NCBI GenBank assembly: GCA_963759165.1
Contig: CAVWXK010000001.1
Location: 3,058,164-3,122,163, forward strand
Reading direction: 5' to 3'
DNA: 64,000 bases
DNA from: an uncultured Pseudomonadota bacterium
Lineage (GTDB): Bacteria; Desulfobacterota; Binatia; Binatales; Binataceae
This document shows positions 1 through 64,000 of the stretch, in pieces. The notes under the pieces were generated by a model, which saw nothing but the letters and a program-made list of their open reading frames with translations, did no database searches and was not told where the DNA came from. Positions within the stretch are counted from its first letter, which is position 1, and each line of letters opens with the position of its first letter. The position numbers and the translations under genes were made by a program.

Positions 1-1115
1 TTGCTCAGCACGACCTCAAACGCCTCCTTGCCTACCACAGTGTCGAGAACATAGGCATCATTGCCCTCGGTTTAGGCGTGGGCATTATCGGATTGAGCGT
101 CGGCGTGCCTTCTATAGCGGCCGTCGGTTTCGCCGGCGCATTGCTTCATGTCCTGAATCACGCGCTTTTCAAGGGGCTGCTCTTTCTAGCTGCGGGGAAC
201 GTCGCACACGGCGCGCAAACCCGTGAAATAGATCACTTGGGAGGTCTCCTTCGGCGCATGCCCGGCACCGGCGCGACCTTTCTGATTGGCGCGGTGGCTA
301 TTTCGGGTCTTCCTCCGCTGAATGGCTTCATTAGCGAGTTCCTGATTTATCTGGCGAGCTTCAGAGGCGCCGTGGCGCTCGACGGTTCCAGCAACGTGCC
401 GATGCTGGCCACCATCTCGGGACTCGCTTTGATCGGAGGGTTGGCTGCCGCCTGCTTTACGAAGGCGTTTGGTATCGTTTTTCTGGGCGAACCGCGAACT
501 CAACACGCCGAACATGCACATGAGGTCGGCCTTGCGATGCTGCTGCCTGGATTTGTATTGGCGGCTGGATGCGTTTTGATTGGTCTGTTCGGCGCCGGCG
601 TTGTGCGGTCGATGGGTCCGTTGATCTCCAGCATAACCGGGCTCCCTCCAATTCCGGTGGGCCAAAGCCTTGCGGAAGCCGCTCACACGGTCGCGCTCGT
701 GAGCTATTCCGGCGCGGCGCTGCTTGGCGTGGCGGCGCTGCTCACTCTCGGCCGAGCAATGGCGCTTGCGCGGCGCCGGGTCCGCGCCGCGGCGACCTGG
801 GACTGCGGATACGCACGGCCGTCGCCGCGGATGCAGTACACCGCATCGTCGTTCGCGCAGCCACTCACCGAGACCTTCGCGATACTCCTGCAGACACGTC
901 GTGTTCTCTCGGCTCCGCGAGGACTGTTTCCTCAACAGGCGGAGTTCCTCACCCAAACCGACGATCCATACAAGACTTATATCTTTCAGCCGATGTTTCA
1001 TGCGATCGGCCGCTGGCTGTCTTCGCTACGACCGCTGCAGCAGGGGAAGGTACAGCTCTATGTGCTGTATATCGCCGTCACGCTTCTCGTGCTCCTGCTC
1101 TGGCAGGTCGTCTGA
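1..1115 (+). CDS. HyfB/NuoL-family antiporter-like membrane subunit of a hyf/hyc-like (group-4-hydrogenase/complex-I-related) complex; 5' end cut by window edge
   Basis: Frame open from nt 3 (AQHDLKRLLAYHSVENIGIIALGLG...) and continuous with ORF 78..1115. NuoL/M/N-type motif HALFKGLLFLAAG. Polytopic hydrophobic sequence. Only a 3-nt gap to the next subunit gene. Confidence 0.8.
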   Translation, partial: AQHDLKRLLAYHSVENIGIIALGLGVGIIGLSVGVPSIAAVGFAGALLHVLNHALFKGLLFLAAGNVAHGAQTREIDHLGGLLRRMPGTGATFLIGAVAISGLPPLNGFISEFLIYLASFRGAVALDGSSNVPMLATISGLALIGGLAAACFTKAFGIVFLGEPRTQHAEHAHEVGLAMLLPGFVLAAGCVLIGLFGAGVVRSMGPLISSITGLPPIPVGQSLAEAAHTVALVSYSGAALLGVAALLTLGRAMALARRRVRAAATWDCGYARPSPRMQYTASSFAQPLTETFAILLQTRRVLSAPRGLFPQQAEFLTQTDDPYKTYIFQPMFHAIGRWLSSLRPLQQGKVQLYVLYIAVTLLVLLLWQVV

Positions 1116-1118
1116 ATC

Positions 1119-2030
1119 ATGTTTTTGAGTTCGCTACTTCCACTGATGTTAGCGGCGGTGCTTGCTCCATTGATGCAAGCGGTTATTACCCGCACAAAGT
1201 CGGTGCTGGCGGGGCGCGCGGGCCAGCCGCTTGCGCAGCCTTACCTGGACCTGTGGAAGCTTGCGCGCAAGGGCGCCGTTTATAGTCACACAACGTCTTC
1301 GATCTTCAGGACGGGACCAGTGGTTGGGCTGGCCTCCCTCATCTGCGCCGTCGCGCTGATTCCCTTTGGGGGCTTTCCCGCGCTCACGGCGTTCTCAGGC
1401 GACTTTGTCATGATCGCATATCTTATGGCCCTGGGCCGCTTCTTCACGGTCATCGCGGCGCTCGATACCGGGTCGAGTTTCGAAGGAATGGGCGCAAGCC
1501 GCGAGGTGACGTTCTCAGCATTCGCGGAGCCGGCCTTTTTTCTTGCGCTGGCCGCGCTGGCCAAACAAACCGGGCATCTGTCACTCGGCCCCGTACTGGC
1601 GGCGATTTCCACCGGCACCTGGATGCGCGCCGCTCCGACGCTCGGTCTCGTGCTCGCGGCGCTCGTCATCGTTTTCCTTGCCGAGAACGCCCGGATTCCC
1701 GTGGACGATCCGACCACCCATCTGGAATTGACCATGATCCATGAAGTGATGGTGCTCGATCACAGCGGCCCCGACTTGGCGATGATTCAGTATGGCGCCG
1801 CGCTAAAGCTCTGGCTCTTTGGCACGATCATCGTTGGCGTCGCGGTACCATGGCACTCCGGCAATCGGTGGATCGACGCGGGCGCCGGTTTAATCGGCAT
1901 GCTGGTTCTGGGAATAACGACCGGCGCAATCGAGTCCTCGATGGCGCGCCTGCGGCTCCTTCGCGTTCCGCAACTCCTGCTCGCCGCCATCGTGTTGTCG
2001 GCGCTGGCCTCGGCACTCGCGCTGCATTGA
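1119..2030 (+). CDS. HyfC/HycD/NuoH-family membrane subunit
   Basis: 303 aa, multi-TM. Segment ENARIPVDDPTTHLELTMIHEVMVLDHSG resembles the conserved HycD/HyfC/NuoH loop. Operon position after the B-like subunit. Confidence 0.7.
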   Translation: MFLSSLLPLMLAAVLAPLMQAVITRTKSVLAGRAGQPLAQPYLDLWKLARKGAVYSHTTSSIFRTGPVVGLASLICAVALIPFGGFPALTAFSGDFVMIAYLMALGRFFTVIAALDTGSSFEGMGASREVTFSAFAEPAFFLALAALAKQTGHLSLGPVLAAISTGTWMRAAPTLGLVLAALVIVFLAENARIPVDDPTTHLELTMIHEVMVLDHSGPDLAMIQYGAALKLWLFGTIIVGVAVPWHSGNRWIDAGAGLIGMLVLGITTGAIESSMARLRLLRVPQLLLAAIVLSALASALALH

Positions 2031-2034
2031 AGTC

Positions 2035-2688
2035 ATGAGCCAGTTGGTCAATGCGATTCTCGTTCTCCTGGTACTCACCGGGTTTTGGCTCTTGAGCTCG
2101 AGCCGTCTGGCGGCCTGTATCCGTGCGGTCGCGATACAAGGAGTGCTGCTCGGGATTCTCGCCGTCGCCGTGCAGGGCGGACAGTTGTCCGTCACCGGCG
2201 TGCTTCTTCCCCTTACCAGCGCGGGGGTCAAGGGCTTCCTTCTGCCATGGTTGCTGTTTCGAGCGATGCGCGAAGCCGAGACCGCGCGCGAGGTCGAGCC
2301 ACTCATCAGCTATAACCTTTCGATCCTGTCAGGCGCCGTCGCTCTGGCTGTTTCGCTTTGGCTGGGGGAACGATTGAAGCTTCCGACTCAACCAGCTTCG
2401 TCCCTTCTCGTGCCCGCGGCGTTTTTCACCAGCCTGGTGGGCCTGCTCGTGATCGTCAGCCGGCGAAAAGCTCTGACTCAGGTGCTCGGGTACCTGGCGC
2501 TCGAAAATGGCGTTTACGCCTTCGGCGCCGCGGTCGCTCTTGAACTGCCGGTTCTCGTCGAACTCGGCATCCTGCTTGATGTCTTTGTAGGAGTGTTCGT
2601 AATGGGCATTGCGATATTTCACATTAGTCGCGAGTTCGATCATATCGACACGGACAAACTGGCCAGTCTCACCGACCAGCTTCGATGA
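2035..2688 (+). CDS. HyfE-like small membrane subunit (NuoK-related)
   Basis: 217 aa, all-hydrophobic, about 6 TM. Sits between the C-like and F-like subunits as in hyf operons. ATGA overlap with the next gene. Confidence 0.55.
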   Translation: MSQLVNAILVLLVLTGFWLLSSSRLAACIRAVAIQGVLLGILAVAVQGGQLSVTGVLLPLTSAGVKGFLLPWLLFRAMREAETAREVEPLISYNLSILSGAVALAVSLWLGERLKLPTQPASSLLVPAAFFTSLVGLLVIVSRRKALTQVLGYLALENGVYAFGAAVALELPVLVELGILLDVFVGVFVMGIAIFHISREFDHIDTDKLASLTDQLR

Positions 2689-4151
2689 TTACACTGCTCG
2701 TGCTGATTCCGGCCTGCGCCGGAGCCGTCGCGTTCTTTGTCGAATCGGATCGGCACCGCCGGGTTCTTCTGTTGTCAGCCGCAATGGCGCATACCGCGCT
2801 CAGCCTCGCAACTTGGGTCGTCCTGCCCACGGCCGCGTTGGGCGGCTGGCTCGCCGAAGACGCGTTGGGAAGGCTCTTTGAGACTCTAACCAGCCTTCTA
2901 TTCCTTGCCGCCGGCTTTTACGCCGTTGCCTATCTCCGCGAGGAACGAAGCCAGCCGCATGCCGATTTCGAAGAGGGCTTTCTTTTCTCCAACGCTCGCG
3001 AGGCGAGTTTCACTTGTTGTCTCCTTCTCTTCCTGGCCGCGATGACCCTGGTTACCGTCAGTCAGCATCTCGCGCTGCTTTGGGTGGCGATCGAGGCTAC
3101 AACTCTGGCCAGCGCCCCGCTGATTTACTTTCATCGGCATCATCGGTCGCTCGAAGCGACATGGAAGTATCTGCTGATCTGTTCCGTCGGGATCGCGCTT
3201 GCGCTGTTGGGTATCTTCTTCCTGGCGGTCGCCGCGACGAATCGGGATGGCTCTACTATTTCTCTCGTGGTCCAGGACCTTGGTTTGCACGCCCGTCACC
3301 TGAACGCCACGTGGTTTAAAGCGGCTTTTGTCCTGCTCCTCGTCGGCTATGGTACGAAGATGGGACTCGCGCCATTTCATACGTGGCTGCCCGACGCCCA
3401 CAGCGAAGCTCCCTCGGTCGCGTCCGCGCTCTTGTCGGGTGCGCTGCTTAACTGCGCGTTCCTGGGCATACTCCGGACTCAGGAGATCTGCGTTGCGGCG
3501 GGTTTGGCGGATTTCAGTGACAGACTGCTCCTGATTTTTGGTTTACTCTCGATGGCTGTCGCGGCCGTATTTATTGCCGGCCAGACTGACTATAAGCGCA
3601 TGCTCGCATACTCAAGTGTCGAGCACATGGGCATTCTCGCCGTCGGCGTAGGTCTTGGAGGCAGCGCGGTGTTTGGTGCGATGCTCCATGTGGTTAATCA
3701 TTCGCTGACCAAGGCGATGCTTTTTATGGTGGCCGGAAACCTGCTGGCCGTTTATCGCACCAAAAACATCGCCGATGTTGCCGGCGCTTTGAGCGTATTG
3801 CCGGCCTCAGGTCTTTTGTGGGTGCTGGGATTGTTCGCGATTACCGGCTCTCCGCCTTTCGGCCTGTTTCTCAGCGAGTTTACAATCCTGAAGGCCGCGT
3901 TGGACCAGGGTCAGGCGTTCGTGGCGGTTGTTTATCTTGGCCTGTTGGCCATCATTTTGGCGGCTATGGCCGCGCCGGCGCTCGCGATGGCGCAAGGAAT
4001 TCCGAGCAAGAACGTTACTACCCCAAGGAAAAGAAGTCTCGCGCTGACTGCCGTTCCGGCGATGCTCGGTGCGGCAGTCGTGGTGATGGGGGTTTATGTC
4101 CCCCCGGTTTTAACCCGCGCGCTCCGGGAAGCCGCGCGCCTCATTGGCTGA
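2685..4151 (+). CDS. HyfF/NuoM-N-family antiporter-like membrane subunit
   Basis: 488 aa. Motif GTKMGLAPFHTWLPDAHSEAPSVASALLSGALLN is typical of NuoM/N/HyfF proton-pumping subunits. Confidence 0.8.
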   Translation: MITLLVLIPACAGAVAFFVESDRHRRVLLLSAAMAHTALSLATWVVLPTAALGGWLAEDALGRLFETLTSLLFLAAGFYAVAYLREERSQPHADFEEGFLFSNAREASFTCCLLLFLAAMTLVTVSQHLALLWVAIEATTLASAPLIYFHRHHRSLEATWKYLLICSVGIALALLGIFFLAVAATNRDGSTISLVVQDLGLHARHLNATWFKAAFVLLLVGYGTKMGLAPFHTWLPDAHSEAPSVASALLSGALLNCAFLGILRTQEICVAAGLADFSDRLLLIFGLLSMAVAAVFIAGQTDYKRMLAYSSVEHMGILAVGVGLGGSAVFGAMLHVVNHSLTKAMLFMVAGNLLAVYRTKNIADVAGALSVLPASGLLWVLGLFAITGSPPFGLFLSEFTILKAALDQGQAFVAVVYLGLLAIILAAMAAPALAMAQGIPSKNVTTPRKRSLALTAVPAMLGAAVVVMGVYVPPVLTRALREAARLIG

Positions 4152-5664
4152 GCCCACCATGACCATCTCCGCTCCGTCTTTCCATAATGGCGAGCCCGTG
4201 TCGCTCGCGAGTATCCAGTGCTTGCCGATGCACGAGTTCAGAACCGGGATTATCTCAGCCGTGAACAAAGGCTCCAGCCTGACCGCCCTTTTTGGCACGC
4301 CGATGGAAAATGAGCACATCCAACTAATAGGCGTGCTCGCCGACCCGGTGACGAGCAGCCTCTCCTCGATCAGCACCGAGGCGGACGAGGCGTATCCGTG
4401 CTTGATGCTCGAGTGCCCGCAGGCGCATTGGTTCGAGCGCGAAATCGCGGAACAGTGGAGCGTACAGCCGCAAGGCCACTCGTGGCTCAAGCCAATCCGA
4501 TTCCACCTGCCCTATCGGTTGCCTCACGGCATCCGCGAAGCGCCGCTCCCTGGTGTAACCGACTTCTTCGCCATGCGCGGAGACGAAGTCCATGAGGTCG
4601 CCGTCGGTCCGGTACACGCGGGAATCATCGAACCTGGGCATTTCCGCTTCCAGTGTCACGGTGAGCAGGTTTTTCACCTGGAGATATCGCTCGGGTACCA
4701 GCATCGTGGCATCGAGCCCGCGCTTGTAGGCGGGCCCGGCAAACGCACGATCCATCTGGTCGAGACGCTGTCGGGAGATAGTTCAATCGGGCACGCAACC
4801 GCCTATTGTGAGGCGGTCGAGGGTCTAAGCGGCACCGTGGTTCCCGCCCGAGCACAAGTATTGCGCGGAATAGCGCTCGAACTCGAACGTCTCGCAAACC
4901 ATACCGGAGACCTTGGAGCGTTGGCGGGTGATGTCGGCTATCTGCCAACGGCGGCATATTGTGGCCGGATTCGCGGCGACTTCCTCAACATGACCGCGGC
5001 AATCTGTGGAAGCCGCTTCGGTCGTGGCATGATCAGACCAGGAGGGGTCCTATTCGATCTCGACACGCCGCTAGCGGCGGACCTTTCGCAGCGGCTCGAT
5101 AAGGCATTGAAGGACGTCGAGGATGCGGTCCGCCTTCTGTGGGATGCGCCATCCGTGCAGGCTCGTTTCGAGGACACCGGCGCGATCTCTCGCCAGACTT
5201 GCGAGGCGCTTGGGCTCGTCGGTCCCGCGGCTCGCGCCTGCGGTGTCGAGCGCGACATTCGGCAAGACTTTCCGAGCGGCGTCTTCAGGTTCGCTCAGAT
5301 CCCTATATCGAAATGGGACACAGGCGACGTTTTCGCACGTGCATGGGTGCGATGGCTCGAAATCCAACGTTCCGGCGCCTTTGTTCGGGAACAGCTCGCC
5401 GCCTTGCCTCAGGGGCCGATCCGTTCGGCAGTGGAACCGCTGGCGCCCGCCCATATGGTAGTTTCTTTAACCGAAGGCTGGCGTGGAGAAATCTGCCACG
5501 TAGCGATCACTGACGCCAAGGGACGGTTCGCTCGCTACAAGGTAGTCGATCCCTCGTTTCGCAACTGGATGGGCCTGGCGATTGCGATGCGCGACCAGCA
5601 GATATCCGACTTTCCGCTTTGCAACAAAAGCTTCAACCTCTCTTACTGTGGTCACGATCTCTGA
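4144..5664 (+). CDS. HycE/HyfG-like NuoC-NuoD fusion 'large subunit' lacking the [NiFe] cysteine ligands (Ehr-type)
   Basis: NuoC-like N-terminus (HWFEREIAEQW) plus NuoD/HycE-like core (GPVHAGIIEPGHFRF, LGYQHRGIE, ARAQVLRGIALELERLANH). Ligand motifs are degenerate: TLSGDSSIGH in place of RVCGICGFAH, and NLSYCGHDL-stop in place of DPCYSCTDR. Confidence 0.85.
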   Translation: MAEPTMTISAPSFHNGEPVSLASIQCLPMHEFRTGIISAVNKGSSLTALFGTPMENEHIQLIGVLADPVTSSLSSISTEADEAYPCLMLECPQAHWFEREIAEQWSVQPQGHSWLKPIRFHLPYRLPHGIREAPLPGVTDFFAMRGDEVHEVAVGPVHAGIIEPGHFRFQCHGEQVFHLEISLGYQHRGIEPALVGGPGKRTIHLVETLSGDSSIGHATAYCEAVEGLSGTVVPARAQVLRGIALELERLANHTGDLGALAGDVGYLPTAAYCGRIRGDFLNMTAAICGSRFGRGMIRPGGVLFDLDTPLAADLSQRLDKALKDVEDAVRLLWDAPSVQARFEDTGAISRQTCEALGLVGPAARACGVERDIRQDFPSGVFRFAQIPISKWDTGDVFARAWVRWLEIQRSGAFVREQLAALPQGPIRSAVEPLAPAHMVVSLTEGWRGEICHVAITDAKGRFARYKVVDPSFRNWMGLAIAMRDQQISDFPLCNKSFNLSYCGHDL

Positions 5665-5673
5665 GGACAAGCA

Positions 5674-6471
5674 GTGCCGGGTTTACTGATCACTCGATTA
5701 CGACAAGGCAAACGCACGCTACCATTCCCCAAGCCTGAGCCGCCTTTGCCGGAACGATTCCGCGGTCTTCCGGTACTCGATCAGTCGCGATGTGCATCAG
5801 GTTGCAGCGCCTGCGTTGATGTGTGTCCGACCGACGCGATTACCAATAGCGGAACGCTCCGGATCGACCTCGGGCGGTGCCTGTTTTGTCCCGAGTGCGC
5901 CAACGCCTGTCCCGAAGGAGCGATTCAATTCAGCCGGCAATACCGCCTCGCGACGACCGAGCGATCCGACCTGGTCCTGGAATCCGGACAAACCTTGAAG
6001 CTCGCGCGGCGTCTTGGCGACGACATTCATCGCATTCTCGGGCGATCACTCAAGCTCCGGCAGGTCAGCGCCGGCGGATGCAACGGATGCGAAGCTGATG
6101 TTAACGTTCTGAACACGGTGGTGTTTGATCTCGGGCGCTTCGGCATTCAGTTCGTGGCGTCACCGCGCCATGCGGACGGCCTCCTGATCACTGGTCCGGT
6201 TACGCGGAACATGCGCGCCGCACTCGAGAAGACGTACGAGGCCGTACCCGATCCGAAGATCGTGATCGCGGTCGGCGCATGCGCAATCAATGGTGGTCCG
6301 TTTCGGGATCATCCGGAAGTTCTCAATGGCGCGAACGATATCCTTCCGATTGATCTCTTCATCCCGGGGTGTCCCCCTCATCCGATCACCATTCTCGATG
6401 GACTGCTGCGGCTCCTGGGGGAAATCCAGGATCCCGAAAGAAGCTCCAAAGTCGCCAAGGTGTCAGGGTAA
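5674..6471 (+). CDS. Fusion of a 2x[4Fe-4S] ferredoxin (HycF/NuoI-like) with a NuoB/HycG-like small subunit
   Basis: N-terminus has CASGCSACVDVCP and CLFCPECANACP. C-terminus has GGCNGCE ... GACAINGGPF ... PGCPPHP, i.e. the four NuoB/HycG cluster cysteines are retained. Confidence 0.8.
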   Translation: MPGLLITRLRQGKRTLPFPKPEPPLPERFRGLPVLDQSRCASGCSACVDVCPTDAITNSGTLRIDLGRCLFCPECANACPEGAIQFSRQYRLATTERSDLVLESGQTLKLARRLGDDIHRILGRSLKLRQVSAGGCNGCEADVNVLNTVVFDLGRFGIQFVASPRHADGLLITGPVTRNMRAALEKTYEAVPDPKIVIAVGACAINGGPFRDHPEVLNGANDILPIDLFIPGCPPHPITILDGLLRLLGEIQDPERSSKVAKVSG

Positions 6472-6655
6472 GCGCCGGAATGAAAATCCCTTGCATGTTG
6501 CCGCAAAGCGAGAGTCGGCGGTCAAAATCGCAAACGGCGCGTCAGATCGAAAAATCGCTTGGGCGAGCGAGCCCGGCTGTGAGTGTGATCGCCGCGCCGC
6601 CAAAACAGAGGAGCTACCAACAACCTCTGCGCAGAAATGTGTCGTCCGGGATGCC

Positions 6656-7990
6656 TTAGTCTATGTGATAGCGCTTGCGCTTGCGCCAGAGGGTTGCGAT
6701 GCCGATGCCGAGGGTGTCCGCGGCCTCTTCAAGCGTAGCCGCTTGCGCCAGAACGCGCCTTATGTGCTCCTGTTCGACCTTTTCCAGGGTAGCGTCAGGC
6801 GGCAGTTCGCGCAGAGCCACCACCGTCGGCTGAAATATGAGATCGGGCAGGTCCTCCTTCAGTATCAGGTTGCCGCGGCTCAGGACGACGGCGCGCTCAA
6901 TCGCGTTGCGAAGTTCGCGGATGTTGCCGGGCCAGGCGTAGGTGGTCAAAGCGTTGGCCACCTCAGGGGATAGTTGCAGCCCAGGGCGACGATTGCGAAG
7001 GCGAGCTTCGGCCAGGAATCGATCAGCCAGTGCGATCACGTCCTCCGCGCGTTCGCGTAGCGCCGGGACGCGCAGGCTGATGACGTTGAGACGGTAAAAG
7101 AGATCGGAACGGAATCTGCCCGCCGATACCTCTTGCTGGAGGTCGCGGTTGGAAGCGGCAATGATGCGGGTATCAACCTGAATAGTGTGTTGGCCTCCGA
7201 CCCGCTCGAAGCGCTGTTCCTGCAGGAAGCGAAGGAACTTGGTCTGAAGGGACGGCGGAATGTCTGCGATCTCGTCGAGAAAGACCGTGCCTCCATCGGC
7301 GGCCTCAAGCCGTCCCGGCTTGTCCTTGACCGCTCCGGTGAATGCGCCGCGCACGTGCCCGAAGAGCTCGCTCTCGAGCAGATGTTCGGAGAGGGTGGTG
7401 CAGTTGACGACGACGAACGGGCGCTCGCGGCGCGAACTCCAATCGTGGATCTGGCGGGCGAGGACATTCTTCCCGGTGCCGCTTTCGCCAGTCAAGAGAA
7501 TCGTGGCGTCGCTCGCGGCGGCTTGGCGAGCGGTTTCAAGCAAGGCGGTCATCAGCGGGCTGCGCGATTCCAGCAGGGGAACGCCGTCGAGGGCGCTCCG
7601 CAGGATACGATTTTCCGAACGCAGTTCTTTCACTTCCAGCGCGCGTTCGACGATGTGCTGGATCTGGTCCAGGGAGAAAGGCTTGGTCAAGTAGTCATAG
7701 GCGCCGGCTTTCATCGCCGCAACGGCGTTGGCTACCGTCGCGTAAGCTGTCATCAGGATTACGATGGTATCCGGATAACGACGCTTGATTTCCATAAGCA
7801 ACTCGAGGCCGTTCATCTCGGCCATCCGATAGTCACTCAGCACGAGATCGAAATCGCCTTGCCGGGAAAGCGTGGCAAGGGCCTCTCTTCCGCTTTCAGC
7901 GGTCTTCACCTGGTGCCCGCACGAGTCGAGGAAGGTTGCGAGGCTCTGACGGATGTTCTTTTCGTCGTCGACTATAAGGAGCCTTGCCAT
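6656..7990 (-). CDS. Sigma54-dependent response regulator (NtrC family: REC + AAA+ + Fis-type HTH)
   Basis: Likely start MARLLIVDDEKNIRQSL (ATG at 7990, overlapping the kinase stop as TAATG). Walker A GESGTGKN, GAFTGA loop, C-terminal HTH TLEEAADTLGIGIATLWRKRKRY. Confidence 0.9.
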   Translation of the reverse strand: MARLLIVDDEKNIRQSLATFLDSCGHQVKTAESGREALATLSRQGDFDLVLSDYRMAEMNGLELLMEIKRRYPDTIVILMTAYATVANAVAAMKAGAYDYLTKPFSLDQIQHIVERALEVKELRSENRILRSALDGVPLLESRSPLMTALLETARQAAASDATILLTGESGTGKNVLARQIHDWSSRRERPFVVVNCTTLSEHLLESELFGHVRGAFTGAVKDKPGRLEAADGGTVFLDEIADIPPSLQTKFLRFLQEQRFERVGGQHTIQVDTRIIAASNRDLQQEVSAGRFRSDLFYRLNVISLRVPALRERAEDVIALADRFLAEARLRNRRPGLQLSPEVANALTTYAWPGNIRELRNAIERAVVLSRGNLILKEDLPDLIFQPTVVALRELPPDATLEKVEQEHIRRVLAQAATLEEAADTLGIGIATLWRKRKRYHID

Positions 7991-9777
7991 TAGGTGCGCT
8001 CCGCGATTGGTAGCTCTACGGTAAACTTGCTGCCCCGCTCGGAACTCTCGACGAAGATTCGCCCCCCGTGGGCTTCCACGATGTCCTTGACGATCGCCAG
8101 GCCTAGTCCGGCGGCGCCGGGCTCGTAGCCGTCGGCACTCCACTGCGAAAAGCGCGCGAAGATGTGGCCGCGAATCTCCGGTGCGATGCCGGGACCGGTA
8201 TCGGCAACTGTGAGCCTAAGCTGGCGCCCTTGCCGCTCGGCGAATACGTCGATCGAGCCTCCGCTCGGAGTATAGCGCAACGCGTTGCCGATCAGATTTG
8301 ATATCACCCAGGAAAGCTTGACCGGGTCGCCCCGTGCTTCAAGCCTTGGTTCATCAACATGGGTCGCGAGCCTCACCTGTTTCTGCTCAGCCTGGATGGC
8401 AAAGTTCCTGACCACCCCTACGACCAATTGGGCGAGGTCGAGCGGGGCGCTACTCACCCTGATGGAGGCCATCTCGCCGCGAGCAAGATTCAAAAGACCG
8501 TCGGCCAACTGGCGGATTCGTCCGGCCTCTTCGACGATGGCGGTGACCAGTTCCTGTTGTTTGGGATCGAGCGTGCTCCTGTTTCGCTGGAGCAGTTCCG
8601 CTGCCAGAGCGAGCGAGGTAAGCGGGGTCCTCAGCTCGTGGGAGAGGGTTGCGACCAGGTTTGCGCGGGCGCGGTCCTTGTCACGCAGGTAAGTGATGTC
8701 CTGCAGAATCAGTATGGTACCAAATGATTGCCCATCGCCCTGTCTGAGAGGGACTGGTTTTAGCAGATAGGTATGGTCACGCCCGCGCACGTGCAGGTCG
8801 ACTTCGATCTGCTGCCCGTTGCCGGGCGGCGTTGCGGCGCCGCGCAGGGCCGATCGCACACGAAGGTAATGAGGGTGATTACTGTTCAAATCGTCAAACG
8901 GGCTGCCAAGTGCGTCCTCTCTCTCGACCCCGAGGATGATTGAGGCAAGCTCGTTGATGTGTGCGACAATACCACTCGGATCGATCAATACGATCCCGTC
9001 TTCGAGGCTCTCGATGATCGCCTCGGTCTTGTTTTTCTCATAAATCAACCGGTCGACGTTGAGCTTGTCGAATTGCTCGAGCCGCTCGGCCATCTTGTTG
9101 AATTCCGAGGCTACCGCCTGAAGTTCGGCCAGCTTCTGCTCCCCCAGCCTTAACTGGGGCGTGCGAAGGCTGAAGCTTCGCAAGCGTTCCGCGAGTTCAG
9201 CGAGCGGCTTCGATATCGTCCAGGCGAGCGTCCAGGAAAGCGCCGCTCCAAACACCAGCAAAGCGGCAAGTCCGGCGGCGAACTCGTAGGTGAGCCTCGT
9301 TCCCATGCGGCTCGCGCGGCTGTCCGCGGCGAACATGGCGTCACGATTTATCTGGATGAGCTTGTCGAGGCGGGCATGCAGCACGGCGAATTCTTCGTCG
9401 TGACGCGCGGGCGCTCCGCCAGCTTCAATCTCGGCAAATAGGCGCCGCCCCCGTTCGTGAATCTCGCGCGCGAGTTCCGCCTCTCCGGCCTCGGTGATGT
9501 CGTGTTCCTCAACGTCGATCCAATGGAAAAATTCGTCACGGCTCGGGGAAAGGGCGGCGGAAAGCTTTCCGTCGCGCTCGCCGATCTGAAGGGCGCCGAG
9601 TGCGGCGTGCATATGCTGTGACGCTTCGATGCTTACGTAGTTACGGTACAGGGTTTCGCGAATCGCCCCGCTTAGACGGTAAACCTGCGGCAATGCCAGT
9701 ACGCCCAGCAGCATGGCGATCGCGAGCATTATAAGAGTGCCGTTGCGAATACGATTGCGGAGCGGCGGCGCGTTCAC
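7990..9777 (-). CDS. Membrane sensor histidine kinase (2 TM, periplasmic helical domain, HAMP, PAS, HisKA, HATPase_c)
   Basis: H-box LSHELRTPLTSL. N/G boxes NLIGNALRYT, DTGPGI, GLGLAIV. PAS segment IESLEDGIVLIDPSG. 4-nt overlap with the upstream USP gene. Confidence 0.9.
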   Translation of the reverse strand: MNAPPLRNRIRNGTLIMLAIAMLLGVLALPQVYRLSGAIRETLYRNYVSIEASQHMHAALGALQIGERDGKLSAALSPSRDEFFHWIDVEEHDITEAGEAELAREIHERGRRLFAEIEAGGAPARHDEEFAVLHARLDKLIQINRDAMFAADSRASRMGTRLTYEFAAGLAALLVFGAALSWTLAWTISKPLAELAERLRSFSLRTPQLRLGEQKLAELQAVASEFNKMAERLEQFDKLNVDRLIYEKNKTEAIIESLEDGIVLIDPSGIVAHINELASIILGVEREDALGSPFDDLNSNHPHYLRVRSALRGAATPPGNGQQIEVDLHVRGRDHTYLLKPVPLRQGDGQSFGTILILQDITYLRDKDRARANLVATLSHELRTPLTSLALAAELLQRNRSTLDPKQQELVTAIVEEAGRIRQLADGLLNLARGEMASIRVSSAPLDLAQLVVGVVRNFAIQAEQKQVRLATHVDEPRLEARGDPVKLSWVISNLIGNALRYTPSGGSIDVFAERQGRQLRLTVADTGPGIAPEIRGHIFARFSQWSADGYEPGAAGLGLAIVKDIVEAHGGRIFVESSERGSKFTVELPIAERT

Positions 9778-10247
9778 GGCTTCACTCCTTGGGCTTCATA
9801 GCCGACGAGCTCGATTTCAAAGTGACGCCCGCGGTTGATGAGCTGACGTGTGATGGAGCGCCGCAAGAGACGGCTTCCACCTCCGGGCCGGGTCCGGTGA
9901 AGGATGATCTTGCTAATCCGCTCGTCGCGGGCGAAGTCCGTCAAGGCCTGGGTTACATCCGGCGCTTTGAGCCAAACGACCTCGGCGCCCAAATCCGCGG
10001 CGAGGAAAAGGCTGTCGAGGAGGGCGTGAAACTTTTCGCTGGGGATGGCAGCGGTCGCCTCCCTGGGCGTTTCAACGTGGACCACAAAGAGTTCTCCTTC
10101 CTCTTCGCTCGTCGCGCGAACCACCTTGCGCAGCAGCGTCTCGGTGCCGGAGGCGTTTGCGGACAGGCAGAGCATGACACCTTTGCGCAGGCGGCGAGGT
10201 TGGGTTCGATTTCTGAACCGGAGGGCGCTGGTTGATCCGCTAGTCAT
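9774..10247 (-). CDS. Stand-alone KdpD-type universal stress protein (USP) domain protein
   Basis: 157 aa. VMLCLSANASGTETLLRKVVRAT...FVVHVETP...LAADLGAEVVWLKAPDV is clearly paralogous to the USP half of the preceding gene. ATG 10247 overlaps the upstream stop. Confidence 0.7.
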   Translation of the reverse strand: MTSGSTSALRFRNRTQPRRLRKGVMLCLSANASGTETLLRKVVRATSEEEGELFVVHVETPREATAAIPSEKFHALLDSLFLAADLGAEVVWLKAPDVTQALTDFARDERISKIILHRTRPGGGSRLLRRSITRQLINRGRHFEIELVGYEAQGVKP

Positions 10248-11395
10248 GATCCTGGCTGCCGAGGATTTCGACGTCGAAATCCTCGGCCTCGGAGATGAGG
10301 CGGTTGGTTATCGAGCGTCTCAGGATCAGGTTCCACAGACGCTTGTGTGTGCGGCCCACCACAATTCGGGTGATGTGCTTTTCGTGCGCGAAGTCGAGAA
10401 GCGGCTTCACGATGTCGGGGGACTTAAGCCAGACAACCTCGGCGCCCAGATCCGCCGCGAGGTTGATATTGTCGAGCAGGGCACGAAAATTACCGGTGCT
10501 GATCTTCTGGACCGACTCGGCTGGGGTCTCCACGTGCACCGCATACCAGTCGGCGTTTAGCTGGGCCGCGGTCCGCGAGGCCTTGCGCAAGAGCTGATCG
10601 CTGCCCTCCGGATTCGACGACAAACAGACCATGAGCCTCTCGGTTACGGCGGGCCTCCGTCCGCGCCCACGTTTGGCGAGCTCCAGGTCTTCGCGATGCC
10701 GGCTCTGGTCCCTGGCCACCTCGCGCAGAGCGAGCTCGCGCAGTGAGGCGAGATTGCTTGGCTTGAAGAAGTTCTTAAGCGCGTGCTCGACCTGCTCCGG
10801 GGGATAAATCTTTCCTTCACGCAGGCGTTCGCGAAGCTCCCCCACTGCGATGTCGACGGTCACCACCTGGTCGGCACGCGCCAGAAATCTATCCGGCAGC
10901 GTTTCTCTTACCTCGACCCCGGTTAACCGCTTGACCATCTGACTGAGGCTTTCCAGATGCTGGACGTTGAAAGCGGTGATGACGTTGATGCCGTTGGCAA
11001 CGAGTTCCTCGAACGTCCTGATAGCGCTTGGTGTGCCGGGAGCCCGGGGCGTTGGTGTGGGCTAACTCGTCGACCACGGCGATCTCGGGCTTACGCGCCA
11101 GCACGGCCTCAAGGTCCATCTCCTTGAGGACAACGCCGCGATAGGAGACTTCGCGCAAAGGGACGACTTCGAGGTCACCTAGCAAGGCTGCGGTATCGGC
11201 GCGCCCGTGAGTCTCGATTACGCCAATTACAACGTCATGTCCTTGAGCACGAAGCTGGTGCGCTTCCTGGAGCATGCGGTAGGTTTTCCCGACCCCCGCC
11301 GCTCCACCCACATAGATCTTGAGCCTGGCCTTCTGAGACCTCGGTACGAGGTCCAGAAAGGCTTCTGGCTCGCGGCGATCTTCCTCGTCACTCAT
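10240..11395 (-). CDS. kdpD: Soluble KdpD N-terminal sensor domain + USP domain protein (no kinase core); frame broken by one extra base near 11011
   Basis: P-loop GGAAGVGKTYRML and RHTKRYQDV. On the minus strand GAC GTT C GAG GAA: removing one base restores ...RYQDVEELVANGINVITAFNVQHLESLSQMV... and joins ORFs 10889..11395 and 10240..10938. A USP domain follows (RLMVCLSSNPEG...IVVGRT). Confidence 0.8.
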
Positions 11396-11589
11396 TCAGG
11401 CTTCTACTGGAGGGCCCCTGTCGCCATTACAGCTTGAGGAACAAATGGCCCTTTCATCTATTGTTGCCAAAGTCACGGGTAATGCCTACCAAGCGCGGGG
11501 CACGGCGCGGAGAGCCGCGGCCATCGGAAACGAGATCGGGCCGAGGTCTTGAAACGGGAGCCGCGCGCAATCGAGCACACGATACTGCC

Positions 11590-12174
11590 TCAGCGGGAGT
11601 TCGTGCCCAGGTCGTCGAGCGCCAGGTTGAGCATCACGACGTTTACTCCCGACTCGCCGACGACCCCGGCCCATCTGGGCCGCGTGTGCTCGCGTACCAG
11701 GCGTCGCACCGTGTCTTCGTTTAATCCTCGCGCCCTCGCGACGCGGGCAACCTGGAGCTCCGCCGCCGTCGGACTGATCTCGGGGTCGAGGCCGCTGCCG
11801 GAGGCAGTAACCAAATCCACCGGAACCCGTGACGCAGAGGTTCCAGGATTGTTCGCCAGAACGCCCTTGAGCTGCGCCCGCACGTTCTCGATGAGAGTCT
11901 TGTTGGTGGGGCCCAGGTTCGAGCCGCCGGAACTGGTCGCGTCGTAGCCTTTGTCCCCTGCGGCTGAGGGTCGCCCGTGGAAATAGCGCGGGCTGGTGAA
12001 GGTCTGACCAATCAGCGCCGAAGCGACGACCTTACCGTCGCGCGCTATCAGGCTGCCATTGGCTTGCCAGGGGAAGATAACCTGGGCGAGACCGAACACC
12101 AGCACCGGATAGATAATTCCAGTGAGGATCGTGAGTGCGCAGGTTAGTTTGAATGCGATCCGGAGATTGCGCAT
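11590..12174 (-). CDS. kdpC: K+-transporting ATPase subunit C
   Basis: 194 aa, N-terminal TM. Typical KdpC motifs GSLI, ASSGSNLGPTN-like (TSSGGSNLGPTN), SGSGLDPEISP. Confidence 0.95.
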   Translation of the reverse strand: MRNLRIAFKLTCALTILTGIIYPVLVFGLAQVIFPWQANGSLIARDGKVVASALIGQTFTSPRYFHGRPSAAGDKGYDATSSGGSNLGPTNKTLIENVRAQLKGVLANNPGTSASRVPVDLVTASGSGLDPEISPTAAELQVARVARARGLNEDTVRRLVREHTRPRWAGVVGESGVNVVMLNLALDDLGTNSR

Positions 12175-12183
12175 GGGCTTTTC

Positions 12184-14223
12184 CTAGATTAGGTGAAGTG
12201 CCGATATTACGAGGTCGATGGCTTTGATGCCGATGAAGGGGATTACCACTCCACCGACGCCGTAAATCAGGAGGTTGCGCGTAAGGATTGCCGACGCTCC
12301 CACGGGTCGGTATTGAACGCCTCGCAGAGCGAGCGGGATCAGGGCGATTATTATCAACGCGTTGAAGATCACCGCCGAGAGAATGGCGCTCTCGGGACTC
12401 GCGAGACGCATCACGTTGAGCGCCTGGAGCGCCGGGTAGCTAACGACGAACATCGCCGGGATTATCGCGAAGTACTTGGCAACGTCGTTTGCGATAGAAA
12501 AGGTGGTGAGCGCGCCGCGCGTCATCAGCAGCTGCTTGCCTATCTCAACCACCTCGAGAATCTTGGTCGGGTTGGAGTCAAGATCGATCATATTGCCGGC
12601 CTCGCGCGCGGCCTGGGTACCGGCGTTCATGGCGACCCCAACGTCGGCTTGAGCGAGCGCCGGGGCATCGTTGGTTCCGTCGCCGATCATCGCCACCAGC
12701 TTGCCCTGGGCCTGTTCTTCCCGAATCAGGCGCAGCTTCGTTTCGGGGGTAGCCTCGGCCAGAAAATCGTCGACCCCGGATTCACCTGCGATCGCCTGCG
12801 CGGTGAGCGGGTTGTCACCAGTGATCATGACGGTACGCATGCCCATCGCACGGAGCCTCGCGAACCGCTCTTTGATGCCCTCCTTGATAACGTCCTTGAG
12901 GTGGATGACCCCTAGAACGCGACCGCGATCCGCAACCGCGAGCGGCGTGCCGCCGCTACGCGCGATCCGCTCCACAATATCCTTAAGTTCGGTTGACAAC
13001 TCGCCGCCATGTTCGGTCACGAACTTCGCCACCTGGTCGTAAGCGCCCTTGCGGATAATGCGGCCGTTGAGGTCAACGCCGCTCATCCTGGTTTGCGCGG
13101 AGAAGGGAATGAAATGCGCTTCATGGTCGGCGAATTCCCGGCCGCGCAGATTGAACTGGCGTTTGGCCAGAACCGTGATGGAGCGGCCTTCAGGCGTCTC
13201 GTCGGCCAGCGAAGCCAACTGTGCGGCGTCGGCGAGTTGTTCCACTGGGACGCCTTTCACGGGAATGAACTCCGTCGCCATCCGGTTGCCGAGCGTGATC
13301 GTCCCGGTCTTGTCCAGTAAGAGGGTGTCCACGTCGCCCGCGGCTTCGACCGCGCGCCCGGACATGGCCAGCACGTTGTGCTGAACAAGCCGGTCCATTC
13401 CGGCGATGCCGATCGCGGAGAGCAGGCCCCCGATCGTGGTTGGGATGAGGCACACGAGCAGCGCGACCAACACCGGCAGTGAAAGCCTGGTGCCGCCGTA
13501 GAGCGCGAACGGGTAGAGCGTCACGACCACCAACAGGAAGACTATCGTAAGGCCCGAAAGCAGGATGCTGAGAGCGATCTCGTTGGGCGTCTTTTGGCGA
13601 TGAGCGCCCTCGACCAGCGCGATCATGCGATCGAGGAAGCTCTCACCGGGATTCGCCGTGATACGGACTTTGATCCAGTCGGAGATAACCGTGGTACCAC
13701 CGGTCACGGCGCTTCGGTCGCCGCCGCTTTCACGGATCACCGGAGCCGATTCGCCGGTTATCGCCGCTTCGTTGACCGCCGCCACACCTTCGATGACCTC
13801 GCCGTCGCCCGGAATGATGTCGCCCGCTTCGATCAGGACTACGTCGCCGCGACGCAACGACGGGGCTGGAACCATGATGGTTGCGCCGTCGCGGATAAGC
13901 TTGGCCTGGGTGTCGGTGCGGGTTTTCCTCAGTGCATCCGCCTGCGCCTTGCCCCGGCCCTCGGCCATCGCCTCCGCGAAGTTTGCGAACAGGACCGTGA
14001 ACCAGAGCCAGAGCGCGATCTGGGCCTCGAAAACCGCTAGCGCGGCATGGCCTTCAACCGCGTCGCGGAACAGGCTGATCGTGGTAAGAACGCTCGTCAC
14101 CTCGACCACGAACATCACCGGATTCTTGACCATCAGACGGGGGTCGAGCTTGCGCAGCGAGTCGATCGCCGCCCGGCCGACTATGTTCCTGTCCCAGATC
14201 GAACTTTGTTTTCGGGTCGCCAT
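12184..14223 (-). CDS. kdpB: K+-transporting P-type ATPase subunit B
   Basis: 679 aa. P-type signatures [36 protein letters not shown]. Confidence 0.97.
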
Positions 14224-14238
14224 TAGTCTCTTTCTCGA

Positions 14239-15966
14239 TCAGTAGGTTATGCCGGCAAGCATCTGGAGATGCTCGATCACGGGTCCGAGCGCGAGCGCCG
14301 GAAAAAACGTGAGGGCGCCGACTATCAGGATCACGCCGATGAGAAGTCCGACGAATATCGGACTGGTGGTCGGAAAAGTCCCCGCGCTCGGGGGAATCGA
14401 TTTCTTGGGCGCCAGCGAGCCTGCCAGCGCCAAAGCCGGGATCGCCATCATGAAGCGTCCGAACAGCATCCCAATGGCTAGTGTCCAATTGTAGAAGTTG
14501 GTATTGGCGTTGAGGCCGGCGAATGCGGACCCGTTGTTTCCGGCCGCTTGCGAGTATGCGTACATGATTTGCGAGAAACCGTGAGGTCCAGGATTCGATA
14601 TTCCGGCGAGGCCCGCGGAAAGAACGCACGCGGCGGCGGTCCCGAACAGGATTATCGCGGGAAAAATCAGTACATAGAGCATCGCCAGCTTCATTTCCCG
14701 GCTTTCGATCTTCTTTCCGAGGTACTCGGGCGTCCGGCCGACCATGAGGCCGGCGATAAAAACCGACAGTATCGCCATTACCAGCATCCCGTAGAGACCG
14801 GAACCGACGCCGCCGAAGATCACTTCTCCAAGCTGGATATTCACCAGCGGCACGAGACCGCCGAGCGGCGTGAAACTGTCGTGCATCGCGTTTACCGCAC
14901 CGCAGGAGGTGTCAGTAGTCACGGTTGCCCAGAGAGCCGAATCCACTATTCCGAAACGGACCTCCTTGCCCTCCATGTTGCCGCCGCTTTCGGTGGCCGA
15001 GGCGGAGGTATTGATTCCCAATGCCGCTATCTCCGGGTTTCCGCGTTGCTCGCTCCATATCGCGACGGCCGCGCCCATCACGAACAACAGGGTCATGGCC
15101 GCGAACAGCGTCCACCCCTGGCGCGTGTCTCCCGCCATCCTGCCGAAGGTATTGGTCAGGCCGGCGCCGATGGCGAAGATCGCGAGCATCTCAAGCAGGT
15201 TGGTAAGCGGAGTCGGATTCTCGTAAGGGTGGGCCGAGTTCGCGTTGAAGAAACCGCCACCATTGGTGCCGAGTTCCTTGATGATTTCCTGGGAGGCCAC
15301 TGGCCCTTGAGCGACGACCTGTTCCGCACCCTCGAGAGTCTTGGCGTGAGTGTAGGGGCTGAAGTTTTGTGGAACTCCCTGCCAAACCAGAACCAGCGCG
15401 AACACGATGCACAGCGGGAGCAGGATCCAAAGCGTGGCGCGCGTTAGATCAACCCAAAAGTTGCCAAGGGTTTTGGTGGAGCGACGCACGAAGCCGCGAA
15501 TGATGGCGATCGCCATCGCGATACCTGAGGCCGCTGAGACAAAGTTGTGATACGCCAGACCCGTCATCTGGGTCAGATAGCCCATCGTGGTTTCGCCGGC
15601 GTAGGCCTGCCAATTGGTGTTGGTACTGAAACTGGCGGCGGTGTTGAAAGCCAGGGCCGGAGATACACCAGGCAGACCCTGCGGATTAAGCGGAAGAACT
15701 CCTTGCAGCCGCTCGATGGCGTAGAGCGTCAGCATGCCGACCAGGCTGAATAGAAGCATGCTTACCGAGTACTCGACCCAGGTCATCTCGATTCCCGGCT
15801 GGATGCCGCAAGTCCGATAAATGAGTCGCTCAAAAGGTCTCAGGACGGGGTCGAGGAATGTGCGCCGGCCCGAGAAAACATTCGTCATATAGGCGCCCAA
15901 AGGCACCGTCACCGCGAGAACCAGGAAAAAAAAGACGGCAACCTGGATCAGAGCATTGGTCAGCAT
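14239..15966 (-). CDS. kdpA: K+-transporting ATPase subunit A
   Basis: 575 aa polytopic protein. KdpA-typical segments [19 protein letters not shown] and [21 protein letters not shown]. Confidence 0.97.
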
Positions 15967-15984
15967 GTGTTCGTTCCAGTTCGG

Positions 15985-16077
15985 TCAGAATTTCTCGGGG
16001 CGCAGCAGGGCGTAGACCAGGTAGACGAGCAAACCCACGGACACGAGTGAGCCCAGTATCAGTTCCCAAAGAGTCAT
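15985..16077 (-). CDS. kdpF: K+-transporting ATPase subunit F (30 aa)
   Basis: Not in the ORF track. Manual translation gives MTLWELILGSLVSVGLLVYLVYALLRPEKF-stop: a single TM with the KdpF-like ending YLxYALLRPEKF, 18 nt upstream of kdpA. Confidence 0.7.
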   Translation of the reverse strand: MTLWELILGSLVSVGLLVYLVYALLRPEKF

Positions 16078-16157
16078 AGGAGATCACATCCCCGGACGTA
16101 AGCGATACTCACGAGGAAGAAAGCTACCGTGACCACTATCGATAAGAAGTCGACCAT
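16074..16157 (-). CDS. Candidate 27-aa hydrophobic peptide translationally coupled to kdpF
   Basis: Manual translation gives MVDFLSIVVTVAFFLVSIAYVRGCDLL-stop. GAGGG lies 5 nt upstream of this ATG (an in-frame ATG at 16169 would add MRVV). Its TGA overlaps the kdpF ATG (ATGA). Confidence 0.35.
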   Translation of the reverse strand: MVDFLSIVVTVAFFLVSIAYVRGCDLL

Positions 16158-16273
16158 AACGACCCTCATCCAACGCAACTCCTATGCCGCCGAAAGATCA
16201 ACGATTTATATGGATTGCAGGCGATGCGCGGCCGCAAGTTTTTCAAAGTGAAATGAGATGAAGCGTTCAGTTT

Positions 16274-16307
16274 GAAAAGCGGGAAGCCTCTCGGAACGCT
16301 GCTTCGC
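16274..16307 (-). terminator. Terminator-like hairpin inside the kdp leader (possible attenuator)
   Basis: Minus strand GCGAAGC-N13-GCTTC(CC)GC followed by TTTTCAAA, about 110 nt upstream of the small ORF/kdpF. The stem has a 2-nt bulge and the U-tract is short. Confidence 0.25.
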
Positions 16308-16489
16308 TAGTCAAACCACCCCTGACCCGCCCCGTGAAAGTGTGCCGTCCGGCGATAGAGATTTCGGCCGGGTGTGGTCGGTTGGTGCCGGTATTTCCAG
16401 TTCGAAATCCCGATTCGGACTCGCGGCGAAAGGTAGCTTAGCTTGACAAGATCTTCCGGCGCTCCGTACGGTCTGGCCTGCACCCCGCG

Positions 16490-16750
16490 ATGCAAGTTTT
16501 TTTAAGCGATCCGGGTTACTCGCAGATAGCCGGTCAGTGGCGGGATCTGATGGCCGGGAAGTATCTCGACTGGATGCCGATACGGCTCTACGCCGCGCAT
16601 GGATTCGCTGCCGCGATCGCATACGCAGGGGTGCCATTGGCGATGATGACTTGGGCGATCATCAGTCTGAGAAAGCTTCTCCTGAGCGCCAACGGCATCG
16701 GCGCGCCTATCCAACCGGAATCGCAACGGATCTCGTTGAAGACCCCGTAG
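16490..16750 (+). CDS. Hypothetical small membrane protein (weakly supported)
   Basis: 86-aa ORF with one hydrophobic helix (GFAAAIAYAGVPLAMMTWAIISL). Moderately GC3-biased codons. TTGACA-N18-TACGGT lies just upstream. The stop is embedded in hairpin 16742..16756. No recognisable family and no clear SD. Confidence 0.2.
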   Translation: MQVFLSDPGYSQIAGQWRDLMAGKYLDWMPIRLYAAHGFAAAIAYAGVPLAMMTWAIISLRKLLLSANGIGAPIQPESQRISLKTP

Positions 16751-16756
16751 CGGGGT
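16742..16756. terminator. Short GC hairpin between convergent genes
   Basis: ACCCCG-TAG-CGGGGT (6-bp stem) between ORF 16490..16750 (+) and the GT39-like gene end (16798, -). No U-tract on either strand. Confidence 0.2.
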
Positions 16757-16797
16757 TAGCGTCATCTACAAATAGTTCGTATGCGCCCAGGCCGAAA

Positions 16798-18360
16798 TCA
16801 CTTCAATTCCCAGATTCGGATTCTCGGCCCGGGCCGCTCCATGCTGGCGATGCTCCCGATCGGCGCGTAATAGGCGTCCTGAGCATCGACGATCGGCGCC
16901 CGAGCACCGCGCTTCACCGGATCGATGTCGAGAACGAGGGCCCCCTGTGAATTCAGCGCCGCAAGCTCCGCCTCTGACGGGCCGCGCGAATAGAACGATA
17001 TCGGCGCGAAGCTGTCCGACAGGACCCAGTGAATGCCCCTGACGTGTAATGTCGCGGGATCGCCGAATTCAACGAAGTTGTAAGCGGAGGTCACCTGTGG
17101 CTTGCCGCATAGATTGCCCCGGTCGGTCACCGCAATCACACTTCCCCTAGGAATATGTTCCTCAATCCATTGCCTCGCCAACGTTCGACTATCCGGCCGC
17201 AAGAGCAGGCGGTCGAGCTCAACATCGCGGATCAGCGACGGCAGCAGGAGAAGGCCAAGCCCGAGGCCGACCACGGCGGTGGCGATTTTTTTGCCCAGAC
17301 GAGCGGAGAGCATCGAGCCGGCCTGAGCCGCCGCGATGCCGCCGAGAATCGCCATCGCCGGCAACGGAACAATCAGGTAGCGATAGAATACGTAGCGGCT
17401 GCCGGTCATGCCGAGGAACGCGACGCCGACGAACGCAAGCAAGGAAAGCGTCCCGGGCTTGGGCCGGATAAGCGCCCACAGCATCGACGCGAGCAAAAAG
17501 AGCTGCAGGCCGATGCCGAAACTATCCGGCATAGCTCGCAGCAGAAGCCACGACCATCCGTGGCCGGCCTGCGGGTTCGGCAGTCCGTCGAGCACGAAGC
17601 CTCTTTGATAAACGAAATCGTTCACGGTCTGCTGCCAATCGAGAATGAAATAGGGCGTCGCGCAAACGAAGGCGACCACGGTTACGTAGCCGGCCAAATA
17701 GATCCGCAGATCGCGGTAGGAGCGCAGCAAGGATCGGCCCTCGCGACGGCGGGCGCCGAGATGAGCCGCCGCGATGCCGAACGCTATCGCGCCGGCCGGG
17801 TACTTGGTGGCGGTCGCCAGTCCGGCGAAGAAACCGGCGCCGGCGTAATCGCGGTAACAGCCACGATGCACGATTCGCAGAATCATCGCGATCGCCATCG
17901 TGAGCCAGAACCCCATCGCCGCGTCGGTGGTGGCATACTTCGCCTCGCGCATATGGAGCGTTGAGACGGCGAGAATCGCCGCGGCGCTCAGCGCGGCCTC
18001 CGTTCCGAACGCGGGCGCCGCGGCGAAATAGATCGCCGGCACGGTAGCCGTCGCGAAAGCAGCCGAGACGCGGCGCACGATCAGACAGGCGCGACTTCCG
18101 TCGTCGCCGCCGAAAGCCGCGCCAAACTCCTCGCCCGCAACCGCCGCGTATATCCGAAGCGCGGCGTGGTTTACGTACATTTGTGCAGCCGGGTAGATGG
18201 CGAAGTTCGGATTCCAGTCCTGCTGGAAGCCGAGCGCGCGCGACATCATATATTCTTCATCCGGCCTATATCTGTCCGGGAGGCCGAAACTGGTCGCGGT
18301 GAACCGCAACCATCCCGCCATCAGGGTCAGCAGCGCGAGGATAACGAAACGCGCCTTCAC
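16798..18360 (-). CDS. Polytopic GT-C glycosyltransferase, family 39/ArnT-PMT-like
   Basis: Preferred start is GTG at 18360, overlapping the upstream stop as GTGA (MKARFVILALLTLMAGWLRF...); the track's TTG 18411 is an alternative. First-loop acidic motif RYRPDEEYMMSRAL. More than 10 TM helices, then a soluble C-terminal domain. Confidence 0.65.
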   Translation of the reverse strand: MKARFVILALLTLMAGWLRFTATSFGLPDRYRPDEEYMMSRALGFQQDWNPNFAIYPAAQMYVNHAALRIYAAVAGEEFGAAFGGDDGSRACLIVRRVSAAFATATVPAIYFAAAPAFGTEAALSAAAILAVSTLHMREAKYATTDAAMGFWLTMAIAMILRIVHRGCYRDYAGAGFFAGLATATKYPAGAIAFGIAAAHLGARRREGRSLLRSYRDLRIYLAGYVTVVAFVCATPYFILDWQQTVNDFVYQRGFVLDGLPNPQAGHGWSWLLLRAMPDSFGIGLQLFLLASMLWALIRPKPGTLSLLAFVGVAFLGMTGSRYVFYRYLIVPLPAMAILGGIAAAQAGSMLSARLGKKIATAVVGLGLGLLLLPSLIRDVELDRLLLRPDSRTLARQWIEEHIPRGSVIAVTDRGNLCGKPQVTSAYNFVEFGDPATLHVRGIHWVLSDSFAPISFYSRGPSEAELAALNSQGALVLDIDPVKRGARAPIVDAQDAYYAPIGSIASMERPGPRIRIWELK

Positions 18361-19058
18361 GGCGGGATTCTCGATGACGGCGGTAGTAGATAGCGCCAGA
18401 GCAGCAGGCAAATCCCAACCGCGAGCAGCGCCTCCACCAATGCCCGGATTCGCGAACGGTCGGCGTCGGAAGCCGCCGCCTTCTCAGCCGTCGCGCCGCC
18501 TTCGGCTAAGTTTGCCTCCACCTCCTCGAAAGATATTCCGCTAAAGTATGCGGTGCCCGTGTTCAGAGCGCCGTAGCCGCCCAGACGGCACGCAAGCTCA
18601 ACGGAGGTTTCTCCGGGATCGGTCTTCACGCGAAATCCCACCCGCTGCCAATCATGTGTTCCGCGAATGTCGCCGGAGATGTAGGGCCGGTCCATTACTG
18701 TGATGTGAGCGCCGAGCCCACCTCCTACACCGACATTTTCGGTCCTGATCCATCCCGAGACCCAATATGATTTCGAGGGAGTCACGCGCACGGTCTGAAC
18801 CCATCGCGCGTCGTTCGGTTTGAGGCTCGATATGATGATCGTTCCGATCCCGGTCGCGCCTGCGATCCAGGTGAATCGCGTCGCCGACGGGTCGGAATCG
18901 AAAGCCACATGGCTCCAGCCCTCGGGCTGGCCGCCGATGCCGCGCGAAAACAGGCCGTTGCGAACCAGATCGGATGCCGCCGCCGGCGACGACCAGGCCA
19001 GCACGATTACAAAAACGAGGCTGAGAAGCCGGTCACAGGTTCGATAGCGAATGATCAT
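18357..19058 (-). CDS. Secreted/anchored CBM-like (CBM4/9-type beta-sandwich) protein with a C-terminal TM anchor
   Basis: Signal peptide ...SSPAAASD. NGLFSRGIGGQPEGW start typical of CBM_4_9-like modules. C-terminal helix LVEALLAVGICLLLW. About 85% identical to the N-terminus of the 710-aa protein. Confidence 0.6.
   Translation of the reverse strand: MIIRYRTCDRLLSLVFVIVLAWSSPAAASDLVRNGLFSRGIGGQPEGWSHVAFDSDPSATRFTWIAGATGIGTIIISSLKPNDARWVQTVRVTPSKSYWVSGWIRTENVGVGGGLGAHITVMDRPYISGDIRGTHDWQRVGFRVKTDPGETSVELACRLGGYGALNTGTAYFSGISFEEVEANLAEGGATAEKAAASDADRSRIRALVEALLAVGICLLLWRYLLPPSSRIPP
18545..18985 (-). repeat. Copy A of a duplicated CBM-module coding segment
   Basis: Colinear with 22445..22885 at a constant 3900-nt offset without indels. 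Roughly 85% nucleotide identity by eye. Confidence 0.85.
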
Positions 19059-20807
19059 TTACGGAGCCAGTACGGAGCCAGGAAATTTCGCGAAAGGCTT
19101 CTCTTTGCGCACCAACCAGAGCATCACGATCAGGGCTACCACACCTATCGCGGCACCTACGACAACATCGCGGTCCCGGTAAGCCAGCTTAATCTCTTGT
19201 TTACCCGGCGGCAGTCGGACGCTCAACAGGCCGTCGTTCGAAAACACTTGCCCCTTGCCCTCGACCAGCCTCCAGCTTGGATAGTAATTTTGATTTATTA
19301 TCAAGATTGCATCAGTAGGCACTGCGACTTCATATAAAAGGGCATTCGGAGTCCAGCGAAGAAGCCGCACTGTACCCCGGCCCGTCAGATATTGCTCGCC
19401 TCGATACCCAGGCTGATTCTCACCCACTACGTTAGTCGGAACTGACATTGCCTGGTAGCAGGTAGGATCACCACGATTGCTTTTTGCCAGGTTGTACATA
19501 CCTGTAGCCGAGTAGCCAGTGGCGAATTGTCGGAAACCGCCGTCAACGGTTGGCGGATCGTCGATCTCGGTTACATACGCGAGATTCGGGACGCCGACCA
19601 ACCAGCTGTCAGCTACGGCGGCTGCAATCAGGGCCGCGCCCAGCACTTTACCCCCTTTGCCCAGCTGGCGATCCAGAAAGTCCGCTCCGTACGCGGCCAT
19701 CACGCCTAGCGTGAAGACGAACGGAACAATGAAACGCGGCGTCGCGCGCTCCGAAGAAAACGGCGGCAGTCGATGCAACAATTGCCACAAGTACGGATAC
19801 CCGCCTTCTCCCGCGGCCAAAGTGATGAAGACCATGGCTGCGCCGATCCACGGAGCGAGCCGTCTGGGCGACCCCACTATGCCGACGCAAACGAGCGCGG
19901 CGGCGAAGGGGCTCACATACGCTCCGTACTCGTAAAACGCGTAGCCACCGATGCTGCTCCTATCCATAAGCTGGTTGCGGGAGAAAAGAGCCGAATGAAG
20001 TGACCGCACCGAAAAATTCGCGAACGGAATATCGGTCGGGCGAGAATATATTGAGAGCAACCTGGCTGCCGGCAGCAACTTGACCGCGCCAAGCGCGGCG
20101 CCAAAGATGCCGATCGTCACCAGAACAACGATCGGCCAGGTGCTTCTGCGCTGGGCAGCGTACAGCACGCACAGCAGCGTAACCAGCAGCGCGGCGTGAG
20201 TCGTCGGATACACGCCGCCTTCGCCAAACATCAGAGCCGTGACCATCCCTCCCATGGCGGCCCACGATAGTGCCCCTGTTTGAATCGCGAGCAGGCTGAA
20301 CAACGCCACCCAGGGAAGGTAGAGCCACGGTATGGCCCACGCATGTCCAACAGCTATATGCAGAAACAACGAGGAACTGGTTGGAAACACGCAAGCACAG
20401 GTAACGCGACCGACGAAACCGAGACCTTGTGCGCGCGCCAACAGGTACCCGCCGATAAAGCCAATCGTTAGATGGAGGGGGATTTCCAGGTGAAGTCCCA
20501 GCGTCGGCCCAAACGCCAGATGAAGCAGGAAGAAAGGAGTCATAATACGGACTTGAGGATCGGCAAACAAAGGCATACCGCCGCACAGGTATGGATTCCA
20601 AAGCGGCAATTGATGAAAATGCGTGACCGATCGGAACGGAACCCAGTGAAACAGCAGGAATTGGTCCCAGTCCCAGACCCGACCGATCCGGAAGGGATGG
20701 GCAATCACTGGATAGCTGAATATCAATCCAAGGGCCACAAAGCCAAGCGCGACGAACAGATACTCAGTTCTGAGTCTAAGGCGCAGGTTCGTATAGCAGT
20801 GGAGCAC
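19059..20807 (-). CDS. YfhO-like polytopic membrane protein (putative GT-C glycosyltransferase)
   Basis: 582 aa. HQLPLWNPYLCGGMPLFADPQ motif resembles the YfhO family. About 12 TM plus a C-terminal periplasmic domain and a terminal TM. GTG start 3 nt after the upstream stop. Confidence 0.55.
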   Translation of the reverse strand: MLHCYTNLRLRLRTEYLFVALGFVALGLIFSYPVIAHPFRIGRVWDWDQFLLFHWVPFRSVTHFHQLPLWNPYLCGGMPLFADPQVRIMTPFFLLHLAFGPTLGLHLEIPLHLTIGFIGGYLLARAQGLGFVGRVTCACVFPTSSSLFLHIAVGHAWAIPWLYLPWVALFSLLAIQTGALSWAAMGGMVTALMFGEGGVYPTTHAALLVTLLCVLYAAQRRSTWPIVVLVTIGIFGAALGAVKLLPAARLLSIYSRPTDIPFANFSVRSLHSALFSRNQLMDRSSIGGYAFYEYGAYVSPFAAALVCVGIVGSPRRLAPWIGAAMVFITLAAGEGGYPYLWQLLHRLPPFSSERATPRFIVPFVFTLGVMAAYGADFLDRQLGKGGKVLGAALIAAAVADSWLVGVPNLAYVTEIDDPPTVDGGFRQFATGYSATGMYNLAKSNRGDPTCYQAMSVPTNVVGENQPGYRGEQYLTGRGTVRLLRWTPNALLYEVAVPTDAILIINQNYYPSWRLVEGKGQVFSNDGLLSVRLPPGKQEIKLAYRDRDVVVGAAIGVVALIVMLWLVRKEKPFAKFPGSVLAP

Positions 20808-20810
20808 GGC

Positions 20811-22943
20811 CTATCCGAAGCCGAACATGCGAACGTGCCAGACGCCGAAAGTAACCATGACGATCGAAGCTACAATCAGGATCCTGCTCATCTGATCGAC
20901 GCGGCGTCTGACGCCGAGCGCCATCAGGACTAGCAGAAAAGGAAAGATTTCGAGGTAATACCGCGACCCCAGTTGGACGAATCCATTGGCGTAACAAAGC
21001 AGCGGGGCTCCGCTCGCAAGGATTGCCGCCAACCCGACCAGAATCGGAATCGGCCGGCGAAAATTCGCGCGCAGCGCCAGCAGCAGCGCCGGGCTGGTCA
21101 GAATCAGAGATTGGCCGGTCATGCTCGGATGTATGTACGGAAAGCGATCGTTGAAGTTCGGCGCCATGAACAGCACCGTATAAAGGTTCTCCGGCAGATA
21201 CCGCAGGGAAAACGGACCGGCCGGATGCGAGAAGCGATGGGGATCGGTCGGATAATAGATCCAGAGCGAGATATCGGAGACGGTTCCGTATCGGACCTCG
21301 TTGAATACAATGTAAACAACAGCGGCCAGCACAAAGCCCGGCGCCATCCAGAGGAGCTGCCGCCATCGCCTGCCGCGCGCCCAAAGCATCAGCGCGTAGA
21401 TCGGCCAGGCCAGCATCAGGTCGTATCGGGTCAGACCGGCGAGGGCGGCGAGGATTCCGACCATCGCGGGCCGCGCCTTTCCGAAAAGTTCGTTGAGAGT
21501 AAGCAGCGTCATCGCGACCGAGGCGACCAGTATGAAGTCCCAGCTGTTCCCCACGGTTGACTCGTACCAAAGCGTCGTTCCCGCTCCGAAGAAAATCGTC
21601 AGCCATACTCTCGAAGTAATGGTGAGGCCCAGAAGCCCGAGCAGCCGCCATGCCAGCGCGATTTCAAAAGCGCCGAGCAGCAGGCACACGATCGTTTGAT
21701 TGGTCGAGAGGCCCCAGATCGCGACCAGCGGCGTCAGCAGGATCGCCGAAAACGGCGGATGGACCAGATAAGTGCGTCCCTGCCACCGCACGTGTTCCAT
21801 AAACCCCGGCACCGAGACCCACGCGCGTCCATGCACAAACGCGTTTGCCTGTAGCGTCGGTTCATTGAACGGGGTCGCATCGCTGGAGCCTGTGACCGCG
21901 TAAAAGGCGAGGAAGGCCACAAATATCGCGAAGAAGCTCCAACTTTGGGCAGAAGGCAGAGGCAGGCGGACCGAAGCTTTGCTTTCGGCTCTTCGGCGGC
22001 TCAAAGGCAGCAGTCCCAGCCCGACTATCGCGGCGAACAGTGCCGCCATAGCCACCTCGTTCGGCGACCTGCCGCTCCTGACCAGGTATGCCGCATCGGC
22101 AGCCACGACGGCCACCGCCGATGTAAAAAACCCGCGAGCGACAGTCCAATCACCGAGGGAGCGCGCGGCGCGGCTTCGGATGGAAGGAGCGGCCTTCGCC
22201 GCTTCGCGCGCACGCATCCGAGCTGCTTCCTCACCCGGTTCGCGATGGCCGCCGAGATCGGCACTCGCAACCGCACCCTGTTCGGTCCCGGTCGCTCCGG
22301 ACCAGAAACAGAGCAGCAGGGCAAGCGCGGGTACGATCAGCGCCGCCATCAACGACCCGATTCGCCAGTCGTTGGCGTCGGCATCGCTGACTACCGGGCC
22401 GCTCACCGGAAAGGTTTCGACCTCCTCGAAAGATATCCCGGTAAAATACGCGGTGCCCGTGTTCAGAGCGCTGTAGCCACCCAGCCGGCAGGCAAGCTCC
22501 AGGGTCGTCTCTCCCGGCCCGGCCTTCGCCCAAAACCCCACCCGCTGCCAATCGTGTGTGCCGCGAATGTCGCCGGAGATGTAGGGCCGGTCCATTATCG
22601 TGATGTAACCGCCAAGCCCCCCTCCTTCTCCGACATTCTCAGTACGGATCCATCCCGAAACCCAATATGATTTTGAGGGAGTTACGGGCACGGTCTGAAT
22701 CCATCGCGCATCATTCGGTTGCAGGCTCGATATGCCGATTGTTCCGATCCCGGCGGCGCCTGCCGTCCAGGTGAATCGCGTAGCGGATGGGTCGGAATTG
22801 AAGGCCTCGTGCCTCCAGCCCTCGGGCTGGCCGCCGACACCGCGCGAAAACAGACCATTGCGAACCAGATCGGATGCCGCCGGCGCGGGCGAGGGCCAGA
22901 CCAGCACGATTACAATAACGATGCCGAGAAGGCGCCTAATCAT
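20811..22943 (-). CDS. CBM-like module + TM anchor + linker fused to a polytopic GT-C-like (ArnT/PMT-like) membrane domain
   Basis: 710 aa. Signal peptide, CBM-like domain (LVRNGLFSRGVGGQPEGW...LACRLGGYSALNTGTAYF), TM, then more than 10 TM with loop FNEPTLQANAFVHGRAW...GRTYLVHPPFSAILLTP. Confidence 0.6.
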   Translation of the reverse strand: MIRRLLGIVIVIVLVWPSPAPAASDLVRNGLFSRGVGGQPEGWRHEAFNSDPSATRFTWTAGAAGIGTIGISSLQPNDARWIQTVPVTPSKSYWVSGWIRTENVGEGGGLGGYITIMDRPYISGDIRGTHDWQRVGFWAKAGPGETTLELACRLGGYSALNTGTAYFTGISFEEVETFPVSGPVVSDADANDWRIGSLMAALIVPALALLLCFWSGATGTEQGAVASADLGGHREPGEEAARMRAREAAKAAPSIRSRAARSLGDWTVARGFFTSAVAVVAADAAYLVRSGRSPNEVAMAALFAAIVGLGLLPLSRRRAESKASVRLPLPSAQSWSFFAIFVAFLAFYAVTGSSDATPFNEPTLQANAFVHGRAWVSVPGFMEHVRWQGRTYLVHPPFSAILLTPLVAIWGLSTNQTIVCLLLGAFEIALAWRLLGLLGLTITSRVWLTIFFGAGTTLWYESTVGNSWDFILVASVAMTLLTLNELFGKARPAMVGILAALAGLTRYDLMLAWPIYALMLWARGRRWRQLLWMAPGFVLAAVVYIVFNEVRYGTVSDISLWIYYPTDPHRFSHPAGPFSLRYLPENLYTVLFMAPNFNDRFPYIHPSMTGQSLILTSPALLLALRANFRRPIPILVGLAAILASGAPLLCYANGFVQLGSRYYLEIFPFLLVLMALGVRRRVDQMSRILIVASIVMVTFGVWHVRMFGFG
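22445..22885 (-). repeat. Copy B of a duplicated CBM-module coding segment
   Basis: See copy A, e.g. cggtgcccgtgttcagagcg, ccgcgaatgtcgccggagatgtagggccggtccatta, cgaaccagatcggatgccgc shared verbatim. Confidence 0.85.
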
Positions 22944-23192
22944 TCGAGTTTTTTTCTTATGACCTGGGTTTCATCCGGCGCCGGCTGACGGTTGGGTCGC
23001 ATAATACGAACGCCGGGTCAAAAGGACAACGATGTTTCAGCATAGCGCGCTTTTGCGAATGGGCGCATGCTCGTGATAGAAAGCGCTCCGGGCCTGCCCG
23101 TGATTGTTCGATGGTTTACCAATCCCCGCTCCCGGCGTGAAAATTTCCGGTCACGCACGAGGCCTCCGCTTTCCGACGAGAGTCCTGCCTTA

Positions 23193-25937
23193 ATGCTCTT
23201 TCTCCGAATCGCGGTCCCATCCAAAGTCCTGATTCTGATCTTCGCGGGAATGTTGCTGTCAGTCCTTTTCGCCTCACCGAGCGCGAGCGCCGAGGACAAC
23301 ATCCTGTTGAACGGTGACGTGAGCAAGGGCGCGGGCGAATCGCCCGATCACTGGCGCGGCGACGGCTGGAAAGAAGGCCCCGAGTTCACGACCTTTCGAT
23401 GGAAACACGCCCAAGGGAAGCCCGGCGAGCTCGAGATTTCGAACCTCAAGCCCAACGATGCGCGCTGGGTCCAGACCCTCCATCTCGGCCCAGGATGGTA
23501 CCGCTTCTCGGCCGACATTCGCACCGAAAACGTAGCCGAAGATCATACCGGCGCCGCGCTCAGCGTCCTTGAAGATGGAATCATCTCACGGGACCTTCAC
23601 GGCACCAACGACTGGCAGACGGTGGAATTCTACCTCAAGATCGGCGAGAAGGGCGCCGACATCCCGCTCGCCTGCCGGCTCGGCGGCTACGCCGGCCTCA
23701 ACACCGGCAAAGCGTCTTGCCGCGACTTGAGAGGCGCAAGGATCGCGGAGCCTCCCGCGGATGCCAGGTACAAATACGACCTCGATGTGATTCGGGGAGG
23801 CGGGCCGCCGCCACCAGCCGCTTCGGATAACTCAACGCAAGTCACGGTTTTGGCACTGCTTGCGATGGTGCTGCTTGCGGTGTTGGTCGGGTGGCGAAGG
23901 TTCGGCAACAAGGCGCTGCGCCGGCTGCGCCTCGTGATGCGGATGGAGCCGCAACCAGAGAGCGCGCCGCCCATTCCCGCGGACCCCGCGCGGCGAAGGA
24001 TCGAAATCGCGCTGTTTCTGGTATCGTTTCTGACCTTCGCCTACTTCTATCAGGCCTCGGATCACAGCACCGCATCCCGTTTCGATCTGATTCGCTCGAT
24101 TATCGAGCGCCATACCCTGTGGATCGAAGGCTACGCCGGCTACAACACCGCCGACATCGTCGAATTGAATTCGCACATCTATTCCAACAAGGCGCCCGGC
24201 GGAGCGTTCACGGGGCTCTTACCCTGGACCGTAATTACAACGATTCTGCGTTTTCTATTTTCCACGCCGAACGGACCGTACTGGGCCCTTGCGACCCATC
24301 TGACCACGATTTTTTCGGTAAGCGTGATAGTCGCCGGGTTGACCGTTCTAATGTATCGCTTCGCGCTCGTTCTGGGCGCCGGGAGCGGACGCGCGGTCGC
24401 GATGGCGCTCGCCCTGGCCTTCGCGACGATCATGTTTCCGTACGCCACCGAATTGACCGGCGAGCCGATCGCGGCCTTTTGCGTTTTCGCGGCTTTCTAC
24501 ATCCTTGCCCGGCCCGTCGACGGAACCGGATTGTGGGAAAGTTTGTTGGCGGGTCTGCTCGCCGGCTGGTCGGTCCTGTGCGATTACCCTACGTCCATTC
24601 TGGCGGTTATTGTGGGGCTGTATGCGCTGTGGAAGCTGCGCGACTGGCGCAAGAGCGCGGCCTTCGCGCTCGGCGCGATGGCGATCGCGGTTGTGATGCT
24701 CGCATACAACAAATTCGCATTCGGCAATCCGCTGTTCCTGAGCTACGAAGCTTACATGCTGCCCGGCAGCAAACAGTTTCCGGAGCAATCGGTCGGGTTC
24801 GCCGGCGTCACTTATCCCCGCTTGCCCATCCTTTGGAACGTGCTGCTTGGCACGCAACGCGGATTGTTTTTTTGCAATCCGGTTCTGCTGCTGGCGATTC
24901 CCGGACTTGCGTTCTTCTGGTGGCGTCGCTCTTTTCGCCCGGAGTTTGTGGTGGTCGTCGTTTCCATCGTCAGCTTTGTGCTGTTCAATGCCTCGTACGG
25001 GCAATCGATTATCTACTGGGGCGGAGGGACGGCGACTGGTCCGCGCCACATGGTCTCGGCGCTGCCGTTCATGATTCTCGCGATGGCGTTTTTGCCCCGC
25101 AAACTGAACTATATCTTCGGGGCCCTGGCGATCCTGTCGGCGTTTCTGATGTTGATGACGACCGCGGTAGAGCCGCACCTTCCCTATGAGTATCAGAACC
25201 CGCTGTGCGACTTCGTCTGGCCGGCCTATTTGCGCGGCGACCTGGCATACAACAAGAGCACCTATTTCGGCGGCGGCCCGATAGCCGGCGATTCGGTGGC
25301 CTTCAATCTCGGCAAGTTGGCGGGGCTTCCCGGCGCACTTCGACTGATACCACTTGCGGCGATATGGCTTGCCGCCGCGGTGGCTCTTCTGCGCGATTCA
25401 GACTTGTGGCAAACCCCGAGACGACGGAAGGCGGCGGCCGCAACCGCACTGGCGATCGTGGCGCTGTTTGCGCCGCCAATAGTGGGCGCATCGCTCCACC
25501 AACCCGGACATGACGAGCCTCACGGATTGCTGGGACGATATTACGAGGGCTTGCGACCCAACCGCTTTCCGCCTCATATCCTGCGCGTGGACAAGGAGAT
25601 CGCCTTCGACAATATCGCCGAGCTCGGAGCCTTGCCGTCGCCCTCGTTCGTTCGATGGACCGGCAAGCTCACCGCGCCGACCACCGGCCTCTACCATTTC
25701 AAGATAACCGTCGACGATGCGGGATGGCTGAACATAGACGGCCATCACGTAATCGAAGATCCCGGAGAAGTCAGCAAGCCTCAGGACACGGGCAGCATCC
25801 AGCTTGCCGCGGGCGCACATTCGATCGAGATCGGCCAGCGTAACATTTGGGGCGACGCTTCGATGCACTTCCTGTGGCAGCCACCCGGCGGCATCGAGGA
25901 GGTTGTCCCGTCGCGGTTCCTGATTCCCGGAAGCTAG
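23193..25937 (+). CDS. CBM-like module + polytopic GT-C-like membrane domain + C-terminal PA14 domain
   Basis: Probable start MLFLRIAVPSKVLILIF... (signal peptide ...SPSASAED); the ORF is open from 23067. Diverged third CBM copy (LKPNDARWVQT, IRTENV, GTNDWQ, LACRLGGYAGLNTG). More than 12 TM with loop FDLIRSIIERHTLWIEGY...IYSNKAPGG. PA14: GLLGRYYEG...VRWTGKLTAPTTGLYHFKITVDDAGWLNIDGHHV...LWQPPG. Confidence 0.7.
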   Translation: MLFLRIAVPSKVLILIFAGMLLSVLFASPSASAEDNILLNGDVSKGAGESPDHWRGDGWKEGPEFTTFRWKHAQGKPGELEISNLKPNDARWVQTLHLGPGWYRFSADIRTENVAEDHTGAALSVLEDGIISRDLHGTNDWQTVEFYLKIGEKGADIPLACRLGGYAGLNTGKASCRDLRGARIAEPPADARYKYDLDVIRGGGPPPPAASDNSTQVTVLALLAMVLLAVLVGWRRFGNKALRRLRLVMRMEPQPESAPPIPADPARRRIEIALFLVSFLTFAYFYQASDHSTASRFDLIRSIIERHTLWIEGYAGYNTADIVELNSHIYSNKAPGGAFTGLLPWTVITTILRFLFSTPNGPYWALATHLTTIFSVSVIVAGLTVLMYRFALVLGAGSGRAVAMALALAFATIMFPYATELTGEPIAAFCVFAAFYILARPVDGTGLWESLLAGLLAGWSVLCDYPTSILAVIVGLYALWKLRDWRKSAAFALGAMAIAVVMLAYNKFAFGNPLFLSYEAYMLPGSKQFPEQSVGFAGVTYPRLPILWNVLLGTQRGLFFCNPVLLLAIPGLAFFWWRRSFRPEFVVVVVSIVSFVLFNASYGQSIIYWGGGTATGPRHMVSALPFMILAMAFLPRKLNYIFGALAILSAFLMLMTTAVEPHLPYEYQNPLCDFVWPAYLRGDLAYNKSTYFGGGPIAGDSVAFNLGKLAGLPGALRLIPLAAIWLAAAVALLRDSDLWQTPRRRKAAAATALAIVALFAPPIVGASLHQPGHDEPHGLLGRYYEGLRPNRFPPHILRVDKEIAFDNIAELGALPSPSFVRWTGKLTAPTTGLYHFKITVDDAGWLNIDGHHVIEDPGEVSKPQDTGSIQLAAGAHSIEIGQRNIWGDASMHFLWQPPGGIEEVVPSRFLIPGS

Positions 25938-26076
25938 AACCAGGGGGCGCGCCGGCCGCCACTTCCGGCTTCCCTACCTGCCCCATCCCGGCGGCGACCC
26001 GCGCACAACCGGCATTCGCGCCAACAAACGGCGGGTAGAGCAAGATAAATCAAGTGCGTCCGGTCCGAGCCGCCAC

Positions 26077-26107
26077 CTGCTAACCAGGAGTTATCTTGGC
26101 CCATCAC
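26077..26107 (+). promoter_or_regulatory. Direct repeat R1 with a palindromic core, upstream of kinase 1
   Basis: CTGCTAACCAGGAGTTATCTTGGCCCATCAC matches R2 at 25/31 positions. Core CTAAC-N5-GTTAT. Confidence 0.3.
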
Positions 26108-26144
26108 ACAGGTAAAGCAGGCTGTTCCACTCCCAGGCAGTTTC

Positions 26145-26175
26145 TGCTAACTAACAGTTAGCTTGGCCCGTCCCA
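26145..26175 (+). promoter_or_regulatory. Direct repeat R2 with a palindromic core, upstream of kinase 1
   Basis: CTGCTAACTAACAGTTAGCTTGGCCCGTCCC. Perfect inverted core CTAAC-N5-GTTAG. 68 nt downstream of R1 and about 105 nt before ATG 26281. Confidence 0.3.
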
Positions 26176-26280
26176 ATGGTGCCGAAAGCGGGGAGTTTTG
26201 TGCACCGTTTAACCAGAGGACAGCTTCGTTAGGCCGATATTACGGGCCAAAAAGGGGGGCAGAATTATGGGGGCTAGAAG

Positions 26281-28317
26281 ATGCGGGCCGCTTCAAGTTT
26301 GCCGATTGCGGGAGCCACGAGCGATCTAGGCAGCGCTCCCGTTGCTGTGCGCCAGCTGCGGTTGAACATCGTGGTTCTGGCCGGATTGCAGTTGCTGTTT
26401 CTCGCGATGGCGTTCCGGAGTGAACCCGAACTCGCGCGGCGTCTGGCTAAACTCAACACCTTGAACCTGGGACTGCTGGGACTCGGTTTCGGTGTAACGC
26501 TAAGCCGGTGGTTTGCCGGTCACTGGCGTGGCGCGACGTTAATTTTTTGTTCCTTGTTGCTGGCCGTTGGGACCGCCATCAGCGTGATTGCCCGGATGCC
26601 AGACGTTTATCTCGTCGGCCTGGCGCTGTTTTCGATCGGATGCGCGGTGTTCGTTCCGTGGGAGGCGGGCTGGCAGGCGGCGTTCAACCTGCTCTGCCTC
26701 GCCGTCTTCCTGATCGAAGAAGCCCTCGTATCGACGGGCGACGAATACTGGATTCACCGCCTGTCCGGACTGGCGCTGCTGATGCTCGCGCAGTTCGCCG
26801 CGCGCCTCATCGGCGGTTACCGGACCAGTCTGTACGGCCAGATCGAATCGGTAAGGCAGGCCGAGGCGAGGCTATGGGGCGTTCTGAATTCCGCGCCCGA
26901 CGCGATGCTGGTGGTGGACGAAGACGGCAGCATCACGATGGCCAACTCGCAGACTGAGAAGTTGTTTGGCTATGATGCCTCCGAACTGCTGGGCCGTGCT
27001 GCCGAGACCCTGATGGCCGAGCGCTTTCGCCGCACGCATTCGCTTCATCGCGCCGATTATGTGACCAATCCCGGCAACGTGCGACGGATGGCTCCCGCCG
27101 CCGAGGTTCATGCGCTGCGCAAGGATGGCAGCGAGTTTCCGGTCGAGATCACACTTAGCTCCGTAGCGGGCGACAAAACGGGCGCCGTCGTCTGCGACAT
27201 CCGCGATATCACCGCACGCAAGGAAGCCGAGGAGTTGCTGCAGCTGACCCGGTTCTCGGTCGAACATGCGGGCGAAGCGATTTTCTGGGCCCGGCCTGAC
27301 AGCACCCTGTTTCAGGTAAACGATGCCGCTTGCCGTTTGCTGGGGTTCTCACGGCAGGAGTTGTTATCCCTTACGCTGTGCGATTTCGAGGATGGCGGAG
27401 CAACGGGTAACGGAAACGGCCACACCCGCTGGACCGACTGGAAAAATAACTTCAACGAATTGGTGGCTAACCTCAGACATGCCGGCACCATGACGGTTGA
27501 AACAACGTTTCGCCGCAAGGATGGCGGCCGGTTTCAGGTCGAGGTTACGTTGAACCACATCGAATTCGCCGCCAAGGAATTCCTCTGCGCCTTTGCCCGC
27601 GATATCAGCGCGCGCAGGCTCGCCGAACGCGCCAAAGAACTGGCCCGCTCCAACGCCGAGCTAGAGGAATTCTCCCACGTCGTTTCGCACGATCTGCGCG
27701 AGCCGCTGAACAATGTCACCGGCTATGTAAAGCTTCTCGCCAAAGAGTACCAGGGAAAGCTGGGCGCAGAGGCCGACGATTATATTCGCTACGCTCTCGA
27801 TGGGGTGGGCTGGATGCACACTCTAATCGGGGATTTGCGCGCCTACGCCCACACCACGACACAACCCAAGGCGCTCGAGCCAAGCGATTTCCGCTCAGTC
27901 GTTACCCGGGCGATCGCCAATCTCTCGACCGCTATCGAGGAACATGGAGCCACGGTCACTTACGAGCCCATGCCTACCGTAGCGGCCGACCCGTGCGCGA
28001 TGACCCAGGTATTCCAGAACCTGATTGAAAACGCGCTCAAGTTCCGCGGCGAGGAACCGCCCGTCGTGAATGTCAGCGCGGCACGAAGCGCCGGGGATTG
28101 GATTTTTTCCGTGCGCGACAATGGGATCGGAATCGATCCTGAGCACAGCCAGAAGATTTTCACCATCTTCCATCGTCTGCACAGCCGGAGCGAATATCCC
28201 GGCAGCGGAATTGGTCTGGCGATTTGCAAGAAGATCATCGAGCGCCACGGCGGCCGGATCTGGGTCGAGTCCGAGCCCGGCTGCGGTGCCAACTTCTCTT
28301 TCACCATCCCGGCCTGA
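26281..28317 (+). CDS. Membrane PAS-PAS sensor histidine kinase
   Basis: About 5-6 N-terminal TM helices, two PAS domains (one FixL-like: RKDGSEFPVEITLS), H-box FSHVVSHDLREPL, HATPase motifs (ENALKF, DNGIGI, GSGIGLAICKKI). The exact start is uncertain. Confidence 0.9.
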   Translation: MRAASSLPIAGATSDLGSAPVAVRQLRLNIVVLAGLQLLFLAMAFRSEPELARRLAKLNTLNLGLLGLGFGVTLSRWFAGHWRGATLIFCSLLLAVGTAISVIARMPDVYLVGLALFSIGCAVFVPWEAGWQAAFNLLCLAVFLIEEALVSTGDEYWIHRLSGLALLMLAQFAARLIGGYRTSLYGQIESVRQAEARLWGVLNSAPDAMLVVDEDGSITMANSQTEKLFGYDASELLGRAAETLMAERFRRTHSLHRADYVTNPGNVRRMAPAAEVHALRKDGSEFPVEITLSSVAGDKTGAVVCDIRDITARKEAEELLQLTRFSVEHAGEAIFWARPDSTLFQVNDAACRLLGFSRQELLSLTLCDFEDGGATGNGNGHTRWTDWKNNFNELVANLRHAGTMTVETTFRRKDGGRFQVEVTLNHIEFAAKEFLCAFARDISARRLAERAKELARSNAELEEFSHVVSHDLREPLNNVTGYVKLLAKEYQGKLGAEADDYIRYALDGVGWMHTLIGDLRAYAHTTTQPKALEPSDFRSVVTRAIANLSTAIEEHGATVTYEPMPTVAADPCAMTQVFQNLIENALKFRGEEPPVVNVSAARSAGDWIFSVRDNGIGIDPEHSQKIFTIFHRLHSRSEYPGSGIGLAICKKIIERHGGRIWVESEPGCGANFSFTIPA

Positions 28318-28568
28318 TGACTCTACAATAGAGCCTGCCTGCTTTAGGGCTAACCGGCATCGAACGCCTCATTGCAGGCTGTCGTAGGCTATGTTGGTCA
28401 GCCGACCGCCCTGCTAATTTCGCGCCACTTGTCATCTTAACCTTAAATTGCGTACCTTGTTCGCGATGCATCCAAGGCGCGTTACGAAAGGGGCATGGAC
28501 CTTGTCTCTCATTTCGGACGTTGCGCGGCCATGTATAAATCAGCTCCAACCCTGTGAACCGCTTACGC

Positions 28569-28586
28569 GCAACGCGGTCGCGTTGC
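28569..28586. promoter_or_regulatory. Perfect 8-2-8 palindrome upstream of kinase 2
   Basis: GCAACGCG-GT-CGCGTTGC in the 425-nt intergenic region between the two kinase genes. Confidence 0.2.
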
Positions 28587-28742
28587 CCATCGCGGCGCCT
28601 TTATTCTTTGCCGTCGGGAGCATTCGCCAGTTGTCGGCAAGCCGGTTGAAGCCGTGACCTGCGGCTGTTTGATAATGCCTGGGGTGGCGCTTCCTCGCGC
28701 CGGCCTTCCGGCATCTTCGCTGACCATCGACAGGAACTCCGG

Positions 28743-31700
28743 GTGAGCGTGGTCGACACGAATCAGCCATCGGCGCCCGGGCGTAACGGCACGTCGCGGG
28801 ATACTTTCGCCGACCGCGTCTACGCAACCGCCAAAGGATTGGGCTCTGAAGCTCCCGATGCGGCGCGGATGGTGCGGATATTCATATCAATCCTGCTGGC
28901 GCCTCAGATCTTTTTCTTAGGCACCACCGGCGCCTTTCCGGAGCAACTGGGTTCGTTGCTGCCGGCCCGTATCGTCGCCGTCGGCGTGATGGCGGTTCTC
29001 TTCGGCCTCACCTTCAACCGGAGGTTTGCGCGTCACTGGCAGGATGCGACGCTGATATTTTGCGGCCTCGTGATTGTCGCGGCCACTGTCGACGGACTGC
29101 GAAGCCCCCCCACCATTTTTAATTTCCTGCGGCTGATAATGTTCTCGGTTATCTCCGCGGCGTTGCTCCCCTGGTCCGCGCGGCGCCAGACCGTGCTCAA
29201 CCTTTTTTGTCTGATTTCTTTTGCGTTTCTCGCCGGGCATCAAATGCCCCTCGACCCGTTTCGCGCTTGGACCTCGTTCCTCGGCGCGCTTGTGGTTTCC
29301 GAGATTCTCGCCGTCTACCTGTCCGGCCATCGCCGGAAACTGGCCGCGCAGCTTAAGGCGCTGATCGAAAGCGAAGATCGCTTCAGACGCATTTTCAACT
29401 CCACCACCGATTCGATTGCTCTCATTTCGATACGGGATTTGACGTACCTCGACGTTAACCAGGAACTGCTGCGAGCGAGCGGGTTTGTGCGGGAGGAAAT
29501 TGTCGGCAGGAAAATCCCGGAGGTTGGCATCCTGGCCAACCCCGGTGAGTTCGCGCGGCTCCACGCGGAGTTCCTGCAATCGGGGAAACTGCTCAACCGC
29601 GAAGTTGACACCAGGACTAAAGACGGCAGGGTATTTTCGGGCCTGATATCGGTGACTCCCATTGAAATCGAGGGCCGGGAGTGCGCGCTGGCGATGGTGC
29701 GCAACATCACCGATGAGAAACGCCTCCGGGAAATGTTTGTCGGGGTTTTGGAATCCGCGCCGGACGCGATGATTGTGACCGATCCGGAAGGCAAGATCGT
29801 TCTGGCCAACGCCCGGGTCAAGAACCTGTTCGGCTACGCTGAGGCTGAGCTGATCGGCCGCAGCGTCGAGATTTTGATGCCCGAGCGTTTTCGCGGCAAC
29901 CATTCGCGGTATCTCTCCGGTTATGTCCAAGCCCCTCGCGTGCGGCCGATGGGCGCCGGCGTCGAGATCTTTGGCCTCCGAAAAGACGGAAGCGAATTCC
30001 CGGCCGAGATCAGCCTGAGCCCCGTGAGGACCGCGCAAGGATTGCTTATCGCCAGCAGCATCCGCGACATCACCGCACGCAAGCAGGTGGAGATGGCGAC
30101 TCGGCAACTGGCGGCGATCGTCGAATCTTCCGAAGACGCCATCGCCAGCGCGACGCTCGACGGCACCATCACCAGTTGGAACCCCGGGGCCGAGAACCTC
30201 TTCGGCTATTCGGCGGCCGAAATCGTCGGTCGATCTTCCAGGCTCTTTGTTGGGCCCGATGCCTGGCCCGGATTTCAGCGAATGTTGGAGACCATCGGCC
30301 GGCAGGGGGGCATCCACAGGTACGAGGCGCGACGGCGGAAAAAAGACGGTGCGCCGGTCGATATCTCCGTAACCCTCTCTCCGATTTACGACGACGCCGG
30401 CGTCGTGGTGGGCGCTTCGGCAATCGGCAGGGACATCACCGCGCGCAAGCGCACCGAACTGGAACAGCAGCAGAGTGAAGAAAAGTTCAGGAAGATATTC
30501 GATGCGAGCACCGACGTAATTTCGATAAATTCTTTGGCCGATGGAAGATACATCGACGTCAACGGCGAATTCGAAACCTTTACCGGTTATGCCCGCGAGG
30601 AAACGATCGGCAGGACTCCGCGAGAACTAAAACTTTGGCCCAACGATGACGACCTGAAAACATTGATGCGGGAACTCCGCACCGGGGGGTTCGTTCGCAA
30701 CCTCGAATCCGATTTCCTCACCAAGTCCGGCGAGCGGCGCTCCCGCCTGCTTTCCGCGGTGCTAATCGACTTTGCGGGTGAGCGCTGCATCCTCTCGTTT
30801 TCCCGCGACATCACCGAGCGCAAGCGCGCCGAGGAGACGCGCGCGCTGCTGGCGACGATCGTGGAGTCCGCCGACGAGGCAATCTTCAGCGCCGATTCCG
30901 AGCTCAGGATCACGAGCTGGAATCCGGGCGCGGAAAAACTCTATGGATATGCTCCATCCGAGATCATTGGGCGATCGGTCGGGGTCACGGTTCCTCCCGA
31001 TGCTTTCGACCAATTTGAGCGGGCGCGCTCCAGCCTGAGGCGAGGGCGAGGCGTCCAACGGTACGAGGCCAAGCGGCTGAGGAAGGACGGCACCCTGTTT
31101 GACGCCTACGTAATGGTGTCTCCGATTTATGACGCAAACGGCGCTTTCGCCGGCACCTCGGCGATCATCAGCGACATCAGCGAACGCAAACGCGCCGAGG
31201 AGACAGTTCAGCGCCTGGCGGCGATCGTCGCATCCTCCGACGACGCCATGGGAAGCGCCACTCTCGACGGTATCGTAACCGCCTGGAATCCCGCCGCGGC
31301 CCGGTTGTACGGATATTCAACGGCTGAAGTGGTCGGCAAGCCCCTCGGAACCTTTCTCAGCCCGGAGGAGCTGCCAGAGGCCCAGAACGCCGTCGCGTGG
31401 GTCGCGCAGGGTAAGGGCGTCTACAGGTACGAGAGCCGGCGCGGGAGAAAGGACGGAACGCGGGTCAATATCTCCGTAATAGTGTCGCCGATCCGCGATG
31501 CTGCAGGCACTATAGTCGGCGCCTCGGCGATCGCTCGCGACATCACCGAGCGCAAGCGCGCCGAGGAGAGCCGCGCGCTGCTGGCGTCGATCGTGGAGTC
31601 CGCCGACGACGCAATCGTCAGCGCGGACCTGGACCGGAAGATAACCAGCTCGGAATCCGGGCGCGGAAAAACTCTACGGATATTCCGCGGCGGAAATCAT

Positions 31701-33353
31701 CGGCCAGCCGCTCGAGATTCTGCTTCCGTCCGACCGTCCGGATGAGATTAAGAACAGACGCGCAATGATGCGGCGCGGCGAAGGGCTGCAAAAATACGAG
31801 ACCAAACGGCGCCGCAAGGACGGCACCATCATCGACGTAAGCATGACCGTCTCCTTCATTTACGATGCGGCAGGGGCGGTCGTCGGGGGGTCATCGATTA
31901 CTCACGACATCACCGAGCGCAAGCGCGCCGAGGAGACGCGGGCGCTCCTCGCGGCCGTCGTGCAGTCCGCCGACGACGCGATCGTCAGTGGTAACCTCGA
32001 CTGGAGCATCACCAGCTGGAATCCGGGCGCGGAAAAACTCTACGGGTATTCCGCAGCGGAGGTTATAGGGCGATCGCTCGATCTCCTGGTCCCTTCCGCT
32101 CGTTCGGAGGAAACCCGGCAACTGCGCGCCAGATTAGTGCGGGGTGAAAGCGTTCAGCAGTTTGAAACCAGGCGCGTGAAGAAGGATGGCACCCTGTTCG
32201 ACGCCTCGATTACCGTCTCTCCCGTTTACGATGCGAACGGCGCCGTGGTGGGAGTTTCGGCGTTCACCAAGGATATCACCGAGCGCAAGCGTGCCGAGGA
32301 GAGCCGTGCGCTGTTGGCAACAATCGTGCAATTCGCCGACGACGCGATCGTCAGCACGGACTTGACCGGGAAAATAATGACCTGGAATCCGGGCGCGGAG
32401 AAACTCTACGGCTATCGTGCCGACGAAATCGTGGGGCAAACGATCGGGCTTCTGGTCCCCCCGGACCGTTCGAACGAGATCAGCCGGTTTCGCGCCAGGA
32501 TAATCCATGGAGAAGGAGTCCAACGGTACGAAACCAGTCGAGTGAAAAAGGACGGCGCTTTGGTCGATATATCCGCAAGCCTGTCCCCCATCTACGATGC
32601 GGGCGGCGCGATCGTCGGCACCGCCTCGATCACCCGCGACATCACCGAGCGCAGACTTGCCGAACGCGCCAAAGAACTGGCCCGCTCGAACGCGGAGTCG
32701 AGGACTTCGCCTACGTAGTGTCGCACGATCTGCGCCAGCCGCTCCACAACGTCACCGCCTACGTGCGCCTCCTGACCAGGGAATACCAGGGCAAGTTGAG
32801 CGCGGACGCGGATGAGTATATCCGCTACGCTCTCGACGGCGTGACGTGGATGCAGAAGCTGATCGACGACGTGCTCATCTATGCGCGGGCGACCACGGAC
32901 AAAAAAGCGCTCGAGCCGACCGATTTCGCTTCGGTTGTGAGCCAGGCGATCGACAATCTCTCAGTCGCTATCGAGAATCAAAAGGCTACCGTCACCTATG
33001 AGCCCATGCCTACCGTTGCGGCTGACGGTCGCGCGATGACGCAGGTGTTTCAGAACCTGATTGACAACGCGCTCAAGTTCCGCGGCGAGGAGCCGCCCAG
33101 CGTGCATCTGGGCGCGAAACGCGGAGCGGGAGAGTGGGTTTTCTCGGTGCGCGATAACGGGATTGGGATCGCTCCCGAGCACACCCGTGATCTCTTCATG
33201 ATGTTCCATCGTCTGCACAACCGCCGCGAGTATCCGGGGAGCGGAATCGGACTGGCGGTTTGCAGGAAGATCGTCGAGCAGCACGGCGGCCGGATTTGGG
33301 TCGAGTCCGAGCCCGGCCGCGGCACGACCTTCTATTTCACCATCCCGGCGTGA
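28743..33353 (+). CDS. Giant membrane sensor histidine kinase with nine PAS domains; interrupted as sequenced by +1 (31652) and -1 (32697/32698) frame errors
   Basis: ORFs 28743..31745, 31765..32718 and 32718..33353 join into one 1536-aa protein. Deleting C31652 turns ACC AGC T-C-GG AAT into TSWNP, as in the sister repeats. Adding a C in GAG-TCGAG gives AELEDFAYVVSHDLRQPL (H-box). The N-terminal TM domain and the kinase core are paralogous to kinase 1. Confidence 0.85.
30069..32643 (+). repeat. In-frame tandem array of PAS-domain units (366-nt period) inside the giant kinase
   Basis: The junction codons ATC-(ACC/AGC)-(GAG/GAA/GCG)-CGC (D-I-T/S-E/A-R-K) recur at 30069, 30435, 30810, 31176, 31542, 31909, 32275 and 32641. 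Spacings are 366, 375, 366, 366, 367, 366, 366; the 367 contains the extra base. Recurrent signature ITSWNPGAEKLYGY. Confidence 0.9.
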
Positions 33354-33380
33354 CGGCCCGCCGGACGGATCGCGCGGCGC

Positions 33381-34823
33381 TCAGATGCCCTCAATCGTCG
33401 CGAGTGCGGCCTTCAGCCGGGCCACCGTGCGCTCCTTGCCCAGCACCGCGATTACCTCGTAGATCCCCGGACTCACGCTGCCTCCGGTAAGCGCCACTCG
33501 CACCGGCTGCGCGAGCTGGCCGAGCTTGAGACCGCAGCGCGCGAGCACGCGCGCGAAGCCGGCGTGAATCGAGGCCTCGCTGAAATCGCCGTCGAGCGCG
33601 CCGAGTTCGTCGGCGAGCTGTTTGAGCGGCTCCGCGATCTCGGGTTTCAGGAACTTGGCGGCCGCCTTGGCGTCGATTCGAAGATCGTCGCTCAGGTAGA
33701 AGTGGGCGAATTCGACCAGCTCCACCAGCGTCTTGGCGCGCTCGCGAAGCGTCGCGACCATCTTCTCCAGCCACGCCTGGTCGCCCGGAATCCGGTAGCC
33801 CTGCTTTTCGATAAACGGCAGGACCTCGCGCGAGAGCCGCGCCACGTCGCGCTCCTTGAGGTAGTGAAAGTTCAGCCACAGCATCTTTTCCGCGTTGAAG
33901 ATGCCCGGCGATTTGCCGCACGCCGAAAAATCGAACTTCTCGATCAACTCCTGCCGGGAAAAAATCTCCTGATCCCCGGATGACCATCCCAGCCGCGCCA
34001 GATAGTTCACGATCGTCTCCGGAAAGTAGCCCGCGTCGCGATAGGCGAACACCGACGTCACTCCGTGGCGCTTGGAGAGCGGCTTGCCGTCGGGCCCCAT
34101 CACCATCGGCAGATGCGCGTACTCGGGCGGCTTGAATCCGAGCGCGTAGAAAATCTGCATCTGGCGCGGGGTGTTGGGCAGATGGTCGTCGCCGCGCACC
34201 ACGTGCGTGATTTTGAAATCGGCGTCATCGACGACCGTGGCGAAATTGTAGGTCGGAACGCCGTCCGAGCGCACGATTACCAGGTCGTCGAGTTCGGTGT
34301 TGACGAACACCGCGCGGCCCTTGACCAGATCTTCCACCACCGTTTCGCCCTCGCGGGGCGAGCGAAATCGGATGGTGTAGTTGCGTCCCGCTTTTCTGTC
34401 CGGCAGCGGCAGGTCAGGAGCATACGGCTTCTCCCGGCAGGTGCCGTCGTAGCCGGGCTTGCGCTTCTCGCGCTCGGCCTGCTTGCGTTTGGCATCGAGT
34501 TCTTCGGCGCTGCAATAGCAGGGATACGCCTTGCGATCGCGGATCAGCCTGAGCGCGCATTCGTTGTAGCGGCCGAAGCGATTGGATTGGAAGTAGGCCG
34601 GATCGGGCGGACCTTCATCCCACTCCAGGCCGAGCCATTTGAGGCTCTCGATGATCTCTTCGAGCGATTCCTTGGTCGAGCGCTCCTGGTCGGTATCGTC
34701 GACCCGCAGGATGAAAACGCCGCCATGATGGCGTGCGAAGAGATAGGCGAACAGTCCCGAACGGACGTTGCCGATATGGAGCGAGCCGGTCGGGCTCGGC
34801 GCGTAGCGGCTGCGAACAATCAT
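33381..34823 (-). CDS. gltX: Glutamyl-tRNA synthetase
   Basis: APSPTGSLHIGNVR (HIGH) and PLSKRHG (KMSKS-like); 480 aa. Confidence 0.95.
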   Translation of the reverse strand: MIVRSRYAPSPTGSLHIGNVRSGLFAYLFARHHGGVFILRVDDTDQERSTKESLEEIIESLKWLGLEWDEGPPDPAYFQSNRFGRYNECALRLIRDRKAYPCYCSAEELDAKRKQAEREKRKPGYDGTCREKPYAPDLPLPDRKAGRNYTIRFRSPREGETVVEDLVKGRAVFVNTELDDLVIVRSDGVPTYNFATVVDDADFKITHVVRGDDHLPNTPRQMQIFYALGFKPPEYAHLPMVMGPDGKPLSKRHGVTSVFAYRDAGYFPETIVNYLARLGWSSGDQEIFSRQELIEKFDFSACGKSPGIFNAEKMLWLNFHYLKERDVARLSREVLPFIEKQGYRIPGDQAWLEKMVATLRERAKTLVELVEFAHFYLSDDLRIDAKAAAKFLKPEIAEPLKQLADELGALDGDFSEASIHAGFARVLARCGLKLGQLAQPVRVALTGGSVSPGIYEVIAVLGKERTVARLKAALATIEGI

Positions 34824-34827
34824 CCTG

Positions 34828-36360
34828 CTATTCCCATTCGATCGTGGCCGGCGGCTTGGAGGTCACGTCGTAGACCACGCGGTTGACGCCCTTTACTTCG
34901 TTGGTGATCCGACTCGACATCGTCGCCAGCAGGTCGGAATCGAGCCGCGCCCAATCGGCGGTCATTCCGTCTGAGGACTCCACCGCGCGAATCGCGATCG
35001 CGCTCTCGTAGCTGCGTCCGTCGCCCATCACGCCCACCGTCTTGAGCGGCAGCAGCACCGCGAACGCCTGCCACAGCTTCTGCGAGAGGCCGGCCCTGCG
35101 GATTTCCTCGACCACGATTTGATCGGCCTTGCGCAGCAATTCGAGCCGCCCGCGCGTAACCTCTCCGACGATCCGCACCGCCAGGCCGGGGCCGGGGAAC
35201 GGCTCGCGATCGACGATTTCGGATGGCAGCCCGAGTTCGCGGCCGACTTCGCGGACCTCGTCCTTGAACAGCTCGCGCAGCGGCTCGATCAGTTCGAGTT
35301 GCATCCGCTCGGGCAATCCGCCGACGTTATGATGGCTCTTGATCGTCGCCGACGGTCCCTTGAAGGAGACCGACTCGATTACGTCGGGATAGAGCGTTCC
35401 CTGACCGAGAAAGCGCACGCCGCCGATCGCGCGGGCCTCGCGCTCGAAGACGTCGATAAACGTATGGCCGATGATCCGGCGCTTCTGCTCCGGATCGATC
35501 ACGTCGCGAAGCCGCTCGAGAAACAGCTCGCTGGCGTCGATAACCTTGAGCTCGATCCCTTGTCGGCGCGCGAACAGATTCTCGACGCGCTCGCGCTCGC
35601 CCGCGCGCAACAGCGCATTGTCCACGAACACGCACTTGAGCCGCTCGCCCACCGCCCGTCCGATCAGCGCCGCCGCCACCGCCGAATCGACGCCGCCCGA
35701 GAGCGCCATCAGCACGCGGTCGTCGTGGCCCACGCGCGCGGCAATCTCCGCAATCTTGGTCCGCGCGAAATTCGCCATGTTCCAGTCGCCGGGCTCGCCG
35801 CAGATGCGATATGCGAAGTTGCGCAGCACCTGCGCGCCGCACGGCGTATGGGTCACCTCGGGATGGAACTGGATTCCGTAGAGCCGGCCGTCGTCGCTTC
35901 GAATCGCGGCGTAGGGCGAATTGGCGCTGTGGCCGATCACTCCGAGCCCTTGCGGCATCGTCTCGATCCGATCGCCGTGGCTCATCCACACCAGATGCTC
36001 GCGCCCCTCGATCCCTTCGAACAGCCCGCCCGGATCGTCGATTATCAGCGTCGCCGGACCGTACTCGCGCGCCCGCGCGCCCGCGCTTCGCGCCCCCATG
36101 TGCTGCGCGATTACGTACATCCCGTAGCAGATGCCGAGGATCGGGCATCCGACGCGCAGCACTTCGTCGGCGATATCGGGCGCGCCGCCTTCGTAGAGGC
36201 TGGCCGGACCGCCGGACAGGATTATCCCGCGCGGCTTCAGCGCGCGAATCTTCTCCAGCGGCAGATCGTAAGGATGGATCTCGCAATAAACCCGTGCCTC
36301 GCGGATCCGACGGGCTATGAGCTGCGTGTACTGGCTGCCGAAATCGAGAATCAGGATCAC
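34828..36360 (-). CDS. guaA: GMP synthase (glutamine-hydrolysing)
   Basis: [21 protein letters not shown], GATase domain, PP-loop [11 protein letters not shown]-terminus PPATIEWE. Confidence 0.97.
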
Positions 36361-36421
36361 TGGATGGTACGCCTTGCCGAAATACTATAGCGAAGGCTCA
36401 GCCTACCGCGAAATGCGGCGC

Positions 36422-37855
36422 TCAATGAGTCTTGCCATCGGCTCGAGCGACGCGGGCATCCGGAGCGGCGCTTGCCGCGTGCCCCGACACCCGTTTTTGG
36501 AACTGGAGGCGAAGCGGCGTTCCGGTCAGATCGAGCGCGGCGCGGAAGCGGCCTTCCAGAAACCGGATGTAGTGAGGCGGGATGTCGCGTTCGAGGTTGC
36601 AGAAGAACTTGAGCCGCGGCGGCGAGTTCGAAATCTGGCTCACGTAGAGCAGGTTCAGGCGCCGCCCGGCGATCATCGGCGGGTCCGTCGCCTCAACCGC
36701 GTCGGCCAGAATCTTGTTCAGGCGCGAGGTCTGGAACGTCGCCCGGTAGCAGGCGCCGACCCTGAGCGCCGTCGGGATTATGTCGCGAATTCCCGAACCG
36801 TTGACCGCCGACGTATAGACAATCGGCGCGAACTCCAGAAACGGATAACGCTCGGCGGCGTCGCGCGTGAAGGCGGCGGTCTTGCGGCCAAGCTTGGCGG
36901 CCAGATCCCACTTGTTGCAGATCACCAGCAGCGCCCGGTCTTCGTTTTCCACCAGCCGCGCCAGCCGCGCGTCCTGATCGGTAATCCCCTCGGTGGCATC
37001 GACCACCAACGCCACCACTTCAGCGCGACGGATCGTATGGATCGCGCGGCCCACCGCCTCGTGCTCGAGTTCGCCCTCGACCCGCGTGCGCCGGCGAATT
37101 CCGGCGGTATCGATCAGCAGCACGCTGCGGCCATCGATTTCGAGCCGAACGTCAACCGCGTCGCGAGTGGTGCCGGGAATTTCCGAGACGATCGATCGTT
37201 CGAAGCCGACCAACTGATTGAGCAGCGAGGACTTGCCGGCGTTGGGCCGCCCGATCAGCGCCACTCGCAGATCGGGCGGCTCGGCGGGCGCCACTTCCGG
37301 CGCGCGGAGCAGTCCGACTATCGCTTCGAGCAACTCCTCCATCCCGCGCCCATGCGCCGCCGAGATGAAAAACAGACGCTCGGCGCCGAGCGCGTAAAAC
37401 TCGGATGCCTCGGTTTCCACGGCCGGACGATCGATCTTGTTAACCGCGATCAGAACCGGGCGGTCGACTTCCCTGATGATCGCGAGCGCCTCCTTGTCGG
37501 CGGCGCTCAGACCCGCCCTGCCGTCCACGAGGTACACCACCACATCGGCCGAGGCGACCGCCTGCATCGCCGCCTGCGTCACGCTCTCGGTGAGTCGTTC
37601 GCCGCCGGCGAGTTCGAGCCCGCCGCTATCGACCATCAGAAACCGATGGTCATCGTATTGCGCGGGCGCGATGTTGAGATCGCGCGTGGTGCCGGGGATA
37701 GCGCTGACGATCGCCTTGTGGCCGTGAGTTATTCGATTGAACAGCGTCGACTTGCCCGCGTTGACGCGTCCCGCCAGGACCACGATCGGCAGTTCCTGCC
37801 GCGAAAGCACTTCAGATCCGCCCTGCGCGGCGCGTTGGGTTTTCTTATTGCTCAT
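36422..37855 (-). CDS. der: Ribosome-biogenesis GTPase Der (EngA)
   Basis: Two G domains (GRVNAGKSTLFN, GRPNAGKSSLLN) plus a KH-like C-terminus. Confidence 0.95.
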   Translation of the reverse strand: MSNKKTQRAAQGGSEVLSRQELPIVVLAGRVNAGKSTLFNRITHGHKAIVSAIPGTTRDLNIAPAQYDDHRFLMVDSGGLELAGGERLTESVTQAAMQAVASADVVVYLVDGRAGLSAADKEALAIIREVDRPVLIAVNKIDRPAVETEASEFYALGAERLFFISAAHGRGMEELLEAIVGLLRAPEVAPAEPPDLRVALIGRPNAGKSSLLNQLVGFERSIVSEIPGTTRDAVDVRLEIDGRSVLLIDTAGIRRRTRVEGELEHEAVGRAIHTIRRAEVVALVVDATEGITDQDARLARLVENEDRALLVICNKWDLAAKLGRKTAAFTRDAAERYPFLEFAPIVYTSAVNGSGIRDIIPTALRVGACYRATFQTSRLNKILADAVEATDPPMIAGRRLNLLYVSQISNSPPRLKFFCNLERDIPPHYIRFLEGRFRAALDLTGTPLRLQFQKRVSGHAASAAPDARVARADGKTH

Positions 37856-37862
37856 TTCGATT

Positions 37863-38759
37863 TTAGAGGCCGAATTCCTCGATGCGCCGCGGATCGCGAG
37901 TCCAGTCCTTTTCCACCTTGACCAGCAGTTTGAGGAAGACCCGCGATTCGAACATCTGCTCGAGCTCGATCCGCGCGCTTTGGCCGATTTCTTTCAACTG
38001 CCGGCCGCCCGCGCCGATCATCATGCCCTTGTGCGATTCGCGATCGATCACGATCACCGCCGAGATTCGCAGCAGTCCGCCATCGACCGTGAACTCCTCA
38101 ACCCTGACCGCCGTCGAGAAGGGAAGCTCTTCGCGCATCGCCAGAAAAATCTTCTCGCGAACCACTTCCTCCGCGAGCATCCGCTCGGTCTGGTCGGTGT
38201 ACTGATCGGCCGGCATCAGCGCCGGCCCGACGGGCAGCATCCGCTTGATCGTGGCCACCAGCTCTTCGATATTATCGCCGTTGAGCGCGCTCACCGGCAC
38301 GATCTCTGCCTCGGGCGCCAGGGCCAGAGCCTCCTGAACGATCGTAATCAGGGCCACGCGGGCAAACAGATCGATCTTGTTGATCGCGACGATTTTGGGC
38401 TGCGGCATTTGGCTGAGCTCCGCGAGAAACTCGCGGTCGCCAGGGCCAAGCCGCGGCGACGCCTCGATCACGCCGACCACGACCTCGCCTTCCTTGAGGC
38501 ACGCGCGCGCGCGGCCGACCATGCGCTGGTTGAGCAGTTTGCGCGCCTCATGAATTCCGGGCATGTCGATCAAAAGAATTTGGGCGTCAGCGTCGTGGCG
38601 AATCCCGAGAATCCGCCGCCGCGTAGTCTGCGGACGCGGCGTAACGATCGCGACCTTGTGGCCGACCAATCGGTTGAGCAGGGTCGATTTGCCGACGTTG
38701 GATCGGCCGCCCAGGGCTACGAAGCCGGAACGGAATTCGCTATTTGCTTGCTCGCGCAC
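37863..38759 (-). CDS. era: GTPase Era
   Basis: Likely GTG start at 38759 (VREQANSEFRSGFVALGGRSNVGKSTLLN), giving 298 aa. KH domain at the C-terminus. Overlaps the rnc stop by 20 nt. Confidence 0.9.
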   Translation of the reverse strand: MREQANSEFRSGFVALGGRSNVGKSTLLNRLVGHKVAIVTPRPQTTRRRILGIRHDADAQILLIDMPGIHEARKLLNQRMVGRARACLKEGEVVVGVIEASPRLGPGDREFLAELSQMPQPKIVAINKIDLFARVALITIVQEALALAPEAEIVPVSALNGDNIEELVATIKRMLPVGPALMPADQYTDQTERMLAEEVVREKIFLAMREELPFSTAVRVEEFTVDGGLLRISAVIVIDRESHKGMMIGAGGRQLKEIGQSARIELEQMFESRVFLKLLVKVEKDWTRDPRRIEEFGL

Positions 38760-39543
38760 GTCTCTCCTGTTCGATCTGTGACAAAGCTTCGCGGGCGGCT
38801 GCCTGCTCGCTCTGTTTCTTGCTCCTGCCCTCGCCGACACCCAGCTCGCGATTACCGACGCGAATTCGGGTGGTGAAGAGCTTGGCGTGATCCGGTCCGC
38901 GCTCCCCAACCAGTTCGTAGACCGGATGGCCCCGGAAATGACGATAAGCGGCTTCCTGCAATTCGGTCTTGTAGTCCCGTTCGGTCGTGGGGCCGCCGAT
39001 ATCGCCGGTAAAAAGCTTTTCGACCACGTGTTGCGCCGGACGCAGACCGCCGTCGGTATAGATGGCGCCGATCACGGCTTCGAACCCCGCCGCCAGGATT
39101 GAAACCTTCCGCCGCCCGCCGCTCTTCTCCTCGCCTTTGCCAAGGTTCAGATGCTCACCGATTCCGATTGCTTCCGCCTTGGCGGCCAGCGTCCGCGCGT
39201 TGACGATCGACGCCCGCTGCTTGGAGAGCAGGCCTTCCTTGCCCTCGGGAAACTGGCGCATCAGGAGGTCCGCGATCGCAAGGTCGAGCACCGCATCGCC
39301 GAGAAACTCCAGCCGTTCGTAATGCTCGGTACCGTCCACGGCGCTCGGATGGGTCAGCGCCAGCGCCAAAAGTTCGGGACGCGTGAAGGAGTAATCGAGT
39401 GTGCGTTCCAGACCGCGAGCGCTAAGGGGTCTCGGTAGCTCGATTGGCTCCGGAGGCTTGCGTACTCGCTTCGGCTGGAGGCCAAACCAGCTCTCCAACC
39501 AATGTCGCGCCGCTATTCGCCAGCGCTTCCACCTCGACTTCAT
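38740..39543 (-). CDS. rnc: Ribonuclease III
   Basis: ERLEFLGDAVLDL catalytic signature and a dsRBD at the C-terminus. The start is uncertain: no ATG/GTG/TTG lies between the mtaB stop and the catalytic domain, so the 5' end must overlap mtaB. Confidence 0.9.
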   Translation of the reverse strand: MKSRWKRWRIAARHWLESWFGLQPKRVRKPPEPIELPRPLSARGLERTLDYSFTRPELLALALTHPSAVDGTEHYERLEFLGDAVLDLAIADLLMRQFPEGKEGLLSKQRASIVNARTLAAKAEAIGIGEHLNLGKGEEKSGGRRKVSILAAGFEAVIGAIYTDGGLRPAQHVVEKLFTGDIGGPTTERDYKTELQEAAYRHFRGHPVYELVGERGPDHAKLFTTRIRVGNRELGVGEGRSKKQSEQAAAREALSQIEQERRARASK

Positions 39544-40771
39544 GATTCTTTAACCGCTCGGGCGCGCGTACCTGCACCCGGATATAATTGCGACTGTAGC
39601 CCTTGAGCGAATCGGCGTCCGCCGATTCCTCAAGCAGCACTTTAAGTCGCGTGCCGCGAAAGCGCTCCACAAAATCGACGCGCTTGCGCTCGCCCAGCCC
39701 GCGCATCAGCTCCGCCCGCCGTTTGATCTCCGTCGGATTCACCTTGCCGCCCAGCTTTGCCGCCGTAGTTCCGCTCCTGACCGCGTAAGGAAAGACGTGG
39801 AAGTAGGCCAGCGGCAGATTCTCGACAAACTTAAAGTAACGGTCGAAGCTCAACCGGCTCTCGCCGGGGAAGCCTACGATCAAATCCGTACCGATCGCCG
39901 CTTCCGGTATCACCGTCAGTATACGTTCCAGAAGACCTTTATAAAAGCCGGTCTTATAGCGCCGGCGCATCGCGCCCAGAATCTCGTCGTCGCCGGATTG
40001 CAGCGGCAGATGCAGATGGGGGCAGAACTTGTCGCTTTGCGCGAGGATCTCCAGAAGGCGATCGCTCAGCTCCTCGGGATCGATCGAACTGAGCCGCACC
40101 CGGCCGATGGGACATCGCTCGGCGATCATCTCAAGCAGGGATTCCAGCGTAACCTGCGGCGTAAGATCCTTGCCGTAACCGCCGAGATGGACGCCGGTCA
40201 GAATCACTTCCTTGAAGCCCTGCTCGTGAAGCCCGTCGAGCGCCGCCATCACATCCCGGGGCGGAACGCTGCGCGAACTGCCGCGCGAAAACGGGATTAC
40301 GCAGAAGCTGCAGAACTGATCGCATCCTTCCTGGAGCCTGAGGAACGCCCTGGTCTGGCCGGCAAGCGACGCCGGACCCACCGCGATCTCGGCCTTTTCC
40401 TTGCGCAGGTTCGTAACCAGCACCCGCTCGCCGTCCCCACCAAGCGCCGCGGACGTGAGGTCGTCGAGCCGCGCGAGGCCAATCACCCGATCCACCTGCG
40501 GCGCCGCCGCCAGCACCGCGGGATTCGCCTGCGCCAGACATCCGGTCATCACGATTCGCGCCTTGGGATTGAGCCGGCGCGCGCGACGGGCAAGCTTCAG
40601 GCTCTCGGTGTCGGCCCGATCGGTCACCGTGCAGGTGTTGATCACGTAAACGTCGGCGACCTCGTCGAACTCGCCCCGTTCAAGGCCGACGCCGCTCAGC
40701 CGGTCTTCGATGACCGCCGAGTCATAATGATTGACCTTGCATCCCAGCGTCGCGATCGCGAATCGCATCAA
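39422..40771 (-). CDS. mtaB: Radical-SAM tRNA methylthiotransferase, MtaB/MiaB family
   Basis: MRFAIATLGCKVNHYDS (UPF0004 domain), radical SAM CDQFCSFCVIP, C-terminal TRAM-like domain. Confidence 0.85.
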   Translation of the reverse strand: MMRFAIATLGCKVNHYDSAVIEDRLSGVGLERGEFDEVADVYVINTCTVTDRADTESLKLARRARRLNPKARIVMTGCLAQANPAVLAAAPQVDRVIGLARLDDLTSAALGGDGERVLVTNLRKEKAEIAVGPASLAGQTRAFLRLQEGCDQFCSFCVIPFSRGSSRSVPPRDVMAALDGLHEQGFKEVILTGVHLGGYGKDLTPQVTLESLLEMIAERCPIGRVRLSSIDPEELSDRLLEILAQSDKFCPHLHLPLQSGDDEILGAMRRRYKTGFYKGLLERILTVIPEAAIGTDLIVGFPGESRLSFDRYFKFVENLPLAYFHVFPYAVRSGTTAAKLGGKVNPTEIKRRAELMRGLGERKRVDFVERFRGTRLKVLLEESADADSLKGYSRNYIRVQVRAPERLKNHEVEVEALANSGATLVGELVWPPAEASTQASGANRATETP

Positions 40772-40776
40772 CCCGT

Positions 40777-41877
40777 CTATGCCTCCAGCGCCCGTTCGAT
40801 AAATCCGCCGCCCAGCACTTCGTCGCGCTCATAGAATACGCAGGCTTGGCCCGGAGTCACAGCCGGGTAGCCGTAACTCGCGAATCGCACCTCGGCGCGT
40901 TCGCCCGCGAGCAGCTTGAGCGTCGCCGGCATCGCCGGATGGCGGTAGCGGATCTTTACTTCGATTTCCCTCTCGTCGCGCGCGGCCAAACGATCGTCAA
41001 CCAGGCTGACTTGCCGGGCGATGAGCCCGCGCGAGGCCAGCTCGTCGCGCCGGCCGACGACGACCCGCCCACGGTCGGCATCGATCTCGCGGACGTAAAG
41101 CGGCTCTCCGGCCGCAACGCCCAGGCCCCGACGCTGCCCGACGGTAAACCGATGAATCCCGTTGTGCTCGGCCAATACGCGCCCGTCGCCGTTGACCACC
41201 TGTCCGGCCCTGATTCGGTCGGGATGGACGCGGTCGGCGACGAACCGCGCATAGTCGCCTTCGGGCACGAAGCAGATCTCCTGACTCTCGGGCTTGTCGG
41301 CATTGGCCAGCCCGAGCGCCCGGGCGCGCTCGCGGACTTCGCCCTTGGTCATCTCTCCGAGCGGAAACAGGGTGCGCGCCAACTCCGCCTGCGTCATCGC
41401 GAACAGGAAGTAGGACTGATCCTTCGCCGCGTCGGCCGCGCGCAGCAGATGAAAGCGACCCGCCGCGTCGCGCTCGACGCGCGCATAGTGGCCGGTCGCG
41501 ATGAAATCGGCGCCGAGCGCCTGGGCGCGGCGCCAGAGCCGGGCGAACTTGATCTCGCGATTGCACATCACGCACGGATTGGGCGTACGCCCCGCGACAT
41601 ATTCATCTACGAAGTTGTCGATCACGCCAGCGGAAAACTCGGCACGCAGGTCGGCCACATAGAACGGAAAATCCATCCGCTCCGCCACGCGGCGCGCGTC
41701 CTCAAAATCCTCGTACGAGCAGCAGGTCTGCCGCCGTTCGCCGCCGCCATTGTGGTTTTCGCCGGATACCAGCCGCATCGCGATTCCCACCACGTCATAA
41801 TTCCGCTCGCGCAGAATCGCCGCGGCGACCGAACTGTCGACACCGCCCGACATCGCGACCACGACTCGCGCGCTCAT
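40777..41877 (-). CDS. mnmA: tRNA 2-thiouridine(34) synthase
   Basis: PP-loop VVAMSGGVDSSVAA, conserved NPCVMCN. ATGA overlap with the upstream desulfurase. Confidence 0.95.
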   Translation of the reverse strand: MSARVVVAMSGGVDSSVAAAILRERNYDVVGIAMRLVSGENHNGGGERRQTCCSYEDFEDARRVAERMDFPFYVADLRAEFSAGVIDNFVDEYVAGRTPNPCVMCNREIKFARLWRRAQALGADFIATGHYARVERDAAGRFHLLRAADAAKDQSYFLFAMTQAELARTLFPLGEMTKGEVRERARALGLANADKPESQEICFVPEGDYARFVADRVHPDRIRAGQVVNGDGRVLAEHNGIHRFTVGQRRGLGVAAGEPLYVREIDADRGRVVVGRRDELASRGLIARQVSLVDDRLAARDEREIEVKIRYRHPAMPATLKLLAGERAEVRFASYGYPAVTPGQACVFYERDEVLGGGFIERALEA

Positions 41878-43055
41878 CTTGAAACCTGATGCGCGTGCGG
41901 TTCGCGCGCCGGCGATTCAGCTGCCGCGACGGTCGCCCATATGCGCGCGATTGTCTCCGTCGCCCGCTCGACCTCGGCGGTCGTCGTAGCCCATCCCAGG
42001 CTCAGGCGGAGCGAGCTTCGCGCCTCGGCCGCGCTTCGCCCCATCGCGAGCAGCACGTGCGACGGCTCGACCGATCCGGCCGCGCACGCCGAGCCCATCG
42101 AGACCTCGACCCCTTCGAGATCGAGCGCGATCAGCATGCTCTCGCCGAGCACGCCGGGAAACGTCAGGTTGAGTGTATTTGCGATGCGCCCTTCAAGCGG
42201 CCCGTTCAGGATGAGTCCCGGGATCGATTGCGAAAGCAGGCGCAGCAGCCGATCGCTGAGCGCGGCCATCCGCGCGATCTCGGCGTCAAGCCTCGCTTCG
42301 ACCGCCGCGGCGACGGCGCCGAAGGCGATCGCCCCGAGCAGGTTGGGCGTCCCCGCCCTTAATCCGCTCTCCTGCGGACCGCCAATCATCGTCGAGACCA
42401 GCTTGGCGCGATCTCCGACGTAGAGCGCGCCGATTCCGGCCGGTGCGCCAAGCTTGTGGCCGCTGAGCGTGAGCAGATCGCATCCCAGCGCGCCCACCGA
42501 AACCGGCATCCGCCCAATACCCTGCGCCGCATCGACGTGAAACAGCGCCCCAGCGTTTCTCGCCGCAACCCCGAGCGGCGCAAGCTCCTGAATCGTCCCG
42601 ATCTCGGAATTCGCCAGGCCCAGCGTCACCAGCGCCGTGCTTTCGTCAAGCGCTCGCATCACGCTGTCGGCCTGGATTCGTCCGTCCCGATCCGGCGCGG
42701 CGCGAACGATTTCGAATCCGTGCGCCTGCAATCGCGCGAGCGGCGCGAGAATCGAAGAGTGCTCGATCGCCGAGCTGATAATCTTGCGCCGCGCCCCGAT
42801 CGTCGCGTTGGCGACGCCGAAAATCGCGAGATTGTTAGATTCGGTGCCGCCGCTGGTGAATACCACCCGTCGCGGCACGGCTCCGATCAATCGCGCAACC
42901 TGCTCGCGTGCCCGCTCCAGCGCGCGCCGCGCGCGCTGACCCGCGCGATGCACCGAGGCCGGGTTCGCCTGCCCGATAGCGGCAAAATCGCCTATCGCCT
43001 GGCGCGCCTCGGGTCGAAGCGGAGCGCCGGCGTTATAGTCGAGGTAAACTGTCAT
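41874..43055 (-). CDS. Cysteine desulfurase (NifS/IscS-like, class V aminotransferase)
   Basis: PLP-lysine context SGHKLGAPAGIG and catalytic Cys loop SMGSACAAG; 393 aa. Confidence 0.9.
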   Translation of the reverse strand: MTVYLDYNAGAPLRPEARQAIGDFAAIGQANPASVHRAGQRARRALERAREQVARLIGAVPRRVVFTSGGTESNNLAIFGVANATIGARRKIISSAIEHSSILAPLARLQAHGFEIVRAAPDRDGRIQADSVMRALDESTALVTLGLANSEIGTIQELAPLGVAARNAGALFHVDAAQGIGRMPVSVGALGCDLLTLSGHKLGAPAGIGALYVGDRAKLVSTMIGGPQESGLRAGTPNLLGAIAFGAVAAAVEARLDAEIARMAALSDRLLRLLSQSIPGLILNGPLEGRIANTLNLTFPGVLGESMLIALDLEGVEVSMGSACAAGSVEPSHVLLAMGRSAAEARSSLRLSLGWATTTAEVERATETIARIWATVAAAESPAREPHAHQVSR

Positions 43056-43138
43056 TTTGACCCGAATAACTTACCCTACCCGGCTGCCCGGCAAAAGGTA
43101 CACCCGTTTTCCACTGGATAAACAATCCTCCGGGAGGC

Positions 43139-43153
43139 CCTTGTTATACAAGG
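43139..43153. promoter_or_regulatory. Perfect 6-3-6 palindrome in a divergent promoter region
   Basis: CCTTGT-TAT-ACAAGG followed by TTTTTG, between the desulfurase start (43055, -) and the HEAT-repeat gene start (43283, +). Confidence 0.25.
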
Positions 43154-43282
43154 TTTTTGTGCCGATGCGACATGTGCGATATTCATTTTGACGGCTGGGG
43201 AAAGCATGAATCGGCACGCGGCGGTGTTCCCACCCAGCCGTTGACTGAAAGTTGACGCCCCGATTGGGAGCGAAGTGAAACG

Positions 43283-44587
43283 ATGCGAAACGTGAGATTC
43301 CCGGTCATCGCGATCGCAACAATTTTTGCCTTCTCCGCGATGGCGGCGATTTTTTGCGAGGCCAAGGTACAGGTGGGCCCGGGCCAGCCGATGGAGGCGA
43401 TCGAAAAGCTGGTAGCGAAGGGCAAGCTGGCGGAGGCGACCGCGCGTCTGAGCCATACCTATCGATTCGATAATCCGGACGGCCTCGCCGCGCTGCGGCA
43501 GTTTTCAATCATGATCTTGCGGCGGGGATTGTCGGAGCGCGATCCCTACGAACGATGCTACGTGGCCAGTTCTCTGGGTCAGAGCGGCGAACCTGACAAC
43601 ATCGCGATCCTGACGACCGCCTTCAAGTCCACCAAGCTCGGGCTGAAAACCGCGGCGGCCGACGGGCTCGGAGAGATCGGCGACGACGCGGCGATCGCCG
43701 CCCTGCAACGCCTGTACGGGTCGGGAACTGAAGGCGAGCGCCAGATACTGGTCGAAGCGCTGGCCCAGCTCACCAATCCGAACGCGATGGCCGCGCTCAG
43801 CGAGGCCGCCGACAGCACCGACAAACCGGTGCGTCTGATCGCGATCAAGGGGCTTGGCCACCTCCACAATCGCGAGGCGATCCCGCGCCTGCGGCAGCTC
43901 CTGGCCGCAAGTCAAAACCCGATGGAGAAAGCCACCATCGCCCGCTCGCTGATTCAGCTCAGAGACGATTCCGCGATGGCTGCCATCAAGACCGCGCTTC
44001 AGGATTCCCACGAGGTGTGGGCGATGGCGACGGCGGCGCTGGCGATGGGCGACGCGCACGATCCGCGGGTGGTGCCGATGCTCAAGCAGGCGCTCACCGC
44101 GCAGGACGACATCGACGTGAGGCTGGCCGCGGCCGTCGCGCTGACCCACTACAACGATCCGGCCGGCGCGGAATTCATCAAAGGCGCGCTACAGACCGAC
44201 GATCCGATCACGGTCCGCTATGTCGGCGAACTCCTCGACGACATCGATCTCACCAACGCTCGCGAGATTCTGACTATCGCGCTGGCCAATCCCGATATCG
44301 GCCTGCGGATGGCGGCGCTGAAGACGCTTGGTTCGGTTGGCGGAGAACCGGAGGCCGTCATGCTCAAGAATGCGCTGACCAGGATCAACGAACCGACGAG
44401 CCGTGCGCTGATCGCGCGCGCCCTGGGACGCATCGCGCGCCCGGCCTGTATCGAGCCGCTGCTGACGATGGTGCCGGAATCCAGCACCGTGGAACGATAC
44501 ACCGCCGCTGCGGGTTTGGAACGAACCGCCAGCCGCCTGCTCAAGCAAAGCGGCTCGGCGCAGCCTCCTGCCACGATGTCTCGTTAA
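43283..44587 (+). CDS. Secreted HEAT-repeat (PBS-lyase HEAT-like) protein
   Basis: Signal-like N-terminus MRNVRFPVIAIATIFAFSAMAA. Repeated A-x-x-L-G-x-I/L-x-D/N-x-x-A-I/M-x-A-L units. Confidence 0.7.
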   Translation: MRNVRFPVIAIATIFAFSAMAAIFCEAKVQVGPGQPMEAIEKLVAKGKLAEATARLSHTYRFDNPDGLAALRQFSIMILRRGLSERDPYERCYVASSLGQSGEPDNIAILTTAFKSTKLGLKTAAADGLGEIGDDAAIAALQRLYGSGTEGERQILVEALAQLTNPNAMAALSEAADSTDKPVRLIAIKGLGHLHNREAIPRLRQLLAASQNPMEKATIARSLIQLRDDSAMAAIKTALQDSHEVWAMATAALAMGDAHDPRVVPMLKQALTAQDDIDVRLAAAVALTHYNDPAGAEFIKGALQTDDPITVRYVGELLDDIDLTNAREILTIALANPDIGLRMAALKTLGSVGGEPEAVMLKNALTRINEPTSRALIARALGRIARPACIEPLLTMVPESSTVERYTAAAGLERTASRLLKQSGSAQPPATMSR

Positions 44588-44592
44588 CAGCG

Positions 44593-44617
44593 GTCATTCC
44601 GAGCAAGGCGAGGAATC
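44593..44617. repeat. REP-like imperfect palindromic element after the HEAT gene stop
   Basis: GTCATTCCGAGCAAGGCGAGGAATC (ATTCC...GGAAT arms). Resembles a short intergenic palindrome family I recall as common in environmental high-GC genomes. Single copy in this window. Confidence 0.25.
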
Positions 44618-44716
44618 CCGGTCTACAAACGCCGACTCAGCCAGCTACGCAAGGCTCTCATCGGGGGAGATTACAGGAACGAAAGCTGGGCGATGAAACG
44701 CCTTCCTCTGCTCCCG

Positions 44717-46387
44717 CTATGCCCGCGCGCGCGGATGCCCGTTGCTCTCGCCCGCCGCTTCGCGAGCGCGCGCACCGTCGTTCCTGCCTGCCGCCTTGAT
44801 CCGCGGCCTGGCGTTGTCCTTGTGCAGCTTGTACTCGACCGAATCGCTCAGCGCCTGCCAGCTCGCCTCGATGACGTTGTTGGAAACGCCCACCGTGCCC
44901 CAGTGCCGCTTGCCGTCGGTCGATTCGATCAGCACCCGCACCCGCGCGCCGGTGCCCGCGCCGTTGTCCAACACGCGGACCTTGTAATCGACCAGTTGCA
45001 TCGCGGCGAGGCCCGGATAGTAAGGCACCAGCGCCTTGCGCAGCGCCGAATCCAGCGCGTTGACCGGGCCGTTGCCGATCGCCGAGGTGCGGCTGCGCCG
45101 CCGGTCGGGGCCGTCGATAACCACTACGGCTTCGCTGAGCGGCGCCTGGTCTTCGTGCCACTTGTCGTCGAAGACCCGAAAGCTGACAAACTGGAAATGC
45201 TCGCGCTCCATCCCGAGCGCCCGCAGCATCACCAGCTCGAAGGAGGCGTCGGCGCCGTCGAATACGTAGCCGGCCGCTTCGAGGCGCTTGAGTTCCTCGA
45301 GCAGTCCGCCGATTTTCTCGTTCTTCGGGTCGATCTCGATGCCGAATTCTTTGGCTTTATAAATGATGTTGGCCTGCCCGGCGAGTTCCGAGAGCAGCAC
45401 GCGGCGATCATTGCCGATCAGCGCGGGATCGACATGCTCGTAGGTCCGCGTGTTGCGCTGGATTCCCGAAACGTGCAGCCCGCCCTTGTGGGCGAAGGCG
45501 CTGCGGCCGACGTAGGCCTGGCGCGCGAGCGGCGTGATATTGGCAAGCTCGTAGACCAGCGCCGACAGGTCGCTCAGCTTCTTGAGCTTCGCGGCCGGGA
45601 TGCAGTGATAGCCGAGCTTGAGCTGCAGATTGGCGATTACCGAGATCAGATTGGCGTTGCCGCAGCGCTCGCCCAGACCGTTGATCGTCCCCTGAACCAT
45701 CGCCGCGCCGCCGCGCACCGCCGCGACCGAATTCGCGACCGCCGACTCGGTGTCGTTATGGCAATGGATTCCGATCGGGCATTTCACCGTATCGATCGCC
45801 GCGCACACTCCGGCTTCGATCTCGTGAGCCAGCCTGCCGCCATTGGTATCGCAGAGCGTGATCGAATCGACGCCTGCGTCGTCGGCCGCTTTCAGGCACG
45901 CCAGCGCGTAATCGCGGTTGAAGGTGAAGCCGTCGAAGAAGTGCTCGGCGTCGAAAATAACTTCGTCGACCTTTTTTTTGAGGTACCGGATCGTGTCGTG
46001 CAGGATTTCGAGATTGGCTTCGTTCGAGATCCTGAGCGCTTCCTTGACGTGAAGGTCCCAGGTCTTGCCGACGATGGTCGCCACCGGAGTGTCGGCGCGC
46101 AGAATCAGCAGCAGGTTGCGATCGTCGGCGGCGCGAACGTTGGCGCGCCGGGTCGAGCCGAAGGCGGCGATTTTGGCGTGACGCAGCTTGAGCTTCTTGA
46201 CCGCGGCGAAGAACGCGGCGTCGCGCTCGTTCGAGCCCGGCCATCCGCCCTCGATATAATCGATTCCGATATCGTCCAGCCGCGCCGCGATCGTGAGCTT
46301 GTCGGCCAGTCCGAGCGAAACGTCCTCCGATTGGCACCCGTCGCGCAGGGTGGTGTCGTAAATCTGGATCTTCTTCGCTACCGCCAT
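44717..46387 (-). CDS. cimA: Citramalate synthase / LeuA-family (CimA-type)
   Basis: KKIQIYDTTLRDGCQSEDVSL, HCHNDTESAVANS, C-terminal LeuA-dimer regulatory domain; 556 aa. Confidence 0.85.
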   Translation of the reverse strand: MAVAKKIQIYDTTLRDGCQSEDVSLGLADKLTIAARLDDIGIDYIEGGWPGSNERDAAFFAAVKKLKLRHAKIAAFGSTRRANVRAADDRNLLLILRADTPVATIVGKTWDLHVKEALRISNEANLEILHDTIRYLKKKVDEVIFDAEHFFDGFTFNRDYALACLKAADDAGVDSITLCDTNGGRLAHEIEAGVCAAIDTVKCPIGIHCHNDTESAVANSVAAVRGGAAMVQGTINGLGERCGNANLISVIANLQLKLGYHCIPAAKLKKLSDLSALVYELANITPLARQAYVGRSAFAHKGGLHVSGIQRNTRTYEHVDPALIGNDRRVLLSELAGQANIIYKAKEFGIEIDPKNEKIGGLLEELKRLEAAGYVFDGADASFELVMLRALGMEREHFQFVSFRVFDDKWHEDQAPLSEAVVVIDGPDRRRSRTSAIGNGPVNALDSALRKALVPYYPGLAAMQLVDYKVRVLDNGAGTGARVRVLIESTDGKRHWGTVGVSNNVIEASWQALSDSVEYKLHKDNARPRIKAAGRNDGARAREAAGESNGHPRARA

Positions 46388-46392
46388 CGCCG

Positions 46393-47628
46393 CTAGCCCT
46401 TGGCCGCCGGGGCGGCATTTTCGGGAATAAACGCGTCGTGCAGGGCACGCACCGCGAGTTCGCCGTATTTGCTGTTGACTACCACCGAGACCTTTATTTC
46501 AGAGGTCGCGATCATCTCGATATTGACGCGCTCCGCCGCGAGCACCTGAAACATCTTCGAGGCCACGCCGGCGTGGCTGCGCATCCCGCAGCCGACGATC
46601 GATACCTTCGCGACCTGCTCTTCGTGTTGGATACCCCGCGCGCCGATTTCGCCCGCGATACCTTTAACGAGATCGAGCGCGCGACCGAGATCGGCTCGCG
46701 GCACGGTGAAGGTCAGGTCGGTGCGGCCGTCGGCGCTGGCGTTCTGGATGATCATGTCGACGACGATTCCGGCCGCCGCGATCGGGCCGAAAATCCTCGC
46801 CGCCAGACCGGGCCGGTCCTCGACCCCGGCGATCGTGATCTTGCTCTCGTTCTGGTCGAGCGTTACGCCCGAGACCAGAACCGCTTCCATTGATTGATCT
46901 TCCTGTCCCACCCAGGTTCCCTCAGCGTCACTGAAGCTTGACCGGACCACCAGCGGCACGTTGTAACGCTTCGCCAGTTCCACCGAGCGAAGCTGCAACA
47001 CCTTGGCTCCGAGGCCCGCCAGCTCCGACATCTCGTCGTACGAAATTCGTTTGAGCTTGCGCGCCTGCGGGCACAAGTTCGGATCGGCGGTATAAACCCC
47101 GTCGACGTCGGTGTAGATCTCGCAAAGGTCGGCTTTGAGCGCTGCCGCCAGCGCCACCGCCGTCAGGTCGGAAGCGCCGCGCCCGAGCGTCGTGATATTG
47201 CCGTCGGCGTCTACCCCCTGGTAACCGGCCACCACCACGATATTACCCTCGTCCAGGGCCTGCAACACGCGCGCTCCGTCGATCGATTTGATCCGCGCGC
47301 GTCCGTAGTTGGAATCAGTCTCGATACGCAGTTGATGGGCCAAAAACGACACCGCCGGCGCGCCGAGCGCCTGCAGGCGAATCGCGAGCAGCGCCGCCGA
47401 AACCTGCTCGCCGGTCGCGACCAACACGTCGGTTTCCCGGGGTTCGGGAGCGGGACTGAGCTCAGAGGCAAGCTTGAACAGCCGATTGGTCTCGCCCGCC
47501 ATTGCGGACACCACCACCACTATCCGATCGCCGTCGGCGCGCGATTTCATCACGCGCTGCGCCACCGCCTGGATCCGCTCGACCGAGGCGACCGAAGTGC
47601 CGCCGTATTTCTGGACGATTAATGCCAC
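46393..47628 (-). CDS. lysC: Aspartate kinase
   Basis: [15 protein letters not shown], tandem ACT domains; 411 aa. Confidence 0.95.
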
Positions 47629-47715
47629 CGCTTCCGTTCCCCCGCGCAGGAGTAAACCTTAAGTATTAATCGAAATCGCGTCTCATGCCAGATGCCGAAA
47701 GAAGCTGCTGGTCCA

Positions 47716-48198
47716 CTATGCAACCGCGGCCGATTCGAGATGGCGCTTGAGCTTTTCGATAATCGCGATATAGCGCTCGCCCCTGGCGCTGATTTCTATC
47801 GTGCGGCTGTTGGCGCCCGCATAGCGAATATTTATCGCAAGGCAACTGAGCTCGTCCGCCTCGCGCAATCGCTCGAACCACTCAACCGCCGCGACACCGC
47901 TCGAAAACAGATATTCGCGCAGGCCTAGATCGTCGAGTCCAGCCTCGTCCAGCCGATATAGGTCGATATGATAGAGCGGCAGCCGCCCGCGATGCTCCTG
48001 GATCATCGTGAAGGTCGGGCTCAGGATATCTTCTTCCCTGAGATTCAGGCCGCGCGCGAGCCCCTTGATGAAGCAGGTCTTGCCGGCGCCCAGCTCGCCG
48101 CTGAATCCCAACAGCTCGCCGCCTTCGAGCATGAAAGCGAGCCGCCGTCCCCACGCCCTGGTCTCGCGACTCGATGAACTATGCAGGATTAACGTCAT
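47716..48198 (-). CDS. tsaE: tRNA t6A37 biosynthesis ATPase TsaE
   Basis: P-loop GELGAGKTCFIKGLARGL, HIDLYRL motif. Confidence 0.9.
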   Translation of the reverse strand: MTLILHSSSSRETRAWGRRLAFMLEGGELLGFSGELGAGKTCFIKGLARGLNLREEDILSPTFTMIQEHRGRLPLYHIDLYRLDEAGLDDLGLREYLFSSGVAAVEWFERLREADELSCLAINIRYAGANSRTIEISARGERYIAIIEKLKRHLESAAVA

Positions 48199-48217
48199 CG
48201 TCGAAAAACCCGTTGTT

Positions 48218-49774
48218 TCATGAACCGAGCGCGGCCAGCGCCGCCGGAAGCTCTTCGATCACGTCACCGGTAATATAGCCGATCGGACCTCGGCTGCGCG
48301 CGACCCGATCGGCCGCGTCGCCATGGAGGAAAACCCCAAGCGCCAGAGCGTCGAGCGGCATCATCCCCTGGCCGAGCAGAGCCGCGAGCATCCCGGACAG
48401 AGCGTCGCCCATCCCCGGCGTGCCCATCCCGGGATTGCCGGTGGAATTGATGTAAATTTCGCCGTCGGGCCCGGCGATTACCGAACGGGCGCCTTTGAGC
48501 AGAACGAACGCACCGGTGCGATCGCTGAGGGTGCGCGCCGCCGTGATGCGATCGGCGTTGACCTGCGCGGTCGAAATCCTGAGCAGCCGCGCCATCTCCC
48601 CCGGATGCGGCGTCATCACGACCGGCCCGTGCGCGCTCCTGACGCTCTCGCATCCGATCTCGGCCAGCGCGTTGAGCGCGTCGGCGTCGATCAGTAGCGG
48701 TCGGTTGGGAGCCGTTCCCTCCTCGATCAGGAACGTGACCAACCGCTTCGTATCGTCGCTGACTCCGATACCCGGCCCGACCATCAGCGCGTCCTTGCCG
48801 GAGATCGCGGCGCTGAGACGCGCAATCGATGCGGTCGCATCGAAATGGCCGTCGCGGTCCGGCATCGGCTCGGTCATGATTTCCGCCTGACCGGCGGCCA
48901 CAATCGTGGCCACCGATTCGGGAATCGCCGCAGTGACCAGCCCGGCGCCCATTCGCAACGCGCCGCGCGCGGCGAGCAACGCGGCGCCGCCCTTCCCTCG
49001 CCCTCCGGCGATCACAAGCGGATGGCCGAATAGGCCTTTATGCGAATTCGCGGCGCGTGGACGGATAAGCGGCTTGATGTCCACCTTCTCAAGCCATCGC
49101 CCATGCGGCGCGATCTCCTCAATCGCCGCAGGGGCGAAGCCGATATCGGCGACTTCAAGCTCGCCGCAAAGCGCGCCGCCCGGATAGCTGAAATGCCCGA
49201 ACTTGGCCAATCCGAACGTTACGGTGAGAGATGCGGATACCGCCGCACCCATGATCGCGCCGGTATCGGCATTGATCCCCGAGGCGATATCCACCGCTAC
49301 CACCGGCGCACCGCTCGCGTTAATCAGTTCGATCGCCCGAAGCGGCAGGCCCGTGACGGCAGCGTTCAGCCCGATGCCGAAGACCGCGTCTACAATGATC
49401 GCCGGACGCTCGGCGAAAACCGCCGCGATCGCGTTCTCGTCGCACGCCTCGCGGACTTCGCCGCCGCTGTCGAGAAATTCGCGGCACGCCCGAGCCGCAT
49501 CGCCCTTGAGCTCCGAGATGCGCGCTAACAGGACGGCGCGAACTTTTGCGCCGCTATCCTTCAGCCGACGCGCCGCGACCATTCCGTCGCCACCGTTGTT
49601 GCCCTTGCCCGCCACGACCAGCACTCCGGCGGCGAGCGTATCGGGCCGGCGACGCGACAGCGCGAGCGCAACCGCTTCGCCCGCCCGAGTCATCAGCGAA
49701 TAGGAAGGGATACCGAACTTGTCCTGGCTTAGCCGGTCGAGCCGCCGGCTCTCTTCGGCGCTGAGCAGCTTCAC
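48218..49774 (-). CDS. nnr: Bifunctional NAD(P)H-hydrate repair enzyme (epimerase + ADP-dependent dehydratase)
   Basis: YjeF_N domain (GKGNNGGDG) plus a carbohydrate-kinase domain (GGRGKGGAALLAA, GTPGMGDALSG). Confidence 0.9.
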   Translation of the reverse strand: MKLLSAEESRRLDRLSQDKFGIPSYSLMTRAGEAVALALSRRRPDTLAAGVLVVAGKGNNGGDGMVAARRLKDSGAKVRAVLLARISELKGDAARACREFLDSGGEVREACDENAIAAVFAERPAIIVDAVFGIGLNAAVTGLPLRAIELINASGAPVVAVDIASGINADTGAIMGAAVSASLTVTFGLAKFGHFSYPGGALCGELEVADIGFAPAAIEEIAPHGRWLEKVDIKPLIRPRAANSHKGLFGHPLVIAGGRGKGGAALLAARGALRMGAGLVTAAIPESVATIVAAGQAEIMTEPMPDRDGHFDATASIARLSAAISGKDALMVGPGIGVSDDTKRLVTFLIEEGTAPNRPLLIDADALNALAEIGCESVRSAHGPVVMTPHPGEMARLLRISTAQVNADRITAARTLSDRTGAFVLLKGARSVIAGPDGEIYINSTGNPGMGTPGMGDALSGMLAALLGQGMMPLDALALGVFLHGDAADRVARSRGPIGYITGDVIEELPAALAALGS

Positions 49775-49861
49775 AGATTTATCCTACCAAAGCGCGATAG
49801 CCCGCCGCATCGGGGGCCGAGGAGACCGATTTCGGGCAACCTCCGTGACGGATACGCGGAT

Positions 49862-50665
49862 TCAGCGGCGGCGCGGCGCTGCGCGCTTCGCGTCCTGCGC
49901 GGTCGCTCGCGCCATCAGGACCTTCATCTCGCGAACCGCCCGCTCCACCCCGACCATCACGGCGCGCGCGACGATCGCATGGCCGATATGAAGCCAGCGC
50001 AATCCCGAAATCGCCGCGATCGGCCCGACGTTGCGATAGTTAAGCCCGTGGCCGGCGTTGGGTTTGAGCTTGAGCGAGCGCGCGATTCTCACCGCCTCAT
50101 AAATTTTGTCGAGCTCGGCGCTGGACGCTTCACCGAGTTGAGGCCGGCTCGCGCGGCCGGATGGGTCGGCGAACTCTTTCTCGCGGATATTCGCGTAGGT
50201 GCCGGTATGCAGCTCGACAAAGTCCGCGCCGAGCCGCGCCGCCGCTTCCACCTGCCTGCGATCCGGCTCGATGAACAAGCTGACGCCGATGCGTGCGGCG
50301 CGAAACCGCGCGATTATCGGCCCAAGACGATCGCTCAGGCCCACGGCATCGAGTCCGCCCTCGGTGGTGAGTTCCTCGCGCCGCTCGGGCACGATGCAGA
50401 CCTCATTGGGCCTCACCCTGAGCGCCAGCTCGACCATCCCGTCGGTCGGCGCGAGCTCCTGGTTCAGATGAACGTTGATTGCTTCGCGGATGCGGAACAG
50501 ATCGTTGTCATGGATATGGCGGCGATCCTCGCGGACATGAAGGGTGATAGCGTCTGCGCCGGCTTTGATTGCCGCCATCGCCGCCTCGAGCGGATCGGGA
50601 TAGCTGACGCGGCGCGCCTCGCGCAGGGTCGCGACGTGATCGACGTTGACTCCGAGCTTCAGCAT
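49862..50665 (-). CDS. pdxJ: Pyridoxine 5'-phosphate synthase
   Basis: Probable start MLKLGVNVDHVATLREAR (ATG 50665, just after the glmM stop). The track ORF extends to 50716. Confidence 0.93.
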   Translation of the reverse strand: MLKLGVNVDHVATLREARRVSYPDPLEAAMAAIKAGADAITLHVREDRRHIHDNDLFRIREAINVHLNQELAPTDGMVELALRVRPNEVCIVPERREELTTEGGLDAVGLSDRLGPIIARFRAARIGVSLFIEPDRRQVEAAARLGADFVELHTGTYANIREKEFADPSGRASRPQLGEASSAELDKIYEAVRIARSLKLKPNAGHGLNYRNVGPIAAISGLRWLHIGHAIVARAVMVGVERAVREMKVLMARATAQDAKRAAPRRR

Positions 50666-50669
50666 CGCG

Positions 50670-52043
50670 CTACGATTCGGCGCCGATGCGTTTGGAAATC
50701 GCGGCGCAGACTTCATGGGCGAGCGTTTTGATAGCGGCGGCGTCCTCTCCCTCGATCATCACCCGGGCGAGCATCTCGGTGCCGGAGTAGCGCACCAGGA
50801 TCCGACCGGCGTTGCCCAGCCGCGCCTCGACGGCGTGGATAAGCGTCGTCACTTCCGGCATCCGGCTCAACGGTAAGCGCTCCCTGACGCGAACGTTTTC
50901 GAGCACCTGCGGCATCCGTTCCATCACGCGCAGTTCGCGCAGCGCCTTGCCGCTTTCAACCATGTGGGCGAACACCAACAACGTGGTGATGAGACCGTCG
51001 CCAGTGGTTGAGTGATCCATGAAAATGATGTGGCCCGATTGCTCGCCGCCGAGATTGTAGGAGTGCGCGCGCATCTCGCGCGACACCGCGGGATCTCCCA
51101 CCTCGGTGCGAACCAGGCGGACGCCCGCCTCGGCGAGCGAACGCTCCAGCCCGAAGTTACTCATCACCGTCGCCACCACCGTATTCGCGGCGAGTTTGCC
51201 CTCGGCGGCCATCTTGCGCCCCATCATCGCCATCACGTCGTCGCCGTCGAGGATGTTTCCGGCGGCGTCCACGATCATCGCCCGGTCGCCGTCGCCGTCC
51301 AGCGCGATACCGACGTCGGCCCGCTCCCGTTTCACCGCTTCACGCAGCTTCTCCGGATGAAGCGCGCCGCAACCGAGGTTAATGTTTTTGCCGTCGGGAT
51401 CGACGCCGAGCGCCACCACGTCGGCGCCAAGCTCTTCGAGCACCTCGGGACCGACCCTGTAGGCGGCGCCGTTGGCGCAGTCGATAACGACTTTGAGTCC
51501 GTCCAGCACCAGGTTGCGCGGCAGACAGGCCTTCAGAAAGATCAGGTAGCGGCCGATCGCGTCATCGATTCGCGCCGCCTTGCCGATATCCTCGGCGGTC
51601 GGCCGCCGATTGCCGAACGCGCCTTCGTCGAAGACCGCTTCCTCGATCTGACGCTCGATCGCGTCGTCGAGCTTGAACCCGTCGCGCGAGAAAATCTTGA
51701 TGCCGTTGTCCTGGAAGGGGTTGTGCGAGGCCGAGATTACCACGCCGGCGTCGGCTCGCATGCTGCGGGTCAGGAACGCGATTCCGGGCGTCGGCAGCGG
51801 GCCGACCAGCAGCACGTCAGCGCCCATTGAGCAGATCCCCGACGCCATCGCGGTCTCCAGCATGTAGCCGGACAGCCGCGTGTCCTTGCCGATCAAAATT
51901 CGATGGTGCCGCCCGGGAGCCTTCTTGAATACATAGGCGAGGGCCCGGCCGAGCTTGAGCGCGATCTCGGAAGTGATCGGATCGATGTTCGCGATTCCGC
52001 GAATCCCGTCGGTGCCGAACAGTCTGCGGCTATCGTTTTGCAT
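50670..52043 (-). CDS. glmM: Phosphoglucosamine mutase
   Basis: FGTDGIRG, active-site SASHNPFQDNGIK. ATG 52043 is preferred over GTG 52064. Confidence 0.95.
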   Translation of the reverse strand: MQNDSRRLFGTDGIRGIANIDPITSEIALKLGRALAYVFKKAPGRHHRILIGKDTRLSGYMLETAMASGICSMGADVLLVGPLPTPGIAFLTRSMRADAGVVISASHNPFQDNGIKIFSRDGFKLDDAIERQIEEAVFDEGAFGNRRPTAEDIGKAARIDDAIGRYLIFLKACLPRNLVLDGLKVVIDCANGAAYRVGPEVLEELGADVVALGVDPDGKNINLGCGALHPEKLREAVKRERADVGIALDGDGDRAMIVDAAGNILDGDDVMAMMGRKMAAEGKLAANTVVATVMSNFGLERSLAEAGVRLVRTEVGDPAVSREMRAHSYNLGGEQSGHIIFMDHSTTGDGLITTLLVFAHMVESGKALRELRVMERMPQVLENVRVRERLPLSRMPEVTTLIHAVEARLGNAGRILVRYSGTEMLARVMIEGEDAAAIKTLAHEVCAAISKRIGAES

Positions 52044-53010
52044 TGGATCGCTTTTGAACCGCACGGCTTGCCCCCTTCGCGAACAGGCGAAGCTTGATTT
52101 TTAACGGCGTCTGGCGCACCAGATCGACTCCCTCCGGCAGATCAACCTTTACCGGCAACTCGTTCGATCCGGGTCCCACGCCCAGCGCTTCGACGTAAAC
52201 CGCCCCGTCAAGATTAAGGGTGGAAAGTTTGTTCATCGAGCCTCGCACCGTGACTTCCGCCCGATCAGGCTCGATTTTATATTCCAGAGCGGCATCGCGT
52301 ACCCGGATTTCCAGTTCGTGGAAACGACGATCGGTCACGACTTCCTGAAGCCTGACCGTGCCCGCCACCTGCTCGATTGAAAGCCTGATTAAGCCGCCTG
52401 GATTTATCACGCCCACCTCACGCGAGACGTCTGCCGAAGCGCCGTCAACGTCGAACGGTGCGGTCTCGAGTTTTTGCAGCCGGCCAACTTCGCGGCCCGG
52501 CCCGGTAACCGTAACCGTCGGCGGTTTAACATCCACCGCCGAAATCGTGTAGCCGCGCGCCGCCCGACCGCCGACGCTCAAATGGACCGGCACTTGCCTG
52601 CTCACCAACTGGTCGACATCCAGTCTGATTTGAGCCGGCGAAATTCGCTCGATGCGTGTCTGGCGCGGAACGTTGAAGCGGTCGGGACCGATATTAAAAT
52701 CAGCCTGTCCGGGCGCGACTCCGGCCAGGTCGAGCCGCAACGTGAGTCTGCCGGGATCGAGCAGGGAAAGCAGGGTGCGAGGTCCCGAGACGACAAGGTT
52801 CACAAACTCGGGATGCGCGTTTACGATCATCAGGTTGGCCGGCAGGCCGCGATACGCGACCGGAATCTGGAGCGAGATTTCGGCGTCGCGCTGACCCGCG
52901 TTGACCAGCAGCCAGAGACCGACCGCCACCAGCAGGGAGATGACCCTCAGGCCGATGTTGCGTGTCAGCGCCTGCTTTACGTTCGATCCCCGCATGGATG
53001 CCTGATTCAC
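52030..53010 (-). CDS. cdaR: YbbR-domain protein (CdaR-type regulator of diadenylate cyclase)
   Basis: N-terminal TM plus repeated YbbR-like beta domains (..V.V.GP....L......V.VDL.G). Sits between cdaA and glmM as in the conserved cdaA-cdaR-glmM operon. Confidence 0.8.
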   Translation of the reverse strand: MNQASMRGSNVKQALTRNIGLRVISLLVAVGLWLLVNAGQRDAEISLQIPVAYRGLPANLMIVNAHPEFVNLVVSGPRTLLSLLDPGRLTLRLDLAGVAPGQADFNIGPDRFNVPRQTRIERISPAQIRLDVDQLVSRQVPVHLSVGGRAARGYTISAVDVKPPTVTVTGPGREVGRLQKLETAPFDVDGASADVSREVGVINPGGLIRLSIEQVAGTVRLQEVVTDRRFHELEIRVRDAALEYKIEPDRAEVTVRGSMNKLSTLNLDGAVYVEALGVGPGSNELPVKVDLPEGVDLVRQTPLKIKLRLFAKGASRAVQKRSNAKR

Positions 53011-53035
53011 CGCTCACCGACCAGGATGACGCCGC

Positions 53036-53803
53036 TCAGGCGGCTGACAGCTCTTGCAAGGTTGCGCGCAAGGCGGAAGGTTCCAGACCCCGTGCGATGG
53101 TTCCACCGTGGGCCACGGAGATGGTGCCGTCCTCTTCCGAAACCACGATCACGTACGCGTCGGTTTCTTCCGTGATCCCGATCGCAGCACGATGGCGCGT
53201 ACCGAGCGTCCGGCTGACGCCGGGATTGGCCGATAGCGGAAGCAGACACGCGGCGGCAAGGATCCGGTCGCCCCTGCCGATAACCGCACCGTCATGGAGC
53301 GGCGATCCCGGCATGAAGATCGTTTCCAGCAGATCGGCGGAAAGATGGGCGTCGATCCTGCTTCCCGACTCGATATACTCGTTCAGACCGGTGCCCTGCT
53401 CGAGTACGATCAGGGCGCCGATGCGATGGGCCGAGAGCCAGGTCGCGGCCTGGACCAGTTCTTCGGCCACCGCCGCACTGCTCGCCGGGGGCTCAAACAG
53501 TTGAAAGAACTGGCGCGAACCCACTCCGGTCAGAGCGCGGCGGATGTCGGTCTGGAAAATTACCACAAGGATTAAGATTAACGACCCGAGAAAACTGTTC
53601 AGCAGCCAGTTGAGCGTGAACAGCCCGAGCATCTGCGAGGCGACGTAGGCGGCTCCCAGAACCACCAACCCCGCCACCATCTGCATCGCGCGCGTGCCGC
53701 GGATAAGCACCGCGATGCGATAGATCACGAAGGCGACAATCAGGATGTCAGCGGCGTCCTGCCAGCGCAGTGGAGGTATTACATCAAGATATCCGTGCAT
53801 CAC
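53036..53803 (-). CDS. cdaA: Membrane diadenylate cyclase (c-di-AMP synthase) CdaA
   Basis: Three N-terminal TM helices plus a DAC domain: HDGAVI, GTRHRAAIGITEETDA. Confidence 0.93.
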   Translation of the reverse strand: MMHGYLDVIPPLRWQDAADILIVAFVIYRIAVLIRGTRAMQMVAGLVVLGAAYVASQMLGLFTLNWLLNSFLGSLILILVVIFQTDIRRALTGVGSRQFFQLFEPPASSAAVAEELVQAATWLSAHRIGALIVLEQGTGLNEYIESGSRIDAHLSADLLETIFMPGSPLHDGAVIGRGDRILAAACLLPLSANPGVSRTLGTRHRAAIGITEETDAYVIVVSEEDGTISVAHGGTIARGLEPSALRATLQELSAA

Positions 53804-53840
53804 TCATCGCGGCGTTCCATGCCGACAACCACATTCCATC

Positions 53841-54759
53841 CTACAGGTTTTTCACCGATGGTGCGCACAACGCCGACGCCATCCGCACCACCGCCGCCAT
53901 CGGCCCCGGGTCGTGCACTCGTACGATGGCGGCTCCCCCGGCGATCGCCAGCGCCACCGCCGCCGCGGTGCCAAACAACAGGTCGATGTCGGTTTCTCCC
54001 GCGATCTGCCGCACGAAACTCTTGCGCGATACACCTACCAATACCGGATATCCCAGCCTGCACAGGTGCGGCAAGGCGTTCAGCAGTTGAAGATTATGGG
54101 TCGCGGTCTTGGCGAAGCCAATCCCGGGATCGAGAACGATCCGTGAGCGCGCGACCCCGGCCTTGACGGCCGCACGGGCGCGACCGGCCAGATACTCGCG
54201 CACTTCGCCGACGACGTCCCGATAGCGCGCCAGACGCATCATGGTCGCCGGCGTGCCCCGCATGTGCATCAGGATTACGGCAGCGCGCGCATCCGCCACC
54301 GTCTTCGCCATCGCCGGATCGAACTCCATCGCGCTTACGTCGTTGACGATCGTCGCGCCCTCATCCAGCGCCGCGTGCGCGACCGAGGCCTTGCGGGTAT
54401 CGATCGATATCGGCCGGCCGAGTTTGCCGCGCAAGGCGCGAATTACCGGAAGCACGCGGCTCAGTTCGTCTTCGGACGAAACCTCCCCGGCGCCGGGACG
54501 AGTCGATTCGCCGCCGATATCGATTATGTCGCGCTCCGGCCCGCGCCATCCCGATTGCGTGCTCGACGGCATGGTCGGGATCAGCGTAACGGCCCCCATC
54601 GGAGAACGAATCCGGCGTGACGTTGAGCACGCCCATCACCACCGGAAACCGGATGAGGCTTCCGTCGCTGAGCCGAAGCCCCCCGCGAAAGCGCTCCGCG
54701 GCCTTTAACCGGGTGTTCTTGATCACCTCGGCTTGCTCTACCTTAGACGGGGACGACAT
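53841..54759 (-). CDS. folP: Dihydropteroate synthase; frame broken by one extra base near 54531-54533
   Basis: VMGVLNVTPDSFSDGG...HAIGMARAGA | DIIDIGGESTRPGA... On the minus strand GGA GCG C GAC ATA; removing one base joins ORFs 54361..54894 and 53841..54599. The start is uncertain (ATG 54759). Confidence 0.9.
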
Positions 54760-55637
54760 CGTGAAAGTGCCGATAGTCGATCCGCATCCGACCGTCGGGA
54801 AGCCGGCCAAGGATATCGACAAAGCGGGCATTCCAGACGATCTCGTCAGCGGCGTAAGATTGACGGGCATGGATGGTCTGGGCATAGGTTTCATCCAGGC
54901 CGGTCAAGGATACGATGATCTCGGCCTCCGCAGCGGCGAGTGAGGCGGGAGTTGCTTTCCAAAAGGGGCTTCGTTCGTCGATCGGATGAATCGCGGTCCA
55001 GCTCAAAGCGAAGGACGGATTTTGTCGGCGCACCAACCGCAGATCGATGGACGCGGCGCACAAGCACGTTCTCCGCGGTGGTCTCGATCCGCATCAGTAC
55101 CGCGTGAACCTGGGCTTCGATAATCCGGTTGTTGCGTTCGTTGGCCATCCGAAACATCAGACTCGGCACACCATCCCACGGAGAAATGACCGCAACCCGA
55201 CTGAAAAGCACGTGCGCCGTGGGCCGCGAGAATTTCGCGAAGATCAGGCCTGTTGCGATCGCGAGCCCGAGCAAGCCTGTCATAGATTCGATTGTAACCA
55301 GGACATTGGCGAGTGGCGTACGCGGAACCATCTTGCCGAAACCAATCGTCGCCATGGTCTGCACGCTGAAGAAAAACGCGTCGGCGAACGAGCCGGGTCG
55401 GGCGTTTTCGATGCTGTCGCCGCCGAGCACATAGCCGAGGGCAAACACCGCGTTGGCGACAACGTAGAGCAGCCCTAAGACCATCACCAGCCCCGGCCAT
55501 GAGGCCTCCAGCAGAAAAAGATACAGGTCGTTCCGGTATTTGCGCGAGAGGCCCGTGCAGACAACGACGTCAGAGTTTCGGCTCTCGGAACGTCTGGACC
55601 ACCATCGGCCTTTTCGCGAAATCAAACCGCTCGCCAT
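54743..55637 (-). CDS. KirBac-type inward-rectifier K+ channel; frame broken by one extra base at about 55046
   Basis: Pore helix/filter FFFSVQTMATIGFGK. Cytoplasmic Ig-like domain matches KirBac (…RRVH|DLRLVRRQNPSF..., IDERSPF, MRIDYRHFHDVVPV). On the minus strand CAT C GAT CTG. Confidence 0.85.
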
Positions 55638-55810
55638 TTCCTTCCCGGAATATACCTGCCGTGCTTATTCGCGCCAGCGCGGCCGCCGGGTATAGAGCGC
55701 ACGGAATACAGCTATTGAACAGGTCGCGGGAAGCCCGGAAGACAATCCCTTGGCCGCCGGCGAACATCGCGGAACGCTACGGAGCGACTCAGGACCCGAC
55801 TTAAGTCGGG

Positions 55811-57740
55811 TCAGGCCAGAACCGGCTTGGGAGGCAGGCCGGGAATCGGCTGCTCCTCCTCGACCTTCTTCGGCCGTTCTTTGGCGGATTCAGGCGCGCG
55901 AGGCTGGCCGATGCCGAAACCGCCGGCTCGCCATCGCGGTATCTCCCTGCCCTCGCGGTAGGCGGCAACCATCGCTTCGACTTCGCTGCCGTCGAGCACT
56001 TCTTTTTCCAGCAGGCGCTCGGCGATGATGTGCAGCAGCGGCAGATTTTCCGAAAGCAGAGTGCGCGCCTTGTCGTAGGACGCCTGAATCATCCGGCGCA
56101 CCTCGTGGTCGATTTCGATCGCGGTGTGCTCGGAGTAGTCCTTGTGATGGGCGATATCGCGGCCGAGGAAAACCTGTTCCTCCTTGCGGCCGAAAGTCAT
56201 CGGGCCGAGTCTGGCTCATGCCCCACTCGCACACCATCTTGCGCGCCAGTTCGGTCGCCTTCTCGATATCGTCACCCGCACCGGTGGTGGTGTGGTCGAA
56301 AATCAGCTCCTCGGCGACCCTGCCGCCGAACATCATCGCCAGCCGCGTTATCAGGTAATCGCTCGAATAGGTGTAACGATCGTCGAGCGGAAGCTGTTGC
56401 GTCACCCCCAAGGCCATGCCCCTCGGGATGATCGTGACCTTGTGCACCGGGTCGGCGCCGGGCAGCAGTATCGCGACCAGCGCGTGGCCGCCCTCGTGAT
56501 AGGCGGTGTTGCGCCGCTCCTCCAGCGACATCACCATCGAGCGCCGTTCGGCGCCCATCATGACCTTGTCCTTGGCGAGCTCGAAATCGCGCATGTCGAC
56601 TTTTTCTTTGTTCTCTCGCGCCGCGAGCAGGGCTGCTTCGTTAACCAGGTTCTCCAGGTCGGCACCCGCGAATCCCGGCGTTCCCCGCGCCAGCTTCTCG
56701 ATAACTACGTCGTCAGCGATCGGAACCCGCCGGGTATGGACCTTCAGGATGCCTTCGCGGCCCCTGATATCGGGACGCGGCACCACGACCCGCCGGTCGA
56801 ACCGTCCGGGCCTCAGCAGCGCCGGATCGAGCACGTCGGGACGGTTGGTCGCGGCAACCAGGATTACTCCTTCGTTCGCCTCGAAGCCGTCCATCTCGAC
56901 CAGCAGTTGATTGAGAGTCTGCTCGCGCTCGTCATGTCCACCGCCGAGGCCGGCCCCGCGATGGCGTCCTACGGCGTCGATCTCATCGATAAATATGATG
57001 CAGGGGGCGTGTTTCTTGCCCTGAACGAAAAGATCCCGCACCCGCGAAGCGCCGACGCCGACAAACATCTCGACGAAATCGGAACCGGATATCGAAAAGA
57101 ACGGTACCCCGGCCTCTCCGGCGATTGCCCGCGCCAGCAAGGTTTTGCCGGTGCCGGGCGCTCCGACCAGGATTACGCCCTTGGGAATCCGTCCGCCGAG
57201 CTTGGTGAAGCGCTTGGGATCCTTGAGGAACTGGATTATTTCCTCGAGCTCGTCCTTGGCCTCGTCGATCCCGGCCACATCCGCGAAGGTCACCTTGTGG
57301 GTATTTTCATTCAGCAGCTTGGCGCGGCTCTTGCCGAACGACATCGCCTTGCCGCCGCCGACCTGCATCTGGCGCATGAAGAAAATCCACACCCCGACCA
57401 GCAGCAGCATCGGGAACCACTGCACCAGCGCGACCATCCACCATGGGTCGCCATCCTCCGGCTTGGCGGCGATTTTCACGCCTTTTTGCCGTAGAACCTT
57501 GACCAAATCGGGATCGTGCGGGGCGTAGGTCTTGAAGGACTTTCCGTCGGTACCATGCCCGTGGATCGAGTTGCCCTGAATCGTGACCTCGGCTATCTGG
57601 CTGCGGTCAACCTGGTTCAGGAATTCAGAAAAAATAAGGTCCGGTTCACGGGTCTGCTGCCTGCTGAAGATATTGAACAAAAGCAGGAACATCAGCCCGA
57701 GCACCAGCCATAGAGCTATGCTGCGGGAAAATTGATTCAT
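55811..57740 (-). CDS. ftsH: ATP-dependent zinc metalloprotease FtsH; frame broken near 56205-56213
   Basis: [21 protein letters not shown] region, HEGGHA. ...CEWGMSQ | (L)[18 protein letters not shown]... joins ORFs 55890..57740 and 55811..56200. Total length is 3n+1. Confidence 0.93.
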
Positions 57741-57778
57741 GTTCTAAATGTTCTAAATAATGACGCTAGCACGCGGCT

Positions 57779-59191
57779 TTATTCGCAGGCAACCAAGGGC
57801 TTCGCGCGAAGGCGCAGGACGCGACGCGTGGTCGGGGTCACCAACGCGACGCAGCCGCGGGTGATTCCCGGCAGCCACGCGATATCCGCGCCGAGCGCCA
57901 TGATCGGGAAAGTTCCCCGTTGCTCCCTCGGCAGCTTGAGATCGATAAAGATGTCTTTCACTTTGCGGCTGCCGCCCAACCCGATCGGAACAATCCGGTC
58001 GCCCGGCGTGAAGTTCCTTGCTACCAGCCCCGGACCGATCTGGTCGCAGTCGAACAGCGCTTCCGATTTGATTCCCGGCAGGACGGCCGAATCGGCCGAA
58101 ATCAGCTCCGCCGCAAATAGGACGCCGGCCTGATTCACGACCGTCGTTCCAGGAACGGCCAGCCGAACAGCGAATCGGGGGCTTTTTTCTTCAGTCACCT
58201 TCCGTTGGACGAACAGGAGTGTCCCGTATTCGCGCCGCACACGCCATCCGCCGGGCAGGTCCAGCCTGCCGTTGGGCGGCCCTTCGAGGATTAGCCGCCG
58301 CATCGCCTCGATATGCGCCCGACCGATCCCGCGCAAGTCGCCCTTGATCCGGGCGATAAAGCTCCGCATCACGGCGCTCTGAAGCGCGGGATGCAACCGC
58401 TCGAAGCTCACGATCTCAAGCTCGCCCCGGTTCCCAAGCCGCCGCTCTAATTCATGGCGGGCCAAGCCGTCGATGAGATCGTCCAACTCGCCCATCTCGC
58501 CGGCCAGGTCGACCAGCCGGCCGCGAAGCCCCGGCGCGTAGTCGCGTTCGAGCGTCGGCATCAGTTCATTGCGCACCCGATTTCTCGACATCGCCAGCGA
58601 GGTATTGCTGCTGTCGACGACGTAGGCCGCGTCGCGCGAGCCGAGGTAGGCCGCAATGTCCTCGCGGCTCAGAGCGAGCATCGGGCGAATCAGCCTCGCC
58701 GGCCCCGCCGATGCCATCGCGGCCAAGCCCGCCACGCCGGTACCTCGCAACAATCGGAGCAGAACCGTCTCGGCCTGATCGTCCGCATGATGGGCGAGCG
58801 CGATGTACGCGGCGCCCATCTCGTCCGCCGCGTCGCGCAGAAAGGCGTGCCGCAGCTCCCGCGCCCGTTCCTCCAGGTTCGCCATCGAGGCGTCGAGTCC
58901 GTCGGCGATACCGACCCTGAGCTCGATTCCGAGCCGGGCGCAGAGATCGCGCACGAACGCCTCGTCGCGCTCCGACTCGGCGCCGCGCAAGCGATGGTTG
59001 AGATGGGCGGCGGCAAGCCGATAGCCGAAGCGCTCGCGCAGCTCGATCAAAACATGCAGGAGAGCAACCGAATCCGGCCCGCCCGAGAGAGCAACCAGAA
59101 TCAGATCGCCGGGATGGGGTACGATTCGGCCCAGCGCCCGCGCGACCTCATCGAGCACGACGCCCGCGATATTTTTTCCAGCGCGATCCAT
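57779..59191 (-). CDS. tilS: tRNA(Ile)-lysidine synthase
   Basis: PP-loop LVALSGGPDSVALLHVL; 470 aa with a TilS C-terminal domain. Confidence 0.9.
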   Translation of the reverse strand: MDRAGKNIAGVVLDEVARALGRIVPHPGDLILVALSGGPDSVALLHVLIELRERFGYRLAAAHLNHRLRGAESERDEAFVRDLCARLGIELRVGIADGLDASMANLEERARELRHAFLRDAADEMGAAYIALAHHADDQAETVLLRLLRGTGVAGLAAMASAGPARLIRPMLALSREDIAAYLGSRDAAYVVDSSNTSLAMSRNRVRNELMPTLERDYAPGLRGRLVDLAGEMGELDDLIDGLARHELERRLGNRGELEIVSFERLHPALQSAVMRSFIARIKGDLRGIGRAHIEAMRRLILEGPPNGRLDLPGGWRVRREYGTLLFVQRKVTEEKSPRFAVRLAVPGTTVVNQAGVLFAAELISADSAVLPGIKSEALFDCDQIGPGLVARNFTPGDRIVPIGLGGSRKVKDIFIDLKLPREQRGTFPIMALGADIAWLPGITRGCVALVTPTTRRVLRLRAKPLVACE

Positions 59192-59273
59192 TTACTTATG
59201 ATCAACGCTACGCGGTCCTAACGGTGGGCGGCAAGGCCGCCTGCGACGGCCTGACGAGAAAGACCCTGTGCTG

Positions 59274-60367
59274 CTAGCCCTTGAGGAGTTCGGCGCGGGG
59301 GTCGGCCGTATGGCGGGCGCGGCGATGCTCGGCAAGCTGCTCCATCAGCTTCCGCTCCTCACTGGTCAGATCGGTCGGCGCCAGCACCTTGAGCTCGAAG
59401 AGCAGATCGCCCGCCGGCTCCTCGACCCGTCCCGGCAATCCTCGCCCCTTAAGCCGCATCACGCGACCGGTCTGGCTGCCCGCCGGGATGCTCAGCGATA
59501 ACCGCCCGTCGAGCGTCGGCACCGTTATCTCCGCGCCCAGCACCGCTTCGTAGTCCCAGATCGGAAGCTGGCATCTGAGATCGCGTCCGGAGATGCTGAA
59601 CACGCGATGGGGTTGCAGGCGCACGACAATATACAAATCTCCGTTGAGATCGGCGCGGGGGCCGCGTCCGCCCTGCCCCGCGAGACGCATCCGGGTGCCG
59701 TCGACCACGCCGGGCGGAATCGTGACTTCGATTCTGCGCCGATTCTCAATCGCTCCCTGCCCGCCGCACTTGTGGCATGGTTGCGCGGTGCGGACCACAC
59801 GGCGGTTGGCCGCGCGCGCTTCCCGCATCACCATCCCGCTTCCGTTGCAAACGTCGCATTTGTCCTGAGCGGTCAGATCCAGTCGCCGCTTCGACCCGCG
59901 CATCGCTTCTTCGAGCGTGATCGCGGCTTCGGCCTCGACATCGGGCGCGCGCTCGGCTTCGGGCTGAAAGCCGAAGCCGGGGAAACCCGCGCCGGGCCGT
60001 CCCGCCGCGGGGCTGCGCCGGTGCCCGGACGGCCGCCAAAGCCAAAGAAATTCTCGAAGAAATCGCTGAAATCGCCGCCCGCCGGACCTTCTCCGGCCCC
60101 ACGCTCGGCGTAACGCCGGCGCATCTCTTCTTCGGGCGCGCCACGCTCCCAGTCGGCTCCGAGCGCGTCGTATTTCTTGCGCTTCTCAGGGTCGCTCAGG
60201 ACCTGGTAGGCCTCGTTGATTTCCTTGAAGCGGGCCTCGGCGGCCTTGTTGTTGGGATTGACGTCGGGATGGTACTTGCGCGCAAGGCGGCGGTAGGCGG
60301 ACTTGATGTCGGCTTCGGAGGCGTTACGCTCCACGCCCAGCGTCTTGTAGTAGTCGCGAAATTCCAT
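59274..60367 (-). CDS. DnaJ/CbpA-like co-chaperone with a half-size zinc-finger; frame broken near 59985-60000
   Basis: J domain [12 protein letters not shown]...YHPDVNP (ATG 60367), G/F region, then after a shift ...[38 protein letters not shown]..., CDVCNGSG and CHKCGGQG only, and DnaJ C-terminal domains. Total length is 3n+2. Confidence 0.8.
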
Positions 60368-60452
60368 GGCGCTTGCGATGCTACGTTCCAAGATGCGCAC
60401 GAGACACGGACGGCGCAACCGGAACACAAGCACCGTAGCGCAATTGGCGGAG

Positions 60453-60629
60453 CTAACGCGATTGGGTGCCGGCGGAACGCGACGACTCGCGCAAGCGCTC
60501 CAACACCGCATCCATCTCGCCGGCATCGGCCTCCAGCCGGGCCTGACGGCGTGCGATAAACATCACGTAGAGAAAAAGGCCGACAAAGATCAGGCTATAG
60601 GCAGCAACCAGGTAGCCGAGATTATCCAT
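60453..60629 (-). CDS. ccmD: Heme exporter protein D
   Basis: [33 protein letters not shown]: a single TM after ccmC. ATG 60629 is preferred over TTG 60659. Confidence 0.7.
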
Positions 60630-60674
60630 CACCTTCCACCTTCCCCGGCCGCCTGCCAAAGCGCCAGATCGCGC

Positions 60675-61359
60675 TTAAGGCCGGTCAGCCGCTGAATGCA
60701 CCCTGAGCATTTTGAAGCGCATGCTCAGGAGCCAAATGAACAGCGTCGTAAACGCCAGCATCGCGATCAGCAGCGCCGCGACCATCCTTGGGTCCTGCAA
60801 TCCGTGTTCGCCCTGGCGCGTGAGCAACACCGCCGGATGGATCGTGCGCCAAAGCCTTACCGATACCACGATAATACGGAACGTCGAGCGCACCGATAAT
60901 TCCTACCACCGCCGCAAAGCGCGCCACCTGCGGGGTATCGCCGCCGAACGCGCGCAGCAACAGGTAGCCGCCGTAAATCAGCCACAGGATGAAGGTCGTG
61001 GTGAGGCGCGAATCCCAGGTCCACCATGCGCCCCAGATGGGCTTGGCCCAGATCGAACCGGTGATCAACACCAGCGTGCAGAACACCATACCGACTTCCA
61101 CCGCGGCATAGCCGAGATCGTCCCAGATCTGACTGCCCAGCCAGAGGTATAGCGCGCCGGCGATCGCCACCAATCCGAAGGAGGCGAACGTGACCATCGC
61201 GCAGGGGACGTGAAAGTAGAAAATCCGCTGCACCATCCCCTGTTCGGCTTCGGTCGGCGCGCCCACCAGGGCCATGTACACCGCCACGACCATCGCCGCG
61301 AGAGTCACCACACCGAGTCCGGTTTGCCAGGCGTTTTTCATCGATGCCTCAGTCCTCAA
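60675..61359 (-). CDS. ccmC: Heme exporter protein C; frame broken by one extra base at about 60876
   Basis: WGAWWTWDSRLT (WGxxWxWD heme-handling motif). ...GALDVP | IIVVSVRLWRTIHP... On the minus strand CCG T ATT ATC. Joins ORFs 60685..61359 and 60675..60893. Confidence 0.9.
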
Positions 61360-62020
61360 CTACCACATAGTCGAAAAGCAGATAGCCGGCCACGACGAAC
61401 AGGACGTCGAACGCGATCATAATCCGGAGCCATCCCGCGAGCTCGGCGATCGAGGCGCCCGACAGCGCCGCCGCGCTCGCCTTGACGCCCGCGATCAGCG
61501 CCGGAACGAAAATCGGCACCACCAGCACCGGCAGCAGCAGATCGCCCGCGCGGGTGCGGCTGGCGATCGTCGCCAGCAGCGTGCTGATCGCGGCGAAGCC
61601 CAACGCTCCCAGCACGACCGGCGGCACGAGCAGCGCGAGCCGAACTCCGAACTCGAGATTGAAGAACAGCATCAGCAGGATGACCGCGGCGACCTCCGCC
61701 ACCATCATGAAGATGAAGGCCGCGGCGAGCTTCGCGGCGTAAATCTGCGCGCAATCGATCGGGCTCAGCAAAAGGCCCAGGATACAACTGTTGTCGCGCT
61801 CGGCGACCAGCGCCCGGCTCGCGCCCAGCATCCCGGCAAAGATCAGTGCGACCCACAGCGCTCCGGCGGCGAGATCCGCGGTGCGACCTCCGGCCGGATT
61901 GAACGCCAGCACCAGCACCACCAGAATCAGCATCGAGAGCGCGATCAGCGTGATCGTGCTGTCGCCGGTGCGCATTTCGAGCTTGAGATCTTTGCGCAGG
62001 ATGGCGCCGAAACCGCCCAT
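61349..62020 (-). CDS. ccmB: Heme exporter protein B
   Basis: Probable start MGGFGAILRKDLKLEMR (ATG 62020, 4 nt after the ccmA stop). Six-TM CcmB-like protein. Confidence 0.85.
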   Translation of the reverse strand: MGGFGAILRKDLKLEMRTGDSTITLIALSMLILVVLVLAFNPAGGRTADLAAGALWVALIFAGMLGASRALVAERDNSCILGLLLSPIDCAQIYAAKLAAAFIFMMVAEVAAVILLMLFFNLEFGVRLALLVPPVVLGALGFAAISTLLATIASRTRAGDLLLPVLVVPIFVPALIAGVKASAAALSGASIAELAGWLRIMIAFDVLFVVAGYLLFDYVVVED

Positions 62021-62024
62021 CACG

Positions 62025-62714
62025 TCACCCCGCCGACAACGAGCGCAGGCGCGCGCCGCGTCCTTCTTCGCCGTACGGAGCAAGCCGCCCGCGAACCAGC
62101 TCGAACATCTCGAAGCGCAACCCGCCGAGTTCCATCGGCGCATGCGCGGTGATCAATACCGCACGCCGCCGCGCGATCGCCTCCTTGATCAGCCCCGTCA
62201 CCATCGCGACGCCGTCGCCGTCGAGCGCGGCAAACGGCTCATCCAGCAGGAGCAAGTCGGGCTCCGCAAACATCGCGCGCGCGATCGCCAGACGCTGCTC
62301 CATCCCGCGCGAAAAGGTGCGCACGCGCTTGTCCGCCGCGGCCGTCAGGCCCACGCGATCGAGCCATTGCGAGGCGCATTCGGATGGCGACCGCAGCGAA
62401 TAAAGTTCGGCGTAGAACTCCAGGTTCTCGCGCGCGCTCAGGTTCGGATAGAGCATGCTCTGATGGGCCAGGACGCCGACGCGGCGTTCGCCGGCCTTCG
62501 CCGCGCGACTATCGAGGCCGAAGATCAACGACTGCCCGCTGGTCGGAGCGATCAGGCCGGCCAAGGTTTTTATCAGGGTGGATTTGCCGACTCCGTTGCG
62601 GCCGATGATTTGCACGCCTTCGCCCGGATCGACCTTCAACTCGACTCCGGAGAATACCGGCGTCGTGCCGTAGAGTTTGGCAAGCCCGCGCGTTTCGAGG
62701 ATTGGCTGACTCAT
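62025..62714 (-). CDS. ccmA: Heme ABC exporter ATP-binding protein
   Basis: Walker A GRNGVGKSTL, signature FSRGMEQRLAIA, Walker B LLLLDEP. Confidence 0.9.
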   Translation of the reverse strand: MSQPILETRGLAKLYGTTPVFSGVELKVDPGEGVQIIGRNGVGKSTLIKTLAGLIAPTSGQSLIFGLDSRAAKAGERRVGVLAHQSMLYPNLSARENLEFYAELYSLRSPSECASQWLDRVGLTAAADKRVRTFSRGMEQRLAIARAMFAEPDLLLLDEPFAALDGDGVAMVTGLIKEAIARRRAVLITAHAPMELGGLRFEMFELVRGRLAPYGEEGRGARLRSLSAG

Positions 62715-62716
62715 AC

Positions 62717-63187
62717 TTAAGCGGACTCGGACTTCGAGCGGTTAGCTTCCATTGATTGCAGCGCCATTCCGCATCCGGCGCAAAAATTGGCGGCGGACGC
62801 GAGCTTGCTCCCGCATCCGGGGCAGAATCGCGCTTGCGGTGTCGGACGGCGCGCCACCTTTGACAATACCGGCCGCGCCGCCGAAGCGGGAGTAGCCGCG
62901 GCCCTGCTTTCGCCCCGCAGCTTTTCGAGGGCGGCCATCGCCGTCAGCGCCCTGTCCTCGAGTTGACGGCGCAACTCCCGGCAATCGTCCTCCGATACCT
63001 TGTCCATTTCGCGATCGAATTCGAGCTCACGAAGCCCCTGAAGCGCCAGCGCGCGCTCGTGCTCGAGGCGCATCAGCTCGGGATCGACCGAGCGCTCGCG
63101 CTTCATCCTGAAGCCGCCCACCAGCGGCGACGCGACGAACAGCGACACGCCTATAACCATCAGAACCGCCGCAATCGCATAAACCAT
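62717..63187 (-). CDS. Membrane-anchored CcmI-N-like coiled-coil protein with a C-terminal zinc ribbon
   Basis: N-terminal TM (AIAAVLMVIGVSLFVASPLV). LRELEFDREMDKVSEDDCRELRRQLEDRAL resembles the CcmI/CycH N-terminal module. C-terminal CPGCGSKLASAANFCAGCG. Confidence 0.5.
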   Translation of the reverse strand: MVYAIAAVLMVIGVSLFVASPLVGGFRMKRERSVDPELMRLEHERALALQGLRELEFDREMDKVSEDDCRELRRQLEDRALTAMAALEKLRGESRAAATPASAARPVLSKVARRPTPQARFCPGCGSKLASAANFCAGCGMALQSMEANRSKSESA

Positions 63188-63190
63188 GAT

Positions 63191-63694
63191 TCACAACCGC
63201 CTGCGCAATTCGTTTTCGAGCTGGTCCCGCAGGGCGTCGTCGAATTGCCCGGATGGCGCGACCGGTTTCCCTGACGACGGATGCGTCCCGCCACGCCAGC
63301 GTCCGACCGCCAGAACGATCAGCACGCCGCCCGCCAGAACCATAACGAACGGCATCGTCCAGGCCAGGATATTGAAGCCTTCGGTGGTCGGCGCGGAGAG
63401 AATCTTCTCGCCGTACTTCTCGCGGAACGAAGCCAGGATCGCCGCGCGGCTCATCCCCTTGTCAAGCATCGTCTGGATTTCGCGGCGCAGCGGGACGGCG
63501 AAACTGCAATTCGGATGGTTGCAGTTGGCGACCGTCAAACCGCATCCGCACTGACAAGTGAGCCCTTCCGAAACGTCCTGCAACGTGGTTTTGGCCGACC
63601 CCATGACCGAAGCGGACTCGATCGCGGCTGCGATGAACACCAGCGCCAGGCAGACCTGCGCGATGCGTCGAAATCGGAACTCCCGCGGCTTCAA
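63191..63694 (-). CDS. ccmH: Cytochrome c biogenesis protein CcmH/NrfF family (Cys-rich variant)
   Basis: Signal/TM, LTCQCGCGLTVANCNHPNCSF...REIQTMLDKGMSRAAILASFREKYGEKILSAP, C-terminal TM. Positioned between ccmF and ccmA. Confidence 0.8.
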   Translation of the reverse strand: MKPREFRFRRIAQVCLALVFIAAAIESASVMGSAKTTLQDVSEGLTCQCGCGLTVANCNHPNCSFAVPLRREIQTMLDKGMSRAAILASFREKYGEKILSAPTTEGFNILAWTMPFVMVLAGGVLIVLAVGRWRGGTHPSSGKPVAPSGQFDDALRDQLENELRRRL

Positions 63695-64000
63695 GTATCA
63701 ACCCCCTGAGATGCGGCGGGTTCGCCGCGCACCTGGGCCGCGGCGTGCCGGCGCGATGCGGCGGCGATCGCTTCGCGCTCGCGCGCGTTGGGCCACATCG
63801 CGACCACCGTGCCGCCCGCCATCGTGACTCCGCCCAGCCATAGCCAGAACACCAGCGGCGTCAGGAAGACGTCAAATGTGACCATGCCGGTCTGATCGTC
63901 GAGACCGGCCAGCACCACGTACAGGTCGGCGGCGGGCGTCGAGCGAATCGCCACCTGAGTGGCGGGCTGCTCAGGCCTCTTGTAGATGAGTTTCGCGGGC
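63691..64000 (-). CDS. ccmF: Cytochrome c heme lyase subunit CcmF, C-terminal part (gene continues beyond the window)
   Basis: Frame stays open upstream of the track's GTG (…PAKLIYKRPEQPATQVAIRSTPAADLYVVLAGLDDQTGMVTFDVFLTPLVFWLWLGG...). ATGA-type overlap with ccmH. Confidence 0.8.
   Translation of the reverse strand, partial: PAKLIYKRPEQPATQVAIRSTPAADLYVVLAGLDDQTGMVTFDVFLTPLVFWLWLGGVTMAGGTVVAMWPNAREREAIAAASRRHAAAQVRGEPAASQGVDT

Follow-up and report, generated by a model that had tools for sequence, protein, structure and literature searches.

The window, a 64 kb stretch of DNA from a Binataceae-like bacterium, opens with six genes on the plus strand that are spaced by no more than 10 nt between positions 3 and 6471 (Table 1). 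All six ORFs were intact except that EhrA is cut by the window start. In relatives the complete protein has about 657 residues, as in the orthologue at positions 4107-6080 of the related locus L001. The EhrA fragment covered positions 322-666 of the 669 in the NCBIfam profile for hydrogenase 4 subunit B and also matched Pfam Proton_antipo_M, and the C-terminal half of EhrC gave a weak match to the NuoK-like Pfam family Oxidored_q2. In EhrS, the HyfH/NuoI-like domain spans residues ~1-110 and the HyfI/HycG/NuoB-like domain residues ~125-250. A previous interpretation made from the DNA alone (the sequence-only reading) had proposed a hyf/hyc gene order of B-, C-, E-, F-, G- and H/I-like genes, and this was borne out by both Pfam and NCBIfam. 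A scan for terminators and promoters downstream of EhrS gave nothing useful on the plus strand.

Table 1. Features of the Ehr operon, with positions counted from the first nucleotide of the window
Feature	Position	Strand	Profile match
EhrA, C-terminal 370 residues, HyfB/NuoL-like antiporter-like subunit	3..1115	+	NCBIfam hydrogenase 4 subunit B, 2.2e-87
EhrB, HyfC/HycD/NuoH-like membrane subunit, 303 aa	1119..2030	+	Pfam NADHdh, 7.5e-27, full length
EhrC, HyfE-like membrane subunit, 217 aa	2035..2688	+	NCBIfam HyfE, 3.3e-25, full length
EhrD, HyfF/NuoM/N-like antiporter-like subunit, 488 aa	2685..4151	+	NCBIfam hydrogenase 4 subunit F, 1.5e-109
EhrL, large subunit, NuoC-like and NuoD/HycE-like fusion without NiFe ligands	4159..5664	+	
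EhrL former L1 motif T-L-S210-G-D212-S213-S-I-G-H217, replacing R-x-C-G-x-C-x-x-x-H	4765..4794	+	
EhrL former L2 motif and C-terminus N-L-S500-Y-C502-G503-H-D-L506, replacing D-P-C-x-x-C-x-x-R	5635..5661	+	
EhrL stop codon	5662-5664	+	
EhrS, HyfH/NuoI-like 2x[4Fe-4S] domain fused to HyfI/HycG/NuoB-like [4Fe-4S] domain	5674..6471	+	

The large-subunit ORF that had been placed at 4144-5664 on the plus strand exists, but its start at TTG 4144 did not hold, this codon being an in-frame alternative upstream of ATG 4159. The ATG is probably the true start and gives a protein of 501 residues; the closest EhrL homologues are 500-501 residues long with an N-terminus reading MTI, and the HyfF-like gene ends at 4151. 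The best match of EhrL among PDB sequences was HycE (7z0s_E, E = 1e-40, phmmer), which was also the best Foldseek match of its AF2 model (pLDDT 93; TM 0.89). Pfam Complex1_49kDa matched at 1e-38, and the best NCBIfam match was NuoD at 191.8 bits against a cutoff of 360 bits.

The partner subunit had been said to keep its four cluster cysteines, and Cys136, Cys139, Cys203 and Cys233 of EhrS indeed aligned to those of HycG/HyfI. Eight further cysteines in the HyfH-like domain aligned to HycF, and the 12 cysteines were conserved in 46-51 of 51 homologues. EhrS matched Pfam Oxidored_q6 (1.8e-30) and Fer4 families, an NCBIfam NuoB subfamily (123 bits against a cutoff of 116 bits) and the HycF/HyfH/NuoI profiles. 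EhrS is thus predicted from these cysteines to retain a wire of three [4Fe-4S] clusters, two in the HyfH-like and one in the NuoB-like domain. In the membrane arm, E137 (TM5), K225 (TM7) and E398 (TM12) of EhrD aligned with E144, K234 and E407 of E. coli NuoM, N256 matched N263 of HyfF, and the TM12 glutamate was present at E112 of the EhrA fragment. The NuoH-like, the HyfE-like and the two antiporter-like membrane proteins keep the charged residues that serve proton translocation.

Ligand positions and the former Ni-Fe pocket of EhrL

Both motifs that carry the metal ligands in group 4 [NiFe]-hydrogenases, L1 RxCGxCxxxH and L2 DPCxxCxx[HR], were absent from EhrL. The replacement of both N-terminal cysteines of E. 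coli HycE by serine, first noticed by eye, was reproduced by phmmer and MAFFT. In the phmmer search against the PDB, 'drvCgiCgfahstay' of HycE was paired with 'etlSgdSsighatay' of EhrL, as was 'ermCgiCsfshnhty' of MbhL, and MAFFT with E. coli HycE, HyfG and NuoCD gave the identical L1 register. The two serines are encoded by TCG at 4771 (Ser210) and AGT at 4780 (Ser213). At the C-terminus, DPCYSCTDR of HycE corresponded to NLSYCGHDL, with one cysteine replaced by Ser500 and the other by Gly503, as had been proposed. Sequence-profile, MAFFT and structure-based comparisons concordantly placed Ser210/Ser213 and Ser500/Gly503 at the positions of the four [NiFe] cysteines of HycE; none of the alignments placed a cysteine at a ligand position of L1 or L2.

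Each of 73 orthologues had a cysteine at one of the four ligand positions at most. The commonest set was A/T/S/G, compared to S/S/S/G in the window. The L1 motif of the family is [A/S/C]-G-D-[T/S], in which Gly211 was 94% and Asp212 90% conserved among representatives at 50% identity, and at the C-terminus Ser500 (94%), Gly503 (98%) and Asp505 (98%) were similarly constrained. Residues conserved at 85% or more made up 10 of the last 18 positions of EhrL and 71 of 506 overall. Cys502 immediately precedes the second L2 ligand position, but in an unconserved column where family members have C, S or A. The stop codon directly follows the motif and MAFFT ended EhrL at the mature C-terminus of HycE/NuoCD, in agreement with the earlier remark that a processing tail is missing. 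This absence is not diagnostic on its own because the nearest cysteine-containing relatives, P0229 and P0245, end at the same place.

Four residues, Glu163, Asp212, Arg447 and Asp469, were invariant in all 73 orthologues. Glu163 in the EPxxFR loop and Arg447 in the (P)RG motif are second-sphere residues kept from hydrogenases, in which the glutamate acts as a proton relay and the arginine belongs to the second sphere. Judged by motif homology, Asp212, Glu163 and Arg447 would lie in the former Ni-Fe pocket, and Asp212 and a putative pocket residue, Asp469, appear to be gains relative to hydrogenases. The quinone ligands of complex I, Tyr87 and His38 in Thermus thermophilus Nqo4 and the Tyr/His of E. 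coli NuoCD, corresponded to Gly211 and Ile162 in EhrL; a quinone site in the style of complex I is therefore not supported. The β1-β2 loop (IEPGHFRF) was hydrogenase-like and not NuoD-like, and Gly184 was shared with NuoCD in a position where hydrogenases have Phe.

Distribution, selection and gene neighbourhood

At least 594 species-level genomes (GTDB) from at least eight phyla carry orthologues at 52-67% identity, and they include Planctomycetota, Verrucomicrobiota, Acidobacteriota, Desulfobacterota and Binatia. Geobacter, Geomonas and Geothrix carry orthologous operons at 55-57% identity, among them G. argillaceus and Geomonas limicola; homologues of the large subunit occur in G. pickeringii and G. 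grbiciae. The dN/dS ratios of the five complete genes were 0.06-0.20 (0.06-0.13 for EhrL and 0.12-0.20 for EhrB), and purifying selection acts on the operon as a whole. Given these ratios and the loss of the ligand cysteines common to 73 of 73 orthologues, EhrL is neither a pseudogene nor the product of a sequencing error.

A tblastn search of the whole 64 kb window found no homologue of HypA-F, HycI, HycH, a HycB-type subunit, NuoEFG or FdhF, which agrees with the sequence-only reading as to hyp, hycI and formate dehydrogenase genes, and no accessory gene was found by Pfam among the scanned ORFs of at least 157 residues between 6.6 and 60.5 kb. Within 10 kb on either side of 84 related loci, tblastn likewise found no homologue of hyp, hycI, hycH, nuoEFG or fdhF. 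A look-up of the exact EhrL sequence found no identical protein on record, and the upstream context was therefore taken from relatives at 76-86% identity. The sequence-only reading had suggested looking upstream for the electron-input module; in its place the relatives carry a regulator-like gene with an HTH and a PTS-EIIA (PtsN-like) domain, directly upstream in about three quarters of the loci with enough upstream sequence, and an input module was seen in none of them. This gene, present in 47 loci, was the sole conserved neighbour, and all-vs-all clustering of ORFs from the 84 loci gave no conserved electron-input partner. In these relatives, expression of the operon is probably controlled by the HTH-EIIA protein. 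Additional ORF clusters (6-9 and 11) were rejected as conserved neighbours because they are shadow ORFs antisense to the core genes.

The operon in the window adjoins kdp genes. A functional link to kdp was rejected as a conserved feature because the genes downstream differ in the relatives, with tat or other genes in L001-L003. Some genes in the window were split, namely the KdpD sensor domain, DnaJ and a PAS kinase, and thus either assembly errors or some genome decay are present.

Comparison with known complexes

The Ehr class was reportedly defined by Coppi in 2005 and by Marreiros et al. in 2013. The Ehr cluster of G. sulfurreducens presumably includes a NuoH-like and a second antiporter-like subunit. 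Its genes lie at GSU0739-GSU0745, with EhrA, EhrC, EhrL and EhrS named (PMC7894505) and six orthologous genes listed (PMC4667449). Both clusters have six genes, among them those for a NuoL-like subunit, a HyfE-like subunit, an Fe-S small subunit and a large subunit free of NiFe cysteines (PMC7894505, PMC4667449); the likeness rests on the orthologues of other Geobacteraceae at 55-57% identity with the same gene order and on the identical subunit composition, whereas the host of the window is Binataceae-like. The four named Geobacter subunits are expressed, and at a higher level on formate than under hydrogen-containing conditions (PMC7894505). Other studies describe the class in further phyla and give it no known function (PMC6349859, PMC10284858, PMC10432482, PMC6728331), and its carriers in the literature include Mycobacterium tuberculosis, comammox Nitrospira and ammonia-oxidising archaea. 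The proposed assignment to an Ehr-type, complex-I-like module with no canonical NiFe site agreed with every test run, and the complex fits the class as described (PMC6349859, PMC10284858, PMC10432482). It is an additional member of an already-known, functionally uncharacterised class.

Among characterised systems, E. coli hydrogenase 4 (Hyf) and hydrogenase 3 of formate hydrogenlyase (HycC-G, PDB 7Z0S) gave the best profile matches and share the gene order B-C-E-F-G-H-I, the NuoC-like N-terminal domain fused to the large subunit, the EPGHFR loop, Glu163 and Arg447. In contrast to these hydrogenases, the complex in the window lacks the CxxC motifs, the C-terminal processing peptide and the partners HyfA/HycB, HyfD, HyfJ/HycH, HycI, Hyp and FdhF; HyfH and HyfI are one fused protein, and identity is only 25-27%. 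The closest cysteine-containing relatives, P0229 and P0245, are uncharacterised Hyf-like group 4 hydrogenases and 37-40% identical to EhrL, with HyfE-like and HyfF-like neighbours, the same tail-less end and an IEPGHFRF loop. Unlike EhrL, these two proteins have both CxxC motifs and a match to Pfam NiFeSe_Hases, and the ferredoxin and NuoB-like subunits in their loci are separate genes, unlike the fused EhrS. A neighbour-joining tree from numpy distances recovered the cysteine-less clade as monophyletic with a bootstrap of 10/30, which is suggestive only. In published work Ehr lies near group 4f (PMC10284858) or is called homologous to group 4a (PMC10432482).

Compared to the complex I subunits NuoCD/Nqo4 (49-kDa), EhrL likewise has no NiFe cysteines and has the same C-terminal end, with TM-scores of 0.65-0.85, but the quinone Tyr/His are lacking, the β1-β2 loop is of the hydrogenase kind and the membrane arm is of the Hyf type. 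The operon also has no NuoEFG, NuoA or NuoJ of NDH-1, and NuoK is represented by the weakly matching half of EhrC. Mbx/MBS of Pyrococcus furiosus (PDB 6U8Y), a sulfane-reducing group 4 relative, has lost hydrogenase chemistry and kept the Fe-S clusters and ion translocation, and has been cited as an Ehr-type analogue (PMC6349859). However, it is far more distant (E = 4e-16 for MbsL compared to 1e-40 for HycE) and has an Mrp-type membrane arm and many more subunits, and no sign of sulfur chemistry was found for the complex in the window.

Proposed function and alternatives

Taken as a whole, the data are best explained if EhrL is the large subunit of an Ehr complex, a six-subunit, nickel-free descendant of a Hyf-type group 4 [NiFe]-hydrogenase that acts as a redox-driven ion-translocating complex and not as a hydrogenase (probability roughly 0.8). 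The complex would couple an oxidoreductase reaction to ion translocation, or work in reverse. Electrons from a soluble low-potential carrier would enter at the HyfH-like domain of EhrS and pass to the proximal cluster. We infer ferredoxin as the most likely donor because no dehydrogenase module is encoded with the complex, the one ground for this choice. The electrons would then reach an acceptor in what was once the Ni-Fe pocket, now remodelled, where EhrL, EhrS and EhrB meet, and the membrane arm would receive the energy of the reaction. Of the possible acceptors, a membrane quinone is the most plausible, though the canonical quinone ligands of complex I are absent. Few members of the complex I and energy-converting hydrogenase superfamily that still have no assigned reaction are as widespread as the Ehr complexes, and the window adds one further member from an uncultured lineage. 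The invariant Asp/Asp/Glu/Arg pocket (with Asp469 putative), the three-cluster wire and the linked HTH-EIIA gene are targets for mutagenesis and structural work.

A possible but rather unlikely alternative is that the complex is a ferredoxin:quinone (menaquinone) oxidoreductase, like complex I/NDH-1 without NuoEFG, with the quinone bound between EhrL, EhrS and EhrB. The core of NuoB-, NuoD-, NuoC-, NuoI- and NuoH-like subunits together with antiporter-like subunits corresponds to the 'universal adaptor' of complex I, and the missing input module, the NuoD-like C-terminal end and Gly184 point the same way. Gly211 and Ile162 at the quinone head-group positions, the hydrogenase-like β1-β2 loop and the lack of a linked quinone-related gene argue against it. 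It is slightly more doubtful that the former Ni-Fe pocket has become a rebuilt, strictly conserved site for another cofactor, a metal ion or a substrate in a complex that is switched on by HTH-EIIA. Such a site would comprise Asp212 with Asp469, Glu163 with Arg447, Ser/Thr at the former ligand positions and the highly conserved C-terminus, and the switch would be the dedicated PtsN-like regulator co-occurring with the complex across at least eight phyla. If true, the complex I/hydrogenase superfamily would have in this pocket a third kind of centre for catalysis or coupling, one not described before.

An Mrp-like cation/proton transporter with no substrate-level redox reaction, in which the Fe-S domain acts as a redox sensor or gate, perhaps in K+ or ion homeostasis, is improbable. 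PtsN regulates K+ transport in E. coli, and the linked regulator carries a PtsN-like EIIA domain; moreover, recognisable acceptor-binding residues are lacking, and a pocket rich in carboxylates and hydroxyls (Asp212, putative Asp469, Glu163 and Ser/Thr) would suit a cation or water. The neighbouring kdp genes fit as well, but their position is not conserved, a wire of three clusters with 12 conserved cysteines would be costly for a mere sensor, and the characterised relatives are all oxidoreductases.

A decaying, non-functional hydrogenase relic under relaxed selection is very improbable. Every catalytic ligand is lost, several genes of the window are split, and the Ehr of Geobacter KN400 has been asserted to be non-functional (PMC13194489). 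This explanation is nevertheless already contradicted by the conservation data, namely the low dN/dS in all five complete genes, six intact and tightly spaced ORFs, and 73 orthologues from at least eight phyla that share the substitutions, the 12 Fe-S cysteines and the residues of the pocket. In addition, all Geobacter Ehr subunits have been detected by proteomics (PMC7894505). Least probable is a genuine [NiFe]-hydrogenase that only seems to lack its cysteines, through sequencing errors or a wrong alignment, or that binds the metal through non-canonical ligands such as Cys502. Cys502 does adjoin the second L2 position, a single substitution separates each of the serine codons TCG, AGT and TCT from a cysteine codon, and the assembly may contain indel errors. 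As far as sequence allows, this is already refuted by three concordant, independent alignment methods, hundreds of independent cysteine-less assemblies, the variable Cys502 column and the absence of hyp/hycI from the window and 84 related loci.

When the G. argillaceus orthologue was used as the query, the matches were named 'hydrogenase large subunit' or 'NADH-quinone oxidoreductase subunit C' and none 'Ehr'. Automatic annotation uses the names "Ni,Fe-hydrogenase III large subunit" or "NADH-quinone oxidoreductase subunit C" for Ehr, and metagenomic studies can therefore miscount Ehr complexes as H2 metabolism or complex I.

Operon of EhrL and its ligand positions

Six ORFs form a tight array on the + strand at 1-6471 of the window, and their Pfam and NCBIfam assignments establish that the gene order named in the sequence-only reading was right. 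EhrL, the large subunit of this energy-converting-hydrogenase-related (Ehr) complex, also showed a weak Complex1_30kDa match in its N-terminal part. EhrS, the Fe-S small subunit, joins a HyfH/HycF/NuoI-like N-terminal half with two ferredoxin motifs to a NuoB/HycG/HyfI-like C-terminal half, which carries the Oxidored_q6 match and scored over the cutoff of the NuoB subfamily model. The closest EhrL homologues are 500-501 aa long and begin with MTI, which suggests that EhrL probably starts at ATG 4159 rather than at TTG 4144.

Features of the window and examples of the HTH-EIIA gene in related ehr loci of other genomes
Feature	Sequence	Position	Strand	Assignment
HyfB/NuoL-like gene (EhrA), 5'-truncated	window	3-1115	+	NCBIfam hydrogenase 4 subunit B, 2.2e-87
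HyfC/HycD/NuoH-like gene (EhrB)	window	1119-2030	+	Pfam NADHdh, 7.5e-27
HyfE-like gene (EhrC)	window	2035-2688	+	3.3e-25
HyfF-like gene (EhrD)	window	2685-4151	+	1.5e-109
EhrL	window	4144/4159-5664	+	Complex1_49kDa, 1.1e-38
EhrS, 265 aa	window	5674-6471	+	Oxidored_q6, 1.8e-30
Sigma-54 response regulator	window	6656-8143
PAS histidine kinase	window	7990-9777
KdpD N-terminal sensor domain, split	window	10240-11395	-
KdpD fragment	window	10889-11395	-	profile positions 2-109
KdpD fragment	window	10240-10938	-	profile positions 133-208
kdpCBA	window	11590-15966
Glycosyltransferase	window	16798-18411		PMT_2-type
Three large ORFs (233, 582, 710 aa)	window	18357-22943	-
956-aa protein	window	23067-25937	+	C-terminal PA14 domain
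PAS kinase	window	26281-28317
PAS-rich sensor kinase, three ORFs	window	28743-33353	+	1000 aa, at least 6 PAS; 317 aa, 2 PAS; 211 aa, HisKA + HATPase
DnaJ, split	window	59274-60526	-
DnaJ fragment	window	59873-60526	-	J-domain
DnaJ fragment	window	59274-59903	-	CXXCXGXG + C-terminal
HTH-EIIA gene	L001	3396-4103	+
HTH-EIIA gene	L001	2480-3226	-
HTH-EIIA gene	L003	4272-4979
HTH-EIIA gene	L007	4235-4969
HTH-EIIA gene	L052	3494-4186	-

The best phmmer match of EhrL among all PDB chains was E. coli HycE (7z0s_E, 1e-40). At L1, the N-terminal CxxC ligand motif of hydrogenase large subunits, EhrL 'etlSgdSsighatay' was placed opposite HycE 'drvCgiCgfahstay', and P. furiosus MbhL ('ermCgiCsfshnhty') took the same register; at L2, the C-terminal motif, '...fnlSy' was placed opposite '...sldpCy'. 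When EhrL was aligned by MAFFT to HycE, HyfG and NuoCD of E. coli (from NC_000913), the register was the same, with T208-L-S210-G-D212-S213-S-I-G-H217 opposite RVCGICGFAH and N498-L-S500-Y-C502-G503-H-D-L506, followed by the stop codon, opposite DPCYSCTDR. The four former ligand positions are encoded by TCG, AGT, TCT and GGT. An AlphaFold2 model of EhrL was confident (pLDDT 93, pTM 0.94), and its best fold match in the PDB was again HycE (TM 0.89/0.85), with complex I subunits of the NuoCD type next. The two alignments and the fold match thus bear out the earlier claim that all four Ni-Fe ligands are replaced. Cys502 lies one residue ahead of the second L2 position, in a column that holds C, S or A across the family. 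The C-terminus of EhrL coincides with the end of NuoCD and of HycE after HycI cleavage. P0229 and P0245, the nearest Cys-containing relatives, stop at the same position, so the absent tail is a clade trait rather than a consequence of metal loss.

The remodelled pocket, the electron wire and the proton-translocation residues

For the pocket, 81 Cys-less sequences were set against NuoCD and four hydrogenases that contain the Cys; most of the 81 were representatives of 50%-identity clusters, and the others were the query and a few orthologues that were close or cultured. Both the hydrogenase-type loop I-E163-P-G-H-F-R-F and the Arg of the (P)RG motif, Arg447, are retained in the EhrL family; in [NiFe]-hydrogenases, this Glu is the proton-relay residue and this Arg the 'canopy' residue. 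At five well-conserved positions, Gly184, Asp212, Asp469, Ser500 and Gly503, the family differs from all four hydrogenases, and Glu163, Asp212, Arg447 and Asp469 were invariant in 73 of 73 orthologues. The last 18 residues (489-506) are the most conserved stretch, with 10 of the 18 at least 85% conserved versus 71 of 506 overall. Former ligand position 210 is variable (A, S, C or G), and position 213 is T or S. Where the complex I subunit NuoCD has the quinone ligands Tyr and His, EhrL has Gly211 and Ile162, respectively. The site is therefore not a Ni-Fe site, and it is not a quinone site of the canonical complex I kind either, but it is under strong constraint. The family-wide pocket signature is a useful lead.

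EhrS retains 12 Cys, each kept in 46-51 of 51 homologues. Cys40/44/47/51 and Cys69/72/75/79 form the two ferredoxin motifs, and the proximal-cluster cysteines of HycG/HyfI (CNGC ... GAC ... GCPP) have their aligned counterparts in Cys136/139/203/233. Aligned to the hallmark residues E144/K234/K265/E407 of E. coli NuoM, EhrD keeps E137, K225 and E398 and has N256 as in HyfF; EhrA keeps E140, K216, K247 and E399, the last being E112 of the window fragment. From these retained residues, the electron wire and the proton-translocation module look intact. The first ferredoxin motif of EhrS (residues 40-51) has an unusual C-x3-C-x2-C-x3-C-P spacing (C-ASG-C-SA-C-VDV-CP), whereas HycF, HyfH and NuoI have C-x2-C-x2-C-x3-C-P; the four EhrS Cys are conserved in the family.

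Ehr class, family-wide conservation and gene neighbourhood

The class was reportedly generalised by Marreiros et al. in 2013 to energy-converting hydrogenase-related complexes. The cluster for which the name 'Ehr' (Ech-hydrogenase-related) was introduced is GSU0739-45 of G. sulfurreducens (PMC7894505; gene list PMC4667449), whose named subunits are EhrA (NuoL-like), EhrC (HyfE-like), EhrL and EhrS; every Ehr subunit was detected there, with higher abundance in formate-grown than in hydrogen-containing conditions (PMC7894505). Ehr complexes with no function assigned were reported in Margulisbacteria, Saganbacteria and Melainabacteria (PMC6349859), M. tuberculosis (Rv0081-87; PMC6728331), comammox Nitrospira (PMC10284858) and ammonia-oxidising archaea (PMC10432482). 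Neither sequence nor fold searches returned a PDB entry nearer to EhrL than HycE, which suggests that there is no structure of an Ehr complex. The interpretation as an Ehr-type complex was supported, and the locus adds a Binataceae member to a known class that is widespread but biochemically uncharacterised. The identity of EhrL and its not being a hydrogenase are firm. The best-supported mechanism would be that of a ferredoxin-type-donor-dependent, ion-translocating oxidoreductase, for which we infer donor, acceptor and ion, with the remodelled former Ni-Fe pocket of EhrL as the putative acceptor site.

A database search with EhrL gave at least 8000 homologues; the best 120 of these were 68-91% identical, and the named organisms among them were mostly Candidatus Binataceae/Binatus MAGs. 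At E <= 1e-30, the search of 50%-identity representatives yielded 931 clusters. The motifs in 218 full-length sequences were [S/A/C]-G-D-[T/S]-x and K-S-F-N-L-S-Y-[C/S/A]-G-[H/N/F]-D-L; of those that came from the representative search, only two had both CxxC motifs. Among the 73 orthologues, drawn from species-representative genomes, none had Cys at more than one of the four ligand positions; the residues were A/T/S/G in 57 and S/S/S/G in five, and the position of the C-terminal residue was identical in all. The ehr genes of the window are intact, and all five complete genes had a dN/dS of 0.06-0.20 (Nei-Gojobori, against two Binataceae relatives). Ehr has been viewed as a non-functional remnant (PMC13194489), which is contradicted by the family-wide motif conservation and these dN/dS values.

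Cys-less homologues carry public names such as 'Ni,Fe-hydrogenase III large subunit', 'hydrogenase', 'carbon monoxide-induced hydrogenase' and 'NADH-quinone oxidoreductase subunit C', and automated metabolic reconstructions can therefore miscount Cys-less Ehr proteins as hydrogenases or complex I.

Orthologues of 52-67% identity gave at least 594 matches in GTDB species representatives, and the matches listed included Planctomycetota, Verrucomicrobiota, Myxococcota, Spirochaetota, Omnitrophota, Elusimicrobiota, Acidobacteriota (Geothrix paludis) and Desulfobacterota (Geobacter argillaceus, Geomonas limicola). With NuoCD as the root, a neighbour-joining tree united all 81 Cys-less sequences in one clade with a monophyly bootstrap of only 10/30; its sister was P0245, a Cys-containing Hyf-like protein, and HycE/HyfG fell outside. 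The P0229 gene cluster is Hyf-like, with HyfE-like, HyfF-like and large-subunit genes followed by separate ferredoxin and NuoB genes. A published tree places Ehr next to group 4f (PMC10284858), and Ehr proteins have been described as group 4a homologues (PMC10432482).

Searches by tblastn with E. coli HypA-F, HycI, HycH, HycB, HyfA, HyfJ, NuoE/F/G and FdhF found none in the 64 kb window, the sole exception being the ferredoxin motif within EhrS itself, and none in the 10 kb to either side of 84 related loci. The reported absence of hyp, hycI and formate dehydrogenase genes from the window therefore held. Between 6.6 and 60.5 kb, Pfam scans of ORFs showed nothing but two-component regulators, housekeeping genes and kdpABC.

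The window begins inside the HyfB-like gene, and the region upstream of nt 1 was viewed through contigs of close relatives and through 80 loci in the genomes of GTDB species representatives. All-vs-all ORF clustering of related loci revealed no conserved dehydrogenase or input module beside the operon; the only conserved neighbour besides the six core genes was a gene of ~235 aa that immediately precedes the HyfB-like gene and so falls outside the window. An HMM of this gene picked it up at 47 related loci, which span several phyla and, by a rough estimate, make up three quarters of the loci with enough upstream sequence. The protein fuses an excisionase/MerR-type HTH (HTH_17, TIGR01764) to PTS_EIIA_2, most like PtsN/FruA, and its EIIA domain keeps GxGiAiPH with an invariant phospho-acceptor His. 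Binataceae have a second, divergent HTH-EIIA copy. The protein is probably a regulator of the ehr operon; narrow literature searches found no mention of an HTH-EIIA/Ehr association, and the linked gene is a useful lead.

Split genes and other ORFs in the window

Genes for the KdpD sensor domain, DnaJ and a PAS kinase are split elsewhere in the window, and indel errors or real frameshifts are therefore present outside the ehr genes. The KdpD domain, between kdpCBA and a PAS histidine kinase with a sigma-54 response regulator, is divided across two overlapping ORFs by a frameshift or an assembly indel. DnaJ is divided into two ORFs with a 31 nt overlap by an apparent frameshift. The PAS-rich sensor kinase is apparently broken into three consecutive ORFs that may be a single gene with frameshifts; another PAS kinase is found at 26281-28317. 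Three consecutive large ORFs on the - strand had no Pfam match; they adjoin a glycosyltransferase gene and face the gene for a PA14-domain protein.

Follow-up and report, generated by a model that had tools for sequence, protein, structure and literature searches.

Organization of the kdp locus

In the 64,000-nt stretch of DNA analyzed here (hereafter, the window), the region from position 16277 down to 6656 encodes a potassium-uptake system together with its presumptive regulators (Table 1). All confirmed genes are on the minus strand, in the order small ORF, kdpF, kdpA, kdpB, kdpC, KdpD-N/Usp, a Usp paralogue, sensor kinase and sigma-54 response regulator. Domains were assigned with Pfam and NCBIfam profiles. 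The last four genes are chained by the overlapping stop and start codons that an earlier note on this DNA had listed, namely an 8-nt overlap, ATGACTAG, at 10240..10247, GTGA at 9774..9777 and TAATG at 7990. Between positions 6300 and 16900 of the minus strand, the only terminator-like sites are two hairpins past the regulator, and none separates the genes of the cluster. A sigma-70-like promoter was looked for in the 194-nt gap between kdpC and the KdpD-N/Usp gene and was not found. Taken together, the overlapping codons, the domain assignments and the absence of an intervening terminator-like site suggest a single Kdp operon of the type governed by DVU3334 in Desulfovibrio vulgaris. We consider this explanation as a whole, including the transcriptional and serine-kinase steps proposed below, to be probable.

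The same architecture is common in Candidatus Binataceae. The activator gene is present in all 13 close loci that have at least 3.5 kb of sequence downstream of KdpD-N/Usp. In other metagenomic lineages the gene order is permuted, with kdpABC, KdpD-N/Usp, kinase and activator linked in at least four other arrangements among the more distant loci.

Table 1. Features of the kdp region, listed in the direction of transcription.
Feature	Position	Strand	Remarks
Distal activator palindrome (putative UAS) TTTCAAACTGAAC	16265..16277	-	one mismatch to TTNCA-N3-TGNAA
Proximal activator palindrome (putative UAS) TTTCACTTTGAAA	16241..16253	-	exact TTNCA-N3-TGNAA
Sigma-54-type -24/-12 promoter element cGGCATaggagTTGC	16175..16189	-	equivalents in 10 relatives
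27-codon hydrophobic ORF MVDFLSIVVTVAFFLVSIAYVRGCDLL	16074..16157	-	conserved; overlaps kdpF start (ATGA)
kdpF	15988..16077	-	29 aa; NCBIfam TIGR02115, 44.7 bits, above cut-off
kdpA	14239..15966	-	74-84% identity to KdpA of Binataceae loci
kdpB	12184..14223	-	Glu161 and Ser162 conserved
kdpC	11590..12174	-	Pfam KdpC, 252.9 bits
KdpD-N/Usp gene, 5' part	11012..11395	-	residues 1-128; Walker A and Walker B
Frameshift (one-base insertion within KdpD-N domain)	11011..11011	-	by comparison with relatives
KdpD-N/Usp gene, 3' part	10240..11010	-	KdpD domain positions 109-208 (R190 included) and Usp domain
Free USP (USP2)	9774..10247	-	157 aa; Pfam/NCBIfam matches
Sensor histidine kinase	7990..9777	-	TM1, periplasmic four-helix bundle, TM2, HAMP, PAS, HisKA, HATPase_c
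Sigma-54-dependent response regulator	6656..7990	-	REC, AAA+ with GAFTGA, HTH_8
Two terminator-like hairpins	6489..6570	-	downstream of regulator stop codon

The KdpD-N/Usp gene is frameshifted

The gene following kdpC had been described as KdpD-N plus USP without a kinase core. Its domain content is indeed KdpD-N and Usp, but it is not one ORF: a single-base insertion had been overlooked. The span 10240..11395 measures 1156 nt, which is not a multiple of three. The ORF at 10889..11395 covers Pfam KdpD positions 2-109; the remainder of the gene lies in another frame. At the insertion the window reads GAC GTT C GAG where relatives read GAC GTC GAG, so that the gene is broken behind residue 128 and the 5' ORF reads on in the wrong frame until it meets a stop at 10889. 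All of the relatives examined (about 60) are in frame at this site, QDV|EEL. Apart from this, the two halves show full conservation and contain no further stops. The repaired protein has 384 residues and scores 388.5 bits on the NCBIfam model NF038185 ('KdpD-like non-kinase potassium sensor'), whose cut-off is 550.

The frameshift would represent either the recent loss by this organism of a brake on the pump (see below) or an error of the assembly. We put at about even the chances that the extra base arose in sequencing or assembly, and that a normal 384-aa KdpD-N/Usp protein is made with nothing degenerate in the locus. A lone inserted base (GTC to GTTC), the intact state of both halves and the profile score of the repaired protein, the unbroken frame in the relatives, and comparable single breaks of this operon in two or more further metagenome assemblies (L005, within the Usp portion; L042, within the kinase gene) all speak for an error. 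On the other hand, long uninterrupted ORFs elsewhere in the window show no obvious pattern of indel errors, and some relatives lack the KdpD-N/Usp gene entirely, which indicates that it is dispensable.

The repaired protein aligns one-to-one with residues 1-190 of E. coli KdpD. Walker A (G30, G36-K37-T38), Walker B (D109-E110) and R190 are conserved, with W39 replaced by Y. The Usp domain carries RKASR-X8-WYAVH and is thus of the E. coli type (RXXXR-X8-WXAV), not of the S. aureus c-di-AMP type (SXS-X20-FTAXY).

As had been reported, there is also a second, free USP gene. Its Pfam Usp score (20.4 bits) is below the cut-off of 24, and in NCBIfam it best matches the Usp region of KdpD. Only four loci, including the window, have it; in the remaining close loci that are readable at this junction, KdpD-N/Usp is followed directly by the kinase. 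With so narrow a distribution, a free USP was rejected as a general part of the system. USP2 is an old and diverged paralogue of the Usp domain in KdpD, retained in a small sub-lineage. Its most plausible role would be to modulate either the serine kinase discussed below or the histidine kinase.

Sensor kinase and sigma-54 response regulator

The histidine kinase contains PAS, HisKA and HATPase_c domains and lacks GAF, in agreement with the earlier note, while its HAMP match (19.7 bits) falls below the cut-off. There are two hydrophobic segments, at approximately residues 10-36 and 162-189. The proposed periplasmic helical domain is supported by an AlphaFold model, in which the sensor domain is all-helical and consists of four helices (pLDDT 86.9). 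No sequence-level match to this domain was found among PDB chains or Pfam families. Its best geometric match is the sensor domain of Pseudomonas aeruginosa KinB (4llc_A; TM 0.77, rmsd 2.7 Å, 24% identity), with a weak Foldseek E-value of 0.045.

The regulator is of the NtrC type, as previously assigned, with REC, Sigma54_activat, AAA_lid_14 and HTH_8 domains and the GAFTGA motif at residue 215. Searches of the window for a KdpD TM/GAF segment and for a KdpE-type output domain found neither; no rpoN gene was seen in the 64 kb. The place of KdpD/KdpE in this operon is taken by a kinase other than KdpD and by an NtrC-type sigma-54 activator, as had been suggested.

A conserved putative sigma-54 promoter with predicted activator sites upstream of kdp

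A -24/-12 element, which by-eye inspection had failed to reveal upstream of kdpF, lies at 16189..16175. In the window and in ten relatives such an element is found 13-23 nt before the start of the small ORF, where 0.054 matches per 60 nt would be expected by chance. One further locus has a weaker element, four have it 130-190 nt further upstream, and locus L001 has no convincing one.

Upstream of the promoter 15-mer are two palindromes of the form TTNCA-N3-TGNAA, which start 64 and 88 nt away from it. The proximal one is the sole exact match to this motif in the window. The 24-nt spacing between the two is identical in four other loci, and palindromes and -24/-12 element recur in relatives at the same positions. 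Across 16 loci, the 2141 nt upstream of promoter elements contain 21 motif matches, 9 of them exact, compared with about 1.0 (0.09 exact) expected. The palindromes match the published binding motif of D. vulgaris DVU3334, whose published sites are GTTACATTTTGTAAC, ATTACAAAATGAAAT and GTTTCATTTTGAAAT (PMC3333781).

The small ORF preceding kdpF had not been noticed before. It has no family match in Pfam or NCBIfam, yet a pattern, D..T..FF...Y..xC..L, is common to about 25 loci. Its start codon is 17 nt past the GC of the -12 element (13-14 nt in most relatives), which suggests a transcript with almost no leader.

We propose the following model, in which the transcriptional steps draw on sequence, comparative data and experiments in D. 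vulgaris. When K+ is scarce or under related stress, the two-TM kinase, with its KinB-like periplasmic four-helix bundle and cytoplasmic PAS domain, would phosphorylate the regulator. The regulator would then bind both palindromes, and its AAA+ domain, through GAFTGA, would open the complex of sigma-54 holoenzyme at the -24/-12 element. As the kinase and regulator genes are within the operon that they would activate, positive feedback is to be expected.

The -24/-12 element and the two palindromes, all conserved in relatives, support the sigma-54-dependent output that had been postulated, and this output is very probably transcription of kdp itself. Could the kinase/activator pair instead govern an unrelated sigma-54 regulon and merely adjoin kdp? 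Family members with 25-29% identity do occur away from kdp, in Bacteroidota, Parabacteroides and Brocadia loci, and in this organism the regulator is tied to the kdp promoter by evidence at the level of motifs. However, the linkage to kdp persists through several independent gene rearrangements, the motif and the -24/-12 element occur upstream of kdp in many loci with fixed spacing, the only exact motif match in 64 kb is located there, and the homologous regulator of D. vulgaris was located on the kdp promoter by DAP-chip (PMC3333781). An unrelated regulon is therefore highly improbable.

Several points count against the model. The -12 element is so near the ATG of the small ORF that the mRNA leader would be only about 1-7 nt, which is unusual, and an operon that relies on a self-encoded activator needs some basal expression, for which the kdpC/KdpD-N gap offers no sigma-70-like promoter. 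The loci with a displaced or unconvincing -24/-12 element, the lack of a visible rpoN in the window and the weak Foldseek E-value for KinB also weigh against it.

KdpD-N/Usp as a putative serine kinase acting on KdpB

As an atypical serine kinase, the KdpD-N domain phosphorylates Ser162 of KdpB and thereby inhibits it. The functions of the conserved catalytic residues of the domain have been described, and short KdpD/Usp proteins act in this way in Deinococcus (PMC11018627). Since all catalytic residues of KdpD-N/Usp and the KdpB target (E161/S162) are conserved here, the protein most likely has the same activity and would turn existing pumps off, as judged from the E. coli and Deinococcus work.

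Under a different model, built on the suggestion of the earlier note, K+, turgor or nucleotides would be sensed by soluble KdpD-N/Usp and the free USP, which would relay the signal in trans to the HAMP-PAS kinase, several polypeptides together restoring a 'split KdpD' around a foreign kinase chassis. In most gene orders (D-HK-EBP, EBP-D-HK, HK-D), KdpD-N/Usp does directly adjoin the kinase, which also fits a functional interaction. Moreover, the D. vulgaris authors took DVU3336 and DVU3335 for one kinase split over two ORFs (PMC3333781), and the kinase/phosphatase balance of E. coli KdpD is modulated by the protein's own KdpD-N and Usp domains (summarized in PMC11018627). Yet kdpABC and the kinase gene occur without a KdpD-N/Usp gene in L001, L023 and L004, and in four other loci (L069, L071, L077 and L091) the two genes are at opposite ends of the operon. 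In the window KdpD-N/Usp is frameshifted, whereas kinase and regulator are intact. The kinase owns sensor domains, the periplasmic bundle and PAS, and isolated KdpD-N already has a demonstrated, self-sufficient job in phosphorylating KdpB Ser162 (PMC11018627). A relay in trans is thus not the best reading of the locus and appears unlikely; KdpD-N/Usp is most likely not the sensor of the histidine kinase.

Comparison with known systems

As in E. coli, kdpFABC would be under the control of a two-component system encoded just downstream, and KdpD-N and Usp are homologous to those of E. coli KdpD (53% identity over residues 1-128 and 41% over 116-368). However, the kinase lacks the four-TM and GAF segments of KdpD, the regulator is an NtrC-type sigma-54 activator rather than an OmpR-type winged-helix protein, and KdpD-N/Usp is a separate polypeptide. 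In consisting of KdpD-N and Usp only, and in the conservation of Walker A, Walker B, R190 and the KdpB target, it resembles the short KdpD/Usp serine kinases such as Deinococcus geothermalis KdpD (Silberberg et al. 2024, PMC11018627). That study treats short-KdpD species as devoid of transcriptional control because they have no KdpE, whereas here a dedicated sigma-54 system is adjacent. The kinase shares with P. aeruginosa KinB, the partner of the NtrC-type regulator AlgB, two TM segments, a periplasmic helical bundle, HAMP, PAS, the kinase core and an NtrC-family partner, and many of its close homologues are named 'NtrC-family ... KinB' by JGI; the KinB regulon, though, is alginate, not kdp.

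The closest counterpart is the Kdp operon of D. vulgaris Hildenborough, DVU3339.1-DVU3334 (Rajeev et al. 2011, PMC3333781; Kazakov et al. 2015, PMC4641369). There, a GAFTGA-containing sigma-54 response regulator, DVU3334, binds in front of kdpF (DVU3339.1) and 'regulates its own operon'; DVU3335 encodes a sensory-box kinase and DVU3336 a KdpD-N/Usp protein. D. vulgaris Miyazaki and Syntrophobacter fumaroxidans were reported to have orthologues (PMC3333781; PMC4641369). Both operons combine kdpFABC with a non-kinase KdpD-N/Usp protein (the 'split' component), a PAS histidine kinase and a GAFTGA regulator, share the TTNCA-N3-TGNAA palindrome, and have their own promoter as the regulator's target, predicted from the motif in our case. 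Orthology to DVU3334/DVU3335 is presumed from the architecture and the shared DNA motif. The two organisms belong to different phyla, the relatives of the window being Candidatus Binataceae; the window has an additional free USP gene and a frameshifted KdpD-N gene, and the D. vulgaris promoter is also bound by two further regulators, DVU0596 and DVU3305. The arrangement is therefore a further example of a wiring already mapped in D. vulgaris in 2011, and not a new kind.

Gene organization of the kdp locus

The kdp genes and the four-gene tail downstream all lie on the minus strand, with a 194-nt gap separating kdpC from the tail (Table). The earlier note had described the tail genes as chained by overlapping stop and start codons, and the junctions bear this out. 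The ORF containing USP1, the Usp domain of the KdpD-N/Usp gene, ends with TAG at 10240..10242, inside an 8-nt overlap with the gene for the free Usp paralogue USP2, whose ATG lies at 10247..10245. The GTG start of the kinase at 9777 shares GTGA with the USP2 stop, and at 7990 the kinase TAA is overlapped by the regulator ATG (TAATG). We found neither a terminator-like nor a sigma-70-like site in the gap between kdpC and KdpD-N (11396..11589), and no structured element, its predicted fold being no better than that of shuffled sequences (z = +1.76). A scan of 6000..17500 for riboswitches and other known RNAs returned no Rfam family at gathering thresholds. Reading along the operon strand, the first terminator-like hairpins (6570..6555 and 6508..6489) come only after the end of the regulator gene.

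A plus-strand cluster (2685..6471) that runs convergently towards the regulator looks like a complex I or membrane-bound hydrogenase cluster: it encodes an antiporter subunit of the Mrp/NuoL type, a 49-kDa subunit similar to NuoD, and a NuoB-like subunit that carries fused 4Fe-4S domains. On the other side, upstream of the predicted kdp promoter, 16798..25937 holds several large genes, two with weak PMT_2 glycosyltransferase matches and one with a PA14 domain; three proteins of this region (233, 582 and 710 aa) have no Pfam match.

Features of the kdp locus (window positions; promoter and activator sites are predictions)
Feature	Position	Strand	Remarks
Distal UAS, predicted	16277..16265	-	TTTCAAACTGAAC, 1 mismatch
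Proximal UAS, predicted	16253..16241	-	TTTCACTTTGAAA, exact match, unique in 64 kb
-24/-12 element, predicted	16189..16175	-	cGGCATaggagTTGC, 17 nt before small-ORF ATG
Small ORF	16074..16157	-	27 codons, hydrophobic, directly 5′ of kdpF
kdpF	15988..16077	-	
kdpA	14239..15966	-	
kdpB	12184..14223	-	
kdpC	11590..12174	-	
KdpD-N/Usp	10240..11395	-	
USP2	9774..10247	-	
Sensor kinase	7990..9777	-	
Sigma-54 activator	6656..7990	-	

A predicted sigma-54 promoter and activator sites upstream of kdp

The earlier note had proposed a search for a -24/-12 promoter, having seen no convincing one upstream of kdpF by eye. We found a candidate there. An equivalent element, required to have GG and TG and to agree with the consensus at 7 or more of 10 positions, ends 13–23 nt 5′ of the start of a small ORF in 10 related loci from genome and metagenome collections (L003, L005, L023, L024, L028, L031, L040, L045, L057 and L063), where the background derived from all fetched DNA is 0.054 expected per 60 nt. 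At the equivalent place L035 has a weaker GG-N10-GC and L001 has no such element. In L069, L071, L077 and L091 the small ORF is directly abutted by the kinase gene, so the promoter must be further upstream there. Within 16157..16189 (minus strand), the distance from the end of the -12 element to the small-ORF ATG is 17 nt, compared with 13–14 nt in most relatives. This proximity implies that a sigma-54 transcript would have a leader of roughly 1–7 nt, making it almost leaderless.

Further upstream are two copies of a predicted activator palindrome, TTNCA-N3-TGNAA (UAS), 24 nt apart, whose starts precede the promoter 15-mer by 64 and 88 nt; the same geometry is seen in L024, L031, L040 and L095. 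Across the 2141 nt upstream of promoter elements in 16 loci the palindrome occurs 21 times (9 exact), compared with about 0.97 (0.087 exact) expected by chance. It is the same motif as that of DVU3334 of Desulfovibrio vulgaris, which was built from the sites CGTTACATTTTGTAACGG, GATTACAAAATGAAATAT and CGTTTCATTTTGAAATGT, and the site in the window shares its N3 spacer with those published. The presence of the DVU3334 motif at fixed positions upstream is our chief reason for taking kdp to be the regulator's target and for grouping the regulator with the Desulfovibrio system. An IHF-like site noticed by eye between the UAS and the promoter in the window was dropped as not conserved in L024.

The small ORF itself (about 27 codons, a single helix, pattern M.D....T..FF...Y..xC..L) usually overlaps kdpF by ATGA. 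Besides the window, it is found in L001, L003, L005, L023, L024, L028, L031, L035, L038, L040, L046, L057, L063, L064, L068, L069, L071, L078, L086 and L091, and is present even in loci lacking the sigma-54 activator. Gene finders miss it, it matches no Pfam or NCBIfam family, and a literature search turned up nothing relevant on a small ORF in this position. Its product may be a leader peptide or a Kdp subunit not yet described.

The KdpD-N/Usp reading frame is interrupted by a single apparent insertion

The observations in the earlier note are largely right, with one exception. What had been taken for a single KdpD-N/Usp gene does not hold as one frame: 10240..11395 comprises 1156 nt and more than one reading frame. 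Codons 1–128 (Pfam KdpD positions 2–109) are in one frame, and KdpD positions 109–208 together with the Usp domain are in another. The break is due to an apparent one-base insertion at 11011, the window reading CAG GAC GTT C GAG GAA and about 60 relatives CAG GAC GTC GAG GAA. Programmed frameshifting was rejected, as no relative has the extra base and neither a slippery sequence nor a stop-codon context is present at the site. Single apparent frame breaks also occur in the Usp part of L005 (9588..9678), which comes from a contig_-named MFD MAG assembly, and in the kinase of L042 (7656..7668). Such single breaks in the kdp operon may often be assembly errors. A genuine insertion, falling after residue 128, would leave an N-terminal fragment that lacks R190 and the conserved NVQHLES region and is probably inactive.

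Joined, the two frames encode KdpD-N and Usp domains but no TM segment, GAF or kinase core. The joined protein can be aligned one to one with residues 1–190 of E. coli KdpD. Against NCBIfam NF038185 ("KdpD-like non-kinase potassium sensor") it reaches 388.5 bits, short of the curated cut-off of 550. Serine-kinase residues are kept, namely Walker A G-X5-GKT, Walker B D109/E110 and R190, with W39 replaced by Y. Also conserved in the window are KdpB E161/S162, the target of the KdpD-N serine kinase in the work cited below. The Usp motifs, RKASR-X8-WYAVH in USP1 and RKVVR-X8-LFVVH in USP2, correspond to the E. coli type (RXXXR-X8-WXAV) and not to the S. aureus c-di-AMP type. The latter, SXS-X20-FTAXY, is absent from both, which leaves room for other modes of binding.

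Apart from the window, L022, L031 and L037 are the only mapped loci with a second USP gene. Its copies are 50–74% alike among themselves but only 43–54% to any Usp domain of KdpD-N/Usp, and the two Usp copies within the window share 55% DNA identity. These observations mark the duplication as old and lineage-restricted. In L031 the second USP gene (11155..11619) has a 4-nt overlap with the KdpD-N/Usp stop and retains the WYAVH motif, lost from the window USP2; an unrelated 110-codon ORF (11805..12137) lies between it and the kinase.

A KinB-like kinase and its sigma-54 activator

The earlier note's domain assignments for the kinase and the regulator agree with our searches. The kinase combines PAS, HisKA and HATPase_c domains with two hydrophobic segments and lacks GAF; its HAMP match falls below the Pfam cut-off. 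Its plan is that of KinB: two TM segments, a periplasmic helical bundle, HAMP, PAS, HisKA, HATPase_c and an NtrC-family partner. Sequence searches with residues 1–189 gave no Pfam family and no PDB sequence. An AlphaFold model of the sensor based on 31 sequences has four helices (pLDDT 86.9), the first and last running on into the membrane segments, and its Foldseek matches are periplasmic sensors built as four-helix bundles. It superposes best on the sensor domain of Pseudomonas aeruginosa KinB (4llc_A; TM 0.77, rmsd 2.7 Å, 24% identity), at a weak E value of 0.045. In the protein database the kinase has hundreds of close homologues, for the most part unnamed or labelled Binataceae, and many carry the JGI name "KinB".

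In the regulator we found REC, the sigma-54 AAA+ domain (Sigma54_activat, 230.9 bits) and HTH_8, as well as a GAFTGA motif at residue 215, which it has in common with DVU3334. Within the 64-kb window, the TM/GAF segment of E. coli KdpD had no tblastn match, and its DHp/CA part gave nothing beyond generic 30–31% matches to three kinases. Nor does the window encode an OmpR-type (winged-helix) KdpE: E. coli KdpE has no match there beyond the REC domain of the sigma-54 regulator, and this regulator is the only sigma-54 activator that we found in the window. Two more histidine kinases are encoded on the plus strand, one with PAS domains at 26281..28317 and another at about 32718..33347.

Distribution of the arrangement among relatives

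Scanning genome collections with the kinase retrieved Candidatus Binataceae and "Deltaproteobacteria" MAGs at 64–70% identity, and searching metagenomes with the repaired KdpD-N/Usp added 80 further loci; window proteins were mapped onto all of them. In close relatives, kdpABC, KdpD-N/Usp, kinase and sigma-54 activator in this order are the rule, and the activator is present in each of the 13 close loci whose sequence extends far enough downstream.

Distant loci have other gene orders: kdpABC-EBP-D-HK, EBP-HK-kdpABC-D, EBP-kdpABC-D-HK and kdpABC-HK-D (D, KdpD-N/Usp; HK, kinase; EBP, activator). In L001, L023 and L004 the kinase adjoins kdp and there is no KdpD-N/Usp gene. L023 (ENA contig_68043) has transposase genes upstream of kdp, and its kdpFABC is followed directly by the kinase (10001..11788) with no adjacent regulator; a 44% identical sigma-54 response regulator (19295..20674) lies 7.5 kb away on the opposite strand. 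More distant kdp loci also have a gene of 370–520 codons 3′ of kdpC that looks porin-like by eye. It lies 5′ of KdpD-N/Usp in L059 (2914..4179) and L068 (8671..9795), and 5′ of the kinase in L004 (7605..9176). Parabacteroides, the best full-length match in the plasmid collection, was considered as a cultured example and set aside: its kinase homologue has a sigma-54 regulator partner, but away from kdp.

Comparison with known Kdp control systems

The claim that Kdp control is rewired to a sigma-54 output appears correct, backed by the predicted promoter and UAS motifs, but had already been published in 2011 (PMC3333781). Rajeev et al. mapped the targets of D. vulgaris response regulators, and their tables list DVU3334 as a sigma-54-dependent response regulator and DVU3335 as a sensory-box kinase (PMC3333781). 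Kazakov et al. (2015) subsequently assigned to DVU3334, which has GAFTGA, the target DVU3339.1-DVU3337 and the function "potassium uptake" (PMC4641369). Putative orthology of the window kinase and regulator to DVU3335 and DVU3334 rests on architecture and the DNA motif rather than on sequence comparison.

As for KdpD-N/Usp, Silberberg et al. (2024) showed the N-terminal domain of KdpD to act as an atypical serine kinase: it phosphorylates KdpB Ser162 and thereby inhibits the pump, and the isolated domain is sufficient (PMC11018627). A short KdpD/Usp protein of Deinococcus geothermalis acts in the same way when stimulated by c-di-AMP (PMC11018627). Since the catalytic residues of this pump-inhibiting kinase and its KdpB target are conserved here, two parallel controls are the simplest reading: the kinase and sigma-54 activator would govern kdp transcription, while KdpD-N/Usp would inhibit the pump. 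The relay in trans envisaged by the earlier note, from the KdpD-N and Usp proteins to the kinase, is possible but not the best-supported reading. In its fullest form, KdpD-N/Usp and USP2 would be trans-acting subunits of the KinB-like kinase, a sensor of several polypeptides joining the KdpB brake to sigma-54-dependent kdp transcription, and the conserved 27-residue peptide, encoded where the mRNA begins with hardly any leader, would be an additional, undescribed Kdp subunit or a K+-responsive leader; we consider this combination improbable. If it were true, the many "KdpE-less, short-KdpD" lineages lately read as devoid of transcriptional control would have a dedicated control of a different kind.

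The arrangement also qualifies the 2024 census. Silberberg et al. inferred that short-KdpD species without KdpE have no transcriptional control of Kdp (PMC11018627), concluding that they regulate Kdp purely post-translationally, whereas here a kinase and an activator adjoin the pump genes. This suggests that at least some such species use a kinase and sigma-54 activator system. The promoter, the two activator sites, the frameshift base and the conserved small ORF offer concrete sites for testing. No new kind of system is revealed, and the extra Usp paralogue and the apparently broken KdpD-N gene are small lineage-specific twists. A little-cited sigma-54 control of Kdp is extended from Desulfovibrio to uncultured Binataceae and other soil and sediment lineages, in which it appears to be the normal arrangement.

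Follow-up and report, generated by a model that had tools for sequence, protein, structure and literature searches.

A five-gene cluster of GT-C type membrane enzymes and CBM70-like modules as a candidate periplasmic glycosylation line

Why would one bacterial locus gather four membrane sugar-transferases of the GT-C type and supply them with copies of the same sugar-binding module? Within the 64,000-nucleotide stretch analyzed here (the window), which comes from an uncultured bacterium of soil type that probably belongs to the Binataceae, five neighboring genes, A to E, encode four such enzymes and one separate module protein, C. The module is either fused to a GT-C enzyme or paired alongside it and is predicted to face the periplasm. 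Our best explanation, which we consider probable, is that the five genes form a glycosylation line in the periplasm that draws on lipid-linked sugars and in which lectin modules hold a shared acceptor, either a glycan or a glycoprotein.

Gene layout and the shared module

The open reading frame coordinates (Table 1) confirm the five genes of the original prediction and the junctions described for them: the TAG stop of A is followed by GCC and then the GTG of B (a 3-nt gap), the ATG of C directly abuts the TAA stop of B, and C and D overlap by 4 nt (GTGA). The four minus-strand genes (A, B, C, and D) are translationally coupled, and all five products are already on the database record with identical boundaries, on a single 3.27-Mb contig. 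The region between A and E presumably holds both promoters; a promoter scan of it returned a single sigma-70-like match (minus strand, 23029-23001), a yield not above chance.

Table 1. Coordinates of the genes and predicted domains of the cluster (positions within the window)
Feature	Nucleotides	Strand	Residues and remarks
D	16798-18360	-	520 aa
C	18357-19058	-	233 aa
Module in C	18513-18971	-	aa 30-182
C architecture		-	signal peptide and module, then TM anchor (aa 204-226) near C-terminus and short PPSSRIPP tail
B	19059-20807	-	582 aa, GTG start
A	20811-22943	-	710 aa
GT-C-like domain of A	20814-21953	-	aa 331-710, compact, ~380 aa
Module in A	22410-22874	-	aa 24-178
A architecture		-	signal peptide at N-terminus; after module, TM helix (aa 195-213) and long basic linker, predicted cytoplasmic
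Intergenic A/E	22944-23192		249 nt, between divergent genes A and E
E	23193-25937	+	914 aa
Module in E	23292-23762	+	aa 34-190
E architecture		+	signal peptide at N-terminus; after module, TM helix (aa 215-233) and basic linker, predicted cytoplasmic
GT-C domain of E	23982-25496	+	aa 264-768
PA14 domain of E	25515-25934	+	aa 775-914, predicted periplasmic

The three modules are paralogous, as originally claimed: those of A and C share 73-76% protein identity (86% DNA identity over 300 nt), and those of A and E share 37% over 183 aa (E = 3e-32). Three of the four motifs put forward as conserved (IRTENV, GT(H/N)DWQ, and LACRLGGY..LNTG) are present in every copy; the fourth, LKPNDARW(V/I)QT, does not hold for A, which reads LQPNDARWIQT. 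Sequence inspection agreed with the layout proposed for each module, namely a signal-peptide-like segment and, after the module, one TM helix and a K/R-rich linker. The modules, PA14, and the first GT-C loop are predicted to be periplasmic from hydropathy and the positive-inside rule; this supports the location first suggested for the modules and PA14.

The CBM-like assignment was upheld by structure prediction, fold search, and profile comparison. In the AF2 model of C (pLDDT 87 overall, 96-98 in the module core), the module is confidently predicted to be a β-jelly roll. Its top Foldseek matches were CBM70, CBM4, CBM16, and CBM22, with the C model retrieving 4d0q (CBM70) at E = 4e-11 together with CBM4-2 and CBM16. 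In addition, the module family profile matched 4d0q among PDB sequences (E = 5e-9, ~153 residues, 20-24% identity). By model and profile, the module is homologous in both sequence and fold to CBM70/CBM4. The residues with which CBM70 of the S. pneumoniae hyaluronate lyase binds hyaluronan (W82, R112, H116, R145, and K185; PMC4175358) align with the most conserved module positions, respectively the EAW/F aromatic, D83, V87, A117, and R158. D83 and V87 belong to NDARW.Q, A117 to GA, and R158 to ACRLGGY; on this alignment, the signature motifs would map onto the CBM70 binding groove. The groove aromatic (W82) and the basic residue K185 (R158 in the module) are kept, whereas R112 and R145 are not conserved, being D83 and A117 instead, so that the CBM70 ligand type is not transferable to the module. 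NDARW.Q and ACRLGGY distinguish the module family from CBM70 and CBM4, and the module sits on biosynthetic membrane enzymes, whereas CBM70 sits on a lyase.

The groove residues N82, D83, Q88, and R158 are invariant or nearly so from Binatia to Firmicutes and across all GT-C partners. A universal ligand would fit this near-invariance better than variable acceptors would, and the basic residues of CBM70 are replaced; the module might then not be an acceptor lectin but bind the head group of the lipid-linked donor or the released carrier, act as an assembly or regulatory subunit, or itself be the glycosylated substrate. We regard this as rather improbable, given that the close structural relatives are all glycan-binding CBMs, that it is the acceptor that the CBM binds in Emb, AftD, and GT136 (PMC11127046), that the same module occurs in soluble secreted proteins without GT-C (e.g., beside an M60 peptidase domain), and that the linkers are not Ser/Thr-rich.

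The polytopic enzymes

Protein E gave the clearest assignment. It scored 49 bits against PA14 (cut-off 24), 49 bits against LA3751_2_3, and a weak 19.9 bits against PMT_2, and its PA14 domain matched that of RsgI3 in the PDB (2e-10). In the AF2 model (pLDDT 85), Foldseek related the membrane part to GT-C enzymes only (EmbC/A/B, STT3, ArnT, and Pmt4), the C-terminus to the PA14 domains of RsgI and MpAFP, and the N-terminus to CBM70. D290, R296, D298, and D321, in the predicted first periplasmic loop, are invariant in the family alignment. Model and profiles together indicate a GT-C fold for E, followed by PA14 at the C-terminus, which agrees with the CBM, GT-C-like, and PA14 parts originally assigned to it.

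Protein A had no Pfam match and scored 32.7 bits against the NCBIfam LA_3751/LA_3752 putative GT; neither A nor B exceeded the threshold of any curated family. Comparing family profiles with hhalign, we found that A aligns with E over 356 columns (99.1%, E = 1e-18), which suggests that the membrane domain of A is homologous to the GT-C domain of E and that the two belong to one uncharacterized family. It is through this homology that A is counted as GT-C, in support of the proposed CBM-TM-GT-C fusion. In the A-family alignment, conservation of acidic residues stays below 90% at every position. The whole-A query, module included, matched 3196 representative proteins; among the matches listed, those to the membrane domain are mostly stand-alone proteins of ~380-430 aa.

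Protein D passed the Pfam cut-offs for PMT_2 (42.7 bits; cut-off 26.1) and PMT (28.3 bits; cut-off 22.7), and carries a PDEEY motif in the predicted first periplasmic loop and ends in a soluble domain of 143 aa; these scores bear out its description as GT39/ArnT-like, and D is probably a PMT_2/PMT-type GT-C enzyme. Protein B is polytopic, with a predicted 141-aa periplasmic domain ahead of the last TM helix, and has no profile similarity to D or E. Its own matches are faint (AftD GT-C at 13.6 bits, the PgfM1 C-terminus at 12 bits), whereas 19 of 34 B-family homologs match YfhO (PF09586; best 6e-7). The YfhO-like label thus stands for the family and fails for B itself, which falls below threshold; B is a putative divergent YfhO-like protein at the family level only. 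Four B homologs (P0075, P0094, P0126, and P0141) have the module at their N-terminus.

Could the polytopic domains be something other than sugar transferases, such as polymerases, ligases, transporters, or inactive relatives? The sub-threshold scores of A and B would allow it, as would the A, B, and D family profiles, which found nothing relevant among PDB sequences. We nevertheless consider this highly improbable, since the membrane part of the E model resembles GT-C enzymes only, D passes two Pfam GT-C models, the E family keeps invariant acidic residues in its first periplasmic loop, and the DedA and GT2 association described below fits a lipid-linked donor.

Relatives in other genomes and donor supply

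In related genomes, at least five GT-C types come with the module, either in the same chain or as a separate anchored protein from a neighboring gene, and these fused and split forms strengthen the lectin-guided reading. Specifically, the module is fused to an A-type enzyme at one locus (L133) and to GT87-like plus PMT double enzymes in Binatia and Firmicutes, and the E type exists both fused (~910-980 aa) and split, with a 275-aa module gene overlapping a 657-aa GT-C plus PA14 gene. D is 54% identical to the product of the gene after a C-like gene in Binatia GCA_036563615; in 12 further assemblies, too, a D-type gene comes after a C-like gene, giving C-D pairs in 13 other assemblies altogether. 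B-type and A-type genes share a locus, mostly as direct neighbors, in 21 of 80 metagenome loci.

C-D, A-B, and E lie at separate loci in the majority of other genomes, and in the GTDB genome loci (L001-L068), A- and B-type genes were always absent from the 10 kb on either side of C-D or E. Together with the DNA identity of the A and C modules, which is consistent with recent duplication or gene conversion, this could mean that independent GT-C paralogs with different targets have piled up, the module being a generic membrane-proximal lectin or scaffold spreading by duplication. We find this unlikely: the four minus-strand genes are translationally coupled, the order E <-> A-C-D was found again in two independent metagenome contigs (L070 and L071), and groove residues that are invariant across partners suggest one ligand class.

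Pfam scans of 55 ORFs in the window found no GT2, flippase, DedA, or export gene, and tblastn of the window with GT2 and DedA queries gave no match. The original prediction was therefore right that GT2, flippase, and export genes are absent, but gave the missing GT2 too much weight, since this is the norm for the family (a GT2 lies beside the A-type gene in 1 of 80 loci). At L006, an A-type gene abuts a GT2 gene, followed by dTDP-sugar genes, and this GT2 best matches AglJ, PpgS, Dol-P-hexose synthase, and ArnC. Of the 80 loci, 19 contain a DedA/VTT gene, which in 12 of them lies within 250 nt of the A-type gene; DedA proteins are C55-P flippases (PMC12893004). These DedA and GT2 neighbors fit the use of a lipid-linked donor. 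No candidate acceptor gene was evident nearby.

A proposed glycosylation line and its known counterparts

In the line that we propose, A, B, D, and E would each draw their sugar from a polyprenyl-phosphate-linked donor and transfer it on the periplasmic side of the inner membrane. A GT2 in the cytoplasm would make this donor and other proteins would flip it, all of them encoded elsewhere in the genome. A CBM70/CBM4-like lectin module would serve each enzyme, tethered close to the active site through a TM helix of its own, in cis for A and E and in trans for D, from the translationally coupled C; PA14 may be a second sugar-binding domain of E. By analogy with the CBMs of EmbC, AftD, and GT136, which bind the acceptor (PMC11127046) and have been shown to raise its local concentration, the modules may hold on to the glycan portion of a shared acceptor, or of the product as it grows, with the same effect. 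The acceptor would be either a glycan of the envelope or a glycoprotein that is secreted or part of the envelope. Lectin-guided glycosylation, as first put forward, is supported as the best reading.

A narrower version, which we hold only tentatively, is a PMT-type protein O-glycosylation system: with polyprenyl-P-mannose (or another hexose) as donor, D (with C) would begin O-linked chains on Ser/Thr of secreted proteins, which A, B, and E would then lengthen, and the modules would play the part that MIR domains have in eukaryotic PMTs. The PMT and PMT_2 matches of D and its loop 1 DE motif point this way, as do the module genes that adjoin or are fused with PMT plus PMT_4TMC enzymes in other Binatia and Binataceae, enzymes that match the NCBIfam protein O-mannosyltransferase at 69-83 bits; D, however, is without PMT_4TMC, and those scores are far under the 800-bit cut-off. 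Cbes_1864, a GT39 of Caldicellulosiruptor bescii, is described as having a signal peptide, an N-terminal CBM-like part, and a ~390-aa GT-C domain, an architecture that matches A, and C and D together. It is genetically required for secreted-protein glycosylation, its deletion abolishing that of secreted cellulases (PMC6151902), but is a single enzyme of a Gram-positive thermophile. Moreover, polysaccharides or teichoic acids are the better-known ligands of CBM4/CBM70-type modules, PA14, and YfhO (PMC5836110), and the dTDP-sugar genes at L006 are typical of polysaccharide loci.

The attachment of extracytoplasmic CBMs to GT-C enzymes is itself well established (PMC11127046, PMC3044687, PMC6151902). 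The original prediction recognized no described pathway here, and the cluster is indeed real and uncharacterized; its unfamiliarity was overstated, given Emb, AftD, GT136, and the C. bescii GT39, and we regard it as a variation on this known CBM-bearing design. The YfhO/CsbB teichoic-acid glycosylation of B. subtilis and Listeria, and PgfM1/PgfM2, resemble the B family in the YfhO-like character and the large extracytoplasmic domain before the last TM helix (PMC5836110), but here B itself is sub-threshold, no CsbB-type GT2 or GtrA is adjacent, and the host is presumed to be a diderm without teichoic acids. In the three-component GT136 system (GT2, flippase, and GT-C) of Citrobacter youngae, the CBM attached to ORF12 binds the unmodified glycan (PMC11127046), and the GT2 supplies polyprenyl-P-sugar, much as the GT2 abutting the A-type gene at L006 might. 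That system has one GT-C enzyme instead of four clustered ones, its CBM is of a different family and at the opposite protein end, and its GT2 and flippase have no counterparts in the window, being next to A-type genes as rarely as noted above.

The mycobacterial arabinofuranosyltransferases Emb and AftD likewise combine a polytopic GT-C core with extracytoplasmic, acceptor-binding carbohydrate-binding β-sandwiches (PMC3044687; PMC11127046). EmbA, EmbB, and EmbC were the best Foldseek matches of the E model, yet with a whole-chain TM-score of only ~0.3, and Emb/AftD have no detectable sequence similarity to the cluster. Their CBMs are part of the enzyme chain itself, placed in loops or at its C-terminus, whereas the module of the cluster is N-terminal, with its own signal peptide and an extra TM tether, and, unlike them, can be a separate gene.

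Organization and predicted topology of the cluster

Our ORF map agrees exactly with the five genes of the original prediction (see table). Four of them (A, a fusion of an N-terminal module, a TM helix, and a GT-C domain; B, a YfhO-like protein; C, the module protein alone; and D, a PMT_2-like GT-C protein) form the minus-strand operon, and E, which combines a module, a GT-C part, and a PA14 domain, diverges from A across 249 nt. The abutting junctions were likewise recovered, as TAG-GCC-GTG between A and B, TAA immediately followed by ATG between B and C, and GTGA between C and D. A public assembly lists the products of all five genes, with identical ends, on a single contig. A promoter and terminator scan gave no signal above chance.

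Cluster genes and other features of the window (window numbering)
Feature	Position	Strand	Remarks
A	20811-22943	-	710 aa; ORF map
B	19059-20807	-	582 aa; ORF map
C	18357-19058	-	233 aa; ORF map
D	16798-18360	-	520 aa; GTG start overlaps the stop of C
E	23193-25937	+	914 aa; start is the second ATG in the open frame
Module DNA of A (compared)	22417-22716		300 nt
Module DNA of C (compared)	18517-18816		300 nt
Mrp/NuoL-like operon	78-6471		
kdpD region	9774-11395		overlapping ORFs 10889-11395 and 10240-10938
PAS histidine kinase	28743-33353		three pieces
ftsH	55811-57740		M41 domain may be truncated
dnaJ	59274-60526		J domain 59873-60526; C-terminal part 59274-59903

Since several housekeeping genes are split, indel errors in the assembly are possible; despite this, homologs of A to E that are complete and agree in length exist elsewhere. 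The broken genes are kdpD, dnaJ, and a PAS histidine kinase, with ftsH possibly affected as well, and the pattern looks like long-read assembly indel errors or pseudogenisation.

The predicted topology agrees with the periplasmic placement proposed for the modules and for PA14. Specifically, hydropathy and the positive-inside rule predict the same order for A and E, namely a signal peptide, an external module, one TM helix, a cytoplasmic K/R-rich linker, and a first GT-C helix running from inside to outside, so that the acidic first GT-C loop lies outside. In E, a cytoplasmic RRRK loop precedes the last TM helix, which places PA14 outside too.

GT-C assignments of the cluster proteins

The GT-C identity of E was supported by its fold. 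In an AF2 model (pLDDT 85), the membrane part matched GT-C enzymes exclusively in Foldseek searches (EmbC 7bve, 2.9e-10; EmbA/B; STT3 8pn9), with TMt values of 0.46 for ArnT 5f15 and 0.47 for Pmt4 9i5k. Four residues of the first loop after TM1 (D290, R296, D298, and D321) do not vary among 51 homologs, and this loop is periplasmic by the positive-inside rule. The PA14 domain was evident both from Pfam (PF07691, 49 bits against a cut-off of 24) and from its fold: it matched RsgI3 in the PDB (2.1e-10) and, by Foldseek, 6qdi/6qe7 (rmsd 2.4-3.7) and the PA14 domain of MpAFP, so that the C-terminus of E resembles the sugar-binding PA14 domains of RsgI, MpAFP, and Epa/Flo. The N-terminus resembles CBM70 in the same searches. 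Pfam additionally matches PMT_2 weakly in E, and NCBIfam names the protein "LA_3751/LA_3752 putative glycosyltransferase". Searches of PDB sequences with D or E as single queries matched nothing except the PA14 part.

Protein A has no Pfam match, and its probable GT-C nature follows from profile homology to E. Alignment of the A and E family profiles by hhalign (99.1%, E = 1e-18, 356 columns) suggests that the two form one uncharacterised GT-C family. Searches with full-length A returned 3196 representative proteins at E <= 0.001, part of them via the module; matches to the membrane domain are mainly stand-alone proteins of 380-430 aa, and PMT_2 or GT87 is touched in Pfam by just 3 of 50 relatives of this domain. 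The A/E type is thus a large unannotated family, to which only the LA_3751/LA_3752 name has been given so far; we found no literature on LA_3751 and nothing relevant on Binatia glycosyltransferases. No acidic residue is conserved at >= 90% in the A-family alignment. BLASTP of the A domain against the GT-C parts of a Binatia 1130-aa fusion gave no match, and profiles of the A, B, and D families found nothing useful among PDB sequences.

For D, the predicted PMT_2/PMT relationship was confirmed above the Pfam gathering thresholds (PMT_2, 42.7 bits against 26.1; PMT, 28.3 against 22.7), and the PDEE motif of loop 1, including the D34-E35 pair, is invariant. D has neither a PMT_4TMC match in Pfam nor a PMT match in NCBIfam and, judged by sequence, would fall outside the canonical protein O-mannosyltransferases (GT39). 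The D and E families align by hhalign over 80 columns at 77%, and no further.

The YfhO-like label for B held for its relatives, 19 of 34 of which match PF09586 (E <= 0.01, best 6.4e-7), but not for B itself, which lacks a match at E <= 0.1 and yields only faint ones to AftD and PgfM1. We therefore speak of a "YfhO-like family", of which B would be a member, rather than of YfhO (PF09586) proper. Its layout, a 141-aa extracytoplasmic domain and then the last TM helix, fits YfhO, and hhalign detected no relation of the B family to the D and E families. Among the cluster proteins, B is the weakest case. In the B family, the C-terminal domain on the periplasmic side (profile aa ~452-479) gives weak matches to beta/gamma-crystallin Greek keys (E 0.02-0.05), centred on NQPGYRGEQYL.G.G; a small crystallin-like fold is one possibility, chance another. 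At least one further B-type paralog, 53% identical to B, is encoded at another locus of the same contig (P0078).

A CBM70-like module and its distribution

The modules of A, C, and E can be aligned across ~170 residues, with 73-76% protein identity between A and C and 37% (E = 3e-32) between A and E. The motifs quoted for them in the original prediction all occur, apart from an LQPNDARW in A where LKPNDARW was given. Their CBM-like nature rests on both a beta-jelly-roll fold and detectable homology to CBM70. In an AlphaFold model of C (47 homologs), a beta-sandwich (core pLDDT 96-98) lies between a signal/anchor helix and a TM helix at the C-terminus, and the best PDB match of the model by Foldseek is the hyaluronan-binding CBM70 module 4d0q (E = 4.2e-11), with CBM4-2, CBM16, CBM61, and CBM22 also matched. 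The module family profile picks up 4d0q from sequence alone (hmmsearch, E = 5e-9, ~153 positions). Since Pfam's CBM_4_9 reaches just 20-23 bits in module relatives, below the 25.9 cut-off, the family is effectively unannotated.

Hyaluronan binding by CBM70 has been mapped by mutagenesis to W82, R112, H116, K143, R145, and K185 (PMC4175358). In a HMMER alignment with 4d0q, the binding residues land on the most conserved positions of the module. W82 aligns with the aromatic position in "EAW/F" and K185 with R158 of ACRLGGY, so that the aromatic and the basic residue are kept; R112 corresponds to D83, a change, and H116 to V87, both in the NDARW.Q strand, where N82, D83, and Q88 are invariant; and R145 is changed to A117 of the conserved "GA". 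From this alignment, the signature motifs would line the CBM70/CBM4 sugar-binding groove with a chemistry unlike that of CBM70, and the type of ligand would not be transferable.

At the DNA level, the compared module segments of A and C are 86% identical over 300 nt, which points to a recent duplication or gene conversion. Given that module+A fusions with just 49% protein identity exist elsewhere (P0314), gene conversion between the two modules seems likelier than a very recent fusion. The rest of the two genes is far less alike.

Among the GTDB species genomes, 62 carry the module. An anchored protein of 230-275 aa is its usual form in Binatia, Binataceae, and "Deltaproteobacteria" MAGs; proteins of 1250-1350 aa from Cohnella, Paenibacillus, and Clostridia begin with it and also have GT87-like and PMT+PMT_4TMC parts; and it is N-terminally fused to B-type enzymes in four database proteins (P0075, P0094, P0126, and P0141). 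Secreted non-GT proteins carry it as well. Bacillota and Chloroflexi proteins of ~600 aa have a signal peptide and two tandem modules (L030:10001-10984, L032:10001-10951, and L043:579-1562, in loci from other GTDB genomes); as they lack a polytopic domain, the module works outside GT-C enzymes too.

Two gene layouts recur. In about ten Binatia-type assemblies, a module+GT87-like+PMT protein (~1130-1180 aa) is followed by a C-like and a D-like protein, the latter 49-56% identical to D. In most of ten Binataceae-type loci with an E-type gene, a 966-aa PMT+PMT_4TMC protein is followed by a 275-aa module protein and, after a 4-nt overlap, a 657-aa GT-C+PA14 protein, which appears to be the split form of E; long (module-bearing) and short forms of E also occur in the protein database. 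The whole arrangement is approached on the metagenome contigs L070 and L071, where E is divergent from A-C-D, B is missing, and A has no module, and one module+A fusion occurs on the metagenome contig L133. In L008, L010, and L017, ORFs reached far beyond the expected N-terminus, and these stretches were discounted as open-frame artefacts. Separately, in five Binatia-type loci (L001:5282-6535, with equivalents in L008, L010, L013, and L014), a divergent gene for a VKOR-DsbA/thioredoxin fusion lies directly upstream of the module+GT87-like+PMT gene, a possible link of disulfide formation to this glycosylation locus.

Donor supply and a proposed glycosylation line

Most bacterial envelope glycans are built or decorated by GT-C enzymes, and how these find their acceptors is poorly understood. 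A three-component locus would join a GT2, a GtrA-type flippase, and a GT-C enzyme; no GT2 or flippase genes were found within the 64 kb. In agreement with the original prediction, GT2, GtrA, DedA, Wzx/Wzy, and export genes were absent from Pfam scans of 55 window ORFs (the five cluster genes and 50 flanking ORFs), and tblastn of the window with GT2 and DedA queries was negative. Three-component glycosylation with unlinked GT2 and flippase genes may nevertheless operate.

Neighbourhoods elsewhere hint at the donor. Among 80 loci obtained by scanning metagenomes with the A-type domain and examined by in-house HMMs, 21 have A-type and B-type genes together, and 19 contain a DedA/VTT gene (PF09335, 61-66 bits), which in 12 of them lies <= 250 nt from the A-type gene. 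These genes adjoin A-type genes or come after A-B pairs (e.g., L122:3398-4030, L101:9195-9872, and L091:3849-4478). DedA proteins are undecaprenyl-phosphate flippases, although some instead flip phospholipid (PMC12893004, PMC11474028), and the association suggests that DedA is a dedicated carrier-lipid recycling partner of the A-type family. A GT2 donor synthase was rejected as a conserved neighbour: it is absent as such from the C-D and E-type loci and occurs at 1 of 80 A-type loci, plus L006. There, an A-type gene (hhalign 98.8%) abuts a 263-aa GT2 that most resembles AglJ, PpgS, Dol-P-hexose synthase, PgfS, and ArnC; dTDP-sugar genes come after it, and a module gene standing on its own faces the operon in convergent orientation. 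The donor of all four GT-C proteins may be a polyprenyl-phosphate-linked sugar, to which DedA adjacency and the one abutting GT2, which is polyprenyl-P-sugar-synthase-like, are indirect pointers.

Function being inferred throughout, the most economical reading of the cluster would be a periplasmic glycosylation line. Polyprenyl-phosphate sugars, made and flipped via unlinked genes, would feed it, and the CBM70-like modules and PA14 would hold a glycan-bearing acceptor or product close to the active sites, much like the CBMs of EmbC, AftD, and GT136 ORF12, which bind the acceptor glycan (PMC11127046; PMC3044687). Protein C would act in trans as the lectin subunit of D, based on translational coupling, conserved pairing, and the split and fused states of E. 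Two kinds of acceptor are conceivable: the kinship of D with PMT, the true PMT-type enzymes that are neighbours in relatives, and GT39 of C. bescii as a precedent (PMC6151902) speak for a glycoprotein, and the CBM and PA14 folds, the kinship of B with YfhO, and the dTDP-sugar surroundings at L006 for a polysaccharide or glycolipid. We reject the module itself as the glycosylated substrate, since its linkers are not Ser/Thr-rich.

The design of a GT-C enzyme with an extracytoplasmic CBM is already known, and the gain is for that reason incremental rather than conceptual. New here are a module family that appears to be distantly related to CBM70 and to have an invariant groove of its own; the N-terminal position, the separate anchoring, and the stand-alone occurrence of this module; its exchange among no fewer than five GT-C types; and the unannotated A/E family with its DedA link. 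It is conceivable, if rather doubtful, that the NDARW module stands for a widespread principle so far unrecognised, a portable, membrane-tethered lectin subunit of GT-C enzymes, fused or in trans, which five or more GT-C families of Binatia, Firmicutes, and other phyla exchange and which recognises one conserved envelope ligand, and that these enzymes, together with the new A/E family, build a surface glycan or a glycoprotein modification of Binatia that has yet to be described. The locus and its relatives amount to a natural experiment, with one lectin module fused, split, or duplicated beside several unrelated GT-C families, which makes an acceptor-recruiting role directly testable. The A/E family also offers a first handle on the envelope glycobiology of uncultured Binatia.

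The cluster is flanked on the higher-coordinate side by PAS histidine kinases and housekeeping genes and on the lower-coordinate side by a group-4-hydrogenase/Mrp-like complex, two-component regulators, and kdpDCBA. The operon for that complex encodes Mrp/NuoL-like antiporter subunits, a NuoH-like subunit, a large subunit in which the 30-kDa and 49-kDa parts are fused, and a NuoB-like subunit to which a 2x[4Fe-4S] domain is added, a composition reminiscent of a group-4 membrane-bound hydrogenase or a formate-hydrogenlyase-type complex.
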